NCBI GenBank assembly: GCA_964371055.1
Contig: CAYJLF010000004.1
Location: 3,993 to 67,992 of the forward strand
Source of the DNA: an uncultured bacterium
GTDB lineage: Bacteria; Eisenbacteria; RBG-16-71-46; CAIMUX01
Length of the DNA: 64,000 nucleotides
Direction: 5' to 3'
In this document: positions 1 to 64,000 of the stretch, piece by piece
Layout of the letters: each line of letters begins with the position of its first letter
How positions within the stretch are numbered: the first letter of the stretch is position 1
Program-made: the position numbers and the translations under genes
The notes under the pieces: model-generated
What the model saw: the letters and a program-made list of their open reading frames with translations, nothing else
What the model was told of the DNA's origin: nothing
The model's database searches: none

Positions 1-648
1 GAGAGAACGCTCGTGCAGGCGCGCCTGGCTCGAGAGACGGGCGCCGATGGCTTGCTCGTCGTGACGCCTTACTACAACAAGCCGACGCAGGCCGGTCTGG
101 AGGCGCACTTTCGACGCGTGGCCACCGAGGGGGGGCTGCCGGTCTGCCTCTACAACGTTCCGGGGCGCACCGGCGTCAACCTCCTGCCGGATACTGTGCG
201 GCGGCTGGCGGAGCATCCCGGCGTGGTGGCGGTGAAAGAGGCCTCGGGATCGCTCGATCAGGTCAGCGAGATCTGCCGGGACGTGCCGATCACGCTCCTC
301 TCCGGCGACGACTCGCTCACTTTGCCGATGCTCGCGGTCGGGGCGAAGGGCGTGATCAGCGTCGTCGGCAACCTGACCCCTGGGCCGCTGCAGCAGATGC
401 TCCGGGCCTTCGCCGCCGCGGAGGTCGAAGAGGCACGCCGGCTCCACCGCGCGCTTTTCCCGCTGGCGCGCGTGCTCTTCATCGAAAGCAATCCGGGACC
501 GATCAAGCACGCCCTCGCGCGCGTGGGCTTGATCGGCGGAGAGCTGCGCCTGCCGCTCGTGCCGGTCTCTGCCGCCTCGGCCGCGCGGATCGACGCGGTG
601 GTCGACGCGTTGCCGGCCGCGTGGCTGCCGGCCGGGTCACGGCCGTGA
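1..648 (+). CDS. dapA: 4-hydroxy-tetrahydrodipicolinate synthase (dihydrodipicolinate synthase), 5'-truncated at window edge
   Basis: The translation has a DapA-family C-terminal half ('VVTPYYNKPTQAGL', 'LYNVPGRTG', 'AVKEASG'). The frame is open from nt 1. It is followed by dapB. Confidence 0.85.
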   Translation, partial: ERTLVQARLARETGADGLLVVTPYYNKPTQAGLEAHFRRVATEGGLPVCLYNVPGRTGVNLLPDTVRRLAEHPGVVAVKEASGSLDQVSEICRDVPITLLSGDDSLTLPMLAVGAKGVISVVGNLTPGPLQQMLRAFAAAEVEEARRLHRALFPLARVLFIESNPGPIKHALARVGLIGGELRLPLVPVSAASAARIDAVVDALPAAWLPAGSRP

Positions 649-1454
649 GCTCTCGATCGCCGGGGCAACCGTTGCGCGTCGCGGTCGTCGGGGCGGCCGG
701 TCGGATGGGAACGCTCCTCGTGCGCGCGATCGAGGCGGCGCCCGACCTCGTGCTGGCGGCGCGGATCGACGTGCGGGGCGGGACCGAGGCCGGGATCGCG
801 CCCGGCTTCACGCCGGGCCCCTTCGCGTTCGCCGGCGGAGCGATCGACCTCGCGGTCGAGTTCACCCGCGGCGATGCGCCGGCCCGGATCGGACCGGAAA
901 TCGAGAAGCTCGGCTGTGCCTGGCTGAGTGGCACGACGGCACTGACCGATGCGTCCCGGGCCGCCCTCGAGTCGGCGGCGCGAACGGTCCCGGTCCTCTG
1001 GTCGCCAAACATGAGCCTGGGTGTGGCGGTCCTGAGTCGACTGGTCGAGGAGGCCGCGCGACTCCTCCCCGCGGAGTGGGAGTTGGAGATTGTGGAGACT
1101 CACCACGCCGCCAAGCTCGACGCGCCGAGCGGGACGGCGCTCGCGCTCTCGGAGAGCTGGACGAAGCGCCGGGGCGGAACGGTGGTGCACGGGAGGAGCG
1201 GGTTCCCCGGTCCGCGGCCGCCGGGAGAGGTCGGGATCCATGCCGTCCGGCTGCCGGCCGGAATCGGCGAACATCGGCTCTGCCTGGGCGCCCAGGCGGA
1301 AACCCTGGAGCTGAACCACCGGGCGATCGATCGAGGGGTCTTCGTTGGGGGGGCGCTGACCGCCCTGCGTTGGCTGGCGGAAAAGCCGGCGGGTCTCTAC
1401 GCGATGCGGGACTGGGTCACCGATCGGCTCGGCTCTGACGGCGCGGGAAGCTGA
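645..1454 (+). CDS. dapB: 4-hydroxy-tetrahydrodipicolinate reductase
   Basis: N-terminal Rossmann motif 'VAVVGAAGRMG' and the DapB signature 'HHAAKLDAPSGTA'. A GTG at 645 overlaps the dapA stop as GTGA. The track gives an alternative upstream GTG at 621. Confidence 0.85.
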   Translation: MSSRSPGQPLRVAVVGAAGRMGTLLVRAIEAAPDLVLAARIDVRGGTEAGIAPGFTPGPFAFAGGAIDLAVEFTRGDAPARIGPEIEKLGCAWLSGTTALTDASRAALESAARTVPVLWSPNMSLGVAVLSRLVEEAARLLPAEWELEIVETHHAAKLDAPSGTALALSESWTKRRGGTVVHGRSGFPGPRPPGEVGIHAVRLPAGIGEHRLCLGAQAETLELNHRAIDRGVFVGGALTALRWLAEKPAGLYAMRDWVTDRLGSDGAGS

Positions 1455-1473
1455 GGTGGGGAGAGAAAACGAC

Positions 1474-1498
1474 CGGCGCCCCGAGCCGCGAGGCGCCG
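1474..1498. terminator. GC-rich hairpin between convergent dapB and rpsT, a candidate bidirectional terminator
   Basis: Perfect 7-bp inverted repeat cggcgcc-N11-ggcgccg at 1474-1498. It is followed by the direct repeat 'tcatccttgaac' x2. It lies between the 3' ends of dapB (+) and rpsT (-). Confidence 0.4.
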
Positions 1499-1555
1499 AT
1501 CATCCTTGAACGCGGTCATCCTTGAACCACGATGCGAACGAGGCGGGAGAAGCGA

Positions 1556-1813
1556 TCAGGCCGAGGCGCGGTTGACGGCCTTGGCGAGCCGCGACTTCAT
1601 CCGGTCGACCTTCTTGTGGTGAAGCACTCCCTTGCGCGAGGCGTTGTCGAGGACCGAATGAGTCTGACGCAGCTCGGTGGCCGCCGTCTCCTCGCCCAGG
1701 GCGTTCCGCAGCTTCTTCACCGCGCCGCGCACCTGCGACTTCACCGCGCGGTTACGGTTCTTGTCGCGCTCGTTCGTCCGCATCCGCTTCTTCGCGGAAG
1801 CATGCTGGGGCAT
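1556..1813 (-). CDS. rpsT: 30S ribosomal protein S20
   Basis: 85-aa basic protein 'SAKKRMRTNERDKNRNRAVKSQVRGAVKK...' typical of S20. RBS AGGAGAG lies upstream. The leader is AT-richer. Confidence 0.9.
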   Translation of the reverse strand: MPQHASAKKRMRTNERDKNRNRAVKSQVRGAVKKLRNALGEETAATELRQTHSVLDNASRKGVLHHKKVDRMKSRLAKAVNRASA

Positions 1814-1995
1814 CGATCACTCTCCTCTGCCTTGGTTAGAACTTCTGCCTTGATAAGAACGGACTGCCTGTTTGGACCTGGCGTCCGGCTTGAACCGGAC
1901 TGGATCGCTTGCGGCACTGCCTCTGCCGTTTTGCCGCGCCGCACGCCGGCCGCCCGCGGGGAGCGGCCGAGCCGACCCCGTTGGGAGGACGCAAA

Positions 1996-3648
1996 GTGGC
2001 ACTGAACTTACCATCGCCCGGGCAGAGCCGTCAAGGGGTGCCGCGCGGCTGGCGGTGGGGGGCGGCGGTGGCGGCCGGGCTCTTCCAGGCGGCCGCCTTC
2101 CCGCCGCTGGGGGCCGCCCCGCTCGCGTGGGTGGCGCTTCTGCCGTTGATCTACGCCTGCAATGCCCCGCCGGCGCCCGGCGAGGTCCCCTCCACCCTCC
2201 GCCAGCGATTCCTGCTGGGGCTGACGGCGCAGGGGGTCTTCTTCTTCGCCCTCCTCCATTGGATCCTCTTCCTGCCGAACGATGAGGTGACGATTCCGGG
2301 ACTCATGGTGCCGGCTCTGCTCTTCCTGTCGGGCTACCTGGCGCTCTTCTTCGGCCTGGCGTGTGCCCTCCCCGCCGTCCTGGAACGCAGGGCAGGGGTG
2401 CCGGCGGCGGTCAGCTTCCCGATCCTCTGGACTCTGGCCGACGCGCTGCGGTCGTCCGGAACGCTCGCCTTCCCCTGGGGATCGCTCGGCTACGCGCTGG
2501 CCGGACAGCCGGCCGCGATCCAGCTCGTCGCATGGACCGGTTTCTGGGGACTGACCCTGCAGATCGCCTCCGTCAACGCGTTCCTCTATGCGGCGGTCCG
2601 CGCGTGGGAGTCGGGAAGCCGCTCCGCGGCGGCCCGTCGCTTCGCCGGAGCCGCCTTGACGCTCGGGATCCCCGTGGCCATCGGCGCGAGCCTGCTCACC
2701 GGCGCGACGGAGACGATGGACGGAGCGCATCGCTTTGCGCTCGTGCAGGCCAACACCCCCCGGGAGGTCAAGTGGAAGGAAGGATACGAGGGGATCGTGA
2801 TCGGGGATCTCCTCGCGCGCACGCGGGAGGCCGCGCGACATGAGCCCGACCTGGTCGTCTGGCCGGAGACGGCGGCGCCCGTTCTGATCCTTTGGCGGCC
2901 CGAGCTGGCCGACAGCGTCAGCCGGACGGTTCGCGAGCTCGGTCATTGGGTGCTGGTCGGAACGCTCGACGCCCGGATCCTGCCGGACCGCTCGGTGGAG
3001 AGCTACAACGCGGCGATCCTCTACGATCCACGCGGGATCCCGGTGCAGCGGTACTACAAAGTGCGCCTCGTCCCTTTCAGCGAGCGGATGCCGTTCACCC
3101 GCCGCCTGCCGTGGCTCAATGCGCTCAACTTCGGCCAGTCGGACTTTTCGCCCGGGCGGGAGCCGAACCTCTTCGAGGCGGGCGGAACGCGGTTCTCGGT
3201 CCTGATCTGCTTCGAGTCGATCTTCCCGGAACTGGCGCGGCGGTGGGTGGCCGGCGGATCGCGATACCTGGTCAACATCACGAACGACTTCTGGTTCGGA
3301 CGGAGCGCCGGACCGGTGCAGCACGCCGACATGGCGATTCTGCGCGCGGTCGAGAACCGCACGCCGTTGGTGCGCTGCGCCAACAGCGGGATCAGCTTCG
3401 TCGTCGATCCGTGGGGGCGGGTCTCCCATCGCACCGGGCTCTTCGTCGAGGCTCTGCCGGTGGTGGAGGTCGGCCCCGGGCGCGGGGGGACGTTCTACAC
3501 CCGATACGGGGACTGGCTGCTCTGGGTGCTCCTCGCCTCGGCCCTGCTCATGTTTGTGACCGCAGCGCGCACGATAAGATTGCCCTTCGTCGGTCGCCGG
3601 CATCACAATCGCCGTCGCGGGCCGTCCGCCGGAGGGGAGGAGACGTGA
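1996..3648 (+). CDS. lnt: apolipoprotein N-acyltransferase
   Basis: Multi-TM N-terminus ('LAWVALLPLIYA') plus a CN-hydrolase domain ('VVWPETA', 'LICFESIFPE'). The likely GTG start at 1996 has a GGGAGG RBS. The track ORF extends to 1909. Confidence 0.8.
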   Translation: MALNLPSPGQSRQGVPRGWRWGAAVAAGLFQAAAFPPLGAAPLAWVALLPLIYACNAPPAPGEVPSTLRQRFLLGLTAQGVFFFALLHWILFLPNDEVTIPGLMVPALLFLSGYLALFFGLACALPAVLERRAGVPAAVSFPILWTLADALRSSGTLAFPWGSLGYALAGQPAAIQLVAWTGFWGLTLQIASVNAFLYAAVRAWESGSRSAAARRFAGAALTLGIPVAIGASLLTGATETMDGAHRFALVQANTPREVKWKEGYEGIVIGDLLARTREAARHEPDLVVWPETAAPVLILWRPELADSVSRTVRELGHWVLVGTLDARILPDRSVESYNAAILYDPRGIPVQRYYKVRLVPFSERMPFTRRLPWLNALNFGQSDFSPGREPNLFEAGGTRFSVLICFESIFPELARRWVAGGSRYLVNITNDFWFGRSAGPVQHADMAILRAVENRTPLVRCANSGISFVVDPWGRVSHRTGLFVEALPVVEVGPGRGGTFYTRYGDWLLWVLLASALLMFVTAARTIRLPFVGRRHHNRRRGPSAGGEET

Positions 3649-4964
3649 CGAACAAGCCGGAACAGCCGGGACCAACGGGAGAGCCTTCAGCGTCATCCGG
3701 TCGCGACGACGCGACGCGCGTGATGTACCGCCTGCGCCTCAAGCCGGGACGGGAGCGATCGCTGCGACTGCGCCATCCGTGGGTCTTCACCGGCGCCGTC
3801 GACGAGGTCGAGGAACTGCCGGGCGCGTCGCCCGGTGACCTCGGCGACGTCGTCGATCATCGTGGCGCGTTTCTCGGCCGCGGCACGGTCCAGCCCGAAA
3901 GCCAGATCCTCTGTCGGATCCTCTCCTTCCAACCTTCCGCGATCGATGAGGCGTTTTTCGAGGAGCGGATCCGAAACGCCGCCGCGCTGCGCCGCTCGCT
4001 CTTCGAGGAAGGTGCGACGAATTCGTGGCGCGCGGTCAACTCGGAGGGAGACGCGATACCCGGCCTGGTCGTCGACCGTTACGGCGACTTCCTCGCGGCG
4101 CAGACGCTCACCTCCGGGATGCTCCACCTTCGCCCGCTCTGGCTCCCGGTCCTCGGTCGCGTCTTCGAGCCGCGCGGGATCATCGAGCGGGGCGAACGGG
4201 CCCGTCGCGAGCAGGTGGAGGAGACCCCTGCCGCGTCGCGGGTCCTGGCGGGAGAGGCGCCGCCCCCCTGGCTGGAGATCCGCGAGGAGGGACTGCCGTT
4301 TCTGATCGACCTGGAGTCTGGGCAGAAGACGGGGTTCTACCTGGATCAGCGGGCGAACCGTTCGTCCGTGCGTCGTCACGCCGCGGATCGCGACGTATTG
4401 AACCTCTTCGGATACAGCGGCGCGTTCTCGGTCTGCGCGGGAGTCGGCGGCGCCCGCCACGTGGTGCAGGTGGAGACCTCGGCGCCGGCGCGGGAGCTGA
4501 CGAGGCGCAACTGGGAGAGGAACGGGCTCGATCCGGCCCGGCTGGAGCTGGCGGCGGAGGATGTCTTCCGTTTCGTCCGTCATGACACGCGCCAGTACGA
4601 TCTTCTCGTGCTCGATCCCCCCCCGTTCGCGAAGGACCGCAGTTCGCTCGATCGCGCCACCCGCGCCTACAAGGATCTCCATCTCTGGTCGTTCTGCCGC
4701 GCGCGCGCCGGGGCGCTCATCTGGAGCTACTCCTGTTCGCAGCAGGTCACGCTCGACCTGTTCCAGAAGATCGTCTTCGGCGCGTCCCTCGATTGCGGGG
4801 CCGAGGTGCAGATGCTGGGGCGGCTGACCGCCGGGCCTGATCATCCGATCCACCTCGATCATCCGCAGGGGGAGTATCTGAAGGGGCTCTGGTTGCGCGT
4901 TCTGCGGCCCGGCACGCCGGGCCTGCCGCCCCGCCGGCCGAGCGGTCCTCGCACCGAAGGATGA
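3645..4964 (+). CDS. rlmI: class I SAM-dependent rRNA methyltransferase (RlmI-like, PUA + MTase)
   Basis: 'YRLRLKPGRERSLRLRHPWVF' (PUA-like N-terminus) and 'LNLFGYSGAFSV', 'LVLDPPPFAK' MTase motifs. A GTG start with GGAGGGGAGG RBS overlaps the lnt stop as GTGA. The long upstream track ORF (2892..) was rejected. Confidence 0.75.
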   Translation: MTNKPEQPGPTGEPSASSGRDDATRVMYRLRLKPGRERSLRLRHPWVFTGAVDEVEELPGASPGDLGDVVDHRGAFLGRGTVQPESQILCRILSFQPSAIDEAFFEERIRNAAALRRSLFEEGATNSWRAVNSEGDAIPGLVVDRYGDFLAAQTLTSGMLHLRPLWLPVLGRVFEPRGIIERGERARREQVEETPAASRVLAGEAPPPWLEIREEGLPFLIDLESGQKTGFYLDQRANRSSVRRHAADRDVLNLFGYSGAFSVCAGVGGARHVVQVETSAPARELTRRNWERNGLDPARLELAAEDVFRFVRHDTRQYDLLVLDPPPFAKDRSSLDRATRAYKDLHLWSFCRARAGALIWSYSCSQQVTLDLFQKIVFGASLDCGAEVQMLGRLTAGPDHPIHLDHPQGEYLKGLWLRVLRPGTPGLPPRRPSGPRTEG

Positions 4965-4968
4965 TCCG

Positions 4969-6021
4969 ATGCTGACGCCGGGGCGGGAGCACGGCTACGC
5001 GGTCGCGATCTTCGGCGCGACGGGGGCCGTCGGGCGCACGATGATCGAGCGGTTGGAAGCCTCCCCGATCGGCGTGCGGGAGCTGCGCCTGCTGGCGTCC
5101 TCCCGTTCCGACGGGACCGTCCTTTCGTTCCGCGGGGAGCCCGTGACGGTCCGGGAGGTACGGGCGGAGAGCTTTGATCGCGTCGACGTGGCGCTCTTCT
5201 CGGCGGGAGGCTCGGCCTCCGGAATCTGGGCACCGATCGCCTGCGCGCGCGGGGCGGCGGTCATCGACAACTCCTCGCGTTGGCGGATGGATCCGGCGGT
5301 CCCCCTGATCGTGCCGGAAGTGAACCGCCCGGCGCTGCCGGCCCGGCGCCGGACCGGGACCGATGGGACTCATGGCGCCCTGATCGCGAATCCGAACTGC
5401 TCCACCATCCAGCTGGTCGTCGCGCTGGAGCCGTTGCGACGGCGGTTCGGGCTGCGGCGCGTCTTTGTCGCCACCTATCAATCGGCCTCGGGCCGCGGAG
5501 AGACCGGACGGGCGGCACTGGAGGAGGAGGGGCGCACCGGGGCGCCATCCTCGAACGGGGCGTTTCCGGGCCCGCTGTTCGGCAACGTCCTCCCCCAGGT
5601 CGACGCGATCCTCGACGACGGTTGGACGAGGGAGGAGGAGAAGACGCTCCTCGAGACGCGGAAGATCCTCGGTCAGCCGGAGCTCTGGGTCCACAGCACC
5701 TGCGCGCGCGTGCCGGTCGACGTGGGGCACTCCGAGGCGGTCTTCATCGAGTGCGTGGACGAGGTCGACCTCGAGGAGGCCCGGCGCGCGCTCCGGACGG
5801 CGGAGGGGGTCGTCCTGGTCGATGGGACCGGCCATCCACCCTATCCCACCGCCCTGGGAGCGGCCGGCACCGACGCGGTCTGGGTGGGACGGCTTCGGAC
5901 CGATCGCTCCGACCCGCGCGGGCTGCATCTCTGGGTCGTGGCGGACAACCTGCGCAAGGGCGCCGCGACCAACGCTCTGCAGATCGCCGAGTGCTGGTGG
6001 GCGGACGAGTCGAGCGCGTGA
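4969..6021 (+). CDS. asd: aspartate-semialdehyde dehydrogenase
   Basis: 'IFGATGAVG' NAD(P)-binding motif and the active-site 'NPNCSTI'. Full-length 350 aa. Confidence 0.9.
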   Translation: MLTPGREHGYAVAIFGATGAVGRTMIERLEASPIGVRELRLLASSRSDGTVLSFRGEPVTVREVRAESFDRVDVALFSAGGSASGIWAPIACARGAAVIDNSSRWRMDPAVPLIVPEVNRPALPARRRTGTDGTHGALIANPNCSTIQLVVALEPLRRRFGLRRVFVATYQSASGRGETGRAALEEEGRTGAPSSNGAFPGPLFGNVLPQVDAILDDGWTREEEKTLLETRKILGQPELWVHSTCARVPVDVGHSEAVFIECVDEVDLEEARRALRTAEGVVLVDGTGHPPYPTALGAAGTDAVWVGRLRTDRSDPRGLHLWVVADNLRKGAATNALQIAECWWADESSA

Positions 6022-6830
6022 GCGCTGAGGAGCGCGCGCCGGAGGATGCCCCGTCCTACCGCATCCTCGTGGCCTACGATGGCGGGCCTTACCACGGCTG
6101 GCAGTTCCAGCCGGGCCTGCCGACGGTTCAGGGCGAGCTGGAACGTGCGATCCACGCGATCACCGGTTCAGCGATCCGCGTGCAGGGGGCGGGCCGCACC
6201 GACGCCGGCGTCCACGCGCTCGGCCAGGTGGCCAGTTTCCGGGTGGAAACGCGGATTCCCGCGGAGCGACTCGCGGCCGCGTTGAACGCCCACCTCCCTC
6301 CTTCGATCCGCGTCCTCGCTTCGGCGGCCGCACCGGCTCCGTTCGCCGCGCGTTTCTCCGCCCACTGGCGCGCCTATCGCTATCTCCTCGCGCCGCGGGA
6401 GACGCCCTTCACGCGGGGTCGCGCCGTCGTGCCTCGGGGCTGGCCGGCGCTCGAACCGATGCGCCGCGCGCTGCCGGCGATCCTCGGCGAACACGAATTC
6501 CGCGCTTTCACCACGCAGCCGGACGGACCGTTCGGCTGCCGGGTGCACGAGGCGACGTGGGAGGAATGGGACGAGGGAGTTCTCTTCTCCATCCGGAGCA
6601 ACCGATTCCTCTACCAGATGGTGCGGATCCTGGTCGGGACCTGCCTCGAGATCGGGCGGGGCCGACGCGAGGCGGAGAGCCTGGCGACGCTGCTCGAGGG
6701 GGGGGATCGCCGGGCCGCGGGCCCGCTGGCGCCGGCTGGTGGGCTCTATCTCGCCGCGGTCGGATACGACCCGCCGTGGCCCGACGACTCCCTGCTAGCT
6801 CCGCGGAGCGGCCTCGTCCCTCGGGCCTGA
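6018..6830 (+). CDS. truA: tRNA pseudouridine(38-40) synthase
   Basis: 'ILVAYDGGPYHGWQFQP' and 'GAGRTDAGVHALGQV' with the catalytic Asp in the TruA motif. GTG start overlaps the asd stop as GTGA. Confidence 0.85.
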   Translation: MSAEERAPEDAPSYRILVAYDGGPYHGWQFQPGLPTVQGELERAIHAITGSAIRVQGAGRTDAGVHALGQVASFRVETRIPAERLAAALNAHLPPSIRVLASAAAPAPFAARFSAHWRAYRYLLAPRETPFTRGRAVVPRGWPALEPMRRALPAILGEHEFRAFTTQPDGPFGCRVHEATWEEWDEGVLFSIRSNRFLYQMVRILVGTCLEIGRGRREAESLATLLEGGDRRAAGPLAPAGGLYLAAVGYDPPWPDDSLLAPRSGLVPRA

Positions 6831-7526
6831 ATCGGCGCGCGGGCGCCAGCGCCGATAGCGCCAGAGCGTCTGCAGGGTCTCCCACCCGTCGCGCGCGCGG
6901 ATCTTCTTTCCCTCCGAGAGGTGTCGCGGGTGGTAGAGGATCGGAACTTCCACGATCCGTTCGCCGAGTCGGGCCGCCTTCGCCGTCACCTCCGCGCAGA
7001 ACTCGAACCGCTCGCAGACCAGGTCCATCCGGTCGACGAGTTCGCGCGCGATCAGCTTGTAGCAGGTCGGTTCATCGGTCAGGCGGAGGCGGTAGATGAG
7101 ATTCGCCGCCCAGGTGACGAGGATTCCCCCGAGGTAGAAGGCGAGCGCAGAGTACTGCCGATTCGCCCGATGGAGCCGGCGCGATCCGTAGACGACGCGG
7201 GCTCCCGTGGTGCGGGCCGTCTCCAGCAGCAGGCGGAGGTCGGCCGGTTCGTACTCGAGGTCGGCATCCTGCGGCACGACGAACTCTCCGGTGGCCTGCT
7301 GCAGGGCGGTGCGGAGGGCCGCGCCTTTGCCGCGGTTCTGCGCATGTCGCAGCACGCGCACCCGATCGGCGTAGTTCTGGAGGATCGCGGCGGTTCGATC
7401 GCGCGAGGCATCATCGACGACCACGATCTCCTTCTCGACGCCCAGATCGACTTCGAGGACGCGGTCGAGCAGCGCCGCGATCGTGCGCTCCTCGTTGTAG
7501 ACCGGCACCAGGATGCTCAGGCGCAC
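6795..7526 (-). CDS. GT2-family glycosyltransferase, polyprenyl-phosphate sugar synthase type (DPM1/ArnC/GtrB-like)
   Basis: 'LSILVPVYNEE...VVVDDASRD...DADLE' GT-A DXD-type motifs. Its ~240-aa size is typical of Und-P/Dol-P sugar synthases. It overlaps the upstream GT-C gene by 10 nt. Confidence 0.8.
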   Translation of the reverse strand: MRLSILVPVYNEERTIAALLDRVLEVDLGVEKEIVVVDDASRDRTAAILQNYADRVRVLRHAQNRGKGAALRTALQQATGEFVVPQDADLEYEPADLRLLLETARTTGARVVYGSRRLHRANRQYSALAFYLGGILVTWAANLIYRLRLTDEPTCYKLIARELVDRMDLVCERFEFCAEVTAKAARLGERIVEVPILYHPRHLSEGKKIRARDGWETLQTLWRYRRWRPRADSGPRDEAAPRS

Positions 7527-8779
7527 GAACGTTCCCTCCGGAGAAAGCGCAAGAGCGCATAGCCCGAGAAGAGGAACGAGAGCGCGACCGCGGGTGCGAG
7601 GTAGCGGGCGAACGGGAAGACGAACGCCTGGAAGAGGGTGACGAAGGAGACGAGCAGGAGGGCCGGCCAGGCGCGCGCGAAGGCCGCCGGTTCCCGTCGA
7701 CGGAGCGAGCGGGCCCCCGCGAGGAAGAGGACGAAGAGCGGCAGGTGGACGAGGAGGCTGAGCACGCGCTTCCCGCGCCCCAGGGTCTGGAACCAGGAGA
7801 ACGGAATCCCCACCAGCCCCCGGGCGACGAAGCCGAGCGGATCCCGGCCGATTTCCTGCAGGACGAGATCGCGCGCCACCCGCTCATGCCGGATCGCCTC
7901 ACCGGCGGTCCGGTATGCCTGCGACCGGTCGCCGCCGTAGAGCCGGTCGACCACGATCTGGTGCCGCTGCCGGTCCGCTGCCTGGTCGATCACGCGCAGG
8001 TCTTCCCAGCGCAGCATCCCCTTCGAGCACTGGATGCCGTGGTAGAAAGGGGCCCATCCCCAGGCGGAGACCGGCACGGCGACGCCGGTCAGCCGGTGGT
8101 TGCGCGCCGCCCACGGAGCGATGACGACGAGGGTGGCGACAAGGGCCGGGACCGCCCACCGGAGCGCGTGGCGCGCCCCCGGGCGCATCCTCGCGGGGAG
8201 GTAGAGCAGGAGCGCGAGAAAGGGGGGAAACGCCAGGAGAGTGCCGCGCGTGAGGAGCCCTAGTCCGAAGAAGAGGCCGGCGAGGAATCCGTCGCGCGCC
8301 GAGGCGCGGGCGATCGCGCGCGCCAGGAAGAGGGCGAAAGCCAAAAAGAGCGGGAAGTAGAGGTTCTCGCTGTAGAGCCGGGCCGCGTACTCGATCGCGG
8401 TCAGGTGCACGGCGCCGAGAGAGGCGGCGGCGAGCCCGAGCGTCGGGCCCAACACCCACCGTCCGAGCAGGAAGAGCAGCCAGCAACAGAGTCCCCCCAG
8501 GAGCGCCTGCGCGACCTGGACAGCCGCATAATCGACGCCGGCGAAGCGGAAGATCCCCGCGAGGAAGAAGGGGTACCCAGGCGGGCGCTGCAGGGTCGGG
8601 GGGTGCTCAGGGATCAGCCGGTAACCGAGTCCGTCGTGCAGGTGTTCCGCGATGCGCTCGTAGCCGTCGGTGGTTTCGGTCTCGGGGCGCGTGTCCAGCC
8701 ACGCGCGGGCCACGCCGAAGGCGAAGGTCAGGCGCAGCGCGACAGCCGCCGCGACGATCCACCACAACGTCCGATGCAT
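7517..8779 (-). CDS. GT-C fold glycosyltransferase, ArnT/PMT_2 (GT83/GT39-like) family integral membrane protein
   Basis: Polytopic 420-aa membrane protein. It has an N-terminal periplasmic-loop motif 'TDGYERIAEHL', like the ArnT 'DETRYAEISREML' motif. It sits immediately upstream of, and co-directional with, the GT2 gene. Confidence 0.75.
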   Translation of the reverse strand: MHRTLWWIVAAAVALRLTFAFGVARAWLDTRPETETTDGYERIAEHLHDGLGYRLIPEHPPTLQRPPGYPFFLAGIFRFAGVDYAAVQVAQALLGGLCCWLLFLLGRWVLGPTLGLAAASLGAVHLTAIEYAARLYSENLYFPLFLAFALFLARAIARASARDGFLAGLFFGLGLLTRGTLLAFPPFLALLLYLPARMRPGARHALRWAVPALVATLVVIAPWAARNHRLTGVAVPVSAWGWAPFYHGIQCSKGMLRWEDLRVIDQAADRQRHQIVVDRLYGGDRSQAYRTAGEAIRHERVARDLVLQEIGRDPLGFVARGLVGIPFSWFQTLGRGKRVLSLLVHLPLFVLFLAGARSLRRREPAAFARAWPALLLVSFVTLFQAFVFPFARYLAPAVALSFLFSGYALLRFLRRERSCA

Positions 8780-8983
8780 CCTCTCCCATCCACGACCGGT
8801 ACCTGCGTTCGTTCCGCCGGTCCGAGTATGGCCGACCGCGCGCCGCTCGGGGTCAGGAATCGCGAGGCAGCGCTGGAACGGCTCTTCGACCCGGGCGGCT
8901 TCCGGGGGCCGGGACCGGACCGGGTTCTCTTTCCGCCATCGGCCCTCGTTTGCGCCTTCGCGAGGACCGACTGCGGGGGACGG

Positions 8984-11900
8984 TCAGGGAGAGAGGTAGA
9001 TGGGGCGCAGCAGCCGGCGTCCGCCGCCGGTGCAGAGCAGATAGTGGAGCCCGGGTCCCGCCAGTCCGCCCGCCGAGTTGCGGCGGTCCCAGCTCGCCTC
9101 GATCACCGTCCCCGGCCGCACCGCCGCTTCGAAGAGCCGAGCGACCCGCCCGCCGTCCAGGGCGAGGATCTCGAGCCGAAGAACCGCCTGGGGGGGAAAG
9201 TCGGCAGGGACCGTGACGCGGAAGCGGCAGCCGTCCGCCACCGGGTGAGGGAAGGGGCCCTCGACTTCCCAGGTCTCGGCATAGAGCTCCAGCGGGGCTG
9301 AGAGCTGGCTCTCGGCGCCCCCGCGGGTCTCTGCTCGGACCGACACCCGGCGAACCGTGGCGGGATCGGGCCGGTCGAGTTCCCAGACAGCCGTCGGGAT
9401 CAAGGTCTCGGTCAGGCGGAACCAGCCGCCAGGAGCGCCCTGGGCATAGAGACGGTAACCACTGACCCGCGGATCGGCGGAAGGCTCCCAGCGGAGCTCG
9501 AGGCGCGATCCATCCTGACTCCACGACGCCGCGAGGTTGGCGGGGGGATCGGGCGGCGCCAGGTCCTCGGTGTCGGTGCGGAACGATCGAAGGGGCGAGA
9601 GGGGCGAGACGCGGCCGTCGGCGGCGACGGAGCGCACCGCGAGGTGATAGTCGGTCGCTTGCTGGAGGTCCTCGATCACCCACTCGACCGAGTCGCCGGG
9701 AGCCCCCGGCTCGGGCGATTCGACTTCGGTCGCCAGGTTCCAGTTGCTGTCGGCGATGGCGGCCCGGGAGAGGCGGGTTTCGTACCGCGCCGGCACCGGC
9801 GCATCCGCGGGAACGGCCGGGTGCTCCAGGCGCATCGTCACCGAGTTGGTGCCCGCCGCCAGGACTTCGAGCACCGTGACCGCCGGCGGATCCTGAGCCG
9901 GCGGGGGCGGATCGCTCACGAACGGCTCAAGCCTCACACTCGCCGCGAGGGGCGACCACTGCCCTGCCGCGTCGGACGCCCGCACCGCGAGCCATCCCTC
10001 GGACGCCGGGACGAGGCCATCCCATCGGGCCGACATCGTCTCGCCGGCCGGGCGCGGGGTCACCTCGGCGGGAATCGGCGTGGAGGCCTCCCAGAGTGCC
10101 TCGTCTGAAATCGGAGCGTCGAAACTCATTCTTAGATCATAGATTGTGGCCACACCTTCAAGTGAATCCTCACCGGTCGCCACCCACTCCAGTCGAGCCC
10201 AGGTGTCACCCCGATCGCTCACGAGGAGTCCCGCGACGGCGGCGGGGGGCGGGTCTGGGGTGTCGGTGGTGTCCGGCGGGTCGGGGGGCGGCGCAAGCGG
10301 TTCGGTCGTCAACAGGATCGAGTTCGAGATCGGCCCGAATAGGCCCGCCGCGTCCCGCGCCCTCACGGCAAAGCCGTAGGGCGTCGAGGGGGCGAGGTCA
10401 TGGACGCGGGTGGCCTCGACCTCTCCGGGGGGGACCGGGAACGCGATCGCGGCGGTATCGACGGCGGCCCGCGACCAGTCTTCAGCACTCAGGATCAGTC
10501 TCCCCTCGAGATGCGCCACGGCGTATCCGGTGACCGCGACCCCGGTCGTCGAGTCGGCCGGTGCCGTCCACTCGAGATCGACCCAATCGGGTCCGGCCGC
10601 CAGCCGGCCGAGATCGGTGATCCGCTGCGGCGGGAGTGTGTCCGGCTCCGCCGGCGTTTCGACGACGAGCGGGGTGAGGGGCAGCACCGACCGGTGGCCG
10701 GCCGGATCGACCGCCCGGACCGCGATCCCGTACGTCCGCTGGGCCTCGAGACCGAGGACGACAAGAGACCACGGGCCTTCGGCTCCATCCGGGGCGACTT
10801 CCACTTCGCGCGTCGTGTCGGACCGGGACCACGCCTCCTCGCCGGCGATGGCGAGATCCGTGAGCACCCCCACGCGCCAGCGTGCGAGGTCGGTCGGATC
10901 GCCGCCGGCCTCGAGCGACCAGGCGATCTCGACGTCGTGAGGCCGGGCCCACAGGAGACGGAGGTCCGCGGCCGGGGACGGAGGGGTCATGTCGGGGGGT
11001 GGTGGCGGCGGCGACGCGGTCTCCGCCAGGAGAGGATTCGACAACGGCGCCAGGTTGCCGGAGTCGTCTTCCGCCCGCACGGCGAACCCATGCTGACCGA
11101 ATGCGAGTGCGACGACCCGCAGGGTGTCGGTCTTTCCCGGCTCCGAAGGGATCACGGTGGTGGCGTCGATCTCGATCGCTGCCTCCCACCGAGACTCGTG
11201 GTCGATCGCCTCTTCCGCCAGTCGGCGGACCTGGTAGCGCTCGACACGCGGATCGGCATCCGCGCGCGTCGCGATCTCCTCGTACCGGTCCGGCGGCGCG
11301 GTCCAGGCGAGGACGATCCAATCCTCGCCGGCCTCGAGCACCCGGAGATCGGTGATGGCCTCGGGCGCGAGCGTATCCGGATCGACCGGTAACGGAGGAG
11401 GATCCTCGGGGGGCGAGAGGGTGTGGAAGTGCACCGCCGGGCCCATCTCGCCGGCGACCATGGCGGCATCGAAGCCAAAGACCGCCGCGCCGTAGAGTGT
11501 GGCCGGCTCGAGGTCCAGCAGGGTCCAGGTCTCGATCGATCCGGGGGCGGCCGGGGGCGAGGGAAGGATGCGGATCGAACAGCGCGCGAGGTCGGCGACG
11601 CTCAGGAGGGAATCGCCGGCGAGCACCGCCAGGCGGTACTGCGTGCAGGATCCTCCCTCGCCGTCGTCCGGGGCCGTCCACACGAGAGTCGCCTGGGTCG
11701 AGTCGACGGCGGTCACCATCAGGTCGTCGACCGGGGCCGGCGGGCGCTGCGGCGGGGGTGGAGGCGGGACGTACGGTGCGTTCGTGCGCGCGGTGAAGGG
11801 GTTCGAGAGCCCGCCCGTCAATCCCGCGTCATCACGGGCGCGAACGCAGAACCCGTGGAGGCTGTCCGCCGGCAGCCCCTCGAAGCGGAAGAACTGGGTC

Positions 11901-14236
11901 TGCCCCGCGGGAAGGGGAGTCGGCGGCGCGTCCGGCGGCGCGAATCCCGCGGCCCAGTCCGCCTCCGTGCCGATGGCCCGGCCCGGCAAGGCCCGGATCA
12001 GATACGACAGCGCGGTCCCGCTCGATCCGTCGTCGCCGGGCGCGGTCCAGGCCAGTTCGATCCACCTCTCGCCGCGGTCATGCAGCCGGAGATCGGCGAT
12101 CGCGGCGGGCGGCGTCGTGTCGGACGGCGGCGGTGGTGGCGACAGGGTCGAGACCGAGAAGGGGTTGGAGAGGGGTCCGAGATTCCCGGCCGCGTCCACG
12201 GCGCGGACCGCCACACCGTAGGTGACGCCGGGCTGCAGGGCGTAGAGCCTGAACTCCTCCGGCGTGCCGGGATTCCCCGGCGCCGGGATCGAGCCGGAGG
12301 CCGGGGTCGCGGCGGACCACTCGCTCTCGCTCGTGATCGCTCCCCCCAGGCGATAGCGGATCCGGTAGGCGGTCGCACGCCCGGGCGGGCTTTCCTCCGC
12401 CGGCGCAGTCCAGGCCAGGTCGATCCAGCTCTGGCCGCGAGCGGTGGAGCGGACATCGGAGATGGCCGCGGGCGGACTCAGGTCCTGCACCCCCGTAGAG
12501 GTGGTGGCCACGGCCACGTTGCTGGTCCCCGGTTCCAGGCGGCCGTAGACGCGATGCTTCAGGGCGAAGTGGTAGGTCGTGTTCGCCGCGAGGCCGGTCA
12601 CGACGATCGAGACGCCCGCCCCCGGGGCCGCCGTAATCGGGTTTCCGCTCCACGCCGTCGCGTTGTTCCAGTTCGCGGCCGAGATGGGGAAGGGGGCGTA
12701 GCGCAGCTCGGCCCAGTCGATCGGCGACCAGGTCTGGTCGGGCGCGGTCCAGGCGACGCGCACGCGGTCGGATCCCTCGGTCGACGCCGTGAGGTTGCTC
12801 ACCGTCTGCCAGAATCCGAAGCGGCTGTCGCGCGCCGGGACGCTGTTGACGGCGCGGGGGTGTGGGTTCACCTCGACGAAGCCGCGGCTGAAGATCCGGG
12901 TGTAGAGGGTGTCGGGCGGGCTGCCGGTGTAGGTGTCGCGCCCGTAGGGTCCGAGCGGTTGGCCGAAGTCCCACTCGAACTCCGGCTGCCACCAGAGGCC
13001 GCACTCATCCGGCGTGTAGTTGAAGAAGCCGTCTCCGAGCAGCGACGTGCCGAGTCCCCACCGCTTGACCCGAGCCTGCTCCGCGACCGGGGCGTTGGGA
13101 GCCGGGATCACCTGCAGCAGCGTGTGATCCCATCCCTCGATCTCATCGGTTCCGTGATACCCGACCATGTCCTCGGCCCACCGATAGCCCGGTCCGAGCA
13201 TTTCGGTGTGGTCGTAGCTCATCACGCCGTAGAAACCTTCCCACCAGTCGACCCAGGGATTCCAGAGGTAGCTGCACCAGCGCTCGATTTTGATCCCCGT
13301 CACCTCGGTCCGCCATTCCGGCATCATCCGCTTCGTGGCCGTGTTGAGGATGACGAGGACACCCTCGTTCTGCAGGCGCGCCACCTCCTCGCCGAAGAGT
13401 TCGTTCATCTCCCGGTAGAGAATCGAGAGGGAGTCGGCGTCGCCGCCAGATTCGCACGAGTGGTAGACCCCTTCGGCGATCCCATCCCGGTCGGGGTCGG
13501 CCTGGGCATAGGTCTGCCAGCCGAACGAGCCGACGCAGTCGACGAGGATCTCCAGATCGAGGCCGTTGTAGGCGGCACTCCCCGGTCCCCACTTGGGCCA
13601 GATCGTGCCGCTCGTGATGAGGCGCGGCATGACGACCTGGACCAGCCACTCGACGTAGTTGAGCCCCTTGGACGATCCGTAGGTTCCCTTCGGGCAGTAG
13701 CGGGTCCAGTTCGCCGCGTAGCCGTCGGCTTCGGGGATCCGGTTGCCGTGGATGTCCCGCAGGTACCAGTCGTTCTGCTTCGCGTAGAAGAGACAGAGCT
13801 TGCCGATGCTCCACGTCGTGTCGGGGTACCACCACGTGGCGTTCTCGTTCCACTTCACGATGTTCTGGGGCATCCAGTTGTAGAAGAGTTCCACGTCGGG
13901 GTTGCGTTGGCGGACCGCCGACACGGTGTGCGGGCTGTCGCGCAGGAGAACGAGGTCGAACCACGCCAGGGTGTCGAGTTGGGCGGGGGTCATCGTCCCG
14001 ACGCTGCAGACGTACTGCGCGATCCGGGGATAGTTCTCCACGCCGCGGGTAGCCCCGGCCGGCCCTGCGAGCCCCGCGAGGGCGGCCGCGCCGAGGAGTA
14101 GAAGGGCCGCCCCGGTGAGTCCGGAACGGCCGGTGGAGGAAGGGAGAGAACGCACGAAGGGACACCTGAAAGAGGAGTGCCATGAGGAGACCGGCGGCCG
14201 GGAAGCGATAAATCGTCTAAGCCGTTGGCCGTTCAT
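8984..14236 (-). CDS. giant secreted multidomain protein (~1750 aa): signal peptide, glycoside-hydrolase-like TIM-barrel-type domain, ~12 Fn3-like repeats with Pro/Thr-rich linkers, FlgD-Ig/T9SS-like C-terminal domain
   Basis: The signal peptide h-region is 'GAALLLLGAAALAGLAG'. The ~410-aa N-domain is rich in Trp/aromatics ('NGLDLEILVDCVG', 'WNPWVDWWEGFYG'). There are repeated 'WI.LAWTAP...YG.AVRA.DAAGNLGPLSNP' units separated by PPPPP/DTT linkers. The C-terminus reads '...WDRRNSAGGLAGPGLHYLLCTGGGRRLLRPIYL'. Start is taken at ATG 14236 (AAGGG RBS), with an alternative GTG at 14155. The track ORF continues to 17080 but that part is antisense to htrA and purB. Confidence 0.8.
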   Translation of the reverse strand: MNGQRLRRFIASRPPVSSWHSSFRCPFVRSLPSSTGRSGLTGAALLLLGAAALAGLAGPAGATRGVENYPRIAQYVCSVGTMTPAQLDTLAWFDLVLLRDSPHTVSAVRQRNPDVELFYNWMPQNIVKWNENATWWYPDTTWSIGKLCLFYAKQNDWYLRDIHGNRIPEADGYAANWTRYCPKGTYGSSKGLNYVEWLVQVVMPRLITSGTIWPKWGPGSAAYNGLDLEILVDCVGSFGWQTYAQADPDRDGIAEGVYHSCESGGDADSLSILYREMNELFGEEVARLQNEGVLVILNTATKRMMPEWRTEVTGIKIERWCSYLWNPWVDWWEGFYGVMSYDHTEMLGPGYRWAEDMVGYHGTDEIEGWDHTLLQVIPAPNAPVAEQARVKRWGLGTSLLGDGFFNYTPDECGLWWQPEFEWDFGQPLGPYGRDTYTGSPPDTLYTRIFSRGFVEVNPHPRAVNSVPARDSRFGFWQTVSNLTASTEGSDRVRVAWTAPDQTWSPIDWAELRYAPFPISAANWNNATAWSGNPITAAPGAGVSIVVTGLAANTTYHFALKHRVYGRLEPGTSNVAVATTSTGVQDLSPPAAISDVRSTARGQSWIDLAWTAPAEESPPGRATAYRIRYRLGGAITSESEWSAATPASGSIPAPGNPGTPEEFRLYALQPGVTYGVAVRAVDAAGNLGPLSNPFSVSTLSPPPPPSDTTPPAAIADLRLHDRGERWIELAWTAPGDDGSSGTALSYLIRALPGRAIGTEADWAAGFAPPDAPPTPLPAGQTQFFRFEGLPADSLHGFCVRARDDAGLTGGLSNPFTARTNAPYVPPPPPPQRPPAPVDDLMVTAVDSTQATLVWTAPDDGEGGSCTQYRLAVLAGDSLLSVADLARCSIRILPSPPAAPGSIETWTLLDLEPATLYGAAVFGFDAAMVAGEMGPAVHFHTLSPPEDPPPLPVDPDTLAPEAITDLRVLEAGEDWIVLAWTAPPDRYEEIATRADADPRVERYQVRRLAEEAIDHESRWEAAIEIDATTVIPSEPGKTDTLRVVALAFGQHGFAVRAEDDSGNLAPLSNPLLAETASPPPPPPDMTPPSPAADLRLLWARPHDVEIAWSLEAGGDPTDLARWRVGVLTDLAIAGEEAWSRSDTTREVEVAPDGAEGPWSLVVLGLEAQRTYGIAVRAVDPAGHRSVLPLTPLVVETPAEPDTLPPQRITDLGRLAAGPDWVDLEWTAPADSTTGVAVTGYAVAHLEGRLILSAEDWSRAAVDTAAIAFPVPPGEVEATRVHDLAPSTPYGFAVRARDAAGLFGPISNSILLTTEPLAPPPDPPDTTDTPDPPPAAVAGLLVSDRGDTWARLEWVATGEDSLEGVATIYDLRMSFDAPISDEALWEASTPIPAEVTPRPAGETMSARWDGLVPASEGWLAVRASDAAGQWSPLAASVRLEPFVSDPPPPAQDPPAVTVLEVLAAGTNSVTMRLEHPAVPADAPVPARYETRLSRAAIADSNWNLATEVESPEPGAPGDSVEWVIEDLQQATDYHLAVRSVAADGRVSPLSPLRSFRTDTEDLAPPDPPANLAASWSQDGSRLELRWEPSADPRVSGYRLYAQGAPGGWFRLTETLIPTAVWELDRPDPATVRRVSVRAETRGGAESQLSAPLELYAETWEVEGPFPHPVADGCRFRVTVPADFPPQAVLRLEILALDGGRVARLFEAAVRPGTVIEASWDRRNSAGGLAGPGLHYLLCTGGGRRLLRPIYLSP
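9290..12800 (-). repeat. tandem array of ~12 divergent Fn3-like domain-coding repeats inside the giant gene
   Basis: The protein-level periodicity is ~95-140 aa with a conserved Trp ('LAWTAP') and a Tyr-corner ('YG.AVRA.D.AG'). Linkers are PPPP/DTT. Coordinates are approximate. Confidence 0.6.
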
Positions 14237-14473
14237 GCGGCCGGCCCTTGCGGTCCGCGGTCGGGGCTGGAACCGGGTCGCATCCTGCCGGTAGCAGTGC
14301 ATCGTGCACGCCTGGAACCGCGAATTCCGGTGCGTGGCGCCGGGCTCGCCGGGTGAGCCGCAAACGGGGATGCAATCGGGAGACAGGCCGGGTAGTCTGA
14401 AGCCCCGCGCGAGGCGGGGAGGCGGCCGGCGTCGCGGGGTGGGCCCGGGACGGCGGGCCGGGGGAAGGTCACG

Positions 14474-15811
14474 ATGCTTGGCCCAGACCGGGGCGGCCGG
14501 GGCGGATACCGACTCTCTTCGGCGGCCCTGTTCGTCCTTCTGTTTTTGGTGGGAGCCCTCGCGGGCTCGCTCTTCTTTGCGCTCACCCGGCGGGCCGCGT
14601 CCCCCGCCGGTCCGGCCGCCGTATCGGGAGAAGCGCGCGACGCCTCGGGTGAGACGATCCGGCCGGTTCGCTACGACGGGGGGGCCGAAGCGGGCCATCG
14701 CGCCGAGGGGTCGGACGGGGCTGGGACGGCAGAGCGAGAGTCCGCGGGCGATGCGACGGCCAGGATCGCCGCGGCCGACCTCGACCAGAACCGGCGGAAC
14801 GCGATCACCATGGCGGCCGAGAACGCCGGGCGGGCGGTCGTCACGGTCGGCGTCATCAAGACGAGGCTGGTGCGCGGGGCGCCGAGGGTCGCCGATCCCT
14901 TTGATCTCTTCTTCCACCGGTACCTTCCCGGGGTGGTCTACGAACAGAAGATCCCGGGCATCGGCAGTGGGATCATCGTCGATCCCGAAGGAATCGTCCT
15001 CACCAACGAGCATGTGGTGCGCGATGCCACCGAAATCCAGATCATCCTCGCGGACGGCCGCACGCTGAACGCCGAACTGATCGGGGCCGATCCGAATCTC
15101 GACCTGGCGGTGCTCCGGGTCCGGGCCGAAAACCTTCCCTCGGCCGAGCTGGGCGACTCGGATGACCTCGTGGTCGGCGAGTGGGCGATCGCGATCGGCA
15201 ATCCCTTCGGCTTCTACCTCAACGATCACCAACCGACCGTGACCGTCGGCGTGATCTCCGCGCTGCACCGCGACGTCAAGGGGGATGAGACGGCCCAGGC
15301 GATCTACAAGGACATGATCCAGACCGATGCCGCGATCAATCCAGGGAACTCGGGAGGCGCGCTGGTCAACGCGCTCGGCCAGGTGATCGGCATCAACACC
15401 TTCATCTTCACGCAAGGGGGAGGCTCGCTCGGCATCGGCTTTGCAATGCCGATCAACGCCGCCGTCCGCACGGCGCGCGAGATCATCCAGTACGGACACA
15501 CGCGACCGGTCTGGATCGGCATCTACGCGCAGCCGATCTCGCCGTGGGCGGCCCGCCGCCTCGGCCGGGAGTCGACCGAGGGACTGCTCGCCTCGCGCGT
15601 CGAGGCCGGTTCGCCGGCCGAGCGGGCCGGGATGCGCGAGATGGACATCATCCTGGAAATCAACGGCCGGCCGGTCTCCACGCCGCAGCAGGCGATGCGC
15701 ACCATCTTCGGCGCGCAGATCGGCGACCGGATCGCCTTCACCGTCGAACGCCAGGGACGGCGTCTCACGATTCCGGTGCGGATCGAGGCTGCGCCGGAGA
15801 CGGGTGGCTGA
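14474..15811 (+). CDS. htrA: HtrA/DegP-family periplasmic serine protease with N-terminal TM anchor and PDZ domain
   Basis: Trypsin-fold catalytic motifs 'TNEHVV', 'D...', 'GNSGGALVN', plus a C-terminal PDZ domain. GGGGGAAGG RBS. Confidence 0.85.
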   Translation: MLGPDRGGRGGYRLSSAALFVLLFLVGALAGSLFFALTRRAASPAGPAAVSGEARDASGETIRPVRYDGGAEAGHRAEGSDGAGTAERESAGDATARIAAADLDQNRRNAITMAAENAGRAVVTVGVIKTRLVRGAPRVADPFDLFFHRYLPGVVYEQKIPGIGSGIIVDPEGIVLTNEHVVRDATEIQIILADGRTLNAELIGADPNLDLAVLRVRAENLPSAELGDSDDLVVGEWAIAIGNPFGFYLNDHQPTVTVGVISALHRDVKGDETAQAIYKDMIQTDAAINPGNSGGALVNALGQVIGINTFIFTQGGGSLGIGFAMPINAAVRTAREIIQYGHTRPVWIGIYAQPISPWAARRLGRESTEGLLASRVEAGSPAERAGMREMDIILEINGRPVSTPQQAMRTIFGAQIGDRIAFTVERQGRRLTIPVRIEAAPETGG

Positions 15812-15832
15812 GAGGTTGGCAGGGAGGTCGAC

Positions 15833-17170
15833 TTGATCCGACGGTACACGCGGCCGGTCCTGGGCGCCTTGTTCGCCGAGGAGTCCCGGTTCGGCGTCTG
15901 GCTGGAAGTGGAGCTGGCGCACCTGGAGACGCTGGAGGAGGCCGGGATCGCGCCGGCGGGAACGGCGGCCGCCGCGCGGCGGAACGCGCGGTTCACGGTG
16001 GCGCGCATCGATGAGCTCGAGGCGACCCTGAACCACGACGTCGTCGCCTTCCTGACCGCCGTCGGGGAACACCTCGGCGAGGAAAAGGCCTGGCTGCACT
16101 GGGGCATGACGTCGTCCGACCTCACCGACACGGCGCAGGCCGTCATCCTGACGCGCGCCTGGGCGCCGCTTCGCGAGACGCTCGACGCCGTCGGTGCGCG
16201 TCTTCGCCGGCTCTCCGTGGAACACCGCGAGACCGTCTGCGTCGGCCGTACCCACGGTGTCCATGCCGAGCCGACCAGCTTCGGCCTCAAGCTCCTGGGA
16301 TGGTACGCGGAACTCGGACGCCAGCGGGCGAGACTCGGGCGTGCCTTCGCCGGGATCGCCTTCGGCAAGATCTCCGGCGCCGTCGGCACGGCCGCCCATC
16401 TCTCTCCGGTCCTCGAGGAACGGACGCTGGCGCGGCTGGGGCTTTCCGCCGAACCGGCTGCGACCCAGGTCGTGCCCCGGGATCGCCACGCGGAACTCCT
16501 CTCCGCCCTGGCGGGAGTGGGGGCGACGCTGGAGCGGTTCGCGGTCGAGATCCGCCACCTGCAACGGACCGAGGTCCGCGAGGCGGAAGAGCCGTTCGGT
16601 CGGGGACAGAAGGGATCCTCCGCCATGCCGCACAAGCGCAACCCGATCCTCTGCGAGCGGATCACGGGGCTGGCGCGGGTGCTGCGCGCGAACGCGCACG
16701 CGGCGTTCGAGAACGTCGCGCTCTGGCACGAGCGGGACATCAGCCACAGCTCGGTGGAACGGATCATCCTCCCCGACGCGCTCATCCTGGCCGACTACGT
16801 GCTCGACCGCTTCCGCTTCGTGCTGGAAGGACTCAGGATTTTCCCGGAGCGGATGCGGGCCAACCTCGAGTCGACCGGCGGTCTCGTCTACTCGCAGCGC
16901 GTGCTCCTCGAGCTGACGACCGCGCTCGGAAACCGCGAGGATGCGTACCGGATCGTGCAGTCGTGCGCGATGGCGACCTGGGAGGAGGGCGGGTCGTTCC
17001 GCGAACGCCTCGCCGGCCACCCGGAACTGGCGGGCCGTCTCGACCCGGCGATGCTCGACCGGCTCTTCGAGCCGGCGCACTACCTCCGGAACCTCGATCG
17101 GATCTACGAGAGAACCTTAGAACAGGTCTGGGAGGCGGGCGAGGTTCCGCCGGGGAGCGCACCCGCATGA
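15833..17170 (+). CDS. purB: adenylosuccinate lyase
   Basis: Fumarate-lyase signature 'GSSAMPHKRNP' and 'GMTSSD'. TTG start. Confidence 0.9.
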   Translation: MIRRYTRPVLGALFAEESRFGVWLEVELAHLETLEEAGIAPAGTAAAARRNARFTVARIDELEATLNHDVVAFLTAVGEHLGEEKAWLHWGMTSSDLTDTAQAVILTRAWAPLRETLDAVGARLRRLSVEHRETVCVGRTHGVHAEPTSFGLKLLGWYAELGRQRARLGRAFAGIAFGKISGAVGTAAHLSPVLEERTLARLGLSAEPAATQVVPRDRHAELLSALAGVGATLERFAVEIRHLQRTEVREAEEPFGRGQKGSSAMPHKRNPILCERITGLARVLRANAHAAFENVALWHERDISHSSVERIILPDALILADYVLDRFRFVLEGLRIFPERMRANLESTGGLVYSQRVLLELTTALGNREDAYRIVQSCAMATWEEGGSFRERLAGHPELAGRLDPAMLDRLFEPAHYLRNLDRIYERTLEQVWEAGEVPPGSAPA

Positions 17171-19602
17171 ACGCAGAGCAGGGGATGAGCGATCGGATCG
17201 AACGTCTGCCGGTGCAGGGCCGCGGCGAGGACGAGATTCGGGCCGCGGCAGGAGGGCGCGGGCTGCGCCTCCCCGCGGAGGAGTGGCTCGACCTGGCGAC
17301 CAGGCTCGGACGGGATCCGTCGATCCCCGAGGCGTTCCTCTTCGACGTCGCCCTGAGCGAGCACTGCTCCTACAAGAGCAGCCGGCGCTTTTTGAAGCGG
17401 TACCTGCCGCCGCTCTCGAAGCAGGTCCTCCTGGGGCCGGGCGAGGACGCCGGGATCGTCAGCCTGGGCGTGCACGGAGGAGAGGAGTGGGGCCTTGTCG
17501 TCGCGCACGAGAGTCACAACCATCCGTCCCAGGTCCTGCCGGTGGAGGGCGCGGCCACCGGCATCGGCGGCATCGTGCGAGACGTCTACTGCATGGGCGC
17601 GGACGTGATCGGCGTGCTCGACGGCCTCCGCTTCGGCCACCCCGAGGGGACCGAGGGCGCGCGCTCCCGCGCGATCGCCCGCGGTGTCATCCAGGGCATC
17701 AGCGAGTACGGCAACGCGCTCGGGGTGCCGAACCTGGGCGGCGACACCTGGTTCCACCCCGGTTTCGACGACAACTGCCTCGTGAATGTGGTCGCGCTGG
17801 GCGTGTTGCCGGTGCGCCGCATCGTCCGCAGCCGGGTGCCGGCGGAGGTGGCCGAGGCGCGATTCGTCCTCGTGCTGGTGGGCAAGCCGACCGATGACAC
17901 CGGCCTGGGCGGCGCCTCCTTCGCCTCCCAGATCCTGGATGACGCCGAAGCGGGCGGCAACCGCGGCGCGGTGCAGATCCACGACCCGTTCCTGAAGCGC
18001 GTCCTCGCCGAGGCGACGCTCGAGGCGTGGGACTGGCTGGAGCGGGAAGGGATCCCGGTGGGCTGCAAGGATCTCGGCGCGGCCGGTCTCGGTGGAGCTT
18101 CGAGTGAGCTGGTCATCGCGGCGGGGCGCGGAGCCGAGATCGATCTCTCGCGGGTGCCGCTCGGCCTCGCCGGACTGCAGCCGGAGCAGATCCTCTGCGC
18201 GGAGACGCAGGAGCGCTTCGTCTGGGCCGTTCCGGAAGAGCGCGCGGAGGAGCTCTGCGAGCTCTTCAACCGTGACTTCGAACTGGGGAGGTGCTATCCC
18301 GGCGCGGCGGCCCGCGTGATCGGTCGGGTGCTCGCGGAGCCGGTCTACCGTTGCCTCTGGGAGGGGCAGGTCGTGGTCGAGCTTCCGACCCGGATCCTGG
18401 AGGAACCCCCCGCGCTCAACCGGCCCACCGCGCCGCGGCCCTCCCCGGCGCCGGTGGCCGATCCACCCGATCCCGGCGCCGAGGTGCAAGCCTGGGCGAT
18501 CGACCTGCTGTCGAGCTGGGATGCCGGCGCGCGCGCGCCGGTCTACCGGTTCTATGATCAGGAGGTGCGAGGCGAGGCGTTTCTGCGTCCGGGCGAAGCG
18601 GGGGCGGGCGTCTGCCGCCCGGTGCCCGACTCGCCGCTCGGCGTGGCGGTTAGCCTGGACGGAAATCCGCACTACGGCGTGCTCGATCCCTACTGGGCCG
18701 GGGCGCTGGCTGTGCTCGAGTCGGCGCGTAATGTCATCGCGACGGGGGCGCGTCCGGTCTGCCTGACCGATTGCCTCAACTTCGGCTCGCCCGAGGACCC
18801 GGTCTGTCTCGGCGACTTCGAGCAGTCCCTGCGAGGCATGCATGATGCCTGCCTCGCGCTGGCCGAGTGTGATCCGGACCGCCAGCCGCTGCCGATCGTC
18901 TCGGGCAACGTCTCTTTCTACAACCAGTCGGCGGCGGGGAAGGCGATCCCGCCGTCGCCGATCGTCTGCTGCTTCGGGATCCTCGACGACTACGGCCTGG
19001 CCGTGACCTCGCGGGTGAAGCGCGCGGGAGACCTGATCCTCTTGACCGGACGGCGCGAGCGGGAGTGGGGCGCGCCGGGGGGGGGACCGGGAGGGCGGGT
19101 GCCCTGCCCCGATCTGGCCGCGCAGGCGCGCGAGTTGCGCGCGGGGTTGCAGCTCGTCGATGAAGGGAACGTGGGCGCCGCGCACGACGTCGCGGACGGC
19201 GGCCTCCTGCGGGCGCTCTGGGAGATGATCGCGCTCGAGGACGCGCCGGGCGCGCTGGGGGTCGAGATCGACCTCGAGGCCCTCGCCGCGATCGCCGCCG
19301 GCCCGATGCCGCCGCACGAGCTTCTGCTGAGCGAGTCGCCGGGATTCATCTTCGAAGTCGATCCCGGACGCGCGCCGATCCTGACGTCGTTTTTGCGGGC
19401 GGCGGGGATACCCTGCGGGCTGATCGGCCGCGTCGTCGCGGAACCGGCGCTGCGTGTCGGGCGCGAGGGAACGTGGTGGCTCGATCTCCCGATCGAGGAG
19501 ACGCACCGCGTCTGGCGGGAGCGGATGCGCGCCGTGACGCACTCGGCTCCAGCGTCGGGTCCGAATCGGGACGGTCTCCACGACGATGAAGGGGGGATCT
19601 GA
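17167..19602 (+). CDS. purL: phosphoribosylformylglycinamidine synthase subunit PurL (small PurL)
   Basis: AIR-synthase-related duplicated domains ('HESHNHPS', 'GVPNLGGDT'), 811 aa. ATG overlaps the purB stop as ATGA. Confidence 0.9.
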   Translation: MNAEQGMSDRIERLPVQGRGEDEIRAAAGGRGLRLPAEEWLDLATRLGRDPSIPEAFLFDVALSEHCSYKSSRRFLKRYLPPLSKQVLLGPGEDAGIVSLGVHGGEEWGLVVAHESHNHPSQVLPVEGAATGIGGIVRDVYCMGADVIGVLDGLRFGHPEGTEGARSRAIARGVIQGISEYGNALGVPNLGGDTWFHPGFDDNCLVNVVALGVLPVRRIVRSRVPAEVAEARFVLVLVGKPTDDTGLGGASFASQILDDAEAGGNRGAVQIHDPFLKRVLAEATLEAWDWLEREGIPVGCKDLGAAGLGGASSELVIAAGRGAEIDLSRVPLGLAGLQPEQILCAETQERFVWAVPEERAEELCELFNRDFELGRCYPGAAARVIGRVLAEPVYRCLWEGQVVVELPTRILEEPPALNRPTAPRPSPAPVADPPDPGAEVQAWAIDLLSSWDAGARAPVYRFYDQEVRGEAFLRPGEAGAGVCRPVPDSPLGVAVSLDGNPHYGVLDPYWAGALAVLESARNVIATGARPVCLTDCLNFGSPEDPVCLGDFEQSLRGMHDACLALAECDPDRQPLPIVSGNVSFYNQSAAGKAIPPSPIVCCFGILDDYGLAVTSRVKRAGDLILLTGRREREWGAPGGGPGGRVPCPDLAAQARELRAGLQLVDEGNVGAAHDVADGGLLRALWEMIALEDAPGALGVEIDLEALAAIAAGPMPPHELLLSESPGFIFEVDPGRAPILTSFLRAAGIPCGLIGRVVAEPALRVGREGTWWLDLPIEETHRVWRERMRAVTHSAPASGPNRDGLHDDEGGI

Positions 19603-19603
19603 C

Positions 19604-20443
19604 ATGCCGGCGCACGTCGCGGTCCTCCGTTTTCCCGGCAGCAACTGCGAGCGGGAGAGCCTGCTCGCGATCGAGCGGGTCGGTCTGGAGGGGCGCATCG
19701 TCCGATGGAACGAGCCGGCGGAGCGCCTCCTCGCGTTCGATGCGTACGTGCTTCCGGGCGGGTTCAGCTACCAGGATCGCATCCGGGCGGGAGCGGTCGC
19801 CGCCCGTCTGCCTCTGCTCGAGGCGGTCACGCGACGCGCGCGCGAGGGGGCGCCCCTGCTCGGCATCTGCAACGGCGCGCAGATCCTGGTCGAAGCGGGG
19901 CTCGTCCCGGGTCCGGTCGCAGGGCTGGAGTCCGATCCCGGGGCGGTGCGCCTCGCGCTCGCTCCCAACCGGATCCGGGGACGGGACGGGTACTACACCC
20001 GCTGGGTCTTCCTGGCTCCGGGGGACGGCGCGGAGGAATGCCTCTTCACCCGCGGTCTCGACCGTCCGGTGCCGATGCCGATGGCGCATGGAGAGGGACG
20101 GTTCATCACCGCCGATCCGGAGCTGAGGGCCGGCTTCTCGCGGCAGGTCGCGCTGCGCTACAGCCGCGACGACGGCGGGCCCGCGGGCGGATTTCCGCAC
20201 AATCCCAACGGGAGTCTCGCCGACGCCGCGGGGGTCATCGGGGGTGAGGGCAACATCCTCGCGCTGATGCCGCATCCCGAGCGGGCGCAGATTCTGGCCC
20301 AGGTGCCCGATCACCTGTCCGGACCGTGGGGCGAGAGGCGGCGCGCCGGATCCTCCGCCGATCTGCTCGATCGGGACGGTCCGGGACTCGTGCTGTTCCG
20401 CAATCTTGCCCGCGCCCTGGGCGCTGGAGGGCGTCACGCATGA
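19604..20443 (+). CDS. purQ: phosphoribosylformylglycinamidine synthase subunit PurQ (glutaminase)
   Basis: 'VAVLRFPGSNCE', 'GICNGAQIL' (catalytic Cys) and 'HPE' at the C-terminus. GAAGGGGGG RBS. Confidence 0.9.
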   Translation: MPAHVAVLRFPGSNCERESLLAIERVGLEGRIVRWNEPAERLLAFDAYVLPGGFSYQDRIRAGAVAARLPLLEAVTRRAREGAPLLGICNGAQILVEAGLVPGPVAGLESDPGAVRLALAPNRIRGRDGYYTRWVFLAPGDGAEECLFTRGLDRPVPMPMAHGEGRFITADPELRAGFSRQVALRYSRDDGGPAGGFPHNPNGSLADAAGVIGGEGNILALMPHPERAQILAQVPDHLSGPWGERRRAGSSADLLDRDGPGLVLFRNLARALGAGGRHA

Positions 20444-21147
20444 ACGAGCGCGCGAACGATCCGGGGCCCCGGATGGAGCAGCCCGGTCCGGGGCCCTTCA
20501 CCGTGCAGGTTCTCTTCGGCCTGAAGAGCGCCGATCCGACGGCGCTCACGGCGGCGGAAGCGATCCGCCACCTGCTGGGCCTGGGCGATGCCTTGGGCGG
20601 GCTGGACCGGCGCATCCTGCACGAGATCGTGCTGGTGGCGGACGAGGGGGCGGTCCGCGAGGGGAGCGAGGAGGGGCCTTCGCCGCTCGCCACCGACCTG
20701 GCGCGCGCGCTCGATCGGGATACGTCGCTCTGGAACCCGAACAAGCAGCGCGGCTGGATCCGGCTCGATGAGATCCCGCCCGGCGAGACCGCGCGTGACC
20801 AGCGGGCTTTCGAGCTCCTCCCGGGGGGGCGCCTGCGGGGAGGGGAGTTCGGCCGTCCGTCCCTGATCGATCCGCTCTCCGATCATCTCCTGCTCTGGAG
20901 GCGGGGCCAGCGGGCTCTGGAGCAGGGCCTCGCCGCGGCCCTTCCGGGATGGCGCCTCCTGGCCTGGGGGCACGGGGAGCTCTACACCTTCCGCTGGCGG
21001 GAGGGAGCGACCCGCGAGCAGAGGGACACCTGGACCGCGAGCGTGGCGGTGGCCCGATCCCGCACGCAGGGTCTCCTGGTCAACCCCCACTATCAGGATC
21101 ACCGGATCTTCGCCGGCGCTGTTCCCCTGCCGCTCTGGGGCGGATGA
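20440..21147 (+). CDS. purS: atypical 235-aa protein made of two PurS-like domains (putative tandem PurS)
   Basis: Residues ~18-110 ('FTVQVLFGLKSADPT...AIRHLLGLG...LWNPNKQRGWIRLDEI') follow the PurS beta-alpha-beta-beta-alpha-beta pattern. A second PurS-like segment lies at the C-terminus ('...LLVNPHYQDHRIF'). ATG overlaps the purQ stop as ATGA. It sits where purS is expected in the purLQS context. Confidence 0.55.
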   Translation: MNERANDPGPRMEQPGPGPFTVQVLFGLKSADPTALTAAEAIRHLLGLGDALGGLDRRILHEIVLVADEGAVREGSEEGPSPLATDLARALDRDTSLWNPNKQRGWIRLDEIPPGETARDQRAFELLPGGRLRGGEFGRPSLIDPLSDHLLLWRRGQRALEQGLAAALPGWRLLAWGHGELYTFRWREGATREQRDTWTASVAVARSRTQGLLVNPHYQDHRIFAGAVPLPLWGG

Positions 21148-21203
21148 AGGGGGAACGCCGTCCGGGTGATGGACGAGAAACGCAGGAAGGCGGGCTCAAT
21201 CGG

Positions 21204-22640
21204 ATGAACCGGGTCGATCCTTTGGTGGAACTGGCGCGCCTGCGCCGCTCGGACCGCTGCCACGACGAGTGCGGCCTGATCGGCGTGCACGGGCATGGCA
21301 ACGTGGCCGACCTCCTCTACTACGGGCTCTATGCGCAGCAGCATCGGGGCCAGGAGGGGAGCGGAGTCGTGCTGCACAACGGGGAGAAGACGCGCGTCGT
21401 GAAGGGGCTCGGCCTCATCAGCGAGACCTTCACGGAAGAGGCGCGCTCCCGGATCGACGGTTACCTGGGGATCGGCCACAACCGCTACGCCACGACCGGC
21501 AAGGCGACCAAGCTCCGGAACGTCCAGCCGATCCTGGTCGACTGGCAGGGCGGCAAGCTGGCGATCGCGCACAACGGCAACTTGACAAACGTCCAGCAAC
21601 TGCGCGCCCGGATGGAACGCGAAGGTTCGATCTTCCAGACGACGACCGATTCCGAGGTCGTCCTGCACCTGATCGCGCGGTCGCAGCGGAACACCCTCCC
21701 CGAGCGGGTGGAGGAGGCGGTCCGGCAGATCTCAGGGGCGATCAGCTGCCTCATCATGGATGAGCACCTGCTCATCGCCTACCGCGACCCGTTCGGGTTT
21801 CGCCCGCTCTCCCTCGGGATCCTCGATGGGATGTACCTCTTCGCTTCGGAGACCTGCGCGTTCGATCTCATCGGCGCCAACTACCTCCGCGACGTCGAGC
21901 CGGGAGAGATGGTGGTCCTGGACGGTCGCGGTCTGGAGTCCCGTCAGGTCGTCCCGGACGGCCCGCGGGCGCAGTGCATGTTCGAGGAGATCTACTTCTC
22001 CCGCCCGGACAGCATCGTCTTCGGCGAGGCGGTGAACGAGGTGCGGCGCCGCCAGGGACGCCTGCTGGCGCGGCGGCATCCGGTGGAGGCGGACATCGTC
22101 ATCGCCATCCCCGACTCCTCCAACTCCGCCGCGCAGGGCTTCGCGGAGGAGACCGGGCTGCCGTTCGAGCTGGGGCTGATCCGGAACCACTATGTGGGCC
22201 GGACGTTCATCGAGGCCGGGGCCGATCACCGGGTCGACAGCGTGCGGGTGAAATTCAACGCCGTCCGCCAGATTCTGCACGGACAGAGGGTGGTGGCGGT
22301 GGACGACTCGATCGTGCGCGGCACGACGAGCCGCAAGCTGGTCGAGCTGCTCTTCCGCGCCGGGGCGCGCGAAGTCCACTTCCGGATCGCGTCTCCCCCG
22401 ATCACCCACCCCTGCCACTTCGGGATCGACACCCCGACCCGGACCGAGCTGATCGCCAACTCGCTCGACGTGGAGGGGATCCGGAGCTACGTCGGGGCGA
22501 CCTCGTTGGGGTTCCTCGCGATCGAGGACCTGCGGGAGAGCGTGCAGGCGCCCCATGCCTTCTGCTACGCCTGTTGGACGGGGCGGTATCCGACCGTGGT
22601 GCCGGAGAACGGCAGCTCGGCGCCGTTCGATCATGACTGA
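21204..22640 (+). CDS. purF: amidophosphoribosyltransferase
   Basis: Ntn-hydrolase 'CGLIGV' catalytic Cys after a short propeptide, and a PRTase motif 'VVAVDDSIVRGTT'. Four Cys are present for a possible Fe-S cluster. Confidence 0.9.
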   Translation: MNRVDPLVELARLRRSDRCHDECGLIGVHGHGNVADLLYYGLYAQQHRGQEGSGVVLHNGEKTRVVKGLGLISETFTEEARSRIDGYLGIGHNRYATTGKATKLRNVQPILVDWQGGKLAIAHNGNLTNVQQLRARMEREGSIFQTTTDSEVVLHLIARSQRNTLPERVEEAVRQISGAISCLIMDEHLLIAYRDPFGFRPLSLGILDGMYLFASETCAFDLIGANYLRDVEPGEMVVLDGRGLESRQVVPDGPRAQCMFEEIYFSRPDSIVFGEAVNEVRRRQGRLLARRHPVEADIVIAIPDSSNSAAQGFAEETGLPFELGLIRNHYVGRTFIEAGADHRVDSVRVKFNAVRQILHGQRVVAVDDSIVRGTTSRKLVELLFRAGAREVHFRIASPPITHPCHFGIDTPTRTELIANSLDVEGIRSYVGATSLGFLAIEDLRESVQAPHAFCYACWTGRYPTVVPENGSSAPFDHD

Positions 22641-22649
22641 GGCCGGCTC

Positions 22650-23888
22650 GTGATCGAGCTCTACATCGCGCGGCGCTACCTCGTTCCCAAGCGGGGACGG
22701 GGTCTCCTCTCGCTCATCACCTGGATCTCGGTCGGCGGGGTCGCCCTCGGGGTGCTGGCGCTCATCGTGGTCCTGGCCGTGATGAACGGCTTCGAGCGTG
22801 AGGTGAAGACGCGGATCATCGGGACCAACGCTCACGTGACCCTTCTCCGGTACGGGGCGCAGGGGATCGAAGGGGTCCCGGAACTCCTGGCGGCGGTCCG
22901 AGGCCATCCCGAGGTGGTCGCGGCCGCTCCGATGGTCTACGGCAAGGCGATGATCAGCGGGCGCGGCGGCGCCGACGGGATCGTGGTCAAGGGAATCGAA
23001 CCGGCGGCGGCGGCGGCGGTGACCGACCTCACCCACTATGTCGAGGGCGGGATGGACCAAGCCGACCTCGAGCCGGGGGAGGGAGATCTCCCCGGGATCA
23101 TCCTCGGCGTGCACGTCGCCGACAACCTGCAGGTGACCCTCGGCGAGCGGGTGCAGTTGATGGCGCCGCAGGTCGGCACGGTCTCGCCTCTCGGTTATGT
23201 CCCGCGCGTTCGCAACTACCGGGTGGTCGGGCTCTTCCGTTCCGGCATGTACGAGTACGATTCCGCGCTCGCGTTCATCGCGCTCAGCCAGGCGCAGGCC
23301 TTCTTCGGACTCGGCGCGCGGGTCTCCGCGGTCGAGGTGAAGGTGCGAGAGATGTACCGGGCGCCGCAGGTGGCGGAGGATCTGGTCGCCCGCGCCGGAG
23401 GTTTCCCCTATCGGAGCCAGGACTGGATCGAGATGAACGCGAATCTCTTCTCTTGGATGCAGACCGAGAAGAGGGTCATGTTCGTCATCCTGGCGCTCAT
23501 CGTGACGATCGCCGCCTTCAACATTCTGGCGGCTTTGATCATGCTGGTGAAGGAGAAGCGCCGCGACATCGGGATCCTCCGCTCGATGGGGGCGACCACG
23601 GCGATGATCCGGGGGATCTTCGTGGCGGAGGGAGCGATCATCGGCGGCACCGGGATGATCCTGGGCGGCGCCGGGGGGCTCCTGCTCTGCTATCTGCTGG
23701 AGCGGTACAAGTTCATCCCGCTCCCCGGCGACATCTACTTCATCGACACCCTTCCGGTGCGGGTCGAGACGCTCGATGTAATTGCGGTGCTGGCGAGCGT
23801 GCTCGTGATCTGCGTTCTGGCGACGCTCTATCCGGCGCGACAGGCGGCGCGTCTGAACCCGGTGGAGGCGATCCGTCATGGTGAATGA
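22650..23888 (+). CDS. lolC: lipoprotein-release ABC transporter permease (LolC/E/F, FtsX family)
   Basis: FtsX-like architecture: four TM segments, a large periplasmic loop, and a 'YPARQAARLNPVEAIR' C-terminus. It is followed by lolD. Confidence 0.8.
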   Translation: MIELYIARRYLVPKRGRGLLSLITWISVGGVALGVLALIVVLAVMNGFEREVKTRIIGTNAHVTLLRYGAQGIEGVPELLAAVRGHPEVVAAAPMVYGKAMISGRGGADGIVVKGIEPAAAAAVTDLTHYVEGGMDQADLEPGEGDLPGIILGVHVADNLQVTLGERVQLMAPQVGTVSPLGYVPRVRNYRVVGLFRSGMYEYDSALAFIALSQAQAFFGLGARVSAVEVKVREMYRAPQVAEDLVARAGGFPYRSQDWIEMNANLFSWMQTEKRVMFVILALIVTIAAFNILAALIMLVKEKRRDIGILRSMGATTAMIRGIFVAEGAIIGGTGMILGGAGGLLLCYLLERYKFIPLPGDIYFIDTLPVRVETLDVIAVLASVLVICVLATLYPARQAARLNPVEAIRHGE

Positions 23889-24615
23889 TGATCTCGTCCC
23901 CTTCCTGCGCGTGCGGGGGGTGCATCGGCGCTTCCACATGGGCGGTTCGGAAATCCACATCCTGCGGGGAGTCGACCTCGACCTGCAGGCGGGTGAGATC
24001 GCGGCCGTCACCGGGACCTCCGGGGCCGGCAAGAGCACGCTGCTCCACATCCTCGGAGCGCTCGACCGGCCGGACGAGGGGTCGGTCCGGGTGGGCGGGG
24101 TCGAGCTGTTCGCGCTTTCGGAGAGTGAGCTGGCGAAGTTCCGCAACCGGAACCTCGGATTCGTGTTTCAGTTCCACCACCTCCTGCCGGAGTTCACCGC
24201 CGAGGAAAACGTCATGATGCCGGGGCTGATCGCCGGGCTCGCTCCCTCCCGGGCGCGGGAGCGGGCGCGGAACCTGCTCGAGGAGGTCGGGCTCGGCGAC
24301 CGCGCCGAGCACAAGCCGGACGAGCTTTCGGGCGGGGAACAGCAGCGGGTCGCCCTCGCGCGCGGGCTGTACGGCGAACCCCGTCTGATCCTGGCCGACG
24401 AGCCGACCGGAAACCTGGATCCAGAGACCGCCCGGGGCCTGCACGAGCTGATGTATACTCTGGCGCGGAAGCACCGCCAGAGCTGGGTCGTGGTCACGCA
24501 CAACCCACAGCTGGCCGCACGGGCCGATCGATGGTTGCGGCTGGACGAAGGGGTGCTGCGAACGGCGCGGGAGGGATCCGCGCCGGGGATCGAAGGGATC
24601 GAGGGAACCGCATGA
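23878..24615 (+). CDS. lolD: lipoprotein-release ABC transporter ATP-binding protein
   Basis: Walker A 'GTSGAGKST', ABC signature 'LSGGEQQRVALAR' and Walker B 'ILADEPTGNLD'. Confidence 0.85.
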   Translation: MVNDDLVPFLRVRGVHRRFHMGGSEIHILRGVDLDLQAGEIAAVTGTSGAGKSTLLHILGALDRPDEGSVRVGGVELFALSESELAKFRNRNLGFVFQFHHLLPEFTAEENVMMPGLIAGLAPSRARERARNLLEEVGLGDRAEHKPDELSGGEQQRVALARGLYGEPRLILADEPTGNLDPETARGLHELMYTLARKHRQSWVVVTHNPQLAARADRWLRLDEGVLRTAREGSAPGIEGIEGTA

Positions 24616-25133
24616 AGTGCCAGAATTGCGACGCCGAGGCGACCATTTTCTACAAGGAGGTCGTCGGCGGAGACCTGCGCGAGATCCATCTCTGCGAAGC
24701 CTGCGCGGCGGAGAAGGGCTTCCACCTGGTCATCGAGCAGAGCAAGCTGAACATCGCCAACCAGTTCATCTGGATGGCCGAGAACCTCTATCCCGAGAGC
24801 GCGACCAAAGTCGGTGCGGTCCAGTGCCCCGGGTGCGGCCTGCGCTACAGCCAGTTTGCCCGGACCGGCCGCCTCGGCTGCGAAGGGTGCTACGCCGCCT
24901 TCGAAGTGCAGCTCAAGCAGATTCTCCGCCGCGTGCACGGCGCCACGCGCCACAAGGGGAAGGCTCCACGCGCCGGTGATGCCGCGGCCGGACGACGGCG
25001 CGACCTCTTGCGGCTCCGCGAGGAGCTGAGCCGCGCGATCGAGCGGGAGGAGTTCGAGCAGGCCGCGCAGCTGCGAGACGAGATCCGCGTCCTCGAGACG
25101 GGGCCGGGCCCCGGGGCGGGAGGGGCGAGTTGA
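24612..25133 (+). CDS. mcsA: McsA-like zinc-finger/UVR-domain protein (activator of protein arginine kinase)
   Basis: Four CxxC pairs ('CQNCD...CEAC', 'CPGCG...CEGC') plus a C-terminal UVR-like motif 'EEFEQAAQLRDEIRVLE'. ATG overlaps the lolD stop as ATGA. It lies immediately upstream of mcsB. Confidence 0.7.
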   Translation: MKCQNCDAEATIFYKEVVGGDLREIHLCEACAAEKGFHLVIEQSKLNIANQFIWMAENLYPESATKVGAVQCPGCGLRYSQFARTGRLGCEGCYAAFEVQLKQILRRVHGATRHKGKAPRAGDAAAGRRRDLLRLREELSRAIEREEFEQAAQLRDEIRVLETGPGPGAGGAS

Positions 25134-26200
25134 TCCCGATCGAAGACCTGGTCGCTCGCACCGGCGCGTGGCTGTCGGGCTCCGGCCCGCACGCCGACCG
25201 GATCCTCTCCACCCGCGTCCGTCTGGCGCGCAACCTCGCCGGCCAGCGCTTCGTCGGGCGGGCGCTGCCGGAGGACCTGCGCCGGATTCTGACCCAGGTG
25301 ACCGAGGCGGCCCTCGGCACCGGCCTCTTCGAGGGGGGCGGAGCGCAGGGGATCGAGGAACTCCCGCTTCTCGACCGGCAATTCCTCCTCGAACGCCACC
25401 TGGTGTCGCACGACCTGACGGGCGAGGCGGTCGGGCGAGGACTGGTGCTGGCGTCTCACGAGGGGATCTCGCTTCTGGTCAACGAGGAAGACCATCTGCG
25501 GCTCCAGGCGCTGGAGGGGGGATTCAACCTGGAGACGGCGTGGCAGCGGGCGCAGGCGCTCGATGCGGCCCTCGAGACCCACCTGACGTTCGCCTTCCAC
25601 GAGGACCTGGGCTACCTCACCGCCTGTCCCACCAACACCGGCACGGGGATGCGCGCCTCGGTCCTGATGCACCTTCCGGCGCTGGTCTTGACCCAGCGGA
25701 TGAAGAAGATCCTGGCCGGGGTCTCGCAGGTCGGCCTGACGGTGCGCGGCTACTACGGCGAGGGGACCGAGGTGATGGGGAACTTCTTCCAGGTCTCGAA
25801 CCAGGTGACCCTGGGCGAGACCGAGGAAGAGACGCTGACCAAGCTCACGAAAGTCGTCCGCCAGATCCTCGATTGGGAGGACAAGGCCCAGGACCAGCTC
25901 CTGCGCCAGGCCCGGCGCCAGGCCGAGGACAAGATCGGCCGCTCGTTCGGGACCCTGCGGTACGCCCGCCTGATCACCTCGCAGGAGGCGATCGGGCTCC
26001 TCTCCGCCGTCCGGTTCGGGCAGACGCTGGGACTGCGGAATCTCCCCGGGATTCCGGTGTTGAACGAACTTCTGGTCCGCTGTCAGCCGGCTCACCTGCA
26101 GAAGACGGCCGGGCGGGCCATGGATTCCGAGGAACGCAACGAATACCGGGCAGGGTTGATCCGCCGTCATCTCGGCGTGACCGACGCGCCGGAGGCCTGA
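25130..26200 (+). CDS. mcsB: protein arginine kinase (ATP:guanido phosphotransferase family)
   Basis: Phosphagen-kinase active-site signature 'CPTNTGTGMRASV'. 356 aa. TTG start overlaps the mcsA stop as TTGA. Confidence 0.85.
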   Translation: MIPIEDLVARTGAWLSGSGPHADRILSTRVRLARNLAGQRFVGRALPEDLRRILTQVTEAALGTGLFEGGGAQGIEELPLLDRQFLLERHLVSHDLTGEAVGRGLVLASHEGISLLVNEEDHLRLQALEGGFNLETAWQRAQALDAALETHLTFAFHEDLGYLTACPTNTGTGMRASVLMHLPALVLTQRMKKILAGVSQVGLTVRGYYGEGTEVMGNFFQVSNQVTLGETEEETLTKLTKVVRQILDWEDKAQDQLLRQARRQAEDKIGRSFGTLRYARLITSQEAIGLLSAVRFGQTLGLRNLPGIPVLNELLVRCQPAHLQKTAGRAMDSEERNEYRAGLIRRHLGVTDAPEA

Positions 26201-26256
26201 CGCGCCGGCCGGCCGGCAGAGCCGTGAGGGCCCGAACGGGCGGAGGAAAGGGAACG

Positions 26257-28704
<2,448 letters not shown>

Positions 28705-28711
28705 CAGGGGG

Positions 28712-31213
28712 ATGCGCTTTCCCGCGACGTCGCGCGTCGCCTCCGGGATCTGGAGTCGAGGGCCGTCCCTGTGGCTCACTCCGGTGCTCGCGGCCCTGCT
28801 CTCGGTCGGACTTCGTCCGGCCGCCGGGCAGATGCTCTCGCCATCCGCGGTGGTCGATCCTCTGGCCGGGCGTCCGGTCAGCCGCATCGAGGTCCTCGGC
28901 AACCGGACCGCCGAGACCCGCCTGATCCTGCGCACCAGTCTGCTCGAGACCGGGCGGCCGGCCGACCGCGAGCGGATCCGCGAGGCGGTCCGCGCGCTCT
29001 ACGGGCTCGGCCTCTTCGAATCGATCCGCGTCACCGACTGGCCCGACTCCGGCGAGGGCCGCGCCCTCGCGATCGAGGTGACGGAGAACCCCCGCCTCGC
29101 CGCGATCCTCTGGGAGGGGAACAAGCGTCTGAAAGACGATGACCTGCGGGCGAAGATCGACCTGCGCGCCGGTCAGGTGATGACGGGGCGCAAGCTGTTC
29201 GAGGCCGTGCAGGCGATCGGGGCGGCCTATCGCGACGAGGGATACCCTTCGGCCCGCGTCGAGTCGCGACTGGAGGATGCGATCCCGGAGCGGCAGCGCG
29301 AGGAGGAGCAGCGCCGCCGGGAAGAGGAGGCCAGAGCGCGGGAAGCGGAGGGAGAGGAGGCGACGGACCGGGAGGAGCGTTTCGCGCGGCTCGATCGGCC
29401 CGTCCTCACGGCCGTCGAGGGGAGGAAGGATCTCACCTTCGTCGTGACCGAAGGGGGGCGCGTGTCGATCCGGGCGGTCGAGTTCGCCGGGGCGACCGCC
29501 TTCAAGCCCGGGGACCTGCAGGGTCCGCTCGCCCTCAAGCCGAACTCGCTCTTCCGGCGGAAGCGGTACACCGCCGAACGTGGACGGGAGGATCGGGAGA
29601 AGCTCGTCGAGTTCTACCAGAACCACGGCTACAAGGATGTCGTGGTGGAAGGTCCCGAGGCGGTCTTTGCCGACGGGGGAGAGTCGGTCACCCTGCGTTA
29701 CACGGTGAACGAGGGGCCGGCCTACCGCTTCGGCACGGTCCGTTGGTCGGGCAATACGGCGGTGCCGACGGAGGCGCTCCAGGCTTCATCCAGCGTGATG
29801 CGCGGCGAACCGTACAGCCGGGCGAGACTCGACGCGACGACGGGCGCTGCGTACGAGCTCTACACGGAGAAGGGACATCTGCTCGAGCTTTCGATCCAGC
29901 CCGAGATCGAGACCGTCGGCGACACGGTATCGGTCGCCTACCGCATCCAGGAGGGAAGTCCGTCGCGGGTCAGAGAGATCACGATCGCGGGCAATACCCG
30001 GACGAAGGAGCGGGTCATCCGGCGTGAGCTGAGCCTCTGGCCCGGGCAACTGCTGCGCCGGTCGGTCCTGCTGCGCAGTCATCGGGACGTCTTCGCTCTG
30101 GGGTTCTTCGAGGATGTGCAAATCGACTACGAGCCGGTCGGCATCGGCTCCGACGTGAATGTCTCCTTCCTGGTCAAGGAGAAGGGGACGGGCACGGCGA
30201 CCGCGGGGGCCGGGTATGCCGGCGACACCGGGTTGACCGGGTTCGTCCAGTTCGGGCATAACAACCTCTTCGGGAACGGCCAGGCCCTGCAGCTCCATCT
30301 CGAGCGGGGCAGCCGGCGGCGCACCTACGACATCTCCTTCACCGAGCCGTGGGTCTTCAACACCCCCACCTCCCTCGGTTTTCAGCTCTACAACACGGTG
30401 CGGGAGTACGATCTCTACAGCGCCCGCGAACGGGGCGGCGGGATCAACCTGGGACGGCAGCTTCCGCCGAAGCTGTGGGGAGTCCGGCTCCCCGACTACT
30501 CCCGCGCGTCCCTCGGATACACGCTCGAGGAAGTGCGCTACAGCGATCTGGAGGATCTCGATCCGGAGAGCCGCGAGATCCTGCGGGACGGCAACGGCAC
30601 CGTCTCGCGCGTCAACATGGCTTTCAGCCGCAACAGCACCGACAATCCCTTCAACCCCACCGCGGGGAGCCGCAGCCTGGTCCGGCTCGAGCTGGCCGGG
30701 GCGGTCCTCGGCGGCGGGATCCACTACTACAAGCCGGAGATCGACCACCGGGTCTACTTCGTGCCGTTCTGGAAGCCGGCCGTGATGCTGCGGAACCGCG
30801 TCGCGCTGGTCGGCAAGTATCCCGGCGAGAAAATCCCAGGTTCTGAGACGTTCCGCCTCGGCGGCACCCGCACCGACTACCTGCGCGGGTATCCCGACTA
30901 CGAGATCATGCCGGAGGAGAACGTCCGCGTCATCGACGGCCGTGAGGTGCGCTTTCCCGGCGGACGGTTCGCCTACACTTTCACCGCGGAGTACCAGTTC
31001 CCGATCGTCAATCCGGTGCGGGGCCTGGTCTTTTTCGACGCCGGCAATACCTGGAACGAGGCGGGCGACTTCACGGTGGGCAACCTGAAGAAGGGGGTCG
31101 GAGCGGGGATTCGCCTGGAGATCCCGATGCTCGGTGTCGTCGGCTTCGACTACGGCTACGGCGTCGATCGCGGCAAGTGGCAATCACACTTCATCATCGG
31201 GCCCGCTTTCTAA
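28712..31213 (+). CDS. bamA: outer membrane protein assembly factor BamA (Omp85)
   Basis: Signal peptide, multiple POTRA domains, and a C-terminal 16-strand barrel ending in aromatic 'IGPAF'. Conserved bamA-skp-lpxD context. Confidence 0.85.
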   Translation: MRFPATSRVASGIWSRGPSLWLTPVLAALLSVGLRPAAGQMLSPSAVVDPLAGRPVSRIEVLGNRTAETRLILRTSLLETGRPADRERIREAVRALYGLGLFESIRVTDWPDSGEGRALAIEVTENPRLAAILWEGNKRLKDDDLRAKIDLRAGQVMTGRKLFEAVQAIGAAYRDEGYPSARVESRLEDAIPERQREEEQRRREEEARAREAEGEEATDREERFARLDRPVLTAVEGRKDLTFVVTEGGRVSIRAVEFAGATAFKPGDLQGPLALKPNSLFRRKRYTAERGREDREKLVEFYQNHGYKDVVVEGPEAVFADGGESVTLRYTVNEGPAYRFGTVRWSGNTAVPTEALQASSSVMRGEPYSRARLDATTGAAYELYTEKGHLLELSIQPEIETVGDTVSVAYRIQEGSPSRVREITIAGNTRTKERVIRRELSLWPGQLLRRSVLLRSHRDVFALGFFEDVQIDYEPVGIGSDVNVSFLVKEKGTGTATAGAGYAGDTGLTGFVQFGHNNLFGNGQALQLHLERGSRRRTYDISFTEPWVFNTPTSLGFQLYNTVREYDLYSARERGGGINLGRQLPPKLWGVRLPDYSRASLGYTLEEVRYSDLEDLDPESREILRDGNGTVSRVNMAFSRNSTDNPFNPTAGSRSLVRLELAGAVLGGGIHYYKPEIDHRVYFVPFWKPAVMLRNRVALVGKYPGEKIPGSETFRLGGTRTDYLRGYPDYEIMPEENVRVIDGREVRFPGGRFAYTFTAEYQFPIVNPVRGLVFFDAGNTWNEAGDFTVGNLKKGVGAGIRLEIPMLGVVGFDYGYGVDRGKWQSHFIIGPAF

Positions 31214-31223
31214 GGAGAGAGAG

Positions 31224-31787
31224 ATGGAACGACCGCGGCGCGAGACACGAAGGGTCGGAGTCGTGGCGGTGGCGATCGGCCTCGCGTTCATCGCGGCCGG
31301 GATCGCGCGGGCCGACGTCCGGATCGCCTTCGTCAACTCCGAGACGATCCTCGAGCAGTCGAAGGAGGCGCAGAACGCGCTGGCCGGCTTCACGCGCGAT
31401 GTCGAAGGGTGGAACAAGGAGGCGCAGGACCGGCGCAAGGGGCTGGATGATCTGACGCGCGAACTGACCCAGCAGGCGCCGATGCTCAGCGACGAGAGGC
31501 GGCGCGAGCTGGAGCAGGACCTGCAGCGCAAGCTGACCGAGTACGACCAGTACATCCAGAGCATCTGGGGTCCCAACGGGCTGGTCGTCAAGCGGAACGA
31601 AGAGGTGCTCCGCCCGATCGTGACCAAGATCCAGCTCGAGTTGCAGACGATCGGCGCGGAGGAGGGGTACGACATCGTCTTCGATGCGGCCGACGCCAAT
31701 GTGCTGTATGCTGATCCGGCCCTCGATCTGACGGCCCGGATCATCGAGAAGTTGAACGCCGATCTGGAAACCGGCCAGGGGAACTGA
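31224..31787 (+). CDS. skp: periplasmic chaperone Skp/OmpH
   Basis: Signal peptide plus a coiled-coil-rich ~165-aa body. Conserved position between bamA and lpxD. AAGGAGAGAGAG RBS. Confidence 0.75.
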   Translation: MERPRRETRRVGVVAVAIGLAFIAAGIARADVRIAFVNSETILEQSKEAQNALAGFTRDVEGWNKEAQDRRKGLDDLTRELTQQAPMLSDERRRELEQDLQRKLTEYDQYIQSIWGPNGLVVKRNEEVLRPIVTKIQLELQTIGAEEGYDIVFDAADANVLYADPALDLTARIIEKLNADLETGQGN

Positions 31788-31902
31788 CGAGGGCGGAGGG
31801 GACCGTCGGCGGCGCTCGCGCGCGGCCGGGAGGGAGGCGCGCCGCGAGGTTCGGAGACGGCGGATCAGGTCAGAGATCGGGAGGTCACGAGAGGGTGGGT
31901 GG

Positions 31903-32979
31903 ATGGAGCTGAGCCTGGCGGAACTGGCCGCGCGGCTGCGCGCGCGCCTGGCGGGAGACGGTTCCGTCCGTATCCGGGGAGTGGCCGGGCTGCGCGAGGC
32001 CGGACCGGGGCAGCTCTCGTTTCTCGCCAACCCCAGGTATGCGGAACTCGTCGCCCAGACCCGCGCCTCCGCCGTGATCCTGCCGGAGTCGTTCCCCGCG
32101 ACGGGGATCCCCGCCCTCTACACCCCGGAACCCTATCTCGCCTTCGTGGAAGCGTTGGAGATCTTCGACCAGAGCGTGCCGGAGACCGTCCCGCCCGGGA
32201 TCGACGCCACGGCGGCGATCGATCCGAGCGCCCTGGTCGATCCCACCGCCTCGATCGGCCCCTTCGTGGTCGTCGGACCGGCGGCGCGCATCGGCGCCGG
32301 GTCGCGGATCATGGCGGGCTGCTACGTGGGGCCCGAGGTCAGAGTCGGGAGCGCGTGCTTCCTGCACCCTCACGTGGTGTTGCGACGTCAGACGGAACTC
32401 GGTGATCGCGTCATCATCCATGCCGGTGCGGTCCTCGGAGACGACGGCTTCGGCTTCGCGCCGGATGGTGAGGCCTACCGGAAGATCCCTCAGCTCGGCC
32501 GCGTGGTGGTGGAGGATGAGGTCGAGATCGGGGCGAACACCACCATCGACCGGGGGACGACCGGCGTCACACGGATCGGTCGGGGCTCCAAGATCGACAA
32601 CCTGGTCATGATCGCCCACAACGTGGAGATCGGCCCGGACACCATCATCTGCGCGCAAGCCGGGCTCTCGGGTTCGGCGCGCGTGGGGCGCCACGTCACC
32701 CTCGGCGGCCAGGCCGGGGTCACGGGGCATATCGCCATCGGCGATCACGCCCGCGTCGGGGCCCAGAGCGGCGTCACCCGGGCGATTCCGGCCGGCGAAA
32801 CCTGGTCCGGCTATCCGGCCCAACCGCATCGCCAGGCCTCGCGCGCTTACGCCGCCCTGCGGGATCTGGCCGCGGCGCTCCGGGAACTGCGCCGGCTCGA
32901 GGAACGCGTCCGGGCGCTGGAGAATCGACCCGGCGGGGATTCGGAAGACGAACGGAACGGGGAGTCGAGTACGCCATGA
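31903..32979 (+). CDS. lpxD: UDP-3-O-(3-hydroxyacyl)glucosamine N-acyltransferase
   Basis: N-terminal LpxD domain plus left-handed beta-helix hexapeptide repeats ('IGANTTIDRG', 'IGPDTIICAQAG'). Confidence 0.85.
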   Translation: MELSLAELAARLRARLAGDGSVRIRGVAGLREAGPGQLSFLANPRYAELVAQTRASAVILPESFPATGIPALYTPEPYLAFVEALEIFDQSVPETVPPGIDATAAIDPSALVDPTASIGPFVVVGPAARIGAGSRIMAGCYVGPEVRVGSACFLHPHVVLRRQTELGDRVIIHAGAVLGDDGFGFAPDGEAYRKIPQLGRVVVEDEVEIGANTTIDRGTTGVTRIGRGSKIDNLVMIAHNVEIGPDTIICAQAGLSGSARVGRHVTLGGQAGVTGHIAIGDHARVGAQSGVTRAIPAGETWSGYPAQPHRQASRAYAALRDLAAALRELRRLEERVRALENRPGGDSEDERNGESSTP

Positions 32980-34292
32980 GCCATCCGAACCAGAAGACGC
33001 TGCGCGCGGCGGTCGCGTTCCGCGGGATCGGCCTCCACACCGGGGGAGAGACCACGGTCACGTTCCGGCCCGCTCCGCCGGGGAGCGGATTGCGTTTCAT
33101 CCGCACCGATCTGCCGGGTGCGCCGGAGATTCCGGTCGGGCCGGAGAGTGTCCGCCGCGATGCCCAGGGACTGCGCCGCACGATCCTGGCCTCGGGCGGA
33201 GTGGAGGTCCACACCGTCGAGCACCTCCTCGCCGCGGTGCGAGGGCTCGACCTCGACAACCTCCGGCTGGAACTCGACGGCCTCGAAGCGCCGGAACCGG
33301 TCGACGGAAGTGCCCGCGCCATCGTGGCGCTCCTGAACGGGGCCGGCATCGAGGACCAGGGGGTGCCGCGCGCGGTGCTCGAGGTGACCGAACCGATTGC
33401 GGTGATCGATGGCGCGGTTCAGCTCATCGCCCTGCCACATGATGGTTTCAAGGTCAGCTTCACCATCCAGTACGACAACCCGCTCATCGGGACGCAGCAT
33501 CGCAGCCTCGAGATCACTCCCGAGTCGTTTGCCGCCGAGATCGCTCCCGCCCGGACCTTCGCGCTCTACGAGGACCTGGAGGCGCTGCGGGAGGCGGGGA
33601 TGATCCGTGGCGGCACGCTGCAGAACGCGGTCGTGGTTCGGGGGGACCAGATCTTGAACGAAGACGGCCTCCGCTTCCCCGACGAGTTCGTGCGGCACAA
33701 GATCCTCGATTTGATCGGTGACCTCGCCTTGCTCGGCCGGCCGCTGCGAGGGCACGTCATTGCGTTGCGCTCGGGACATGAGAGTCACGTGGGCCTGGTG
33801 CGACGCCTGGCCGGCCTTGATCGCGAGCGCGACGACCACAGCCACCTGCTCGATCTCTGTCACTTCGACATCCACGCGATCGAGCGGATCATGCCGCACC
33901 GCTATCCGATGTTGCTGGTCGATCGGATCCTGCTCCTGGAAGAGAGGCGCCGCGTCGTCGGGCTCAAGAACGTCACGATCAACGAGCCGTTTTTCGTCGG
34001 GCACTTTCCGGGACATCCGATCATGCCCGCCGTCCTGATCATCGAGGCGATGGCGCAGACGGGCGGCATCCTCCTGCTCAACACGGTCGAGAACCCGGAG
34101 ACGAAGCTGGTCTACTTCATGTCGATCGACAAGGCGAAGTTCCGCCGCCCGGTTCGGCCCGGCGACCAGCTGATCTTCGACTTGGAGCTCGTCCGGCTGA
34201 AGGGGCGGATCTGCCAGATGGTCGGCCGAGGCTACGTGCGCGGTCAGCTGGTCGCGGAAGCGGAATTGCTCTCCGCCATCGTGGATAAGTGA
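32976..34292 (+). CDS. lpxC-fabZ: bifunctional UDP-3-O-acyl-GlcNAc deacetylase / 3-hydroxyacyl-ACP dehydratase (LpxC-FabZ fusion)
   Basis: The N-terminal half is LpxC ('FRGIGLHTG', 'HTVEHLLAA', zinc-ligand His). The C-terminal half is FabZ hotdog ('FFVGHFPGHPIMPAVLIIEAMAQ'). Confidence 0.9.
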   Translation: MSHPNQKTLRAAVAFRGIGLHTGGETTVTFRPAPPGSGLRFIRTDLPGAPEIPVGPESVRRDAQGLRRTILASGGVEVHTVEHLLAAVRGLDLDNLRLELDGLEAPEPVDGSARAIVALLNGAGIEDQGVPRAVLEVTEPIAVIDGAVQLIALPHDGFKVSFTIQYDNPLIGTQHRSLEITPESFAAEIAPARTFALYEDLEALREAGMIRGGTLQNAVVVRGDQILNEDGLRFPDEFVRHKILDLIGDLALLGRPLRGHVIALRSGHESHVGLVRRLAGLDRERDDHSHLLDLCHFDIHAIERIMPHRYPMLLVDRILLLEERRRVVGLKNVTINEPFFVGHFPGHPIMPAVLIIEAMAQTGGILLLNTVENPETKLVYFMSIDKAKFRRPVRPGDQLIFDLELVRLKGRICQMVGRGYVRGQLVAEAELLSAIVDK

Positions 34293-34306
34293 GGGGGAGG
34301 GGTTCG

Positions 34307-35089
34307 ATGGTCAGCGTGGATCCGACCGCCAGGGTGGAAAAGGGCGCGGAGCTCGGCGACGGTACGATCGTCGGGCCGTGGTGTCGCATCGGTCCGGAAG
34401 TGCGCGTCGGCGAAGGTTGCCGGCTGGACGCGATGGTGCTCCTCGACGGACGGACCGAGGTCGGGCCGCGCTGCCGGTTCCACCAGGGTGCCGTCGTCGG
34501 ATCACCGCCGCAGGACCTGAAGTATGCGGGTGCGCCGACCGTCTGCCGGGTCGGCGCGGGGACCGTGGTCCGTGAGTATGCCACGATCAATCGATCGACC
34601 AGCGTGGACGAGCCGACCGTGGTGGGGGACGACTGCCTGATCATGTCCTACGCCCATGTCGCGCACAACTGCCGGCTGGGGCACCACGTGATCCTGGCCA
34701 ACTCCGCCAACCTGGCCGGGCACGTCCGGGTCGACGACTGGGCGATCGTCGGCGGCGTCACCCCCGTGCACCAGTTCGTCAAGATCGGCGCGCATGTGAT
34801 GATCGGCGGGGGGTCGCGCGTGCCCCTGGACATCGCACCGTACCTCAAGGCGGCCGGCAGTCCGCTCCGGGTAATCGGGATCAACAAGATCGGACTTCAA
34901 CGACGCGGCTTCGCGCCGGAGGCCATCGCCGAGATCGGACGGATGTACCGCCTCTTCTTCCGGTCGAATCTCCTCAAGGAGGAGGCGATGAGCCGCATTC
35001 GCGCTGAACTCAGCCCGCTGCCCGAGATCGAGTACTTTCTCCGCTTCGTGCAGGAGGCGGAACGGGGGCTGGCCCGGCCGGCGCACTGA
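34307..35089 (+). CDS. lpxA: acyl-ACP--UDP-GlcNAc O-acyltransferase
   Basis: Hexapeptide-repeat beta-helix with LpxA-type C-terminal helical domain. It follows fabZ as in the canonical cluster. Confidence 0.85.
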   Translation: MVSVDPTARVEKGAELGDGTIVGPWCRIGPEVRVGEGCRLDAMVLLDGRTEVGPRCRFHQGAVVGSPPQDLKYAGAPTVCRVGAGTVVREYATINRSTSVDEPTVVGDDCLIMSYAHVAHNCRLGHHVILANSANLAGHVRVDDWAIVGGVTPVHQFVKIGAHVMIGGGSRVPLDIAPYLKAAGSPLRVIGINKIGLQRRGFAPEAIAEIGRMYRLFFRSNLLKEEAMSRIRAELSPLPEIEYFLRFVQEAERGLARPAH

Positions 35090-35116
35090 CGGCGCGCCCG
35101 GTGCAAGGAGATCGCC

Positions 35117-36238
35117 ATGTCTGCTGATCTGCCGGTGGCCGTCATCGGTTGTGGCCACCTGGGAACGTTCCATGCCCGCCTCTGGCGTGACCTGCCGGGG
35201 GTCGAGTTGCGCCTGGTCGTCGACACCGACGCCGAGAAGGCGCGCACGCTCGGAGAGGCGCTCGGAGTGGCGTGGAGTACCGAGGCGGGCGATGCCCGAA
35301 GGGAAGCCAAAGCGGTCTCGGTCGCCACGCCGACGTCGACGCACCACGCGGTCGCCGGCGCCTGTCTGGAGGACGGCCTCGCGGTCCTGGTGGAGAAACC
35401 GCTCGCGGCGACCGTGGCGGAGGGGCGCGCGCTCGTCGACCTGGCGGCGCAGCGGCGGCTCGTCCTGGCGGTCGGTCACGTCGAACGCTTCAACCCGGCC
35501 TTTCGCGCCGCGGCCGCCCGGGTGACCGCGCCCCGCTTCATCGAAGCGCATCGCCTGGCCACCTTCGTGCCAAGGGCGCTCGATGTCGACGTCGTCCTCG
35601 ATCTCATGATCCATGATCTCGACCTGTCGCTCGCCCTCGTGCGGTCCAGAATCGAACAGATCGATGCGGTCGGCGTTCCTGTCCTGACGGCGGGAGAGGA
35701 CATCGCCAATGCCCGGCTCCGCTTCGCCAACGGCGCGGTGGCGAACCTGACCGCCAGCCGTGTCTCGCGTGAACGGGTGCGCAAGATCCGGCTCTTCAGC
35801 GAGAGGAGCTATCTTTCCATCGACCTGATGGGGCGGAAGGTCGAGGAGGTGGTGCTGGAGGAGGCGGACGCGGCGAGACCTTCCGCCACGGCCGGTCTGC
35901 TGCGCGCCATCGCGGCCGGCGCCCCCGCCTCGACGGCGCGGGTGGAGGGAGGGCCGGAATCCGATCCGGCTGACGACACGGCGGGAGACGGCTCCCCGGC
36001 CGAGCTGCTGGCCTACTTCGAGGCCCGGCGGTTGCGCCTGCGGCACGACCTCCGCCCGTTCACCGAGGCCAATCCGCTCCGTGACGAGTTGATCGATTTC
36101 CTGGAGGCCGTCCGGGGCGGAGTTCTGGAAGGGGCCAGCGGCGTCGATGGCCTGCGGGCGCTGGAGGCGGCCCACGATGTGCGCGGGAGGGTCCACGAAT
36201 CCCTCCGGCGGATGGGACTGCCGGCCCACTCGTCATGA
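35117..36238 (+). CDS. Gfo/Idh/MocA-family NAD(P)-dependent oxidoreductase embedded in the lipid A cluster (possible GnnA-like UDP-GlcNAc 3-dehydrogenase)
   Basis: 'VAVIGCGHLGTFHA' Rossmann motif and 'EKPLA' Gfo/Idh/MocA motif. It lies between lpxA and lpxB. Confidence 0.7.
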   Translation: MSADLPVAVIGCGHLGTFHARLWRDLPGVELRLVVDTDAEKARTLGEALGVAWSTEAGDARREAKAVSVATPTSTHHAVAGACLEDGLAVLVEKPLAATVAEGRALVDLAAQRRLVLAVGHVERFNPAFRAAAARVTAPRFIEAHRLATFVPRALDVDVVLDLMIHDLDLSLALVRSRIEQIDAVGVPVLTAGEDIANARLRFANGAVANLTASRVSRERVRKIRLFSERSYLSIDLMGRKVEEVVLEEADAARPSATAGLLRAIAAGAPASTARVEGGPESDPADDTAGDGSPAELLAYFEARRLRLRHDLRPFTEANPLRDELIDFLEAVRGGVLEGASGVDGLRALEAAHDVRGRVHESLRRMGLPAHSS

Positions 36239-37380
36239 CCCGAATCTTTGTCGCGGCGGGGGAGGCGTCGGGCGATCTCCAGGCCTCGCTCCTCGTGCGC
36301 GCGTTGCGTGCCCGGCGCGACGGACTGGAGTTCTTCGGCGTCGGCGGCGATCGGATGGCCGCGGCCGGCGTCCGCCTCGTCGTTCGGAGCGAGGAACTCG
36401 CCGTCGTCGGGATCCTCGAAGTGATCGAGCGCCTTCCCAGGATCCTCGAGGCCCTCGGAGAGGTGCGAGCCTCGCTCGGTTCGCTGCGTCCCGCGCTCTT
36501 CCTTCCGGTCGATTTCCCCGATTTCAACTTCCGCCTGCTGCCGGCGGCAGCCCGCGCGGGCGCCCGCACGGTCTACTACATCAGCCCGCAGGTCTGGGCC
36601 TGGCGTCCAGGCAGGGTTGAACACCTGCGCCGCTGGGTCGACCGCATGCTCGTGATCTTCCCGTTCGAGGCTTCCTTCTACGAGCGGGCGGGCGTGCCGG
36701 TCACCTGGGTCGGGCACCCGCTCCGCGACCTGGTGCCGCCGGCGGACGAGCCGGAGCGCGAACGTGCTCGGCTCGGAATCACCGCGGATGGTCCCGTCGT
36801 GGCGCTGCTCCCCGGCAGCCGTCACTCGGAGATCGCGCGCATCGCCCCGCTGTTGGCGGCGGCGTCGCTCGAGGTGGACCGCCAGCGGGCGGGAGAGCGC
36901 CTGCCGCCGGTTCGATACCTGGCCGGATGCGCGCCCGGCCTTCGAGCCGAGGAACTGGGCCTTCCCGGCGCTTCTTCCTCGATGGGCGGACTCGAGGCGA
37001 TGCGTCTTGCCGACGCGGCGATCGTCGCCTCCGGAACAGCGACCCTGGAAGCGGCGCTCCTCGGGCGCCCGATCGTCGTCGTTTACCGGATGCATCCTTG
37101 GACCTATGCGATCGCCCGACGGGCCGTCACGGTGCCGCACATCGCCATGGCGAATCTGTTGGCCGGACGGCGGGTGGTCCCCGAACTGGTGCAGCACGAG
37201 GCGACGCCGGGGGCCGTCGCGGGCGAACTGCGGCGCCTCCTCGAAGATCCGGTGGAACGAGCCCGGGCCGAGCAAGGACTGGCCGCGGCGCGCGAGGCCC
37301 TCGGGCCTCCCGGCGCCGCCGATCGGGCGGCCGAGGTCGTCCTTGCCGAGTTGGATCGTGCCCCCGGGAGCCGGTGGTGA
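36235..37380 (+). CDS. lpxB: lipid-A-disaccharide synthase
   Basis: 'IFVAAGEASGD' N-terminus typical of LpxB (GT19). ATGA overlap with the upstream gene. Confidence 0.85.
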   Translation: MTRIFVAAGEASGDLQASLLVRALRARRDGLEFFGVGGDRMAAAGVRLVVRSEELAVVGILEVIERLPRILEALGEVRASLGSLRPALFLPVDFPDFNFRLLPAAARAGARTVYYISPQVWAWRPGRVEHLRRWVDRMLVIFPFEASFYERAGVPVTWVGHPLRDLVPPADEPERERARLGITADGPVVALLPGSRHSEIARIAPLLAAASLEVDRQRAGERLPPVRYLAGCAPGLRAEELGLPGASSSMGGLEAMRLADAAIVASGTATLEAALLGRPIVVVYRMHPWTYAIARRAVTVPHIAMANLLAGRRVVPELVQHEATPGAVAGELRRLLEDPVERARAEQGLAAAREALGPPGAADRAAEVVLAELDRAPGSRW

Positions 37381-38111
37381 CCGGGCGCCCCGTCCGGCCC
37401 CCCCCGCGGCCGGAAACGGAGCAATCGCGCCGGGCTCGCTATGCCTGGGCCGGCCGGGTGGGCGCCGCCGTTCTCCTGGCGTGGGGAAGGACCTGGCGGG
37501 TCGACCGGGAGGTGCCCGACGCGGTGCGGGAGATCGAGCGTTCGGGCGAGCGATTGATCTACGCGTTCTGGCATGCTCACATCCTCCCTCTGAGTTACTT
37601 CTACCGTGGTCGCGGCATCGTCGTTCTGGTCAGCCGCCACGGCGACGGCGAGTACATCACGCAGGTGATCCATCGCCTGGGATTCGGCACGGTGCGAGGG
37701 AGCACGAGCCGTGGCGGGATGCGGGCCCTGTTGGAGATGGCGCGGTTGGGACGCGACGGATACCCCCTCGGCGTGACCCCTGACGGGCCGCGCGGACCGC
37801 GCCAGCAGCTGCAGCCGGGGGTTCTTCTGATCGCGCAGCGGAGCGGACTGCCGATCGTTCCGCTCGCCGCGGCGATGAGTCGCGGGCGGCGCCTGCGTTC
37901 CTGGGACCGGTTCGAGGTGCCGGCTCCGGCGGCCAGGATCAGGATCGTCGCGGGCGAGCCGCTTCGCATCCCACGGGACCTCGAGCCCTCGAGGCTCGCG
38001 GCAGAGTGGGGGGAGCGCGTGCAGGAGTCGATCGACGCCGTCGAGCGCCGCGCGCAGGAGCCCTTCGAGGCTCCGAAGCCCGCCACGCTGGATCGGCGGC
38101 GGGACGGATGA
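37377..38111 (+). CDS. DUF374/lysophospholipid-acyltransferase-like protein commonly linked to kdtA
   Basis: A ~240-aa protein with 'FWHAHILPL...VLVSRHGDGEYIT' motifs. GTG start overlaps the lpxB stop as GTGA. The exact start is uncertain. Confidence 0.5.
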   Translation: MTGRPVRPPPRPETEQSRRARYAWAGRVGAAVLLAWGRTWRVDREVPDAVREIERSGERLIYAFWHAHILPLSYFYRGRGIVVLVSRHGDGEYITQVIHRLGFGTVRGSTSRGGMRALLEMARLGRDGYPLGVTPDGPRGPRQQLQPGVLLIAQRSGLPIVPLAAAMSRGRRLRSWDRFEVPAPAARIRIVAGEPLRIPRDLEPSRLAAEWGERVQESIDAVERRAQEPFEAPKPATLDRRRDG

Positions 38112-39538
38112 TGTTTGCCTGGGTCGTCCTCTTCGCGGTGCAGGCGTTGGGCACGGTCCTCTCCGTCCTGGCCTTCCCCTGGCTGCTCTACCGCCTGCTG
38201 CGCCATCCGGAGGAGATGCGGGAACGACTGGGTTGGATCGTCCGACCCGAGGCGTCGCGCCTCCCTCGGCCGTCTCGACCGCTCTGGATCCACGCCGCGT
38301 CCCTCGGCGAACTCGAAGCGATCCGCGGATTGATCGGCGATGCGGAACATGCCTTCAGCGATCCACTGCACCTGACAGTGCTCTCGGTCTCCGGCCGCCG
38401 GGGGGGGCCCGCCGACTTCGGTCCTTTGGGCTTCACGATTTCCTTTGCGCCGCTTGACCTCTGGTTCGCCCTCTGGCCGTTCCTGGCGCGGCTTCGCCCG
38501 CGAGGCGTCGTGATCGCGGAGACCGAGTTGTGGCCGGGGATGCTGGCGTCCTGCCGCCTGGCCCGCATCCCCGTCGCCGTGGTGAGTGGACGGCTCTCGG
38601 CCCGGCGCTGGCAGGGAACGCGCCGCCTGGCCTGGTTCTACCGTCCCTGGCTCCGCACCCTGGCGGGCTGCGCGGTGCAGACCGCCGGCGACGCCGATCG
38701 GTTCCGTGCTCTCGGGGCGATCGCTCCGGTCGTGACGGGGAACTTGAAGTACCGCGCCCAGACCGTCCCGCCCGCGTCGCCTCCCTTCCCGGGTGCTCCG
38801 TCATCCGACCGGGCCGGGGGCGACGCCTTCCTGCTCTTTGTCGCCGGGAGCCTGCGCCTGGGCGAGGAGGCGGTCCTGGAGGCTGCCCGGGTCCCGGATC
38901 TTCGTTGTGTGATCGCGCCCCGTCACCTCAGGGAGCGCGAGCACTGGCTGGCCGCCTGCGCCGCGCGCGGGATCGAGGTCGTCTCCCGACGAGAGTCCGA
39001 ACTCGAGGTCCCGCGGCGCGAAGCGTTGCGGAGCGGCCTCCCGCCGCGACTCACCGAGCGCGCGCATGCGTTGCGCGCGGCGCTTCGGGGCTGCCTCGAG
39101 CGTGCCTCGGGGCCACCGGCTCTTCTCTTGCTCGACACGCATGGTGAACTCGCCTCGTGGTACGCCGCCGCGGATGCCGCCTTCGTCGGAGGGACGCTGG
39201 TTCCCCTGGGCGGACACAACCTGTTCGAGCCGGCCCGCGAGGGGATTCCAGTCGCATTCGGCCCCGAGACGGGTAACGTCAGGGACGTCGCCGAGCCCCT
39301 CATGCGGGAGAGCGGGGGAGTCGAGGTCCGGACGATCGCTGCGCTGCACGCCTGGCTGGGCGTCCTCCGGGACGACGCGGTCGAGCGGGCGCGGCGTGGG
39401 GCGGCAGCGCACCGGGTCGCCCTCGAGCTGGCGGGAGCGGGGACACGGACGTGGGAGTTCCTGCGGCGCCTCCCCTGGTGCGAAGTCCGCAGGAAGAATG
39501 AACAGGCCGGATCCGATCCGACCGGGAGGTGGGCGTGA
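38108..39538 (+). CDS. waaA: 3-deoxy-D-manno-octulosonic acid (Kdo) transferase
   Basis: N-terminal TM helix, 'IHAASLGE' and a GT30 C-terminal domain ('TLVPLGGHNLFEPA'). ATG overlaps the previous stop as ATGA. Confidence 0.8.
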   Translation: MMFAWVVLFAVQALGTVLSVLAFPWLLYRLLRHPEEMRERLGWIVRPEASRLPRPSRPLWIHAASLGELEAIRGLIGDAEHAFSDPLHLTVLSVSGRRGGPADFGPLGFTISFAPLDLWFALWPFLARLRPRGVVIAETELWPGMLASCRLARIPVAVVSGRLSARRWQGTRRLAWFYRPWLRTLAGCAVQTAGDADRFRALGAIAPVVTGNLKYRAQTVPPASPPFPGAPSSDRAGGDAFLLFVAGSLRLGEEAVLEAARVPDLRCVIAPRHLREREHWLAACAARGIEVVSRRESELEVPRREALRSGLPPRLTERAHALRAALRGCLERASGPPALLLLDTHGELASWYAAADAAFVGGTLVPLGGHNLFEPAREGIPVAFGPETGNVRDVAEPLMRESGGVEVRTIAALHAWLGVLRDDAVERARRGAAAHRVALELAGAGTRTWEFLRRLPWCEVRRKNEQAGSDPTGRWA

Positions 39539-40755
39539 ACGTGCGTCTCCTCGACGATCTCTGGGATCCGAACGGGCCACGCGGGGCGGCCCGCGCCGTC
39601 TCCGCCCTCCTGTTGCCGGCAGAGGCGCTCTTCCGGGCCGGTCTGGTTCTGCGCGAGGCGGCCCTGCGGACCGGTCTTCTTCGGGTGCGCCGGGCCCCCC
39701 TGCCGGTCGTCTCGGTCGGCGGGATCGAAGTGGGCGGCACCGGGAAGACCCCCCTCGCCCTCGAACTGGCCAGGATCGCCGTTCGGGCCGGACTCCAGCC
39801 GGCCATCCTGAGCCGCGGATATGGCGCGCGCTCGATCGGGGGGCGGGGCGGTCGCGGGGCGGTGTGGAAGGTTCCCGATCCGGCTCCCGAGGATGCCGCG
39901 GTGCGCTTCGGAGACGAGCCGGTCTGGTTGGCCCGGCGCTCGGCGCAGTTCGGAGCCCTCGGGGTCTGGGTGGCCCCTCGGAGGCTCCTGGCAGCCCACG
40001 CCGCGGCGGCGGCGGGTGCCGACCTGGCGATCCTCGACGACGGACTGCAGCATCGGGCGCTCTATCGGGACGGCGAAGTCGTCACGCTGTCCGGGACGGC
40101 GCCGCTCGGCAACCGGCGGTTGCTGCCGGTCGGACCGCTGCGTGAGCCGCCGGCGCGCGCGCTCCAGCGGGCCGACGTCGCCGTTCTCGGGGGAGTGCAG
40201 GCGGAGGAGGCGGACAGCGCCGCGGCCCAGGTGCGCCCTTTCCTCCGGCCCGGAATCCCGATCCTCTCGTGGCACGGCGCGCCTTCCCTCGTGGCGCAAC
40301 ACGGAGCGTCTCCTGCCGTGGGCGAACCGGTGACCCTGATCGCCGGGATCGCGCATCCGGAGCGGCTTCCGGCGGCGCTCGCCAGCCTGGGCCACCCGGT
40401 GGCGGAAGCCCGTCTCTTCGAGGATCACCACCGTTATGCGGAGAGCGACTTGCGCGGGCTGTCGGAGACGGCGCCGCTGGTGACGACCGAGAAAGACTGG
40501 CCGCGGATCCGGCGTGTCCTCTCCCCCTCGGCCCGGGTGACGCTGCTGGTGCAGTCGATTCGCTGGAACGAATCGGGTGCGGAGGCTGGGTGGCGGGAAT
40601 GGCTGGCAGGCATCGTGCGCGAGTGGGCCCGGCGAGGAGGTGATCGAATCGTGACGCCCGGCTTCAGCGCCGGCGAAGATCCGGAGGAGGACGCCACTCT
40701 CGCCCGTCCCGCGACCGACGCGCGCGACGATCCACCCGGAAGGTCGATCGGATGA
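39535..40755 (+). CDS. lpxK: tetraacyldisaccharide 4'-kinase with ~70-aa C-terminal extension
   Basis: P-loop 'GGIEVGGTGKTP' characteristic of LpxK. GTG start with GGGAGG RBS overlaps the waaA stop. Confidence 0.8.
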   Translation: MNVRLLDDLWDPNGPRGAARAVSALLLPAEALFRAGLVLREAALRTGLLRVRRAPLPVVSVGGIEVGGTGKTPLALELARIAVRAGLQPAILSRGYGARSIGGRGGRGAVWKVPDPAPEDAAVRFGDEPVWLARRSAQFGALGVWVAPRRLLAAHAAAAAGADLAILDDGLQHRALYRDGEVVTLSGTAPLGNRRLLPVGPLREPPARALQRADVAVLGGVQAEEADSAAAQVRPFLRPGIPILSWHGAPSLVAQHGASPAVGEPVTLIAGIAHPERLPAALASLGHPVAEARLFEDHHRYAESDLRGLSETAPLVTTEKDWPRIRRVLSPSARVTLLVQSIRWNESGAEAGWREWLAGIVREWARRGGDRIVTPGFSAGEDPEEDATLARPATDARDDPPGRSIG

Positions 40756-41990
40756 ACCCGGCTCCGGCGTGGGTCGCCGTGGCGATCTTCCTCGGGGCCT
40801 ACGTCGTGATGACGGCCCGACACCTGCGGCTCCTCCCGCTCGGGCGAGCGGGCGGAGCCATGGTCGGAGCCTTCCTGCTTCTGACGACGCAGGTGATGAC
40901 GCCGGAGCAAGCCTGGCGGGCGGTGGAGCCCAACACCCTGGCGCTCCTGTTCGGCATGATGATCATCACCGCCTCGCTCGACCTCGCGGGCTTCTTCGAT
41001 CTCGCCGCGGATCTGCTGCTGCGCCGGGCGCGCGATCCGGTCCGACTCCTTCATCTCGTCAGCTGGGGCTCCGGGCTGCTGGCGGCCTTCCTCGTCAATG
41101 ACACGGTCTGCCTGCTCCTGACTCCGCTCGTGGTCGGAGCGGTGCGCCGGGCCGGATACCCGGTGACGCCGTACCTCTTCGCGCTCTGCATGGGGGCGAA
41201 CATCGGGAGCGTCGCGACCCTCGGCGGGAACCCCCAGAACATGCTGATCGGGGCGTTGTCGGGAGATCGCTATGCCGCGTTCCTGCTCCACCTCGCGCCG
41301 GTGGGGCTGGGCGGACTCGCCATTCTCTCCGGGGTGCTCCACCTTTTCTTTGCGCGCGCATTGAGGGCATGCGGGAGCGTCGAGACGGCCGGGCCGAAGC
41401 GGGCCACGGATCGAAGCGGCCTGCGTCGAGCCCTGATCATACTGGCCCTGACCGTGGCCGCCTTCTTCGGAGGCGCGCGACTCTCGCTCGCGGCCCTCGG
41501 CGGCGCGTGCGCCATCCTGGTCATGCGACGCGACGATCCGCAGGAGCTGTTCCGCCGAGTCGACTGGACTCTGCTCCTCTTCTTCGCGGCGCTCTTCGTT
41601 CTGGTGGAGGGAGTCGTGCGGGCGGGGGCGGCGGAGTGGCTCTATCGCCCGTTCGCTCCCTGGCTGGGGGAGGGGGTCCGCCGGCCGGCGGTTGTCTTCA
41701 GTCTGCTGGCCGTGGTGGGGAGCAACCTGGTGTCGAACGTCCCGTTCATCCTCGTGGCGCGCCCCTGGGTGGAACTCCTCGAGGACCCGGTCCGGCAGTG
41801 GCGGATCCTGGCTATGGCCACCACCTTCGCGGGGAATCTGACGATTCTCGGGTCGGTGGCGAACGTGATCGTCATCGATCTCGCGTCGGGAGCCGAACGG
41901 ATCGGCTTCTGGAGATACCTGAAGGTCGGCCTGCCGGTGACGCTCTTGACCGTGGGGTGGGGGCTCCTGGTCCTGCTTCTGCTCCCGTAA
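40752..41990 (+). CDS. ArsB/NhaD-superfamily anion permease
   Basis: 412-aa polytopic protein with duplicated 'GSNLVSNVP'/'GANIGS' hairpin motifs typical of the ion-transporter superfamily. ATGA overlap with lpxK. Confidence 0.65.
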   Translation: MNPAPAWVAVAIFLGAYVVMTARHLRLLPLGRAGGAMVGAFLLLTTQVMTPEQAWRAVEPNTLALLFGMMIITASLDLAGFFDLAADLLLRRARDPVRLLHLVSWGSGLLAAFLVNDTVCLLLTPLVVGAVRRAGYPVTPYLFALCMGANIGSVATLGGNPQNMLIGALSGDRYAAFLLHLAPVGLGGLAILSGVLHLFFARALRACGSVETAGPKRATDRSGLRRALIILALTVAAFFGGARLSLAALGGACAILVMRRDDPQELFRRVDWTLLLFFAALFVLVEGVVRAGAAEWLYRPFAPWLGEGVRRPAVVFSLLAVVGSNLVSNVPFILVARPWVELLEDPVRQWRILAMATTFAGNLTILGSVANVIVIDLASGAERIGFWRYLKVGLPVTLLTVGWGLLVLLLLP

Positions 41991-42058
41991 GCGATCGCGG
42001 GCGGGATCACGCAAACGGGCCCGCCGAAGCGGACCCGTCAGGTGCCTCCCGGACTCTC

Positions 42059-42077
42059 CCGCGGCGGAAAGCCGCGG
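42059..42077. terminator. hairpin between convergent permease and lipoprotein genes
   Basis: ccgcggc-ggaaa-gccgcgg is a perfect 7-bp stem with a 5-nt loop. It abuts the lipoprotein stop codon. Confidence 0.4.
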
Positions 42078-42617
42078 TCAGTCGGCCCAGTTGGCGAAAT
42101 TCACCTGGAGCACCGTCTCGAGGCTCACCTTCTCGCCCGAGCCGTGCTCGCGACCCTCGATCCGGATGTGGGCCACGGCCTGGATCTCGCCCCCCTGCCG
42201 GAGCGAGACGAGCGGCGGCGCTGCCTTCATGGATGCCGGCACGATGATGATGGTGCCGCTCATCACGCGGTTGAGGTCGACGGACCAACCTAGGGCGCCC
42301 CGCACCGGCGGAATCGCCTCGCTGCTCTCGAAGGTGATCTCATACCGCTCGAGGAGAACGCCGCTGTACGGGCTGAGATCAAGATTGAGCACGGTATCGT
42401 GCGGACGGTTCCAGATCTCGATCACGACCGCGTCTTCGGCGATGGTCGCGTTGTCGCCGACGTAGCGGACGACGTCGCTCTGCAGCGGCTGGTTGTCGTT
42501 GATCGCCTCGACATGCGGCGTCTGACGCGGGGCGGATGAGTCGCTGCAGCCGGCGGTGAACAAGCAGAGGGGCGCGGCGGCAGTGAGGGCGAGGATCGAG
42601 CGCGAACGAGCATGCAT
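42078..42617 (-). CDS. small lipoprotein of unknown function
   Basis: Lipobox 'LFTAGC' after a positively charged N-terminus. 179 aa, with beta-rich predicted content. It is the C-terminal real part of a 736-aa track ORF that is otherwise antisense to nadB. Confidence 0.6.
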   Translation of the reverse strand: MHARSRSILALTAAAPLCLFTAGCSDSSAPRQTPHVEAINDNQPLQSDVVRYVGDNATIAEDAVVIEIWNRPHDTVLNLDLSPYSGVLLERYEITFESSEAIPPVRGALGWSVDLNRVMSGTIIIVPASMKAAPPLVSLRQGGEIQAVAHIRIEGREHGSGEKVSLETVLQVNFANWAD

Positions 42618-42661
42618 CGTACAACCTCCTCCCGGGCCTTGCTTGCCCGGGTGGGTGGGTT

Positions 42662-42702
42662 TCGGGTTTTCTGCTGTTTTTGTTATCGGCCGCGCGTATA
42701 CT
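42662..42702 (+). promoter_or_regulatory. putative sigma70-like promoter for nadB in an AT-richer divergent intergenic region
   Basis: 'TATACT' at 42697-42702 with a weak -35 ('ctgttt') 17 nt upstream. It lies ~55 nt before the nadB ATG. This is sequence inspection only. Confidence 0.25.
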
Positions 42703-42758
42703 GCCCTGAACCGGAAACCAGACAGACTCCCCGGGTCGGGGAGGGGCCCTGTAACATT

Positions 42759-44399
42759 ATGGCAAACAAAGACTTCCTCGTTATCGGCACCGGTCTGGCC
42801 GGGCTCGTCTGCGCGCTGCGCGCGGCCGAGCGCGGGACGGTGGCGCTCCTCAGCAAACGCGCGCCCCTCGAGGGGAGCAGCGCGTGGGCGCAGGGGGGAA
42901 TCGCGGCGTCCGTGGGCGCGGACGACAATCCCGCCTTGCATGCGGAAGACACGCTGGCGTGTGGCGTAGGACTCTGCCGTCCGGCGGCCGTCGAGTTGAT
43001 GGTGAAGCATGGTCCGGGCGCGATCCGCCGGCTCGAGGAACTGGGCGTGACCTTTGCCCACCGTCCCGACGGTGAATACGAGTTGGGGCGGGAAGGAGGG
43101 CACTCCCGGCGCCGAATCGTGCACGCCGGCGACATCACCGGTCGGGCGGTCATGGAAACGCTCGTCGCGCAGATCGCCTCCCATCCGCGCCTGGAACTCC
43201 TCGCGGACCACATCGCCGTCGATCTCATCCTCGAGCACAAGGTGAAGGGGAGCGACGCGCCGTCGCGATGCCTGGGCGCCTACGTGCTGGATGCGAATTC
43301 GCGCGAGATCAAGGTCATGGGCGCTCGCGCCACCGTGCTCGCCACCGGCGGCTGCGGGAAAGTCTATACCTACACGTCGAATCCCGACGTCTCGACCGGC
43401 GACGGCATCGCCATGGCATGGAGAGCCGGGTGTCGCGTGGCCAATCTGGAGTTCGTGCAGTTCCACCCCACCTGCCTCTATCACCCGCGCGCCAAGTCCT
43501 TCCTCATCTCCGAAGCGGCGCGGGGGGAGGGCGGGTTCCTTACGACGCTGAGCGGCGATCGCCTGCGGATCGGCCATCCCCTGGGCGACCTGGCTCCGCG
43601 GGACATCGTCGCTCGCGCCATTGACCGCGAGATGAAGCGGCGAGGCGAACATTGCGTGCTGCTCCACCTGGAGCACCTCGATTCCGAACAGGTGCGCCGT
43701 CGCTTTCCGACCATTCACGAGACCTGTCTCGGGTTCGGGATCGACATCACGAAGCAGCCGATTCCCGTCGTCCCGGCCGCCCACTACCAGTGTGGCGGCG
43801 TCGTCACCGATCTCGAGGGACGGACCGACCTCCCGGGGCTCTACGCGGCGGGCGAGACGGCGTTCACCGGGCTGCATGGCGCGAACCGGCTGGCGAGCAA
43901 CTCGCTGCTCGAGGCCATCGTGATGGGCGAGCGGGTCGCCGTGACCGCCGGCGAGGATCTGTCGGGACTCCCCATGCCGGATGGAATTCCCGCCTGGGAC
44001 GCGGGCACCGCCACGCTGCCGCGCGAGACCGTCCTGATCGATGCGCACTGGGACCTTGTCCGGCGGGCGATGTGGGACTTCGTCGGGATCGTGCGCAACG
44101 ATCACCGCCTCGCCGTGGCTGCTCGCTACCTGGAGATCTTCCGCCGCAGCATCGAGAGCTACTACTGGGATTTCGTCCTCGACCGGGACCTGATCGAACT
44201 CAGAAACCTCTCCCTGGTCGCCGAGCTGATCGTCCGGTGCGCCCGGGATCGGCGGGAGTCGCGCGGTCTGCATTACACCGAGGATCATCCGGAGAGAGAC
44301 GACGCCCGCTACCTGGCGGACACCGTCCTGATTCCCCGGCTGCCCTGGCGGGACCGCGAGGGCGGCACGGAAACATCCGGGACCGGTCCGGTCGCCTGA
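42759..44399 (+). CDS. nadB: L-aspartate oxidase
   Basis: FAD-binding 'DFLVIGTGLAGL', an 'RSHTVAAxGG'-like motif and 'HYxMGG'-type 'HYQCGGV'. 546 aa. Confidence 0.9.
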   Translation: MANKDFLVIGTGLAGLVCALRAAERGTVALLSKRAPLEGSSAWAQGGIAASVGADDNPALHAEDTLACGVGLCRPAAVELMVKHGPGAIRRLEELGVTFAHRPDGEYELGREGGHSRRRIVHAGDITGRAVMETLVAQIASHPRLELLADHIAVDLILEHKVKGSDAPSRCLGAYVLDANSREIKVMGARATVLATGGCGKVYTYTSNPDVSTGDGIAMAWRAGCRVANLEFVQFHPTCLYHPRAKSFLISEAARGEGGFLTTLSGDRLRIGHPLGDLAPRDIVARAIDREMKRRGEHCVLLHLEHLDSEQVRRRFPTIHETCLGFGIDITKQPIPVVPAAHYQCGGVVTDLEGRTDLPGLYAAGETAFTGLHGANRLASNSLLEAIVMGERVAVTAGEDLSGLPMPDGIPAWDAGTATLPRETVLIDAHWDLVRRAMWDFVGIVRNDHRLAVAARYLEIFRRSIESYYWDFVLDRDLIELRNLSLVAELIVRCARDRRESRGLHYTEDHPERDDARYLADTVLIPRLPWRDREGGTETSGTGPVA

Positions 44400-44410
44400 G
44401 GAGCCCGCGC

Positions 44411-44773
44411 ATGGAGCCGGAGACGATCGCCACCGTGGAACGGCTGGCCGAAGCGAGGGGAAGGTTCCGCTCGGAAGCCTACTTTTTCGTGCTGCGTTCG
44501 CTCGAGTATACGCGCCGCCGACTGCGGCTCATCGGGCATGTCAGCGGGCGTGACCTGGCTGAGGGGGCCCGCGATCTGGCGCGGGAGGAGTTCGGACCGA
44601 TGGCTCTGAACGTGTTGCAGTACTGGGGTCTGAATCGCAGCGCCGACATCGGCCGCATCGTCTATGACCTGATCGAGGAGAACATCCTCAGCAAGACCGA
44701 CGAGGACTCGATCGAAGACTTCGCCGACGTCTACGATTTCGACACGGCCTTCGCCGAGGATGCGCCGTGGTGA
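44411..44773 (+). CDS. hypothetical 120-aa acidic protein
   Basis: ORF with good codon usage and a conserved-looking N-terminus. I recognise no family. Confidence 0.45.
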   Translation: MEPETIATVERLAEARGRFRSEAYFFVLRSLEYTRRRLRLIGHVSGRDLAEGARDLAREEFGPMALNVLQYWGLNRSADIGRIVYDLIEENILSKTDEDSIEDFADVYDFDTAFAEDAPW

Positions 44774-45878
44774 CGTGGACCTCGAACGGTCCCGCGAACC
44801 GAGGAAACGGCGTGTGATCCGGAACACCGTCCGCGGCGGGGCGAACGCCGCACGTTCTCGACCGGACGACTCGATCCTGGTCCTGCGGTTCCACTCGCTG
44901 GGCGATGTGATCCTCGCCACCGGCATCGTCCGAACGCTGGAGGAACACGGCCGCGTGACGATCGTCACCGAGGAGCGTTACCGCCCGGTCTTCCTGCCCC
45001 GGTTCGCGGCGGACCAGGTGCTCCCGCGCGAGGCGTTCGAGCAGGCGCCGCGTCCGACCGCGCCGTCCTTCGACCGCGCCATCGATCTGCAGGGAACGCC
45101 GGGGTCATCCCGCCTCGCGCACCGGTACGCGCGGCGGACGGACCGCATCGATGGAAGAGCGCTCGCCCGTCGCTGGATCGTCTGGTGGGGGGATCGGTTT
45201 CCGCGCCCGCGGGTGCCATCCGCCCTGGCGCGGTACGCCTCCGCCGCGGGGCTCGATCCGGATCGTGAGTTCGACCTGCTGCGCCCGGTGGTCGAAGTCT
45301 CCGACGAGGACGTCGCGCTCGCGCGCAGACTCGCGCCCGGCGCGTTCGATCGCGATGCGACCGGCGTCGCTCTTCTCACCGGCGCCTCGCGTCGCACGAA
45401 GAGATGGCCGGCCGGGTCCTTCGCGGAACTGGCGGCGCGTCTTGCGGCCGAGGGGCTCTCTCCCTGGTGGATTGAGGATCCGTCCGGCGCGCCGTCGGAG
45501 GCCCTGACGTTGCCGCCGGGGGTCCCGTGCTGGCGTCTGCCCCTTCCGGCGCTGAAGGGCGTCCTCTCCCGAGCAGCCCTGACCGTGGCGTGTGACTCGG
45601 GGCCGATGCATCTCTCGGCGGCGCTGGGGCGGCCGACCCTCGGGCTCTTCACCTCCACGGTCGTTGAATTCGGGTTCGCCCCGATCGGAACCCAGGCCCG
45701 AGTGGCCGAGGTGACGGACCTCGCCTGCCGGCCGTGCGGGGTGCACGGGCGCGGGGGGTGCTGGCTCGGTCACTGGCGCTGCCAGCGCGACCTCGAGCCG
45801 AGGCGCGTCGCGCGGGAAGCTCTGGATCTGCTGCAGGCCGCCGGCACCGGGGTGGCTCTGCCGGGAGGCGATCGATGA
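44760..45878 (+). CDS. GT9-family glycosyltransferase (LPS heptosyltransferase-like)
   Basis: 'ILVLRFHSLGDVILATG' N-terminal motif and 'CDSGPMHLSAALGRPTLGLF' C-terminal motif of WaaC/WaaF-type enzymes. The start could instead be the GTG at 44814. Confidence 0.75.
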   Translation: MRRGDVDLERSREPRKRRVIRNTVRGGANAARSRPDDSILVLRFHSLGDVILATGIVRTLEEHGRVTIVTEERYRPVFLPRFAADQVLPREAFEQAPRPTAPSFDRAIDLQGTPGSSRLAHRYARRTDRIDGRALARRWIVWWGDRFPRPRVPSALARYASAAGLDPDREFDLLRPVVEVSDEDVALARRLAPGAFDRDATGVALLTGASRRTKRWPAGSFAELAARLAAEGLSPWWIEDPSGAPSEALTLPPGVPCWRLPLPALKGVLSRAALTVACDSGPMHLSAALGRPTLGLFTSTVVEFGFAPIGTQARVAEVTDLACRPCGVHGRGGCWLGHWRCQRDLEPRRVAREALDLLQAAGTGVALPGGDR

Positions 45879-47809
45879 CCCCGGACTTTCCGCCCCGCTC
45901 TCCGGTCCGCCGCCTCGATCCGCGCGTCGTGGCCCAGATCGCGGCGGGGGAAATGATCCTGCGCCCCTTCTCGGTCGTCAAGGAGCTGGTGGAGAATGCG
46001 ATCGATGCCGGGGCCGAATCGATCGAGATCACGCTCGGAGAGACGCCCGACACTCTGATCACGGTGGCCGACGACGGCTGCGGCATGGACCGGGAGGATC
46101 TCCTCACCTCGCTGGAGCCGCATGCCACGAGCAAGCTCGCCACCGAGGACGATCTCTTCCGGGTCGGGACGCTCGGCTTCCGGGGCGAGGCGCTCCCATC
46201 GATCGGGCGCGTCGCCCGGATGGAGATCCTCACCGCACCCCGTGAGGGGAACGGATATCGAATCGTCGTCGAGGGGGGAGAACGCCACACGGTCGAGCTC
46301 TCCGCGCGCGGGCGAGGCACTTCGGTCAAGGTCGAGGATCTCTTCTACAACTCTCCCGTCCGCAAGCGATTCCTCAAGAGCCCGGAGGCGGAGGTTCGTC
46401 TCGTCGTCAAGCTGATCGCCACGACCGGTCTGGCGTTCCCAGGGGTCGCGTTCCGCCTCCGTTCGAAGGGACAGGTCCTGCTGTCGCTGCCGCCGGCCGA
46501 AGACACCGCGACGCGGATCGCGGCCCTGCACGGGCCGGCGTTTCTGGAGAAGCTCCTGCCGGTCGAGTCGGCGACGCCGCGCGGGGAGATCCATGGCTTC
46601 ATCGGGATCCCGGAGCTGGCTCGCCCGGGAACGCAGCACCAGACCTTGATCGTCAACCGCCGTTGGGTGACGGCGCCCTGGTTCTCGGCTGCTCTGCGTC
46701 AGGGCTACGGCGACCTGATCGCGCCCAGCCGCAACCCCTTGGCGATGATCTTCCTCTCCCTGGACCCCGCGCGGCTCGACGTGAATGTCCATCCGACCAA
46801 ACGCGAGGTCCGCTTCCTCGATGAGGCGGCGCTGTTCGGCGACCTGGTCCGCGCCGTGCGGGATCCCCTCTCCGAGCTGGTCCCGGGTTGGAACCTCGAT
46901 CCGCGCGACCCCGGATCGGTCTCGCGTCCCGCCATCGGTTCACAGCCGGCTGCCTCCGCGATGAGGGACGGATCGGTGGTCCGCGATGCGGAGACTCCCC
47001 CCGCGCATCCGTCGATGCCGGGTGCGGGCGGTGCGCCCGAGCTCTTCGCACCCCGCTTCGATCACGGCGGCGACGCGCCGACTACGATCATCCAGCGCCA
47101 GCCGGCCGGCGGCCCGGATTTCGCCGCCGGCGCGTCCGGCTCCGGCGGGAGCATCGGCGACCCGGACCGCCCGGCCGCGGAGCGGCACACAGAGGAGGAG
47201 ATCGCTGAGGGCGGAAGTTCCACTCTGACCCGAGGGGGCAGCCGGGGACTCGTCCCGATCTGGCAGCTTCATCAGCGCTATCTCTTCGCCCAGACTCGAC
47301 AGGGATTCCTCGTCATCGACCAGCACGCCGCGCACGAGCGGATCCTCTACGAACGGGCCCTCGATCACCTGCGTGGCATGCCGGCGGCCACCCAGCAACT
47401 CCTCTTTCCGCTTCCGGTCCACCTCGAGCCCGACGTGGCGGGAGCGTGGGGGGAGTTCGCCGAAGACCTTCGCATTCTCGGGATCGATGCCGAGGAGTTC
47501 GGCGGGCGCACCGTCCTGTTGCGCGGCGTGCCGGCCAACTGGGAACACGATCCCGCCGGTCTCTTTCGCGAGGTCCTGCACGAGCTCACGGAGGGGAGGC
47601 GGCGGGGGATCGACCGAGCCGAGCGCGTCGCCGCGGCGGTCGCCTGCCGCAGCGCGGTCCGCAGCGGACAGGCACTCTCGCTGGAGGAATCGAACGCGCT
47701 GGTCGACCAGCTCTTCGCGACCTCGACCCCGCACGGCGATCCCCACGGGCGTCCCACCTTTCTGCAGGTCACCCTCGCCGATCTCGATCGCCGCTTCGGG
47801 AGGAGCTGA
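45875..47809 (+). CDS. mutL: DNA mismatch repair protein MutL
   Basis: GHKL ATPase motifs 'VVKELVENAIDAGA', 'DDGCGM', 'LGFRGEALPSI' and a C-terminal dimerisation domain. ATGA overlap with the upstream gene. Confidence 0.9.
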   Translation: MTPDFPPRSPVRRLDPRVVAQIAAGEMILRPFSVVKELVENAIDAGAESIEITLGETPDTLITVADDGCGMDREDLLTSLEPHATSKLATEDDLFRVGTLGFRGEALPSIGRVARMEILTAPREGNGYRIVVEGGERHTVELSARGRGTSVKVEDLFYNSPVRKRFLKSPEAEVRLVVKLIATTGLAFPGVAFRLRSKGQVLLSLPPAEDTATRIAALHGPAFLEKLLPVESATPRGEIHGFIGIPELARPGTQHQTLIVNRRWVTAPWFSAALRQGYGDLIAPSRNPLAMIFLSLDPARLDVNVHPTKREVRFLDEAALFGDLVRAVRDPLSELVPGWNLDPRDPGSVSRPAIGSQPAASAMRDGSVVRDAETPPAHPSMPGAGGAPELFAPRFDHGGDAPTTIIQRQPAGGPDFAAGASGSGGSIGDPDRPAAERHTEEEIAEGGSSTLTRGGSRGLVPIWQLHQRYLFAQTRQGFLVIDQHAAHERILYERALDHLRGMPAATQQLLFPLPVHLEPDVAGAWGEFAEDLRILGIDAEEFGGRTVLLRGVPANWEHDPAGLFREVLHELTEGRRRGIDRAERVAAAVACRSAVRSGQALSLEESNALVDQLFATSTPHGDPHGRPTFLQVTLADLDRRFGRS

Positions 47810-48841
47810 GTGGGCGCCGGCCGGCTCACCGAGACGCTGGTCGGCTGGATCGCCGGCCCTACGGCGGTCGGCAAAAGCGAGATCGCGCTCTCCCTGGCGG
47901 AGGCGCGAGGCTGGGCGATCCTCTCCGTGGACAGCCGCCAGATCTACCGCCGCCTCGATCGAGGAACCGCCAAGCCGTCGCCGGAGGAGCGCGCACGCGT
48001 CCCTCACCTCTTGCTCGACGCGCTCGACCCGGTCGAAACCTCGTCCGCCGGCCGCTTCCGCGCGCTGGCGCTGGCGTCGCTCCGGGAACTGGGAGATCGC
48101 GGCGGGAGAGCGCTGGCGGTGGGCGGAGCCGGGCTTTATTGGGAGGCCCTGACCCGAGGGTTACATCCGTTGCCGCCCGCCTCCGCGTCGATCCGGCAGC
48201 GACACGAGGAGATCCTCGATCGCGAAGGCCCGGCAGGACTCCATCGGCGACTGGCCGCGGTCGATCCGGTCACGGCCGCCCGTCTTGCGCCGCCCGATCG
48301 CCAGCGCGTCAGTCGTGCGCTGGAGGTGCACGAGCTGACGGGTCTCACCCTGTCGGCGCTGCTGCACGCCCCCCGCGGTCCCGAGACGCGCCGTCCGGTC
48401 GTGGCCCTGATCCGCGAGCGCGGCGATCTCCACCGGCGCATTGAGAGACGTTGCGAGGCGATGCTGGCGGCCGGACTCCTGGATGAGATCCGCGCGTTGC
48501 TCCTCTCGGGGCTTCCCGCCTCGGCGCCCGGATTGCGCACCGTCGGCTATCGTGAATTCCTGCCGCACCTGCTCGACGGAGAGTCTCTCGCGAGCTGCCG
48601 GGAGGTCTTTCTTCGCCACACCCGGCACTATGCGAAACGACAGGAGACCTGGCTGCGCGGGAGGGTGCCGGAACGCATCGAGATCAGGATTCGTGAAGGC
48701 GAGCCGGCCGAATCTCTGCGCGCGAGGGTAGATCGAGCGCTCACCGCCTCGCTCGAAGGCGCCGCGGACGCGTCCCGGGGTGCATGGTCGCGGTCGAGAC
48801 GCGATGGAGTCCCCTCGGAGGGTGAGGAGAATCACGCTTGA
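47810..48841 (+). CDS. miaA: tRNA dimethylallyltransferase
   Basis: P-loop 'GPTAVGKS' and 'DSRQIYR'. It starts immediately after the mutL stop. Confidence 0.85.
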   Translation: MGAGRLTETLVGWIAGPTAVGKSEIALSLAEARGWAILSVDSRQIYRRLDRGTAKPSPEERARVPHLLLDALDPVETSSAGRFRALALASLRELGDRGGRALAVGGAGLYWEALTRGLHPLPPASASIRQRHEEILDREGPAGLHRRLAAVDPVTAARLAPPDRQRVSRALEVHELTGLTLSALLHAPRGPETRRPVVALIRERGDLHRRIERRCEAMLAAGLLDEIRALLLSGLPASAPGLRTVGYREFLPHLLDGESLASCREVFLRHTRHYAKRQETWLRGRVPERIEIRIREGEPAESLRARVDRALTASLEGAADASRGAWSRSRRDGVPSEGEENHA

Positions 48842-48878
48842 CAGCCGGGCCCGCCCTTCGTAGGGTGAGGGGTGCTGA

Positions 48879-48953
48879 GCGGGCGTAACTCAGTGGTAGA
48901 GTATCAGCTTCCCAAGCTGAGAGTCGCGGGTTCAAATCCCGTTGCCCGCTCCA
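48879..48953 (+). tRNA. tRNA-Gly (anticodon CCC), CCA encoded
   Basis: A cloverleaf folds manually: 7-bp acceptor, D-stem actc/gagt, anticodon stem tcagc/gctga with loop ttCCCaa, T-loop ttcaaat. It is followed by a T5 run. Confidence 0.85.
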
Positions 48954-49100
48954 TTTTTATACCCTTACCGCCACACCCAGATCGCACGCCGGACGGTGAC
49001 GGACGACCTTCGCCCGGAGCACGGTTCCGCCTCGTGCCGCCGGTTCGACTGCGCGGGGGGCGTGAGGACGGTAGACGGACCCGGGGCGGGGGAGTCTACG

Positions 49101-50435
49101 ATGGGGCACCCGCCTTTTCGGCGTTTCCCGAGAGCGGGGTGGGGGAGGACTGGAGGCAGAGTGGTCGAGATCGAAGCGGTAGCCGCGGGTACGGTCGCGG
49201 AGCGGGCCGGGCTGCGTCCCGGTGATCGGGTGGCGCGGATCAATGGCGCCGCCGTTCGCGACGTGCTCGACTTCCACTTCCAGGCATCGGGCGAAGACGT
49301 GCTGGAGTTCCACGTCGTGCGCGGCGCGCTGACCGAACTCGTGCGCTTCGTCCGGCCCGAGGGCGAGGAGTTGGGGCTGTCCCTGGTGCCCGATCGGATC
49401 CGTCTGTGCGGCAACGAGTGCGTCTTCTGTTTCATCGACCAGAATCCCGACGGACTGCGCAAGACGCTCTACGTCAAGGATGAGGACTACCGGCTTTCCT
49501 TTCTGCACGGCAATTTCGTCACGCTGACGAACATGAAGGAGTGGGAGATCCGGCGCGTCGTCGAGCAGCGCCTCTCGCCGATCTACCTCTCGGTCCACTC
49601 GACCAATCCCGAGACGCGTCGCCGGCTCATGCAGTCGCGGCGGGAGCGCGACATCGGGCCGATCCTCGATTACTTCCGCGACCACGACATCGTCATGCAC
49701 ACCCAGGTCGTGCTCTGCCCCGGGATCAACGACGGCGACGACCTGGAGGGGACGATTCGGGACCTGGCGGCGTACTACCCGGCGGTGCAGTCGCTCGCGA
49801 TCGTCCCGCTCGGCATGACCGATCACCGCGAGGGGCTGGTGGAGCTGGCGCCGGTCACGCCGGAAGTGGCCGACCGGGTCGTGACCTCCGTCGAAGCGCA
49901 CCATCGTCGCTTCCGCCGGGAGTGGGGGGTCGGCTTCATCTACCTGGGGGACGAGTGGTACCGCAAGCTGGGCCGTCCGGTGCCGCCGGAAACCCACTAC
50001 GACGGCTACCCGCAGCTCGAGAACGGCATCGGGATGACCCGGAACTTTCTGAACCGCCTCGCGCGGCAGCGCCGCGTCCTGCCGCGAACCCCGAACGACT
50101 CGCCGCGGCGCATTACGATCGTGACAGGGGCGCTCTTCCGCCCCATCCTCGAGCCGGCGCTTCGGGCTCGCCTGGAGCGGACCGGTGAGTCGACCGACGT
50201 GGAGGTCGTCGGCGTGGAGAACGAGTTCTTCGGCCGCTCCGTGACGGTGGCGGGGCTCCTCGTCGGCCGTGACATCGCGCGAACCCTGCGCGGGCGCGAT
50301 TGCGGCGACCTGGTGCTGATCCCGCCGGCCACGCTGAACGATGACGGTTTGTTCCTGGACGACATGACGCTGGAGAATCTGGCCGCCGAGGTGGGCGTGC
50401 CGGTACAGGCGGGGTTCCGCGACCGCTGGTGGTAG
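49101..50435 (+). CDS. PDZ-domain plus DUF512-domain protein (Fe-S/radical-SAM-like family usually linked to der)
   Basis: N-terminal PDZ ('GLRPGDRVARINGAAV'). C-terminal 'CGNECVFCF' cysteine cluster. It lies upstream of der. The start is uncertain. Confidence 0.6.
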   Translation: MGHPPFRRFPRAGWGRTGGRVVEIEAVAAGTVAERAGLRPGDRVARINGAAVRDVLDFHFQASGEDVLEFHVVRGALTELVRFVRPEGEELGLSLVPDRIRLCGNECVFCFIDQNPDGLRKTLYVKDEDYRLSFLHGNFVTLTNMKEWEIRRVVEQRLSPIYLSVHSTNPETRRRLMQSRRERDIGPILDYFRDHDIVMHTQVVLCPGINDGDDLEGTIRDLAAYYPAVQSLAIVPLGMTDHREGLVELAPVTPEVADRVVTSVEAHHRRFRREWGVGFIYLGDEWYRKLGRPVPPETHYDGYPQLENGIGMTRNFLNRLARQRRVLPRTPNDSPRRITIVTGALFRPILEPALRARLERTGESTDVEVVGVENEFFGRSVTVAGLLVGRDIARTLRGRDCGDLVLIPPATLNDDGLFLDDMTLENLAAEVGVPVQAGFRDRWW

Positions 50436-50467
50436 GCGGCGCCGCGGAGGCGGTGCGCGAGGAGATC

Positions 50468-51781
50468 ATGGCCCTTCCGGTGGTGGCGATCGTCGGGCGA
50501 CCCAATGTCGGGAAGTCGACCCTCTTCAACCGCGTCTTCGGCGCCCGGCTGGCGGTGGTGCACGATGAGCCCGGCATCACCCGCGACCGGCTCAGCCGCC
50601 GGTGCGAGTGGAACGGCCGTTCCTTCCAGCTGGTCGACACCGGCGGGTGGGTACCGGAGGGGCGCGACACGATGGACGCGGCGGTCGTGCGCCAGGTCCT
50701 GCGGGCCCTCGACGCCTGTGACCTGATCCTCTTCGTGGTCGATGCCCGCTCGGGGCTGCACCCGCACGACCGTGAGATCGCGCAGGAATTGCGGCGGCAG
50801 CAGGCCCCCATCCTCCTGGCGGTCAACAAGACCGACTCGGAGCTGCTCGAGTCTCATGCCACCGAGTTCGAGGAACTGGGTCTCCCCGAGGCGCACCCGA
50901 TCGCGGCGATGGACGGACGCGGCGTCGGCGAATTGCTCGATGCGATCCTCGCGCATCTGCCGGAGCGCGGACTCCCCGACGATCGGGGGGCCATCCGCGT
51001 GGCGATCGTCGGGCGCCCCAACGTGGGGAAGTCCTCCATCACCAACCGCCTGCTCGGCGAGGAGCGGATGATCGTCGATGATCGTCCCGGGACGACCCGT
51101 GACGCGATCGATTCCCCGCTCCGGTATCACGGCCGGGACCTGATCGTGGTCGATACCGCCGGGATCCGGCGCCGCCTCGACAGCCAGCCTGACTGGGAGT
51201 TCTACGCCACCCTGCGCGCCCTGCGCGCGCTCGACCGGGCCGACGTGGCGATCCTGGTCCTGGAGGCGACCGAGCCGCTCCACCGGCAGGACATCCGGAT
51301 CGCCGACATGGTGCACCAGGCCGGTGCGGCCTGCGTCATCGCGATCAACAAGTGGGATCTGCCGCCCAAGGACGATCACACGACCTCGGAGTGGAAGCGC
51401 CGTGTCGCCTCGGAGATGCCCTTTTTGAGCTACGCGCCGATCGAGTACGTGTCGGCGTTGACGGTGCAGCGGATCAGCCGCCTTCCCGCCACGGTCGTTC
51501 GCGTCTACGATGCGGCGCGACAGGAGATCCCGACGCCACGCTGGAACGACGTGCTGGGGGAGGCGTTGAAGCGCAATCCCCCCTCGGCGCATCGAGGCCA
51601 GCGACCGGCGAAGATCTACTATGCCACGCAGGTCAAGAAGGCCCCGCCGACGGTCGTGCTCTTCGTGAGCGAACCGAGCCGGGTTCCGGAGCACTATCTC
51701 CGCTACCTGAACGGGGTCTTCCGCGAGGCGCTCGGCTTCGAGGGCAGCCCGATCCGCCTCGTCCTGCGCAAGAGCAATTGA
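50468..51781 (+). CDS. der: ribosome-biogenesis GTPase Der (EngA), tandem GTPase domains
   Basis: Two G-domains ('GRPNVGKST' x2, 'DTGG'/'DTAG', 'NKTD'/'NKWD') and a C-terminal KH-like domain. GAGGAGAT RBS. Confidence 0.9.
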   Translation: MALPVVAIVGRPNVGKSTLFNRVFGARLAVVHDEPGITRDRLSRRCEWNGRSFQLVDTGGWVPEGRDTMDAAVVRQVLRALDACDLILFVVDARSGLHPHDREIAQELRRQQAPILLAVNKTDSELLESHATEFEELGLPEAHPIAAMDGRGVGELLDAILAHLPERGLPDDRGAIRVAIVGRPNVGKSSITNRLLGEERMIVDDRPGTTRDAIDSPLRYHGRDLIVVDTAGIRRRLDSQPDWEFYATLRALRALDRADVAILVLEATEPLHRQDIRIADMVHQAGAACVIAINKWDLPPKDDHTTSEWKRRVASEMPFLSYAPIEYVSALTVQRISRLPATVVRVYDAARQEIPTPRWNDVLGEALKRNPPSAHRGQRPAKIYYATQVKKAPPTVVLFVSEPSRVPEHYLRYLNGVFREALGFEGSPIRLVLRKSN

Positions 51782-51790
51782 GGAGGGCAC

Positions 51791-52495
51791 GTGCTCTGGA
51801 TCGTGACGGTCGCCGCGGCGTTCCTCCTGGGTTCGTTGCCGTGGGGTCTCTGGTTCGGCCGCGGGCTGAAGGGGATCGACGTCCGTGCGTACGGCTCGGG
51901 GAACCTGGGTGCGACGAATGTCTACCGCGTGCTCGGACCGGTGGCCGGCATCGCGGTGCTCCTGCTCGACGCGGCCAAGGGAGCCGGCGCGGTGCTCGTG
52001 GCGCGCGTCCTCCTGGGCGGATCCCAAGGCTCGGGCCCGGGGGAGTGGGCCGGCCTCGTCGCACTTGTGGCGGCCGTGCTCGGGCACTCCTACACCCCGT
52101 TCGCCGGCTTCCGCGGGGGTAAGGGTGTCGCCACCGCGGCAGGCGCGTGGGCGGTGCTGGCTCCGCTTCCCCTCGCCCTGGCGTTCGGACTCTGGGCTCT
52201 GATCTTCGCCGCCACCCGGATCGTCTCGCTCGCATCCCTCGCGGCGGCCCTGGCGCTGCCGATCGCCACGGGGCTGGTGCGGCCCCGACCGGTCGCTGAT
52301 CCCGCCTTCTGGGCTGCGGTCGTGACGGCCCTCTTGCTCCTCCTCCGGCACCGCGCCAACATCGGACGTCTCCTCCGGGGACGGGAGGGATCTCTGCGCC
52401 TGCGCGGTCCCTCCAGTCCGCAGGGCTCCGGTCGGCCGGGCGGTGAGTCGGGCGCACCCGGGGCGAGCGTTCAAAGGGGGCGCGACGATGCATGA
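51791..52495 (+). CDS. plsY: glycerol-3-phosphate acyltransferase PlsY
   Basis: 'GSGNLGATN' and 'HSYTPFAGFRGGKGVAT' conserved PlsY motifs. Multi-TM. Confidence 0.85.
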   Translation: MLWIVTVAAAFLLGSLPWGLWFGRGLKGIDVRAYGSGNLGATNVYRVLGPVAGIAVLLLDAAKGAGAVLVARVLLGGSQGSGPGEWAGLVALVAAVLGHSYTPFAGFRGGKGVATAAGAWAVLAPLPLALAFGLWALIFAATRIVSLASLAAALALPIATGLVRPRPVADPAFWAAVVTALLLLLRHRANIGRLLRGREGSLRLRGPSSPQGSGRPGGESGAPGASVQRGRDDA

Positions 52496-53477
52496 AGTGA
52501 CGGTCTACGGCGGAGGGAGCTGGGGATCGACCCTGGCCCTGCACCTCGCGCGGCAGGGGCGAATCGTTGGCCTCTGGGACAATGATCCGGAACAGCGGCG
52601 TCGCCTGCATGAAGATCGCGAGTGTCGTAAATACATTCCTGGATATGGCTTTCCTTCCAACCTTCATGTACTTTCTGAAGATGAGGTCCCGTCTCCCGGG
52701 TCTCTCGCTGCGTTGGTCGCCGTTCCCTCGCACGCCCTGCGGGGTCTCGCGGGGGCGATCGACCGCTCGTTCCGTGGGCTCTGGATCATCGCGACCAAGG
52801 GGCTGGAGGAAGGCACCGGGCTCACGATGGGGCAGGTGCTGAGGGATGTTCGGGGCGACGGCTGCGGGCCGGTCGTCACGCTGGCCGGACCGAGTCTCGC
52901 CCTGGAGGTCGCCTCGGGAAAGCCGGCCCTGATCCTGGCCGCCTCGCACGACGCCGAGGCGGCGGCGACGGTGCAGCGGCTCTTCGCGACGGAGCGGTTC
53001 CGGGTCTACACCAGTCTGGATCCGCTCGGAGTCGAGCTGGCGACGGCGCTCAAGAACGTCGTCGCGCTGGCGGCCGGCATCGCGGACGGACTCGAGCTGG
53101 GGCAGAATGCGAGGGGGGCGCTCCTCACCCGCGGGCTGGCGGAAATCCGGCGGCTCGGCGAGGCGATGGGGGCCCGGCCGGATACGTTTCTCGGACTGGC
53201 CGGCGTCGGGGACCTGGTCACGACCTGCACCAGCCCGCTCAGCCGGAATCACACCCTGGGGGAGGCGCTCGGGAGAGGCGAGGCGCTCGAGGCGGCCCTC
53301 GCCCGCATCGGCATGGTCGTGGAGGGGGTGCGTTCGACGCGCGCTGCCCTCGACCTGGCGGCGCGGATCGGGATCGAGCTTCCGATCGCCCGGCAGGTGG
53401 CGCGGATCCTGTTCGAGGGGGTCTCGCCCGAGGTGGCGCTGCACGATCTCATGACTCGACCGCTCCGTTCGGAGTAG
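52488..53477 (+). CDS. gpsA: NAD(P)H-dependent glycerol-3-phosphate dehydrogenase
   Basis: 'VTVYGGGSWGSTLA' Rossmann motif and 'KGLE' with a C-terminal helical domain. It contains a 60-nt low-GC patch (see findings). Confidence 0.9.
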   Translation: MHEVTVYGGGSWGSTLALHLARQGRIVGLWDNDPEQRRRLHEDRECRKYIPGYGFPSNLHVLSEDEVPSPGSLAALVAVPSHALRGLAGAIDRSFRGLWIIATKGLEEGTGLTMGQVLRDVRGDGCGPVVTLAGPSLALEVASGKPALILAASHDAEAAATVQRLFATERFRVYTSLDPLGVELATALKNVVALAAGIADGLELGQNARGALLTRGLAEIRRLGEAMGARPDTFLGLAGVGDLVTTCTSPLSRNHTLGEALGRGEALEAALARIGMVVEGVRSTRAALDLAARIGIELPIARQVARILFEGVSPEVALHDLMTRPLRSE

Positions 53478-53479
53478 GC

Positions 53480-53938
53480 GTGGATCGTCCGACGGGAGGG
53501 AGCATGACGGAACCGACGTCGCGCCCGGCGAAGAAGTACCACTCCATCCGCGAGGTCAGCGCGATGCTGGAGGTGGCGCCGCACGTCCTTCGCTATTGGG
53601 AGACGCAGTTCTCGGTCCTCCGTCCGCGCAAGAACCGGGCGGGAACCCGCATGTATCAGGAGCGCGATCTCGACATCCTCCGATCGATCCGCGAGATGCT
53701 CTACGATCGCGGCTACACGATCTCCGGCGCGCGCCAGCGACTGCTCCAGGAACGACGACGCCGGGTGGAGGAGAGCGAACCGCAGGCCGAACTCGATTTC
53801 CTGGCGCCCAACGATCGCAAGCGGTTGCGCGAGGTCCGCGACGAACTGGCGCGGTTGCTCGATCTCCTGCGCGAACCGGCCGCGCGACAGGCCCCGGCGA
53901 CCGATATTTCCGTTGAATCGGAGGGGAGGCGCGACTAG
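53480..53938 (+). CDS. MerR-family transcriptional regulator
   Basis: HTH 'YHSIREVSAMLEVAPHVLRYWE' followed by a coiled-coil. The start could be the internal ATG at 53504. Confidence 0.6.
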   Translation: MDRPTGGSMTEPTSRPAKKYHSIREVSAMLEVAPHVLRYWETQFSVLRPRKNRAGTRMYQERDLDILRSIREMLYDRGYTISGARQRLLQERRRRVEESEPQAELDFLAPNDRKRLREVRDELARLLDLLREPAARQAPATDISVESEGRRD

Positions 53939-53960
53939 AGTTCCAGTGCAGGTATCCGGT

Positions 53961-54037
53961 CGGGGCGTGGCGCAGCCTGGTAGCGCACTTGCATGGGGGG
54001 CAAGTGGTCGCTGGTTCAAATCCAGTCGCCCCGACCA
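53961..54037 (+). tRNA. tRNA-Pro (anticodon GGG), CCA encoded
   Basis: Manual fold: acceptor cggggcg/cgccccg, anticodon stem cttgc/gcaag with loop atGGGgg, T-loop ttcaaat. Confidence 0.8.
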
Positions 54038-54154
54038 GTTCTTCGTGGTGACTCCCCGGGGCGGGCGGCCTGGTGCGCGCCGGCGCCGGGGAGTCGTCCG
54101 TTTCCATCTCGGCCGCTGCCCCGCGCGGCTCCGACCGGTGGGGGAGATCCCGTG

Positions 54155-54988
54155 ATGCGCATCCTGCTCAGCAACGATGACGGTGTCATGGCGACCGGCC
54201 TGAACGCGCTGCGGACGGCCCTCGCGGATCTCGGCGAAGTCACGGTGGTCGCGCCGGACCGCGAGCAGAGCGGCGCCAGCCGCTCCCTCACCCTGGAGCG
54301 TCCCCTGCGCATCCGCCGCACGGGGGAACGGGTCTACAGCGTCGATGGGACCCCCACCGATTGCGTGCTGCTGGCCGTGCGGGGCGTTCCCGGCGTGGTG
54401 CGCGTCCAGCCCGACCTGATCGTCTCGGGGATCAACCACGGGCCGAACCTCGGAGACGACGTGACCTATTCCGGGACCGTCGCGGCGGCGGCGGAGGGAT
54501 CGCTCATGGGAATCCCGGCCCTGGCGGTCTCGCTGGTGAGTTGGGATCCCAAGAGCTTCGAGACCGCCGCCCGGGTGACGAGAGATCTCGTGCGCCGTCT
54601 CCTCTGCGCCCCACTCCCGGCCCGCACGCTCCTCAACGTCAACATCCCCGACCGGCCTTTCGAGGAACTGCGGGGCATCCGGGTGACCCGGCTCGGCCGG
54701 CGGGTCTATCCCGACGTCATCGTCGCCCAGAAGGATCCGCGGGGGAAGGCGTGCTTCTGGATCGGCGGCGAGGCGCCGACCTGGGAGCCCGGACCCGGGA
54801 CCGACTTCGAGGCCATCAGCGAGGGATTCGTTTCCGTCACGCCGCTGCAACTCGACCTGACCGACCACGCGCGCCTGGAGCAGGTACGGGGTTGGGGTCT
54901 CGGCTTGGACGAAAATCGCGGCGTCACGATCCCGTTCACCGCTCCGGGCCGCGGCGGTCCGTCCCCGGAAGGGGAGCCGCACGGATGA
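54155..54988 (+). CDS. surE: 5'/3'-nucleotidase SurE
   Basis: 'ILLSNDDG' metal-binding N-terminus and 'GTPTDCV'. GGGGGAG RBS. Confidence 0.9.
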   Translation: MRILLSNDDGVMATGLNALRTALADLGEVTVVAPDREQSGASRSLTLERPLRIRRTGERVYSVDGTPTDCVLLAVRGVPGVVRVQPDLIVSGINHGPNLGDDVTYSGTVAAAAEGSLMGIPALAVSLVSWDPKSFETAARVTRDLVRRLLCAPLPARTLLNVNIPDRPFEELRGIRVTRLGRRVYPDVIVAQKDPRGKACFWIGGEAPTWEPGPGTDFEAISEGFVSVTPLQLDLTDHARLEQVRGWGLGLDENRGVTIPFTAPGRGGPSPEGEPHG

Positions 54989-55644
54989 CCGACTTCGCGC
55001 GGGCTCGCGAGCGGATGGTCGAGGACCAGCTCACTGCCCGCGGCATCCGTCATCCCGGTGTGCTGCGCGTCATGCGCGAGATCCCCCGGCACCGGTTCGT
55101 CGACCCGGGCCTCGCGCCCGGGGCCTACGGCGACCATGCGCTTCCGCTGGGGATGGGCCAGACCGTCTCTCAGCCTTATATGGTGGCTCTGATGACCGAA
55201 ATCCTGGACCCGCGAGCGGACCATCGTGTGCTCGAGATCGGCACCGGATCCGGGTACCAGGCGGCGGTGCTCTCCCGTCTCGTCCGCACTGTCTTCAGCA
55301 TCGAGCGGCTTCCGCAACTCACCATGCGGGCGCAGGAGATTCTGCGCGAGCTCGCGATCGAGAACGTGGTCCTGCAGACCGGGGACGGCACGATCGGGTG
55401 GAAGCGATTCGCTCCTTTCGACGGCATCATCGTGACCGCGGGCGGACCCGAGCCGCCTCCCTCCCTGATCGAGCAGCTCGCCCCGGGCGGCCGGCTGGTC
55501 TGTCCCGCCGGCACCCGCGAACTCCAGCGGCTGGCGGTGATCGAACGAGGATCCTCCGGCGAACCGCAGCTGCGCTGGAGCATCGCCTGCAACTTCGTCC
55601 CCCTGCTGGGTCGGGAAGGCTGGGACGAGATGGAGCCGCGGTGA
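54985..55644 (+). CDS. pcm: protein-L-isoaspartate O-methyltransferase
   Basis: 'QTVSQPYMVA' and 'VLEIGTGSGYQAA' SAM-binding motif. ATG overlaps the surE stop as ATGA (classic surE-pcm pair). Confidence 0.9.
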   Translation: MTDFARARERMVEDQLTARGIRHPGVLRVMREIPRHRFVDPGLAPGAYGDHALPLGMGQTVSQPYMVALMTEILDPRADHRVLEIGTGSGYQAAVLSRLVRTVFSIERLPQLTMRAQEILRELAIENVVLQTGDGTIGWKRFAPFDGIIVTAGGPEPPPSLIEQLAPGGRLVCPAGTRELQRLAVIERGSSGEPQLRWSIACNFVPLLGREGWDEMEPR

Positions 55645-55884
55645 GGTTCCTCTGCCCGGGAGCCGCGGTGGGGAACCGCGGTGGCGCTTCAGTAGCGCGC
55701 CGGTGAGGCCGATCGAAAATCTGTCTGGACAGACCGGAAAGGCTTGGCTACTCTTCGGGACCCATGGGTCACGGCGCGGCGGCGAGTGGTTGTCCGGTGG
55801 AGAGTCCGGAAGCTTGGCCGGATGCCCGGAGCGGCCGGAGCGGCCGCGGAGGGCCCAGGGCAGTCTGGCGAACGATTTCAGGGT

Positions 55885-55960
<76 letters not shown>

Positions 55961-56048
55961 ATGTGGCGAGGAGGCGGATCCTACCGGGTTCGTCTCCTCG
56001 TTGTTTTTCAGGCCGGTCAATCCCGGCCGGGGAGAGGAGAGAGGGACG

Positions 56049-56588
56049 ATGCGCTCGACCCTGTCCGACCGTCTGGCGGCGGCGATTCGGAATGTGCCGG
56101 ACTTTCCCAAGCCCGGAATCCTCTTCCGGGACATCACGACCCTCCTGCTCTCCCCACCCCTGGTGGCGGAGGCGCTCGACGCGCTCTGGGCGCCGTTCGC
56201 GGGGGAGGTGGACGTGATCGCCGGCATCGAGTCCCGCGGCTTCCTCTTTGGAATGCCGCTCGCCGACCGTCACGCTCTGCCGTTCGTGCCGCTGCGCAAG
56301 CCGGGCAAGCTGCCGGCGGCGGTGCACCGGGAGTCCTACCAGCTCGAGTACGGCGCGGACGCGATCGAGGTCCATCAGGATGCCCTGCGCCCCGGACAGC
56401 GCGTGCTGATCGTCGATGATCTCCTGGCCACCGGCGGAACGGCGGCGGCGGCAGCCGCATTGATCGACCGCGCCGGGGCGACGGTCGTCGGGCTCGCGTT
56501 TCTGGTCGAACTCGACTTCCTGGCGGGGAGGGAGAAGCTCGCTCCCTGGCGGATCCACAGCCTCGTGCACTACGCGGGGGAGGAGTAG
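56049..56588 (+). CDS. apt: adenine phosphoribosyltransferase
   Basis: PRPP-binding motif 'VLIVDDLLATGGT'. 179 aa. Confidence 0.9.
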   Translation: MRSTLSDRLAAAIRNVPDFPKPGILFRDITTLLLSPPLVAEALDALWAPFAGEVDVIAGIESRGFLFGMPLADRHALPFVPLRKPGKLPAAVHRESYQLEYGADAIEVHQDALRPGQRVLIVDDLLATGGTAAAAAALIDRAGATVVGLAFLVELDFLAGREKLAPWRIHSLVHYAGEE

Positions 56589-56591
56589 ACG

Positions 56592-57077
56592 ATGCGCGTG
56601 CGGAAGAGCCGCCGTCGTCCGGGGACCGGTCGGGCCGGACGGTCCGGCGCGTCGTTGCGGATCGTGTCGGCGGCGCTGATCATGGCGCTCGCGCTCGTGA
56701 CCGGCTGCCGCGACCGAGGTCCCGCTCCCGCCCCGGCGATTCACCCCCTGCGCGCGGTCGAGGCCGCGGAGTTGTGGCGCGCGCAATCCGGCCGCGAGGA
56801 CTTTCTCCTCCTCGACATCCGAACGCCGGCGGAATTCGAGCGCGAGCGGATTCCGGGCGCGGTCAACCTCGACTTCCACGCGGCCTCCTTCCGCGAAGAT
56901 CTCTCGAGCCTCGATCGTCAGCAGACGATCCTGCTCTATTGCCGGTCGGGCAATCGTTCCGGCCAGAGCCTCGGCCTCTTCCAGGAGCTTGGCTTCAAGG
57001 ATGTGCGGCACCTCGAGGGCGGAATCCTCGCATGGAGAGGGGCCGGTCTACCGGTGGAGGCGGGGCGCCCTCGCTGA
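56592..57077 (+). CDS. rhodanese-domain lipoprotein (putative sulfurtransferase)
   Basis: Lipobox 'LVTGC'. Rhodanese fold with active-site 'LYCRSGNRSG'. Confidence 0.7.
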   Translation: MRVRKSRRRPGTGRAGRSGASLRIVSAALIMALALVTGCRDRGPAPAPAIHPLRAVEAAELWRAQSGREDFLLLDIRTPAEFERERIPGAVNLDFHAASFREDLSSLDRQQTILLYCRSGNRSGQSLGLFQELGFKDVRHLEGGILAWRGAGLPVEAGRPR

Positions 57078-57174
57078 CGCGCGGAGCGCGGCACCCGCGG
57101 TCACGGTCGCGTGGTTTGGCGCGTGGTTTGGCGCACGGTCCGCCTCGTGGCGCGCCGCACCAGGCCGTGGAATC

Positions 57175-57203
57175 TTGCTTTGCCGCTCCCGGGAGGCTAA
57201 GCT
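57175..57203 (+). promoter_or_regulatory. putative sigma70-like promoter for tRNA-Arg
   Basis: TTGCTT (57175-57180), a 17-nt spacer, and TAAGCT (57198-57203), about 20 nt upstream of the tRNA 5' end. It is preceded by the tandem repeat 'gcgtggtttggc' x2. Confidence 0.3.
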
Positions 57204-57222
57204 GCAGCGACTCTACCGAGTC

Positions 57223-57296
57223 GCCCCCGTAGCTCAGGTGGATAGAGCGACGGTTTCCTAAACCGTAGGTCGCGTGTTCGAGCCACGCCGGGGGCA
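57223..57296 (+). tRNA. tRNA-Arg (anticodon CCT), CCA not encoded
   Basis: Manual fold: acceptor gcccccg/cgggggc, D-stem gctc/gagc, anticodon stem acggt/accgt with loop ttCCTaa, T-loop ttcgagc. Confidence 0.85.
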
Positions 57297-57307
57297 CACG
57301 CCCCGCC

Positions 57308-57341
57308 GGGGGGGGGCGGGGGCCCCCCCCCCCCCCCCCCC
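57308..57341. repeat. G9-C-G5-C19 homopolymeric inverted tract forming a long all-G:C hairpin immediately 3' of tRNA-Arg
   Basis: Read directly: ggggggggg c ggggg ccccccccccccccccccc. It is preceded by 'cacgccccgcc', which resembles the tRNA 3' end 'ccacgccggggg'. Confidence 0.9.
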
Positions 57342-57394
57342 GCGACGCGGTCATCACATCCCCTCGCATCCCTTCGATCCGCTTCGCCTGGATC

Positions 57395-58393
57395 TCACTT
57401 GGACAGGGGGCAACCCAGGCGATTGTGCGCGCGGATCTCCCGCGCCAGCGCGACCATGCGACCGCGGTCGAGACTCGCCAGCGCCTCGTTGGTGCGGGCG
57501 ACGAGTTCCGATTCGGTGAGCGGGTAGTTGACGTCGGGGTGCGACGCGTTCAGCACCCCCACGATCGCCGCCCGCAAGAGGATGCGTGCGCCCCCGCGCA
57601 GCCCCGGACCATTCGCGTAGTACAGCGCGGTCAGGAGTCGGTCGTCGGCCATGCCGCGCAGCTGGCGCGGAACCACGAAGATCCGGCCGAGGCGGTGGGT
57701 CGGGCGGTAGCTGGTGTGCTTCCAGGCGGTGCGATGGCTTCGCCAGTAGGCGGCGCCGCACCCTTCGTCCCGGACCGCCACGCAGGATCGCGGCCCGCAA
57801 GGGGTGTTCTCGCCGGCAAAGATGCCCCCTTCCTGGTCGCACACATCAGCGGTCCGCACGGCGCAGGAGCCGTCCGGATAGCAGCAGGCCCCGGGCGGGA
57901 GTGGTGGCGGGCAGGGATTCGGATCGCAGGCCGAGGCGTCTCCCTGGTAGGTCCCGCCCGCCTCGCCACACTCCGCCACCGTGAAGAGCTCGCAATAGCC
58001 GGAGGCGAAACAGCAGGCCCCGACCGCTTCCGGCTGCGGGCACGGATTCGGATCGCAGGAGGTCTCCTCGCCCGCGAAGGTTCCTTCCTGGGCCAGGCAA
58101 TCCTCTTCCGTCAGGACCACGCACGATCCGTCGAAGAAGCAGCAGGCTCCGGCCGCCTCCGCCGCCGGAACCGGTGAAGGCGCCACCGGCGCGATCGGGC
58201 GGCCGGCGTCGTCGGAGGCGCATCCGGCGAACGCGAACGCTGCCAGGGCGAGCAGCGAAGCGAATCCGATCGGCCGGGTCAGACCTAGGAGATGGCTCCC
58301 GTAGGTTCGGACCGTTCCGGCGGCCCTGCGCCATGGACCACGCGCGACGCGCTCGGTGGCCCGAGAGGGTGGGGTGGAGGCGAGAGGATCCAT
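57395..58393 (-). CDS. Cys-rich tandem-repeat lipoprotein of unknown function
   Basis: Lipobox 'AFAFAGC'. Three ~43-aa repeats each follow 'GACC[FY]x[DS]G[SY]C...T...C...GG[TI][FY].G[ED]...C.PN/RPC' (6 Cys per repeat) with PQP/PPP spacers. A ~120-aa C-terminal domain follows. ATG at 58393 with a GGAGGG RBS. It is the only minus-strand gene in this region. Confidence 0.6.
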   Translation of the reverse strand: MDPLASTPPSRATERVARGPWRRAAGTVRTYGSHLLGLTRPIGFASLLALAAFAFAGCASDDAGRPIAPVAPSPVPAAEAAGACCFFDGSCVVLTEEDCLAQEGTFAGEETSCDPNPCPQPEAVGACCFASGYCELFTVAECGEAGGTYQGDASACDPNPCPPPLPPGACCYPDGSCAVRTADVCDQEGGIFAGENTPCGPRSCVAVRDEGCGAAYWRSHRTAWKHTSYRPTHRLGRIFVVPRQLRGMADDRLLTALYYANGPGLRGGARILLRAAIVGVLNASHPDVNYPLTESELVARTNEALASLDRGRMVALAREIRAHNRLGCPLSK

Positions 58394-58809
58394 GATCAAA
58401 CCCTCCGTGCGCTCCCGCGGGCGTGGCCGCTGTCCGGGGCGAGAACGGCGAGCCGCGGGGCAGAGCGGGCGCAGCCCAGACGGCGGCGCCGCGCGACCGG
58501 AGCGGGGCGGCGGCAACCTCCGGCCGGGACCGGAGAGGGATCGTCGTCGCCGGGTCACTACTCCCCCTCAAGTCCATCGGCTGATGACCGGGCCTGCTTG
58601 AGTCCTTTTTTTGCCGATCGGCCCCCTTTCTTGCGATCTCCGCGACTGCCCGGTTGACACGAAGTGGTCTCCTGGATGGACACTGCGCAGATGCTCACGT
58701 TTCGCCACACGGCGGCCGCGGGGAGAGCGGCCCCAACTTCCGCGGATGCGCGCGGATACGTCGTCTCAGCCCGCCGCCCGTCGCGGGTCGCGCCGGCGGG
58801 AGTGCCGTC

Positions 58810-60438
58810 GTGACCCCCGCGCCGGAAGCCCCTTCACCGGGGCGTCGCCACTTGGTTTCCGGCGCGTCGCGACTGGGCCTCGGGACGTTCATCAGCCGTC
58901 TGCTCGGCCTGGGCCGCGACATGGCCCGGGCCTGGCTCTTCGGCACCGGGATGGCGGCGGATGCCTTCACCGTTGCCTTCCGCGTGCCAAACCTGCTGCG
59001 CGCGCTCTTCGCCGAGGGAGCGCTCTCGGCGTCGCTCGTGCCGGTGCTGGCGGACTACGTCGAGCGGGATGACCGGGAAGCTACGGTCCGTTTTCTTCGA
59101 GCGCTCTCGACCGTTCTCTGCGCCGCCCTCGGCATCACCGTTCTCCTCGGCGTACTGCTCGCACCGACGATCGTGCCGTGGCTCGTTCATGGTTTTCGGG
59201 CGGTTCCGGGGAAAGTCGAGCTGACCGTTCGATTGACCCAGGTTCTCTTCCCCTATCTCCTTCTGATCGGTCTGGCCACGCTCGCGATGGCGGTGCTCAA
59301 CACGCATCGCCACTTCACCACCCCGGCCCTCTCGCCTTCGGTCCTGAACGTCTTCATGATCGTGGGAGCGCTCCTGGTCGCGCCGCAACTGGGGGACGAT
59401 CCGTCGGTGCAGGTCTACGGACTGGCGGCCGCCGTCCTCTTGGGCGGCGTTTTCCAGGCCGCGATCCAGTGGCCGCCGCTCCGCGCGCGTCGCCTGACGC
59501 TGGCCCCCTCCCGGGCGTGGCGCGACCCCGGGGTCGGCCGCGTCTTGTGGTTGATGCTCCCCGGAGTCCTCGGGATCGCGGTGCAGGAGATCAACGCGTT
59601 CGTCGACACGTTCCTGGCGAGCCTGCTGGTCCAGGGGAGCGTGTCGGCCCTCGAGTATGGGCAGCGCGTAATGCAGCTGCCGCTGGGAGTCATCGGCGTG
59701 GCCCTCGGCACCGCGAGCCTGCCGACCCTGTCGCGCCTGGTGAGTCGCGGAGAGAGGGCTCAGGCCGAGGATACCGCGGCCTTCTCGATCCGCCTCGTCC
59801 TGCTCGTCATGCTGCCGGCGAGTATCTGGCTCGTGATCCTGGCGCGGCCGATCCTGGCGCTGCTCTTCCAGCGCGGGGCGTTTTCGGGGGGCGACTCACT
59901 GGCGATGACCACCATGGCGTTGCGTTTCTATGCGCTCGGACTGGTGGCCTACGGGACCGCAAAATCGCTCGTTCCGCTCTTCTACGCGCACAAGGACACC
60001 CGCACTCCGGTGCGGGCCGCGGTCATCGCGTTGGTTGCCAACGTCGTGCTCAACCTGATCCTGATGCGTTACCTCGCCCTGGGCGGATTGGCGCTGGCGA
60101 CGGCGCTCAGTTCGTTCCTGAACGTCGCTCTCCTCGCCCACTGGTCCCGCCGGCGCCTCGGCCTCTGGCCGCTGCGAGGTCTGGGGGAGTGCGTCGTCCG
60201 GCTGACGCCGGGGTTGGTCGTATCCGTGGGGCTGCTCCTGGCGGCGCGGGAACTGGTGAGTGGCTGGGCTCTGCCGGGCGTGTGGGCAGCTCTGGCGGCG
60301 GCGCTGGTCCCGCTGGCGGCGGGAATGGCCGGCTATGTCGCGGCGCTGCACCTGGCGAGATCCCGGGAGTGGCTGTTTCTCTGGTCGATCGTCAGAGAGC
60401 GGATCGGGCGCCGCCGCGGAAACGAGACCGGCCGATGA
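58810..60438 (+). CDS. murJ: lipid II flippase MurJ
   Basis: 14-TM MOP-family protein: 'ISRLLGLGRDMARAWLFGTG' N-terminus, 'LLPSLS'-like 'ASLPTLSRL', conserved Arg/Asp. GTG start chosen at 58810; the track ORF starts at 58654. Confidence 0.8.
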   Translation: MTPAPEAPSPGRRHLVSGASRLGLGTFISRLLGLGRDMARAWLFGTGMAADAFTVAFRVPNLLRALFAEGALSASLVPVLADYVERDDREATVRFLRALSTVLCAALGITVLLGVLLAPTIVPWLVHGFRAVPGKVELTVRLTQVLFPYLLLIGLATLAMAVLNTHRHFTTPALSPSVLNVFMIVGALLVAPQLGDDPSVQVYGLAAAVLLGGVFQAAIQWPPLRARRLTLAPSRAWRDPGVGRVLWLMLPGVLGIAVQEINAFVDTFLASLLVQGSVSALEYGQRVMQLPLGVIGVALGTASLPTLSRLVSRGERAQAEDTAAFSIRLVLLVMLPASIWLVILARPILALLFQRGAFSGGDSLAMTTMALRFYALGLVAYGTAKSLVPLFYAHKDTRTPVRAAVIALVANVVLNLILMRYLALGGLALATALSSFLNVALLAHWSRRRLGLWPLRGLGECVVRLTPGLVVSVGLLLAARELVSGWALPGVWAALAAALVPLAAGMAGYVAALHLARSREWLFLWSIVRERIGRRRGNETGR

Positions 60439-62477
60439 AACGTCGACGTCGATCCGCCGCGCAGGCGCCGCGGCCTCCGCATCGCCGGAGGGATGAACTG
60501 GGGGATGCCCCGCCTCCCGCCGAGGAGATGGCGCGTGATCCGATGGGGGATTCGGCCGATCCTTCTTTTCGGCGGGGAGAGATCGGCCAGGTCGGGGCGC
60601 GCGCCATCCTCGAGGGACGTCTGCGTCTGCTGCCGGACGACGCCGGCGTCTATCTGTTCCGCGATGCGCGGCGTCGCGTCATCTACGTGGGCAAGGCGAA
60701 GCGGCTTCGTTCGCGCGTGCGCTCCTACTTTCGCGGCCCGGATCCGGATGACCCCCGTTTGCGGGGGCTGAGGCGACGGATCCGCCACCTCGACTGGGTC
60801 GCGACCAGTTCCGAAGTCGAGGCGCTCGTGCTCGAGGACAGCCTCATCAAGCAGTACGCTCCCCGTTACAACATCCGTCTGAAGGACGACAAGCGGTATC
60901 CCTACCTGAAAGTGACCATGCGGCACGACTATCCGGCCCTCGTCGTCACCCGGCACGTGGAGCAGGACGGTGCGCGCTATTTCGGGCCGTTCACGCGGGT
61001 CAAGGACCTCCGCCGCGTCCTGCGCACGGTGCGGGCCGTCTTCCGGCTGCGCAATTGCACCGACCGACGTCTCGCGCGCGGTGGGCGCGAGTGCCTGCAG
61101 TACTTCATCCATCGCTGCACCGCCCCCTGCACCGGGCGCGTCGATCGGGAGGCGTATGCCGCCCAGGTCCGTCCTCTGCTCGACCTCCTCTCGGGGCGCG
61201 GAGAGGAGGTGGTCGGCGTGCTCGAAGAGAGGATGCGTGCCCAGGCGGCGGCCCTGCGTTTCGAGGAGAGCGCCCGGCTGCGCGACGAAGTGGCCATGCT
61301 GCGCGAACTGATGCAGGAACAGGGACTCGTGCCTCCCGCCGAGGCCGAAGCCGACGTCGTCGGCCTGGCGACGCGAGGCAATCTCGCGTGCGGGGTCTTC
61401 CTTCATGTGCGGGAAGGACGGGTGCTGGGCAAGAGCCATCGCCTGCTGACCGGCGTTCGGGGCGCCGACCCGGCTGCACAGATGCGAGCGCTCCTCCTTT
61501 CCAGCTTCCTTCATGCGACCCGGATTCCGCGCCGCCTGGTGCTCGCGTTGGCCCCGGCCGACGAGGCGGAAGCCGCGGCCGCGCTGTCGCACGCGGCCGG
61601 CCACTCCGTGGAGTTCGAGGTCGTGACGCGCGGCGGCACGCGTCATCTCCTCGAGGTCGCGGCACGAAATGCGCACCTGCTGCTGGAGGAGGAGGAGCTG
61701 CGCGTCGCCGACAAGCGGGCCCGGGTCGATCACGCGGTCTACGCGCTGCAGGAGGCGCTCGGACTCCCCACGCCTCCCTATCGGATCGAGGGATTCGACA
61801 TCAGCAATCTGCAGGCCTCGCATCCTGTCGCCTCGATGGTGGTCTTCCGCGACGGCGTCGCCTGGAAGAGTGGCTACCGCCGTTTCCGGATGCGGGAGAC
61901 CGAGGGGCCCGACGATTTCGCGATGATCGCGGAAGTCCTGCGGCGGCGCCTGCGGCGGCTCGGGGATCGCCACGAGGCGCGCCCGGACCTGGTCCTGGTC
62001 GACGGGGGGGCCGGGCAGGTGGCGAGCGCGCGGGCCGCACTCGCGGAGGCGGGCTATCCCGACCTGCCGCTCGCCGGTCTGGCCAAGCGGAACGAAGAGA
62101 TCGTCCTGCCGGATCGTCCGTCACCTCTGTGCCTCCCGCGGACCTCGGAAGCGCTCCGGCTGCTGCAGCGCGTGCGGGACGAAGCGCATCGCTTCGCGAT
62201 CGGCTATCATCGCAGCCTGCGCGTCCGGGCGCAGCGCGTCTCACGTCTCGATGCCGTTCCCGGCGTCGGCCCGGCCCGGCGCCGCGCGCTGCTGCAACGC
62301 TTCGGCAGTGTGGCCGCCCTCCGTGCCGCCGGACCCGACGCGATCGCCGCCGTCCCGGGAATCGGGGCCAGGCTCGCCGGTCTCATCGCGGAGCGCCTGG
62401 GACCGCCGCCCCCGGGAACCGATGCGGTGAGGGCGGAGCATCCGCCGCACGACGCGGGAGGTCGCGATGACGAGTGA
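60435..62477 (+). CDS. uvrC: excinuclease ABC subunit C
   Basis: GIY-YIG domain ('GVYLFRDARRRVIYVGKAKRLRSRVRSYF'), UVR motif ('ARLRDEVAMLRE'), RNaseH-like endonuclease domain and C-terminal HhH. ATG overlaps the murJ stop as ATGA. The true start may be a downstream Met. Confidence 0.85.
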   Translation: MKRRRRSAAQAPRPPHRRRDELGDAPPPAEEMARDPMGDSADPSFRRGEIGQVGARAILEGRLRLLPDDAGVYLFRDARRRVIYVGKAKRLRSRVRSYFRGPDPDDPRLRGLRRRIRHLDWVATSSEVEALVLEDSLIKQYAPRYNIRLKDDKRYPYLKVTMRHDYPALVVTRHVEQDGARYFGPFTRVKDLRRVLRTVRAVFRLRNCTDRRLARGGRECLQYFIHRCTAPCTGRVDREAYAAQVRPLLDLLSGRGEEVVGVLEERMRAQAAALRFEESARLRDEVAMLRELMQEQGLVPPAEAEADVVGLATRGNLACGVFLHVREGRVLGKSHRLLTGVRGADPAAQMRALLLSSFLHATRIPRRLVLALAPADEAEAAAALSHAAGHSVEFEVVTRGGTRHLLEVAARNAHLLLEEEELRVADKRARVDHAVYALQEALGLPTPPYRIEGFDISNLQASHPVASMVVFRDGVAWKSGYRRFRMRETEGPDDFAMIAEVLRRRLRRLGDRHEARPDLVLVDGGAGQVASARAALAEAGYPDLPLAGLAKRNEEIVLPDRPSPLCLPRTSEALRLLQRVRDEAHRFAIGYHRSLRVRAQRVSRLDAVPGVGPARRRALLQRFGSVAALRAAGPDAIAAVPGIGARLAGLIAERLGPPPPGTDAVRAEHPPHDAGGRDDE

Positions 62478-63396
62478 GCCGACGCGAGCGACGTCGCGTG
62501 AACTCCTCCTGGAAGTGGAGGAGTGGGTCTGGCATCTCACCTTCGAACGGCGCCTCTCACCCCACAGCGTGGCCGCCTACCGGAACGATCTGCACAAGCA
62601 GGTGGAGTATCTCGGCGGGAAGGATGTCCGGCGCTGGAGCGAGGTCAGCGCGGAGCTGGTGCGGGAGGGGCTGGCCCGGCTGCACGACGCGGGGGAGGCG
62701 CCCCGTTCGCGCCTGCGGGCCCGTTCCGCGTTGCGCGGATTCTTCCGGTGGATGGTCCACAGCCGCCGGCTCGCCGTCGATCCGACCCGTGATGTCGAGG
62801 CGCCGCGGCTTCGGTCCGAGCTGCCGGATGTCCTGGACCCGGAGGACATCACCCGCCTGCTCGAGGCGTGCGGCGGGGCGCGACCGCTGGACGTGCGCGA
62901 CCGGGCCCTGCTCGAGACGGCCTACGGCACGGGGCTTCGGGCCTCCGAGTTGACGGGCCTCGGCGTCGAGGAGATCGACTTCCGTGAGCGTTGGCTTCGC
63001 GTGCGGGGGAAGGGGAACAAGGAGCGGATGGTGCCGCTCGGCCGCCCCGCCCTCGAGGCCCTGCGGCGCTACTTCGCCTCTGCTCGCCCGGAACTCCTGG
63101 GGCGTCGCGCCGACCCGGGCGTGGTCTTTCTGAACGCCCGGGGCGGACCCCTGACGCGGGTCGGCCTCTGGAAGATCCTGCGACGCCGGGCCGGCTCGGC
63201 CGGCATCGATCCGGCCGCGATCCATCCCCACTTGTTGCGGCACAGTTTCGCGACCCACCTCCTGCACGGCGGCGCGCCGCTGCGCGTCGTCCAGGAGCTT
63301 TTGGGGCACAGCAGCGTGACGACGACCGAGATCTACACCGCCGTGGACCGGGGCTTCCTGCGGCGCGTGCATCGGGAGTACCATCCACGGGGTTGA
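62467..63396 (+). CDS. xerD: tyrosine site-specific recombinase XerD/XerC
   Basis: N-terminal SAM-like core-binding domain. Catalytic R...K...HxxR...Y motifs ('RHSFATHLLHGG', 'LLGHSSVTTTEIYT'). It overlaps the uvrC end by 11 nt. Core-gene context suggests chromosome dimer resolution rather than a phage integrase. Confidence 0.85.
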   Translation: MTSEPTRATSRELLLEVEEWVWHLTFERRLSPHSVAAYRNDLHKQVEYLGGKDVRRWSEVSAELVREGLARLHDAGEAPRSRLRARSALRGFFRWMVHSRRLAVDPTRDVEAPRLRSELPDVLDPEDITRLLEACGGARPLDVRDRALLETAYGTGLRASELTGLGVEEIDFRERWLRVRGKGNKERMVPLGRPALEALRRYFASARPELLGRRADPGVVFLNARGGPLTRVGLWKILRRRAGSAGIDPAAIHPHLLRHSFATHLLHGGAPLRVVQELLGHSSVTTTEIYTAVDRGFLRRVHREYHPRG

Positions 63397-63409
63397 GAAG
63401 GGAGGCACG

Positions 63410-64000
63410 GTGAGTCGACAGAGGCGGACAGCGTTCAGGGTCGTGGGATGCCTGGCGGTCGCGGTCGCGGCGGCCTGGCCGGGTTTGGCCCAGGCCTGGG
63501 AGCAGAGGCGCGGCACTCTCAGCTTCGGCGTGCAGGGCGGAGTCACGGCGATGGACGGGAGCGGGATCTATACCCGTGAGCTGGGCGGGACCTCCATCAC
63601 GGAGGAGTCGTACCGCTACGAGGACTTTCGATGGAAGGGGGCGCTGGGCTTCCGCCTGCGCTACAGCCTCGACCGTTCCCACGCCGTGGGGGCGAGCTTC
63701 GAGGACCTTCGGTTCGACCGCAAATCAGGACTGGATGACGCCGTCGCGGACGAGTACCAGGTCAATACCGTCCTGGCCAACTACTTCGTCTACTTCTCCC
63801 GAAAGGACCGTCTAACTCCCTACCTGGAGCTGGGAGCGGGATTCCATCGGGATACGTTCCGCTACTCATCGAGCGATCACGTCATCCCTCCGCTCGCCCC
63901 CGCGGCCTCGGTCGGACTCGGGGCGGAGTACTTCCTCCGTCCGGCCTTGACGGTCGACGCCGCTGTTCGTGCGTATTATCTTCATCTGCGCGGTTCGGAC
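63410..64000 (+). CDS. outer-membrane beta-barrel protein (OmpA-like/OmpW-like porin family), 3'-truncated at window edge
   Basis: GTG start with GAAGGGAGG RBS. Signal peptide 'CLAVAVAAAWPGLAQA'. Alternating hydrophobic/aromatic beta-strand pattern ('YFVYFS', 'LELGAGF', 'VGLGAEYFL'). The frame is open to the window end. Confidence 0.55.
   Translation, partial: MSRQRRTAFRVVGCLAVAVAAAWPGLAQAWEQRRGTLSFGVQGGVTAMDGSGIYTRELGGTSITEESYRYEDFRWKGALGFRLRYSLDRSHAVGASFEDLRFDRKSGLDDAVADEYQVNTVLANYFVYFSRKDRLTPYLELGAGFHRDTFRYSSSDHVIPPLAPAASVGLGAEYFLRPALTVDAAVRAYYLHLRGSD

Follow-up and report, generated by a model that had tools for sequence, protein, structure and literature searches.

Gene content of the locus

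The locus lies in a window of 64,000 nt, namely, the whole stretch of DNA analysed, and consists of three co-directional genes on the minus strand: a big secreted-protein gene (8984-14155 or 14236, depending on the start codon; stop codon at 8984-8986), a GT-C gene (7517-8779; 420 aa, ATG start; Pfam PMT_2) and a GT2 gene of the DPM1/GtrB/ArnC type (6795-7526; 243 aa, GTG start). The first two are separated by 204 nt (8780-8983, minus strand), the GT-C and GT2 genes overlap by 10 nt, and the last 36 nt of the GT2 gene overlap the convergent truA. Both flanks are occupied by housekeeping genes on the plus strand, with truA, asd and lnt on one side, and htrA, purB, purL, purQ and purF on the other. 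The lpx cluster is found at 31.9-40.8 kb of the window, more than 23 kb from the GT pair, and genes for the complete Kdo-lipid A pathway and for a heptosyltransferase are present in the genome. This layout agrees with the preliminary description, which had reported the three ORFs with their overlap and gap, and had set the lpx cluster 20 kb apart from them.

The big ORF encodes 1750 aa from the ATG at 14236, or 1723 aa from the GTG at 14155, the latter being the start in the gene calls on identical metagenome contigs; its signal peptide is the same from either start. Next comes a GH168/GHL15-like TIM barrel, a putative catalytic domain (12746-14050, minus strand; residues about 36-470 of the 1723-aa form) that scores just under the Pfam GHL15 cutoff. 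It is followed by an array of about ten Fn3 domains (9296-12793, minus strand; fn3 E=6e-46), which repeat about every 120 aa, with Pro-rich linkers in between and a W-T-A-P-type motif that recurs from residues 469, 582, 703, 826, 951, 1079, 1196, 1324 and 1556. The length and Fn3 content first assigned to this protein of about 1750 aa stand; its N-terminal catalytic domain had been overlooked. The protein ends in a beta-sandwich domain of about 100 aa (8987-9295, minus strand), which has no direct match in Pfam or NCBIfam. A phmmer comparison shows it to be homologous with the C-terminal ends of P0126 (1e-14) and P0113 (1e-11), and ten other members of the big-protein family have PF13860 (FlgD_ig) at their C-terminus; a sorting domain of FlgD_ig-like or T9SS type is probable here.

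The linkers, initially called Pro/Thr, are Pro-rich instead (37% Pro, 14% Ala, 9.7% Thr and 4.6% Ser). The four linker strings quoted in the preliminary description (PPSDTTPP, PDTTDTPDPP, DPDTLAPE and EPDTLPPQ) are all present, and the Bacteroidetes sequon that they had been matched to, D[ST][AILVMT], occurs 17 times in the protein versus 6.2 +/- 2.4 times in 2000 shuffles, a real enrichment. Within the linkers the motif sits at one fixed position ahead of each Fn3 domain, where Thr is often swapped for Leu or Met: four of the nine inter-Fn3 linkers have D-T-(T/L), and the other five have DLS, DMT or DLA at that position, or no motif. Three of the 17 matches fall on invariant positions in the core of the hydrolase, and two linker copies are conserved in a 51%-identical orthologue. 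The sequon analogy is weak, given the four-of-nine linker count, the three matches in the hydrolase core and the different glycan machinery of Bacteroidota.

A consensus scan of the 204-nt gap revealed neither a sigma-70-like promoter nor an intrinsic terminator, and its RNA fold is not better than that of shuffled sequences (z=-0.65). Since no terminator was found there, co-transcription of the GT pair with the big gene is possible. When the gap was aligned with its counterpart in L018, the closest relative of the window, the only long identical block was the 13-mer GGTCGGCCATACT (8825-8837, minus strand), lying some 45-57 nt ahead of the GT-C start, the remainder being about 66% identical. 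CATAC[TC]/TATACT strings are also encountered upstream of GT-C in two other related loci, L008 and L019. The 13-mer is a candidate -10-like element of a promoter belonging to the GT pair itself.

The glycosyltransferase pair and its genomic context

Profile searches upheld the family assignments proposed for both glycosyltransferases, with matches to PMT_2 for GT-C (E=1.2e-14) and to PF00535, Glycos_transf_2, for GT2 (E=9e-35). The GT2, in which the motifs VVDDAS and QDADLE are visible, is without a transmembrane segment. Its closest solved relative is the Pyrococcus dolichol-P-mannose synthase (DPMS; 5mlz, residues 1-232, E=2.5e-19), followed by GtrB (5ekp) and then ArnC, and its top NCBIfam matches are AglJ, PgfS, ArnC and PpgS, each far under its cutoff. 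We consider it a putative polyprenyl-phosphate monosaccharide synthase. The GT-C has a minimal GT-C fold and consists almost wholly of helical membrane domain; a soluble periplasmic part, such as the C-terminal domain of ArnT, is missing. It matches the generic PMT_2 model only, and not the true PMT models PF02366 and PF16192; it scores 18 bits against the NCBIfam ArnT equivalog, whose cutoff is 567; and its family profile matched none of the PDB sequences, ArnT included. Its fold is equally near to the protein-glycosylating AglB, Pmt4 and STT3 and to ArnT, and relatives of it have been named 'Ara4N transferase-like' by JGI annotators. It is a putative periplasmic transferase using a polyprenyl-phosphate sugar.

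We compared about 20 independent related loci from Candidatus Eisenbacteria and others. The pair is kept in 16 of these, with GT2 always directly downstream of GT-C, and in most of them the two genes overlap or lie a few bases apart at most (L020, for instance, has a 4-nt overlap). Identity to the window is 68-87% for GT2, and 51-82% for GT-C in 15 of the 16 loci, the other one, L038, giving a partial match of about 36%. In Candidatus Eisenbacteria, GT-C and GT2 form a real and conserved module of two translationally coupled genes. In nine loci thrS is found upstream of GT-C on the opposite strand, and this neighbourhood is the usual, ancestral context of the pair in Eisenbacteria, where it sits among housekeeping genes, outside polysaccharide or LPS loci. 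No flippase gene was found next to the pair, and no locus has arnA/B/D-type sugar-tailoring or deacetylase genes beside it. GT-C relatives at 46-50% identity are located inside polysaccharide biosynthesis clusters, together with GT4s, a GtrB-like GT2 plus GtrA, AT3-SGNH O-acetyltransferases, rmlABCD and MBOAT.

The window and L018 are the only loci in which the Fn3 protein adjoins GT-C, and they share the whole region, truA and asd too. Between these two loci the GTs are 82-87% identical (82% for GT-C) and the big protein 51-61%. The big-protein family is multi-copy in Eisenbacteria, and neither GT-C nor GT2 is present within 8 kb of the three homologues examined (L021, L022 and L024). One of these copies, in L022, is oriented away from htrA just like the big gene of the window, which suggests that the big gene stayed beside its former neighbour and that the GT pair moved in.

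Candidate acceptors of the pair

The preliminary description had proposed a two-step logic for GT2 and GT-C, which is backed by HMM, PDB and fold evidence. At the cytoplasmic face, the peripheral DPM1-like GT2 would take one sugar from a nucleotide-sugar donor and attach it to polyprenyl phosphate, a flippase that we infer to be encoded outside the locus would flip the lipid-linked sugar across the membrane, and the minimal GT-C would move it to an envelope acceptor at the periplasmic face. Because of the gene context of the wider GT-C family, this acceptor is most likely a non-protein glycoconjugate, namely, LPS core or O-chain, lipid A, or exopolysaccharide. Acceptors of the LPS kind are available in this organism, as its Kdo-lipid A and heptosyltransferase genes show. 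The polysaccharide-locus context of the 46-50% relatives fits the three-component paradigm of periplasmic glycan modification (PMC11127046), and their acceptor specificity need not equal that of the window enzyme. The big gene would encode a secreted GH168/GHL15-like hydrolase on an Fn3 stalk with a C-terminal sorting-type domain, and its adjacency to the pair would be a recent lineage-specific rearrangement, common only to the window and its closest relative. On balance, we favour a conserved periplasmic glycan- or LPS-modifying GT pair beside an unrelated surface hydrolase, adjacent by chance and not as an enzyme-plus-substrate cassette. The locus would then be an ordinary envelope-glycosylation module. 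Several observations point away from a glycan or LPS acceptor: the D-(S/T)-x enrichment and its two conserved linker copies, a fold equally near AglB, Pmt4 and STT3, the gap in which no terminator was found, and the location of the Eisenbacteria pair outside polysaccharide/LPS loci with no adjacent flippase gene.

The original proposal was a dedicated O-glycosylation cassette, in which GT-C would glycosylate Thr in the Pro-rich linkers of a co-encoded, specific substrate. This claim is not supported, since the pair is found in other loci where the Fn3 protein is not its neighbour, an outcome named beforehand as counting against it: the three-gene synteny is confined to two close relatives, and three big-protein homologues have no GT neighbours. 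Moreover, the supposed substrate is much less conserved than the GTs, S/T is missing at the motif position in five of nine linkers, and the 13-mer suggests a promoter for the pair alone. Co-orientation without a detected terminator, retention of the arrangement in L018, a motif excess that includes four linkers with two copies conserved, and a fold as PMT/OST-like as ArnT-like speak for such a cassette, which we nevertheless regard as highly improbable. A general PMT/Ppm1-like system, for which many exported proteins would serve as substrates at Ser/Thr of their disordered Pro-rich segments, is rather improbable; the Fn3 hydrolase may then be one target, its adjacency coincidental. Pmt-type systems are not known to be encoded beside their substrates, so the synteny pattern is no argument against this interpretation, and the housekeeping-type site beside thrS, the high conservation and the resemblance of both enzymes to actinobacterial Ppm1/Pmt agree with it. 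Against it are the generic PMT_2 match without PF02366 or PF16192, the lack of any periplasmic domain, and the relatives embedded in polysaccharide clusters with GtrA/GtrB-type partners. Nor did we find experimental precedent for diderms of this group; a literature search for 'Eisenbacteria' returned no glycosylation topic in the titles or abstracts of the matches listed.

Modification of a lipid A head-group, of the ArnC/ArnT, LgmA/LgmB or FlmF2/FlmK type, is unlikely. Such systems are known to be built as a conserved two-gene GT2 plus GT-C module, Kdo-lipid A is produced by the organism, and both the weak NCBIfam ArnT match and the JGI names point the same way. However, that match is far under its cutoff, the family profile recovers no PDB sequence, the ArnT-like C-terminal domain and the arnA/B/D-type neighbours are absent, and the lpx cluster is distant.

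Comparison with known systems

Eisenbacteria are usually placed in the FCB group, which is also that of Bacteroidota. As in Bacteroidota O-glycosylation, D-(S/T)-(A/I/L/V/M/T) is enriched in the big protein; here, however, some linkers have DLS, DMT or DLA in its place. The Bacteroidota system is encoded by a glycosylation gene cluster and transfers a complex glycan of several sugars, which in Tannerella forsythia is a decasaccharide (PMC8550257, PMC6120980), whereas one sugar from a polyprenyl-phosphate donor is expected here. In comparison with the ArnC/ArnT L-Ara4N system (GT83), the window GT-C is about 130 residues shorter, lacking the periplasmic domain and falling far under the ArnT cutoff, and arnA/B/D/E/F are absent. 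Actinobacterial Ppm1/Pmt (GT39) shares with the pair a TM-less DPM1-like synthase and a PMT-clan GT-C, and the targets here would likewise be Pro-rich disordered segments of exported proteins; the GT-C here has no PMT or PMT_4TMC match, its host is a diderm and its relatives are in polysaccharide clusters. As for the big protein, its hydrolase domain is only 11-17% identical to solved enzymes of the GH168 endo-1,3-fucanase and GHL15 families, and its stalk, with about ten Fn3 domains, far exceeds in length that of the 550-850-aa homologues.

Three-component periplasmic glycan modification is known from GtrA/GtrB/GtrC of Shigella and Salmonella and from GT136 pentofuranose systems (PMC11127046). 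The window pair differs from these in having no adjacent flippase gene, in a GT2 without the C-terminal TM helices of GtrB, and in its Eisenbacteria setting among housekeeping genes, outside a glycan locus. It resembles them in that a polyprenyl-phosphate GT2 would make a lipid-linked monosaccharide that a GT-C-fold enzyme would transfer outside the cytoplasm, and GtrA/GtrB-like genes accompany the 46-50% GT-C relatives in their polysaccharide loci.

Locus layout and the two glycosyltransferases

The window has a G+C content of 70%, and the three minus-strand ORFs of the preliminary description were recovered at the positions originally assigned to them, with ENA metagenome contigs identical to the window supplying gene calls for comparison. 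The GT2 gene (6795-7526, 243 aa) overlaps the GT-C gene (7517-8779, 420 aa) by 10 nt, and an intergenic gap of 204 nt (8780-8983) separates this pair from the large ORF, which ends at 8984 and encodes 1750 aa from an ATG at 14236, or 1723 aa from the GTG at 14155 used in the gene calls of the identical contigs, the form to which our residue numbers refer. Plus-strand genes lie on both sides, namely, the housekeeping genes dapB, lnt, an RlmI-like methyltransferase gene, asd and truA on one flank, where truA is convergent with the GT2 gene and overlaps it by 36 nt; and htrA, pointing away from the large gene, followed by purB, purL, purQ and purF on the other. The lnt gene (apolipoprotein N-acyltransferase, 1996-3648) is found ~3 kb from the DPM1-like GT2, and a Lnt-Ppm1 fusion is known in mycobacteria. 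A link of this kind was considered and rejected, and we judge the proximity to be a coincidence, because the two genes are on opposite strands with three others between them and no other locus with the pair contains lnt.

The large gene was called as two to three separate ORFs in two low-coverage assemblies of the same species (L002, 4590-9796; L004, 1-2524), and as a single gene of 1724 aa in a third sample (L006, 380-5554). The DNA of these contigs is 99.8% identical to the window, with a single indel (L002 and L006) or a local break (L004). A different gene structure in L002 and L004 was therefore rejected, since the indel or assembly break explains the split calls, which come from assembly noise or from micro-variation of the Fn3 array between strains.

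The GT2 matches Pfam Glycos_transf_2 (PF00535, E=9e-35), and over residues 1-232 it can be aligned with residues 23-254 of 5mlz, the dolichol-phosphate mannose synthase of Pyrococcus (E=2.5e-19), with GtrB and ArnC as the next-best solved relatives. Its best NCBIfam matches, namely, AglJ, PgfS, ArnC and PpgS, are mostly polyprenyl-phosphate sugar synthases, and its scores fall well short of the equivalog cutoffs of all four (AglJ, the best match, 99.5 bits vs 325; others, ≤64 bits vs 370-529). The motifs VVDDAS and QDADLE, the latter being the DxD motif of the GT-A catalytic domain, are present, and the sequence contains no hydrophobic C-terminal segment. The DxD motif and the full-length alignment to a characterised synthase mark this protein as a predicted DPM1-like polyprenyl-phosphate glycosyltransferase.

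The only Pfam match of the GT-C at E≤0.01 is the generic PMT_2 family (PF13231, E=1.2e-14), with no match at this threshold to PMT (PF02366) or PMT_4TMC (PF16192), and it reaches 18.2 bits against the ArnT equivalog model NF009784, whose cutoff is 567. The family to which it belongs is compact, comprising ~54 clusters at E<1e-44, after which the next matches fall to 1e-20; the JGI label 'Ara4N transferase-like' carried by relatives is unjustified. A profile of 32 family sequences found nothing among PDB sequences at E≤1, so that a fold comparison was needed, and an AlphaFold2 model was built on the same 32-sequence alignment (pLDDT 93.2, pTM 0.92). The modelled protein is helical throughout, without a soluble domain, and its fold comparison scores were 26.6 with AglB, 24.0 with ArnT, 22.6 with Pmt4, 21.0 with STT3B, 20.9 with ALG12 and 19.1 with AftA; on this model, the protein is predicted to be a GT-C-fold transferase. 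Residues E33, D38 and Y40 hardly vary in the family and occupy the loop directly after TM1, a trait common to all GT-C_A enzymes; in the structures of ArnT, PglB and PMT the catalytic acid sits in this loop. The GT-C of this family is unusually small and could serve as a convenient minimal model.

In the mechanism envisaged, the GT2 would make a polyprenyl-phosphate sugar on the inside, and the GT-C would transfer the sugar on the outside. Family assignments and fold give good support to this two-step logic, already put forward in the preliminary description, and the pair adds an uncharacterised member to a known class.

The Fn3-stalked protein and its linkers

The Fn3 array recognised previously in the large protein was confirmed (fn3, E=6e-46), and an N-terminal catalytic-type domain that had been overlooked was found ahead of it. 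This region (residues ~36-470) matches GHL15 with 25.8 bits, just under the Pfam cutoff of 27, with only the C-terminal part of the profile covered. It has 21 database homologues (37-54% identity), most of 510-850 aa, including seven with PF14885, ten with a C-terminal FlgD_ig domain (PF13860) and one named 'putative glycoside hydrolase'. The domain has a GH168 TIM-barrel fold, and the acidic residues D32, D77, E167, D171, D185, E256, D380 and D408 are invariant in the family alignment. Some ten Fn3 domains follow, with a recurrent W-T-A-P-type motif, and then a C-terminal domain of ~100 aa, which alone has no Pfam or NCBIfam match; its nature is judged from its homology to the C-termini of paralogues. 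The hydrolase family is multi-copy in Eisenbacteria, with three copies on one 2.45-Mb contig. By its sequence, the large protein is a secreted, stalked, putative glycoside-hydrolase-like enzyme.

Glycosylation of this protein had been proposed on the basis of its linkers, described as Pro/Thr-rich and as carrying the sequon D[ST][AILVMT]. Enrichment of this motif in the protein is real, with 17 occurrences observed vs 6.2 ± 2.4 in shuffled sequences. However, only four of the nine linkers contain it, and three occurrences (DTT at 112, DSL at 241 and DTL at 415) fall in the core of the hydrolase domain, at positions that vary little or not at all among family members. Within the linkers the motif has a fixed position just ahead of each Fn3 domain (P-x-D-T-x-P-P-x-x-I-x-D-L), which is occupied in the remaining linkers by DLS, DMT or DLA, or by none of these, a pattern that would not be expected from selection for a glycosylated Thr. 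The linkers are Pro-rich rather than mucin-like, with 37% Pro, 14% Ala, 9.7% Thr and 4.6% Ser (whole protein, 7.1% Thr and 6.3% Ser). Given its fixed position in the repeats, the motif may be a boundary feature generic to bacterial Fn3 and Ig-like domains. When one linker-Fn3 unit was compared with the PDB to see whether 'DTTPP' marks Fn3 boundaries in general, the matches were all to eukaryotic Fn3 domains and weak, and apart from those in the large gene no other clear instances of D[TS]x[PA]P turned up in the six reading frames of the window.

Conservation of the pair and of its neighbours

Loci holding the GT-C were gathered from one-genome-per-species contigs, JGI metagenomes and exact look-up of database homologues, and were compared by tblastn and by clustering of neighbouring genes. 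The three-gene synteny, whose examination had been suggested earlier, turned out to consist of a conserved pair and a restricted Fn3 adjacency. In 16 loci the small GT2 directly follows the GT-C and is 68-87% identical to that of the window, with thrS, a small PDZ protein and housekeeping genes as neighbours. The thrS gene lies upstream on the opposite strand in nine loci (L007, L009, L014, L017, L020, L028, L030, L031 and L033), where the PDZ protein is often encoded downstream. Besides the window itself, only the closest relative, L018, has a relative of the large protein adjoining the pair, and no part of it was detected within up to 10 kb in any of the other loci (E≤1e-3 to 1e-5). In L018 the GT-C is 82% identical; between L018 and the window, identities are 82-87% for the glycosyltransferases but only 51-61% for the large protein. 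Since truA and asd also occupy the same place in both, the shared arrangement reflects close kinship.

Conversely, no GT-C or GT2 was found within 8 kb of the hydrolase homologues at the three loci examined (L021, L022 and L024), and, like the large gene of the window, the L022 copy points away from htrA. In the simplest history, the large gene kept its htrA neighbour and the pair arrived on its other side in the lineage that includes the window and L018, so that the adjacency would reflect phylogenetic inertia after a recent rearrangement rather than functional linkage. The preliminary description had held that its model would fall if the GT-C clustered tightly with ArnT and the pair also occurred elsewhere without the Fn3 protein; such clustering was not observed, and the separate occurrence of the pair was. 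Its observation of the locus holds and its two-step chemistry gains support, but the proposed enzyme-plus-substrate cassette does not.

Genes downstream of the pair in other loci encode Cys/Met-rich secreted proteins, the small PDZ protein, an aminotransferase and similar products; none is conserved across all loci, and no sugar-tailoring enzymes were found downstream in those inspected. Directly downstream of the pair, two thrS-type Eisenbacteria loci (L007, 12063-13022; L020, 11972-12856) encode a secreted protein that is extremely rich in Cys, Met and Gly and contains tandem 'KMPADCCKGMMMGGMG' repeats; this protein has no Pfam family on record and may be a metal-binding (copper?) periplasmic protein. 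In L019, whose GT-C is 67% identical, a second candidate lipid-linked-sugar system lies 4 kb downstream (6063-9262), consisting of a 320-aa GT2 and a 744-aa fusion of a GtrA_DPMS_TM flippase-like domain with DUF6798, after which comes a FlgD_ig-tailed beta-helix protein.

Within the 204-nt gap, a scan for consensus promoters and terminators found none, and RNA folding was unremarkable (z=-0.65). The gaps of the window and L018 have diverged except for one long common block, the 13-mer GGTCGGCCATACT (8825-8837, minus strand), which matches perfectly and lies ~45-57 nt upstream of the GT-C start; L008 and L019 have similar CATAC[TC]/TATACT strings ahead of their GT-C genes. These sequences hint that the pair could have its own promoter, of which GGTCGGCCATACT may be an element, in a phylum for which no promoters are known to have been described.

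Candidate acceptors and comparison with known systems

The closest named relatives of the window are MAGs of Candidatus Eisenbacteria, a phylum of uncultured diderms commonly assigned to the FCB group. The outer-membrane and lipid A biogenesis cluster of the window (28619-40755) encodes, in order, BamA, Skp/OmpH, LpxD, an LpxC-FabZ fusion protein (32976-34292), LpxA, a GFO/IDH/MocA oxidoreductase (35117-36238), LpxB, WaaA and LpxK, with a stretch between LpxB and WaaA (37.4-38.0 kb) left unannotated; a GT9 heptosyltransferase is encoded at 44760-45878. With this complete Kdo-lipid A pathway, the organism is a true diderm, and LPS acceptors are available. The oxidoreductase is possibly a GnnA-type enzyme for diamino-sugar lipid A. 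Elsewhere (24531-26200), genes for a UVR-motif protein and an ATP:guanido phosphotransferase look like the McsA/McsB protein-arginine kinase pair, better known from Firmicutes, and adjoin LolC/E-LolD-like ABC genes (22650-24615).

Distant members of the GT-C family (46-50% identity, E ~1e-104 to 1e-112), from Steroidobacteraceae and other MAGs, lie inside surface-polysaccharide loci (L010, L012/L025/L026, L015, L027 and L036). These contain several GT4 genes, a GtrB-like GT2 followed by GtrA, AT3-SGNH O-acetyltransferases, a second PMT_2 paralogue, rmlABCD, and MBOAT and GDSL genes. The Steroidobacteraceae locus of L025 and L026 (10001-14770), GT4-rich and with three unannotated proteins of 450-551 aa, alternates two PMT_2 GT-C paralogues (456 and 442 aa) with two AT3-SGNH O-acetyltransferases, and looks like an elaborate periplasmic glycan-decoration locus. 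No surface-polysaccharide or LPS locus surrounds the pair in the window or in thrS-type loci.

We consider it probable that the pair is a GT2/GT-C module, conserved in Eisenbacteria, that monoglycosylates an envelope glycoconjugate in the periplasm, and that it came to lie beside the GH168-like, Fn3-stalked hydrolase by recent rearrangement. A non-protein acceptor is favoured, because of the polysaccharide-locus context of the wider GT-C family and the available LPS acceptors, although the Eisenbacteria pair lies outside glycan loci and has no adjacent flippase gene, and specificity can change at 50% identity. If this module does modify a glycoconjugate, it represents an uncharacterised but conventional envelope-modifying system of the polyprenyl-P-sugar/GT-C class in an uncultured phylum, useful for annotation. 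That the modification is specific to lipid A seems unlikely, given the low score against the ArnT model and the lack of a PDB sequence match; moreover, none of arnA, arnB, arnD or arnE/F occurs with the pair, only the GT2 accompanying the GT-C in all 16 loci.

General PMT-like protein O-glycosylation, with a merely coincidental adjacency, is an improbable reading of a GT-C that matches neither GT39-type PMT family. We would regard as slightly less probable its more specific form, in which a GT-C lacking a periplasmic domain would modify Thr in Pro-rich linkers of Eisenbacteria surface proteins, including the adjacent hydrolase. Among the 15 of 80 Eisenbacteria papers listed, no title or abstract seen dealt with glycosylation. 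Protein glycosylation by the pair would be of real interest, as PMT-type O-glycosylation would then reach beyond Actinobacteria into a diderm lineage. A cassette dedicated to the Fn3 protein could draw on the two linker motifs kept in L018 (PDTIPP and PPDTLEVPP; one homologue has PPDTMPP), but it is very unlikely, with the Fn3 protein adjoining the pair only in the window and L018 and with three hydrolase homologues devoid of a nearby pair.

The envelope-modifying module that we prefer can be compared with three known systems. In the general O-glycosylation of Bacteroidota, from which the sequon was taken, a dedicated gene cluster specifies the attached glycan, which is complex and composed of several sugars, ten of them in Tannerella forsythia (a decasaccharide; PMC8550257, PMC6120980). 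No such multi-GT cluster lies near the three genes, and a GT2/GT-C pair implies a single-sugar polyprenyl-phosphate donor, unlike the complex oligosaccharide of that system (PMC6120980). ArnT (GT83) combines a GT-C_A fold with a C-terminal periplasmic domain, whereas the window's GT-C has no periplasmic domain. Gtr-type loci carry their own flippase gene (GtrA, SMR or MATE), which the locus of the window's pair does not; no GtrA homologue is encoded anywhere in the window or beside the pair in Eisenbacteria loci, and GtrA does occur in three proteobacterial relatives, L010, L025 and L026. With Gtr-type systems the pair shares a polyprenyl-phosphate GT2 and a GT-C-fold transferase, and the polysaccharide-locus setting of its 46-50% identical GT-C relatives is the one in which three-component systems for periplasmic glycan modification of O antigens have been described (PMC11127046).

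Follow-up and report, generated by a model that had tools for sequence, protein, structure and literature searches.

A single giant reading frame in the window (the whole 64-kb stretch of Eisenbacteria DNA that was analysed) raises the question of what so large a protein would do and where it would do it. From N- to C-terminus, its product reads as a signal peptide, a 413-aa Trp-rich head, ten Fn3 modules with Pro-rich linkers and, last, a C-terminal domain of 90 aa. The parts are as follows.

8984..14236, minus strand: whole gene, 1,750 aa from the ATG at 14236; stop codon at 8984-8986
14051..14236, minus strand: predicted signal peptide region, aa 1-62 (ATG numbering), read from sequence
12812..14050, minus strand: catalytic-type head, aa 63-475, predicted (beta/alpha)8 barrel plus small C-terminal beta-sheet, divergent GHL15/GH168-like
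12491..12811, minus strand: Fn3 module 1, aa 476-582, purple-acid-phosphatase-N-like (Pfam Pur_ac_phosph_N, E 5e-12)
9278..12484, minus strand: stalk of Fn3 modules 2-10, aa 585-1653, from Pfam fn3 and an internal repeat profile
8987..9256, minus strand: C-terminal domain, aa 1661-1750, predicted to form a beta-sandwich of seven strands, FlgD_ig / T9SS type A sorting-domain family

The original prediction of one giant, secreted-type ORF at these positions holds: reading-frame analysis of the window found the minus-strand frame to run without interruption to its stop codon. The motifs quoted in that prediction were all located (NGLDLEILVDCVG at aa 224, WNPWVDWWEGFYG at aa 325 and YHGTDEIEGWDH at aa 360), as were LAWTAP, which occurs three times, and the quoted tail sequence at aa 1716. 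There are two candidate starts, namely the ATG originally chosen and a GTG at 14155. The latter, which yields 1,723 aa, is the one called on public metagenome contigs, and its product is identical to the cluster representative P0025. Because public gene calls take the GTG start, a database look-up returned no record for the 1,750-aa form; it also returned none for another ORF of the window, at 53993-54988. An extension of the frame up to 17080 was rejected: it overlaps htrA and purB on the opposite strand and is an artefact of high GC. The gene itself is genuine, supported by homologues of its product (E as low as 1e-200) and by a GC3 of 0.81 over the whole stop-to-stop frame that contains it. 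Scans of both gene ends for promoter and terminator consensus sequences gave no match, a result that is uninformative at 70% GC.

The N-terminus has the appearance of a signal peptide. It combines a basic n-region, the hydrophobic core LTGAALLLLGAAALAGLAG and an AGA/TRG cleavage motif with no lipobox Cys, and the region has a pI of 12 with no acidic residues. Starting at the GTG leaves an ordinary signal peptide, MRSLPSSTGRSG-LTGAALLLLGAAALAGLAG-PAGA/TRG, and homologues have matching hydrophobic N-termini followed by (T/I/L)RG-x-NYP. We propose, with a probability of about 0.6, that the protein is a glycoside hydrolase exported by Sec, that its C-terminal beta-sandwich domain takes it across the outer membrane and that it most likely remains held at the cell surface by its C-terminal end. 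This would put the N-terminal enzyme outermost, on a stalk of ten Fn3 modules and polyproline-type linkers that would act as a spacer. With the enzyme N-terminal and the putative anchor C-terminal, the domains stand in the order that a distal-enzyme design requires. The host is a diderm: the window encodes BamA, Skp and a lipid A pathway (LpxA/B/C/D/K, with KdtA).

The C-terminal domain had been taken for a FlgD-Ig/T9SS-type tail. This assignment is upheld through the tails of homologues and not by direct comparison, as the last 102 residues gave no FlgD_ig or T9SS match in Pfam or NCBIfam at E <= 10. A profile of 14 homologue tails aligns with the window tail from end to end (22 bits, E 6e-9, aa 1663-1742). 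Five of seven homologue tails pass the FlgD_ig cut-off, and five of seven also reach that of TIGR04183 (T9SS type A), with at least 23 bits; homologue tails match the C-terminal regions of PorU and PorZ as well. A profile that includes the window tail retrieves 579 proteins, with E down to 1e-22. The best 120 of the 579 all carry PF13860, about half of them also PF18962, and among the matches listed is one named [quoted passage not shown]. The terminal domain is thus a homologue, by transitive homology only, of domains that pass the FlgD_ig and TIGR04183 models.

T9SS C-terminal domains are seven-strand, 3+4 Ig-like beta-sandwiches marked by a conserved beta3-beta4 loop and by their C-terminal strand (PMC11285876); the AF2 model of the tail (pLDDT 88.8) has seven strands, and D-x-x-G-R is conserved in its beta3-beta4 loop. 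The window tail is off-consensus at two hallmark positions, with WDR for WDG and His for the Tyr of GxY. The tails of the long-stalk proteins share a conserved subtype, GPFPHP...WD(R/T/G)R...PG(F/L)Y...R.IY(L/V).P. Here the domain ends 8 residues from the stop, and in every relative it ends 0-13 residues from it; the same holds for its occurrences on unrelated neighbouring ORFs.

The tail could instead be an Ig-like domain that in Eisenbacteria has nothing to do with type IX secretion, acting as a cell-envelope or ligand-binding module or as the signal for some other, undescribed export route; its model matches would then reflect the shared ancestry of a common beta-sandwich. We regard this as a minority reading that deserves to be taken seriously. 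It is favoured by the want of a direct match to curated models, and by the fact that the same profile also matches the flagellar FlgD structures 7eh9 and 7bhq at E 1e-6. Foldseek matches of the tail model in the PDB are generic and do not discriminate, with PorU (3.5e-3) and FlgD (4e-2) among generic Ig folds and nothing at E <= 1e-3. Further, no T9SS component is encoded within the 64-kb window, and a literature search for Eisenbacteria with T9SS, type IX secretion or secretion systems found no relevant report. Against these points, the domain always lies at the extreme C-terminus, on secreted proteins that are otherwise unrelated; the homologue tails that match PorU and PorZ also pass a trusted cut-off for type A cargo; and T9SS is thought to be present in several non-Bacteroidota phyla of the FCB group (PMC11285876). 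NCBI taxonomy does not include Eisenbacteria in that group. We infer type IX-like export followed by C-terminal anchoring.

The stalk was correctly foreseen as an Fn3 array with Pro-rich linkers, although the original count of about 12 modules falls to ten, nine by an internal profile and the tenth by Pfam. Pfam fn3 (PF00041) scores 155 bits (cut-off 25; E 6e-46) over seven stretches, and a profile made from five repeats of the array recovers nine modules in the protein. The internal profile delimits modules at aa 585-697, 706-818, 830-939, 954-1073, 1082-1194, 1199-1311, 1326-1438 and 1447-1556; the tenth, a shorter module at aa 1558-1653, is recognised through Ig_RIMBP2 of Pfam (1561-1651) and further Fn3-like models. 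Module 1 adjoins the head in most family members, is conserved in the homologue alignment and was modelled together with the head at high confidence. Identity between modules is only 21-43%, so the array is old and a recent repeat expansion is ruled out. Pro-rich linkers, 1-14 residues in length (e.g. LSPPPPPS, NAPYVPPPPPP and ASPPPPPP) separate the modules, with four runs of at least four Pro. By rough arithmetic on textbook dimensions, the Fn3 modules would add up to about 35-40 nm and the linkers to at most about 20 nm.

This architecture was at first judged unusual, a view that does not hold within the protein's own lineage. The same head on roughly 5-12 Fn3 modules, with the same tail, is found in at least 13 other clusters at 50% identity and at 8 of 30 loci in species-representative genomes. 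Thus, a putative long-stalk enzyme with a sorting-type tail recurs across Eisenbacteria, and the design is not unique to the window protein. Copies of the head in this phylum carry anywhere from 0 to 12 modules, and paralogues differ in length even within one genome. These graded lengths suggest that reach may be a tuned property.

Another possibility is that the enzyme is released and not anchored. The C-terminal domain would then be an export signal only, cut off in the process, and the Fn3 array a flexible spacer or substrate-contact region, as in many secreted CAZymes. No anchoring step is identifiable in the sequence, some T9SS cargo (e.g. Flavobacterium ChiA) is released rather than anchored, and relatives of about 400 aa exist that consist of the head without stalk or tail. 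However, the order of head, stalk and tail is strictly kept across stalks of 0-12 modules, and rigid Pro-rich linkers are better suited to a spacer between two fixed ends. Neither observation is decisive; we consider release unlikely.

The gene neighbourhood adds one conserved element.

14474..15811, plus strand: htrA-like serine protease/chaperone gene (Trypsin_2 and PDZ), divergently transcribed

Fourteen species-level Eisenbacteria loci retain this adjacency; as a rule, the long-stalk copy shares synteny with a divergent htrA. We treat htrA as a conserved neighbour whose functional link to the gene is putative only. Downstream lie a PMT_2 (GT-C) gene and a GT2 gene, which were considered as possible glycosylators of Pro/Ser/Thr in the linkers or as members of the enzyme's pathway. 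This pair is missing at the loci of the short homologues P0003 and P0016, at the syntenic orthologous locus of P0032 and at all 30 genome loci; it is therefore lineage-specific and was dropped as an explanation.

What the protein would carry at its tip depends on the head. The head was described from the outset as rich in Trp and aromatic residues, which it is (24 Trp and 23 Tyr in aa 63-475), and as a TIM-barrel, glycoside-hydrolase-like domain, which the AF2 model (pLDDT 91.1) and homology to GHL15 bear out. A (beta/alpha)8 barrel is confidently predicted, and its nearest solved relatives in the modelled fold are the retaining GH168 endo-alpha-1,3-fucanases (Pfam GHL15). The GH114-type family originally suggested gave way to GH168/GHL15. 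Pfam GHL15 (PF14885) scores 26.1 bits against the head alone, under the gathering cut-off of 27 and over profile positions 212-270 only, and 20 bits against the whole protein. By hhalign, in contrast, the head aligns with GHL15 members over the whole barrel (360 columns, probability 100%, E 1e-48); 17 of the 21 members in the GHL15 alignment used pass the Pfam model. Precomputed annotations place several close homologues of the head above the GHL15 cut-off, and the GHL15 profile in turn matches chains of GH168 in the PDB (E 1e-24 to 1e-11). Searched directly against PDB sequences, neither the head (by phmmer) nor the profile made from the alignment of its whole family gave a significant GH168 match; the best was 8rg5, with E 0.17 across 30 residues, and no glycoside hydrolase was recovered, just FlgD and Fn3 domains. 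As direct sequence matches are not significant, the link from head to GH168 requires the intermediate GHL15 profile. Together with its relatives, the head makes up a separate subfamily of about 50 clusters, confined to Eisenbacteria where named.

A chain of alignments leads from GH168 to two candidate catalytic residues.

13550..13552, minus strand: E229, at the end of beta4 in NGLDLE-ILVDC, predicted equivalent of the GH168 nucleophile Asp
13283..13285, minus strand: E318, at the end of beta6 in GIKIE-RW, predicted equivalent of the GH168 acid/base Glu

This mapping was checked through the residue spacing of the catalytic pair in two GH168 enzymes, which agrees with their published residue numbers. 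In Fun168A, the pair is D206/E264, with a spacing of 58. In MeGH168, it is D167/E237, with a spacing of 70 (PMC12210190). Strictly conserved in GH168, in WfGH168_II numbering, are the nucleophile D172 on beta4, the acid/base E243 on beta6 and a "polar knuckle" Lys, K66, after beta2 (PMC12534559). At the first of these positions, the head has E229 in place of Asp, which keeps the carboxylate. All 53 close family members examined have Glu at the nucleophile position, and 23 of 25 distant ones have either Asp or Glu; Glu also occupies it in four bona fide GHL15 members. The acid/base Glu is retained as E318, invariant among the close members (53/53) and present in 24 of the 25 distant ones. At the third position, the GH168 PDB chains show an (I/L)-E-K motif, whereas the aligned column of the head holds D100, with an alignment uncertainty of about one residue; this column is Asp or Glu in 35 of 53 relatives, and Lys is rare at the neighbouring column. 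Further invariant residues on the barrel face of the head family are N176, W177, K316, W369 and R392. Giant repeat-stalk adhesins are common, and the exchanged nucleophile and lost substrate-recognition Lys would suit a non-catalytic, carbohydrate-binding head on one long adhesin, but we hold this to be improbable given that pseudo-enzymes usually lose at least one catalytic residue, while here both carboxylates and the five barrel-face residues are invariant and bona fide GHL15 members share the Glu nucleophile.

We therefore return to the head as an enzyme, which from its sequence would be an active, retaining endo-glycanase acting on an alpha-linked extracellular polysaccharide. We purely infer this activity and its substrate, because Glu replaces the Asp nucleophile and the head lacks the "polar knuckle" Lys. 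A neutral or cationic substrate is more probable than a sulfated one, since the head is acidic (pI 4.8), the sulfate-binding Lys has given way to Asp/Glu and Glu takes the place of the Asp nucleophile. The acidic head and the loss of that Lys argue against a role as an endo-alpha-1,3-fucanase on sulfated fucan.

If these assignments are correct, the head represents an uncharacterised branch of the GHL15/GH168 barrel superfamily that is apparently limited to one phylum. Its changed nucleophile and missing sulfate-recognition residue would therefore indicate a new substrate specificity among enzymes active on alpha-glycans. The tail would widen the range of type IX-style C-terminal sorting domains to include Eisenbacteria, a phylum of uncultured soil and sediment bacteria, and would provide a concrete cargo for asking whether these bacteria possess T9SS. 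The graded stalks would constitute a natural experiment on the reach that a surface enzyme needs beyond the outer membrane. None of this overturns current ideas; the protein is a well-defined lead rather than a surprise. A broader picture, which we offer as speculation and think doubtful in its entirety, is that Eisenbacteria deploy phylum-specific GHL15-type glycanases on Fn3 stalks that range from 0 to about 12 modules, with a divergent type IX-like domain that exports and anchors them. Paralogues in one cell would then do the same job at several distances from the outer membrane, perhaps trimming or harvesting a thick polysaccharide layer. The long copy would be a conserved core gene, and its partner, a periplasmic HtrA chaperone/protease, would deal with the giant cargo.

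Among known systems, the barrel fold is closest to structures of CAZy family GH168 (Fun168A / WfGH168 and MeGH168; PDB 8ya6, 9nhf, 9jof, 9jos and 9f9v), at a structural-alignment identity of 12-17%. The two differ in the nucleophile, Glu in the head and Asp in GH168, and in the "polar knuckle" Lys (PMC12534559), which is mostly Asp/Glu in the head family. The acidic head also contrasts with the positively charged crevice of GH168, has a DPDxDG loop that is absent from the GH168 chains and continues into a long Fn3 stalk with a sorting-type tail; it comes from soil- or sediment-type Eisenbacteria, whereas GH168 comes from marine fucoidan degraders. Pfam PF14885, Naumoff's hypothetical glycoside hydrolase family 15 (GHL15), is homologous over the whole barrel, with the window head under its cut-off as part of a distinct Eisenbacteria subfamily. 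GH114, GH166 and GH135 (Ega3, the PelA hydrolase domain and Sph3), to which the earlier suggestion pointed, share the broad TIM-barrel group and act on alpha-linked exopolysaccharides.

Hydrolytic enzymes are typical T9SS cargo. Like the type A cargo of Bacteroidota (P. gingivalis RgpB and F. johnsoniae ChiA), the window protein combines a putative Sec signal, functional domains, Ig/Fn3-like modules and a predicted terminal 7-strand beta-sandwich of 80-90 residues with a D-x-x-G-R loop (PMC11285876). It differs in belonging to a phylum without a described T9SS, in the divergent tail subtype (GPFPHP...R-x-IY-L-x-P), which fails curated models, and in having Thr, not Gln, after the predicted signal cleavage. 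Its stalk of ten Fn3 modules is, to our knowledge, much longer than that of any characterised T9SS cargo. Long arrays of Ig/Fn3-like domains that project an end-domain tens of nm from the outer membrane, as putatively here, are found in RTX adhesins such as Marinomonas MpIBP. Those proteins are T1SS substrates with an N-terminal anchor and a ligand-binding tip, whereas the window protein would bear an enzyme at its tip, in the opposite polarity and by a different putative secretion route.

In this analysis, we found that the giant gene (8984-14236, minus strand) is as the original prediction had observed it, and all of the motifs quoted from its product were recovered, at aa 224, 325, 360 and 1716. 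The best-supported reading is that the gene encodes a Sec-exported, probably active retaining glycanase, whose activity and substrate we infer, carried on a long spacer of Fn3 modules and ending in a type A T9SS-like sorting domain. The catalytic head (aa 63-475) would represent a new, Eisenbacteria-specific branch of the GHL15/GH168 superfamily. The protein would presumably use a type IX system and be anchored at the surface rather than released; display with the head distal fits, since the domain order places enzyme and putative anchor at opposite ends.

The window has a G+C content of about 70%, and the frame that terminates at 8984-8986 is free of stops over 8984-17080 on the minus strand (2,698 codons), running about 2.8 kb past the true start and antisense through htrA and purB. 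A naive gene call would be inflated by this artefact, typical of high G+C; the portion upstream of 14302 (to 17080) was rejected as coding because it overlaps the plus-strand htrA-like and purB genes. Two start candidates exist: the originally chosen ATG at 14236 (1,750 aa; the numbering used here) and a GTG at 14155 (1,723 aa). The identical locus occurs in public metagenome assemblies (ENA ERZ13693099 and others), where the 1,723-aa product is called; this product is a representative (P0025) in a library clustered at 50% identity. Read from the sequence, the N-terminus following the GTG is a conventional signal peptide (basic n-region, Leu/Ala core, AGA/TRG) that lacks a lipobox cysteine.

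No Pfam or NCBIfam model matched the final 102 residues. A profile of 14 homologous tails spans aa 1663-1742 end to end (22 bits; E = 6e-9 for this single protein). Of seven homologous tails, five passed FlgD_ig and five reached the cut-off of TIGR04183, “T9SS type A sorting domain”; they also match, more weakly, the C-terminal regions of PorU and PorZ. When the window tail is included, the profile finds 579 proteins, with E-values down to 1e-22. The best 120 of these all have PF13860, about half have PF18962 as well, and one protein among the listed matches is named by NCBI as a T9SS type A sorting-domain protein of Eisenbacteria. AlphaFold2 predicts the tail to be a seven-strand sandwich (pLDDT 88.8). 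Strands 3 and 4 are joined by a conserved D-x-x-G-R turn, and a conserved turn at this point has been described for T9SS C-terminal domains (PMC11285876). With this model, Foldseek does not discriminate, returning PorU (3.5e-3) and FlgD (4e-2) among other Ig folds.

Long-stalk relatives share a well-conserved tail subtype, GPFPHP...WD(R/T/G)R...PG(F/L)Y...R-x-I-Y-(L/V)-x-P. In the window tail, His replaces the Tyr of G-x-Y at aa 1732 (9041-9043; H82 of the 101-aa tail segment), a position that is Tyr in all other long-stalk tails, and WDR stands where short-stalk tails have WDG. Judging from these residues, the two changes may be the reason that curated models miss the window tail. Across the related loci, about 520 kb in total, every copy of the domain sits 0-13 residues from the stop. 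Unrelated neighboring ORFs, including a Reeler-domain protein, end in it as well. Three such ORFs, in loci from species-representative genomes, are:

L009, 9765-11642, minus strand: unrelated ORF beside a family gene, ending in the tail-type domain
L020, 10833-13091, plus strand: unrelated ORF beside a family gene, ending in the tail-type domain
L014, 12874-13218, minus strand: unrelated ORF beside a family gene, ending in the tail-type domain

Because the domain recurs on unrelated ORFs beside family genes, a general sorting-signal role in Eisenbacteria fits.

On the whole protein, Pfam finds fn3 in seven stretches (155 bits), a weak GHL15 match and, at aa 484-562, Pur_ac_phosph_N. Nine Fn3 modules emerge with a profile made from five of the protein’s own repeats, and Pfam covers a tenth, shorter and canonical, at 1558-1653; the predicted stalk is thus real, with ten modules instead of about twelve. 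The modules are just 21-43% identical to one another, and the array is therefore ancient. The linkers between them are 1-14 residues long and Pro-rich (e.g., LSPPPPPS, NAPYVPPPPPP, LSPPEDPPPLPVDP and ASPPPPPP). Acidic pI values (4.1-4.9) prevail in the head and stalk, module 1 (6.9) being the exception; the tail, at pI 10, is basic. An Fn3 module measures about 3.5-4 nm and polyproline II 0.3 nm per residue; by this arithmetic the stalk would be roughly 35-40 nm long, with the linkers adding up to about 20 nm, making the proposed reach of 40-50 nm reasonable.

With one genome counted per species, 30 loci encode relatives, and those at least 41% identical with named taxonomy are all Candidatus Eisenbacteria. 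A word-indexed search yielded 24 relatives (42-55% identity); the source-named members are Candidatus Eisenbacteria MAGs, several with precomputed GHL15, fn3 and FlgD_ig domains. Single Eisenbacteria genomes harbor two or three head paralogs with very different stalk lengths (L009, L014 and L016 on one 2.45-Mb contig; L019 and L020 on one of 1.07 Mb). One genome has stop-to-stop ORFs of 601, 851 and 1,376 codons, and another has ORFs of 816 and 1,589. Architectures range from head only, through head and tail, to head, 12 Fn3 modules and tail. Because 7-12 modules (1,545-2,025 aa) occur in at least 13 further 50%-identity clusters, the giant form is recurrent, and what had been called an unusual architecture is a conserved family trait.

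The locus of the relative P0032 (1,843 aa) is syntenic with the window (htrA, giant gene, truA, asd, methyltransferase, lnt). In the window, an htrA-like protease/chaperone gene (14474-15811, plus strand) adjoins the giant gene divergently, and this arrangement recurs in 14 species-level loci (L008, L009, L011, L017, L018 and L021-L029). The adjacency is kept even without purB synteny, at HtrA identities down to 39%, and the adjacent copy is usually the long-stalk paralog. Downstream, after a 204-nt gap, lie genes for a PMT_2 protein (GT-C type glycosyltransferase, 420 aa) and an overlapping GT2 (243 aa) at 6795-8779 (minus strand). This pair is missing from the syntenic orthologous locus and all other family loci, and is thus lineage-specific; in the window’s lineage, it could glycosylate the Pro/Ser/Thr linkers. 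Nothing points to a mobile element around the giant gene.

Housekeeping genes make up the remainder of the window: dapA, lnt, asd, truA, purB/L/Q/F, mcsB, clpC, bamA, skp, lpxD/C/A/B/K, kdtA, mutL, miaA, der, gpsA, surE, murJ and xerC. Amid these genes is a XerC/D-type tyrosine recombinase (62431-63396, plus strand). A contiguous outer-membrane and lipid A cluster (28619-41990) holds bamA, skp, lpxD, lpxC-fabZ, lpxA, a GFO/IDH oxidoreductase, lpxB, DUF374, kdtA and lpxK. Given bamA, skp, kdtA and the lpx genes, the host is a diderm with lipid A/LPS. No T9SS component is encoded within the 64-kb window, and literature searches turned up nothing on T9SS in Eisenbacteria, a phylum unplaced in NCBI taxonomy; T9SS has been suggested for several FCB phyla (PMC11285876). 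The original interpretation is largely right, with a putative secretion route.

The head alone scores 26.1 bits against Pfam GHL15 (PF14885), just below the cut-off of 27 and over the last 60 profile positions only; its sequence matched no solved structure. An exhaustive profile search with the head found 720 proteins, 63 at E <= 1e-30. The distant matches, about 400 aa long, are true GHL15 proteins, 17 of 21 passing the Pfam model, and hhalign pairs them with the head at 100% probability over 360 columns. Their profile in turn matches the GH168 PDB chains (E 1e-24 to 1e-11).

Comparison of the head with known structures

9jof: 24.0
9nhf (deposited as “GHL15 protein”): 23.4
9f9v: 23.4
9jos: 22.4
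GH42: 16.5
GH191: 15.4
PelA: 13.8
Cwp19 (GHL10): 13.1
GH114 Ega3: 12.9

These values uphold the proposed GHL-type TIM barrel and make GH168 (22.4-24.0), not the proposed GH114 (12.9 for Ega3), the nearest characterized family.

Catalysis by GH168 enzymes is retaining and relies on an Asp nucleophile on beta4 and a Glu acid/base on beta6, D172/E243 in WfGH168_II (PMC12534559) and D167/E237 in MeGH168 (PMC12210190). In alignments, the Glu of M-x-E-H-F follows the second acid of D-G-x-F-x-D at a distance of 70 residues in 9nhf and 58 in 8ya6. The latter spacing agrees with the Fun168A pair, which we take to be D206/E264. The former is that of the published MeGH168 numbering (PMC12210190), and by these agreements the two acids are the catalytic residues. 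Their hhalign counterparts in the giant protein are E229 (N-G-L-D-L-E) and E318 (G-I-K-I-E), each immediately following a predicted strand. Both are invariant in 53 of 53 close relatives. Of 25 more distant relatives, 23 carry Asp or Glu at the first site and 24 carry Glu at the second. Glu likewise occupies the nucleophile site in four GHL15 members.

A “polar knuckle” Lys is strictly conserved in GH168 and essential for sulfated-fucose recognition (PMC12534559). In the GH168 PDB chains it appears as (I/L)-E-K; the aligned residue here is D100, and Asp or Glu occupies the site in 35 of 53 relatives. This substitution, with the acidity of the head, argues for a substrate other than a sulfated polyanion. 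Further, a DPDxDG loop after beta4 (aa 247-252; 13481-13498, DPDRDG; DxDxDG-type), a candidate calcium-binding site, is kept in the family and its GHL15 relatives, whereas the GH168 PDB chains have a gap there. Neither of two defining GH168 residues tested was found, placing the head outside strict GH168; its mechanism is very likely that of a retaining TIM-barrel glycanase of the GH168 superfamily.

Follow-up and report, generated by a model that had tools for sequence, protein, structure and literature searches.

The tRNA-Arg(CCT) gene occupies positions 57223–57296 on the + strand of the window, by which we mean the whole 64,000-nucleotide stretch of DNA that was analysed. The gene is called by ARAGORN and matched by Rfam RF00005 with 65.2 bits, an alignment that ends at the discriminator A at 57296, and the Rfam matches in the window are four tRNAs only. 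It lacks an encoded CCA, the discriminator A being followed by CAC (57296–57299), and the tRNA-Arg genes of relatives likewise lack it; CCA is encoded by tRNA-Gly and by both tRNA-Pro genes (48951–48953, 54035–54037 and 55958–55960). The tRNA-Arg gene is preceded on the + strand by tRNA-Pro(CGG), apt and a rhodanese-domain lipoprotein gene (56592–57077, +; Pfam PF00581, E = 3.6e-21). Downstream, a convergent gene on the − strand (57395–58393), supported by its open reading frame and by gene calls, encodes a Cys-rich repeat lipoprotein of 332 aa, an orthologue of which holds the same position in the relatives L015 and L021. This protein has no Pfam or NCBIfam match; it contains a Cys-rich unit of about 45 aa (GACCF.DGSC...C.PNPCP) in three copies, which represent an uncharacterised repeat domain, and has more than 440 homologues, the named ones coming mostly from Eisenbacteria and Planctomycetota MAGs. 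Beyond it follow murJ, uvrC and, adjoining uvrC at 5 kb from tRNA-Arg, an Xer-type tyrosine recombinase (62467–63396; NF001399, 319 bits against a cut-off of 279).

Between the rhodanese stop codon and the promoter region of tRNA-Arg, the 12-mer GCGTGGTTTGGC is perfectly duplicated in tandem (57109–57132), and the duplication is kept in all sibling contigs of the population described below. A promoter-like element, TTGCTT-17 nt-TAAGCT, is located at 57175–57203 (+), about 20 nt upstream of tRNA-Arg, and relatives carry TTGCGC-17-TACGAT or TACCAT at the same place; a consensus promoter scan made no call for the element of the window. Judged from these elements in the window and in relatives, the sequence suggests that tRNA-Arg may form a monocistronic unit. 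The two tRNA-Pro genes of the window are each followed by a hairpin 6–13 nt past their CCA. Specifically, a strong hairpin of 10 bp plus (54047–54096) lies 13 nt after the CCA of tRNA-Pro(GGG), while a canonical terminator with a 16-bp stem and TTGTTTTTC (55966–56008) lies after tRNA-Pro(CGG), immediately before apt.

The region between tRNA-Arg and the convergent gene consists of three parts. The spacer CACGCCCCGCC (57297–57307, +) is real sequence, identical in seven sibling contigs and in a sister lineage. It is followed by G9 C G5 (57308–57322) and C19 (57323–57341), an unreliable stretch to which no strand is assigned, and then by the right flank GCGACGCGGTCATCAC... (57342–57394, +), which is reproducible and extends to the convergent gene's stop codon. 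The string G9-C-G5-C19, starting 11 nt past tRNA-Arg, is thus present in the window exactly as the initial annotation described it, and a C run of this length lies well outside what chance would give. C19 is the longest homopolymer of the 64 kb, the next longest run being 9, and in this window of 69.8% G+C a first-order Markov model expects about 1.5e-6 C runs of at least 19 per window. Additionally, the tract is the only pair of a G run and a C run in the 64 kb and forms the most stable 50-nt fold of the whole window; the RNA fold of its 86-nt surroundings reaches −53 kcal/mol, with z = −2.1 against shuffles.

Other reconstructions of the same locus were gathered with the exact rhodanese-domain lipoprotein as anchor, which was found on 23 contigs. 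Upwards of 20 metaSPAdes contigs, of 3–23x coverage and drawn from the sibling ENA assemblies ERZ13692934-48, ERZ13693050 and ERZ13693099, encode exactly the rhodanese and the lipoprotein of the window. The comparison covers 11 distinct contigs of one Candidatus Eisenbacteria population, that of the window (L001–L009, L011 and L014; the duplicates L010, L012 and L013 were left out) and is made at the level of assembled contigs, giving 12 reconstructions including the window. Outside the tract, the sibling contigs are 99.1–100% identical to the window. The right flank (57342–57400) is identical in 11 of the 11 and the left flank (57223–57307) in seven, and the 51 nt at 57300–57350 are found in none. 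The interior between the flanks differs in every one of the 12 reconstructions, measures 26–336 nt in the siblings and contains G runs, C runs, N10 gaps and A/C-rich junk; an N10 gap interrupts it in eight of the 11 contigs, and A/C junk is seen in L001, L002, L007, L009 and L011. L014, at 23x, terminates within the tract in G-rich junk, and tRNA-Arg itself is partly or wholly missing from L003 and L006. The L003 contig diverges upstream of the tRNA (10554–10609, equivalent to window 57152 onward) into 56 unique nt and carries no tRNA-Arg, which probably reflects a wrong graph path. A look-up of a window-specific open reading frame across the tract, intended to count contigs with the same version, found it not on record. 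Control sites behave differently from the tract: the hairpin after tRNA-Pro(GGG) is identical in five of five contigs, the terminator after tRNA-Pro(CGG) is identical in every contig that covers it, and the 339-nt intergenic region of a relative is identical across three independent Logan assemblies.

Differences in length between assemblies, together with a tract length that would be slippable if it were real, could point to a contingency tract whose slippage switches a neighbouring gene, one of the readings put forward in the initial annotation. Phase-variable poly-G and poly-C contingency loci are familiar from Neisseria, Haemophilus and Campylobacter, and the printed tract would resemble them in homopolymer length if it were real; the tract differs from them, however, in lying outside any reading frame and any promoter spacer. 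The site separates two genes that converge on it, at 11 nt from the end of the tRNA and 53 nt from the stop codon of the lipoprotein, and such a switch is therefore very improbable. Moreover, since the differences in length are accompanied by N gaps and junk, they are no evidence of variation in vivo.

Several features of the failed interiors point instead to a technical origin. The non-G/C junk has 83 A against 1 T on the left of the gaps and 7 A against 28 T on their right, so that its composition tracks read orientation rather than genome strand; being A-rich in read orientation on both sides, the junk therefore cannot be genome sequence. L007 and L009 have a junk string in common and are thus not fully independent; some of their reads may be the same. 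The N10 is a placeholder and not a length, as the second N10 of L007 spans 0 nt of the window. A second site with such junk lies inside murJ of L002 (ERZ13692939; 13620–13743, window about 60148–60197), where about 110 nt of poly-G junk is joined by an N10 and a T-to-G-degraded duplicate; untrimmed poly-G read tails have therefore entered these assemblies. The L002 junk breaks the murJ gene call into 471 aa and 70 aa, and the window is clean at that site. Poly-G tails are a known artefact of two-colour Illumina chemistry, in which an absent signal is called G (PMC6129281), and runs of Illumina miscalls are known to be triggered by inverted repeats and GGC motifs (PMC3141275). Judged from the poly-G junk, the sequencing platform was probably two-colour Illumina. 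Two comparisons were less informative. The edit distances of the reconstructions to the window version and to an ordinary hairpin are ambiguous, and a degraded read-through test, in which junk was compared with the true flank under G→C and T→A collapse and which would have fixed the tract length, gave no significant result (best p ~0.06).

The same locus in a sister lineage contains no homopolymer. The Logan contig SRR36158022 (L026) is 91% identical in nucleotides to the window over 3.2 kb and therefore represents a sister lineage of the focal population. Its left spacer CACGCCCCGCC and its right flank GCGACGCGGTCATCACA are the same as in the window, the first 17 nt of the right flank being identical, and between them stands a 27-nt hairpin, CGGCCGTCGGGGC-CTC-GCCCCGACGGC, with an 11-bp stem (interior sequence CGGCCGTCGGGGCCTCGCCCCGACGGC). 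Within the focal population, one contig (L011) carries GCCGTCGGGGCACCGCCCCGACGGC directly before the right flank GCGACGCGG; its hairpin, GCCGTCGGGGC-ACC-GCCCCGACGGC, has the stem of the sister lineage and the loop ACC, and its left neighbour is 220 nt of unplaced sequence instead of the tRNA flank. The ordinary hairpin is thus seen in two contigs, one from another lineage at 91% identity and one from the focal population with the wrong left neighbour. Degraded traces of the same arms can be recognised in further focal contigs. For example, the right boundaries of L001, L003, L008 and L009 are closer to GCCCCGACGGC than to poly-C, with CCCCGGCGGCC, CCCGGGCGGGC and CCCCCGCGGGC resembling that arm, while the left starts of L002 and L007 are equally close to CGGCCGTCGGGGC and to a G run, with GGGCGGCCGGGGC and GGCCCGCCGGGGGC resembling the former.

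On this evidence, the homopolymers are most likely base-calling and assembly junk, laid over an ordinary GC-rich hairpin in the terminator slot of tRNA-Arg, a reading that we hold with moderate confidence; the window is very probably wrong at this site, which is best regarded as an assembly flaw. The true sequence at 57308–57341 would then probably be CGGCCGTCGGGGC-ACC-GCCCCGACGGC, 27 nt long, as judged from the two contigs that retain it. In this arrangement, an ordinary, nearly pure G/C hairpin would stand between CACGCCCCGCC and GCGACGCGG, with an 11-bp stem (GCCGTCGGGGC / GCCCCGACGGC) that could be extended to 13–17 bp and a 3-nt loop, and the candidate full sequence would read tRNA-CACGCCCCGCC-CGGCCGTCGGGGCACCGCCCCGACGGC-GCGACGCGG. 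Its predicted fold has −21.3 kcal/mol as DNA and −33.7 kcal/mol as RNA. The initial annotation had listed an assembly or polishing artefact at a homopolymer among its alternatives, which comes close to this explanation, except that the homopolymers themselves are probably the artefact.

A plausible route from hairpin to printed tract runs through read failure. Reads would fail on entering the hairpin from either side, presumably because clusters stall and dephase there. In two-colour calling, no signal is read as G, red alone as C, and red plus green as A, so that a stalled and dephased cluster would, in the direction of the read, give Gs first, then Cs and finally junk rich in A and C. The G/C-only stretch, once dephased, would be called C, red being its sole signal, and the A and T positions mixing in further on would produce A and C calls. 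Reads of the opposite strand would mirror this pattern, such that a G run followed by a C run could appear on the + strand on both sides of the hairpin, after which metaSPAdes would either fuse the two sides, as in the window, or scaffold them with N10.

The artefact explanation nevertheless has weak points, and some of them speak for a real homopolymer pair. Under that alternative, the focal lineage would carry about G12–16, perhaps with one C, followed by about C17–22, for example if the G4/C4 core of the ancestral hairpin had expanded, and the product would fill the terminator slot of the tRNA with a hairpin of G:C pairs only. The assemblies would disagree because two-colour short reads cannot size such runs, and slippage in vivo may add to the disagreement. 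Reconstructions that keep the left flank all open G-rich and continue into a long C run, and six of nine left starts have clean G13–16 followed by C12–22, as a real homopolymer pair would give. Four reconstructions (the window, L001, L004 and L014) agree on about G12–15 with one C, that is 11–14 Gs interrupted by a single C, followed by C17–21, and the gapless versions measure 31–34 nt against the 27 nt expected from the ordinary hairpin. A dark run, then a red run, then red-stuck junk is also what long G and C homopolymers should produce. In addition, the hairpin after tRNA-Pro(GGG), 3 kb upstream, is similar in G+C and in stability (−24.1 kcal/mol as DNA) and assembles cleanly, whereas the tRNA-Arg hairpin fails in 11 of 11 contigs. 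An ordinary hairpin offers no obvious locus-specific cause for such a failure, and a real tract explains the universal assembly failure better than the artefact reading does. The L011 contig, on which the ordinary hairpin partly depends, is itself partly wrong.

Against a real homopolymer pair stands, above all, the sister lineage, with its ordinary hairpin between identical flanks; passing from that state to G14/C19 while the flanks stay 100% conserved would probably need many mutational steps. The interrupting C shifts among reconstructions, following 3, 6, 7 or 9 Gs, and no other run in the 64 kb exceeds 9. Furthermore, the intact hairpin of L011 and the arm traces in six other contigs would need a second allele. 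Overall, a real tract is unlikely, though it is the foremost competitor of the artefact explanation. Its polymorphic form, in which L011 holds the ordinary allele and most cells an expanded homopolymer allele of about 14 and about 19 nt, is also doubtful, marginally more so. If true, a real tract would constitute a hypermutable all-G:C hairpin that lacks a U-tract, has G-quadruplex or i-motif potential and separates a tRNA from a convergent gene. Its homopolymer pair would be unusually long among bacteria, yet remain a local curiosity.

The unplaced sequence of L011 raises the further alternative that some or all cells carry additional DNA here, a hidden insertion or other structural variant separating the hairpin from the tRNA flank, which would make the short gapless versions false joins; the 220 nt of L011, or a repeat element, would be the candidates. 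The L011 sequence (4055–4296, in reverse orientation relative to the window) amounts to 220–240 nt between an N10 and the hairpin, is absent from the window, and stems either from a chimera, in a read or an assembly path, or from a rare variant. It is complex, ORF-like and contiguous with the hairpin and the right flank, and the summed scaffold interiors of L007 and L009 reach about 200 nt as well. However, it occurs in only one of the 12 reconstructions and matches no other locus compared, three assemblies close the gap in 31–52 nt, and N10 is a placeholder. Relatives keep the tRNA-to-lipoprotein-stop distance at 97–135 nt, which also argues against an insertion, and this alternative is accordingly improbable. 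An assignment of the L011 insert to a fragment of an M28 peptidase was unsupported, the sequence having neither a protein homologue nor a Pfam match.

The ordinary hairpin favoured here fits what relatives carry at the same place. The 3′ part of tRNA-Arg(CCT), at least 60 nt, is identical in L015, L021–L024 and L026. The more distant relatives among these (L015, L021–L023 and L024) have an identical tRNA and the same gene order, with rhodanese proteins 64–66% and lipoproteins about 72% identical, and bear a 12–14-bp hairpin, GGCGCGGGAGCC...GG(T/C)(T/C)CCCGCGCC, 2–3 nt past the discriminator, with a T-rich tail behind it. Among genome contigs, the exact tRNA 3′ half has one match, in a different Eisenbacteria species (L016), where a 12-bp hairpin and TTCTTTCT lie 32 nt after the tRNA; it has no match among metagenome contigs. 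L016, together with the names of homologues, places the organism of the window in Candidatus Eisenbacteria. Two contigs found with a shorter tRNA pattern (L017 and L018) carry unrelated tRNAs, two homologues of the convergent lipoprotein (P0005 and P0014) are non-syntenic paralogues, and one rhodanese homologue (P0124) is likewise non-syntenic.

Because both the relatives and other tRNAs of the window carry hairpins there, these sequences identify the site as the slot in which a tRNA gene keeps its terminator hairpin, and a hairpin in it may serve as a terminator or processing signal. The initial annotation had considered a terminator without a U-tract serving the convergent tRNA and lipoprotein genes, and the part of this proposal that stands is the slot, which holds terminator-type hairpins in relatives and after other tRNAs of the window. 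The site shares with Rho-independent terminators after tRNAs a GC-rich stem-loop no more than about 12 nt from the tRNA 3′ end, with convergent genes on its two sides, and a GC-rich stem-loop 11 nt after tRNA-Arg is given by the folds of both the printed tract and the sister-lineage type of hairpin. Unlike such terminators, and unlike the T-tailed hairpins of the distant relatives, both versions lack a T tract on either strand, the stem being followed by GCGACGCGGTCATC on the + strand and by GGCGGGGCGTGTG on the − strand; a terminator scan of the window returned nothing at the tract site. Since the defining U tract is missing on both strands, the post-tRNA-Arg hairpin resembles an intrinsic terminator and is not filed as a canonical Rho-independent one.

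Conserved synteny also bears on the leading interpretation of the initial annotation, an att-site scar from the integration or excision of an element at tRNA-Arg. Under this reading, which is not supported, the tract would be a by-product. The 3′ ends of tRNA genes are common integration sites, and the locus resembles tRNA-linked att sites in its position and in that a few bases of the tRNA end are repeated, as CACGCC (6 nt) and a 9-nt match, CGCCGGGGG, recur right after the tRNA. The duplication described in the initial annotation therefore exists as printed, but five of the nine nucleotides of the longer match fall in the unreliable G run. A shared string of at least 9 nt is found in 0.4% of random adjacent 20-mer pairs, whereas one of at least 6 nt is found in 12%; with the sister-lineage hairpin in place, only CACGCC is common to the tRNA end and the downstream sequence, and without the unreliable Gs the repeat thus falls to chance level. 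The locus further differs from tRNA-linked att sites in having no repeat pair, integrase or island. The 21-mer of the tRNA 3′ end has a single match in the window at up to three mismatches, with no second copy, and the window holds no phage-type integrase, its sole recombinase being the Xer-type protein that adjoins uvrC. The order apt, rhodanese lipoprotein, tRNA-Arg, convergent lipoprotein is the same in L015, L021–L024 and L026, and GC content is flat across the site. An att scar is consequently even less credible than a contingency tract.

The main value of the observation is that of a quality flag, since about 34 nt of the window, which probably belongs to a public MAG, are unfit for motif, G-quadruplex, terminator or phase-variation analyses. 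The G-quadruplex and i-motif potential ascribed to the tract in the initial annotation was dropped from consideration for this reason, the sequence itself being unreliable. The case also offers a pattern by which similar sites may be recognised: a G run and then a C run, enclosed by unique flanks, can arise when reads of both strands fail at one point in two-colour data. A comparison of sibling assemblies with one another and with a sister lineage is enough to expose it, with no recourse to reads.

The closest known counterpart of the printed tract is an artefact of sequencing or assembly that arises at inverted repeats in two-colour data. Classic poly-G tails differ from it in reaching the read end without switching to long C runs. 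This switch to C, like the failure of the tRNA-Arg hairpin next to the clean assembly of a similar one 3 kb away, is accounted for by inference alone. In other respects the correspondence with two-colour poly-G and inverted-repeat miscall artefacts is close: the G runs begin at a fixed template position, the same assemblies contain poly-G junk at another site, junk composition mirrors the direction of the reads, and the site of the tract is itself an inverted repeat rich in GGC, as at known runs of miscalls.
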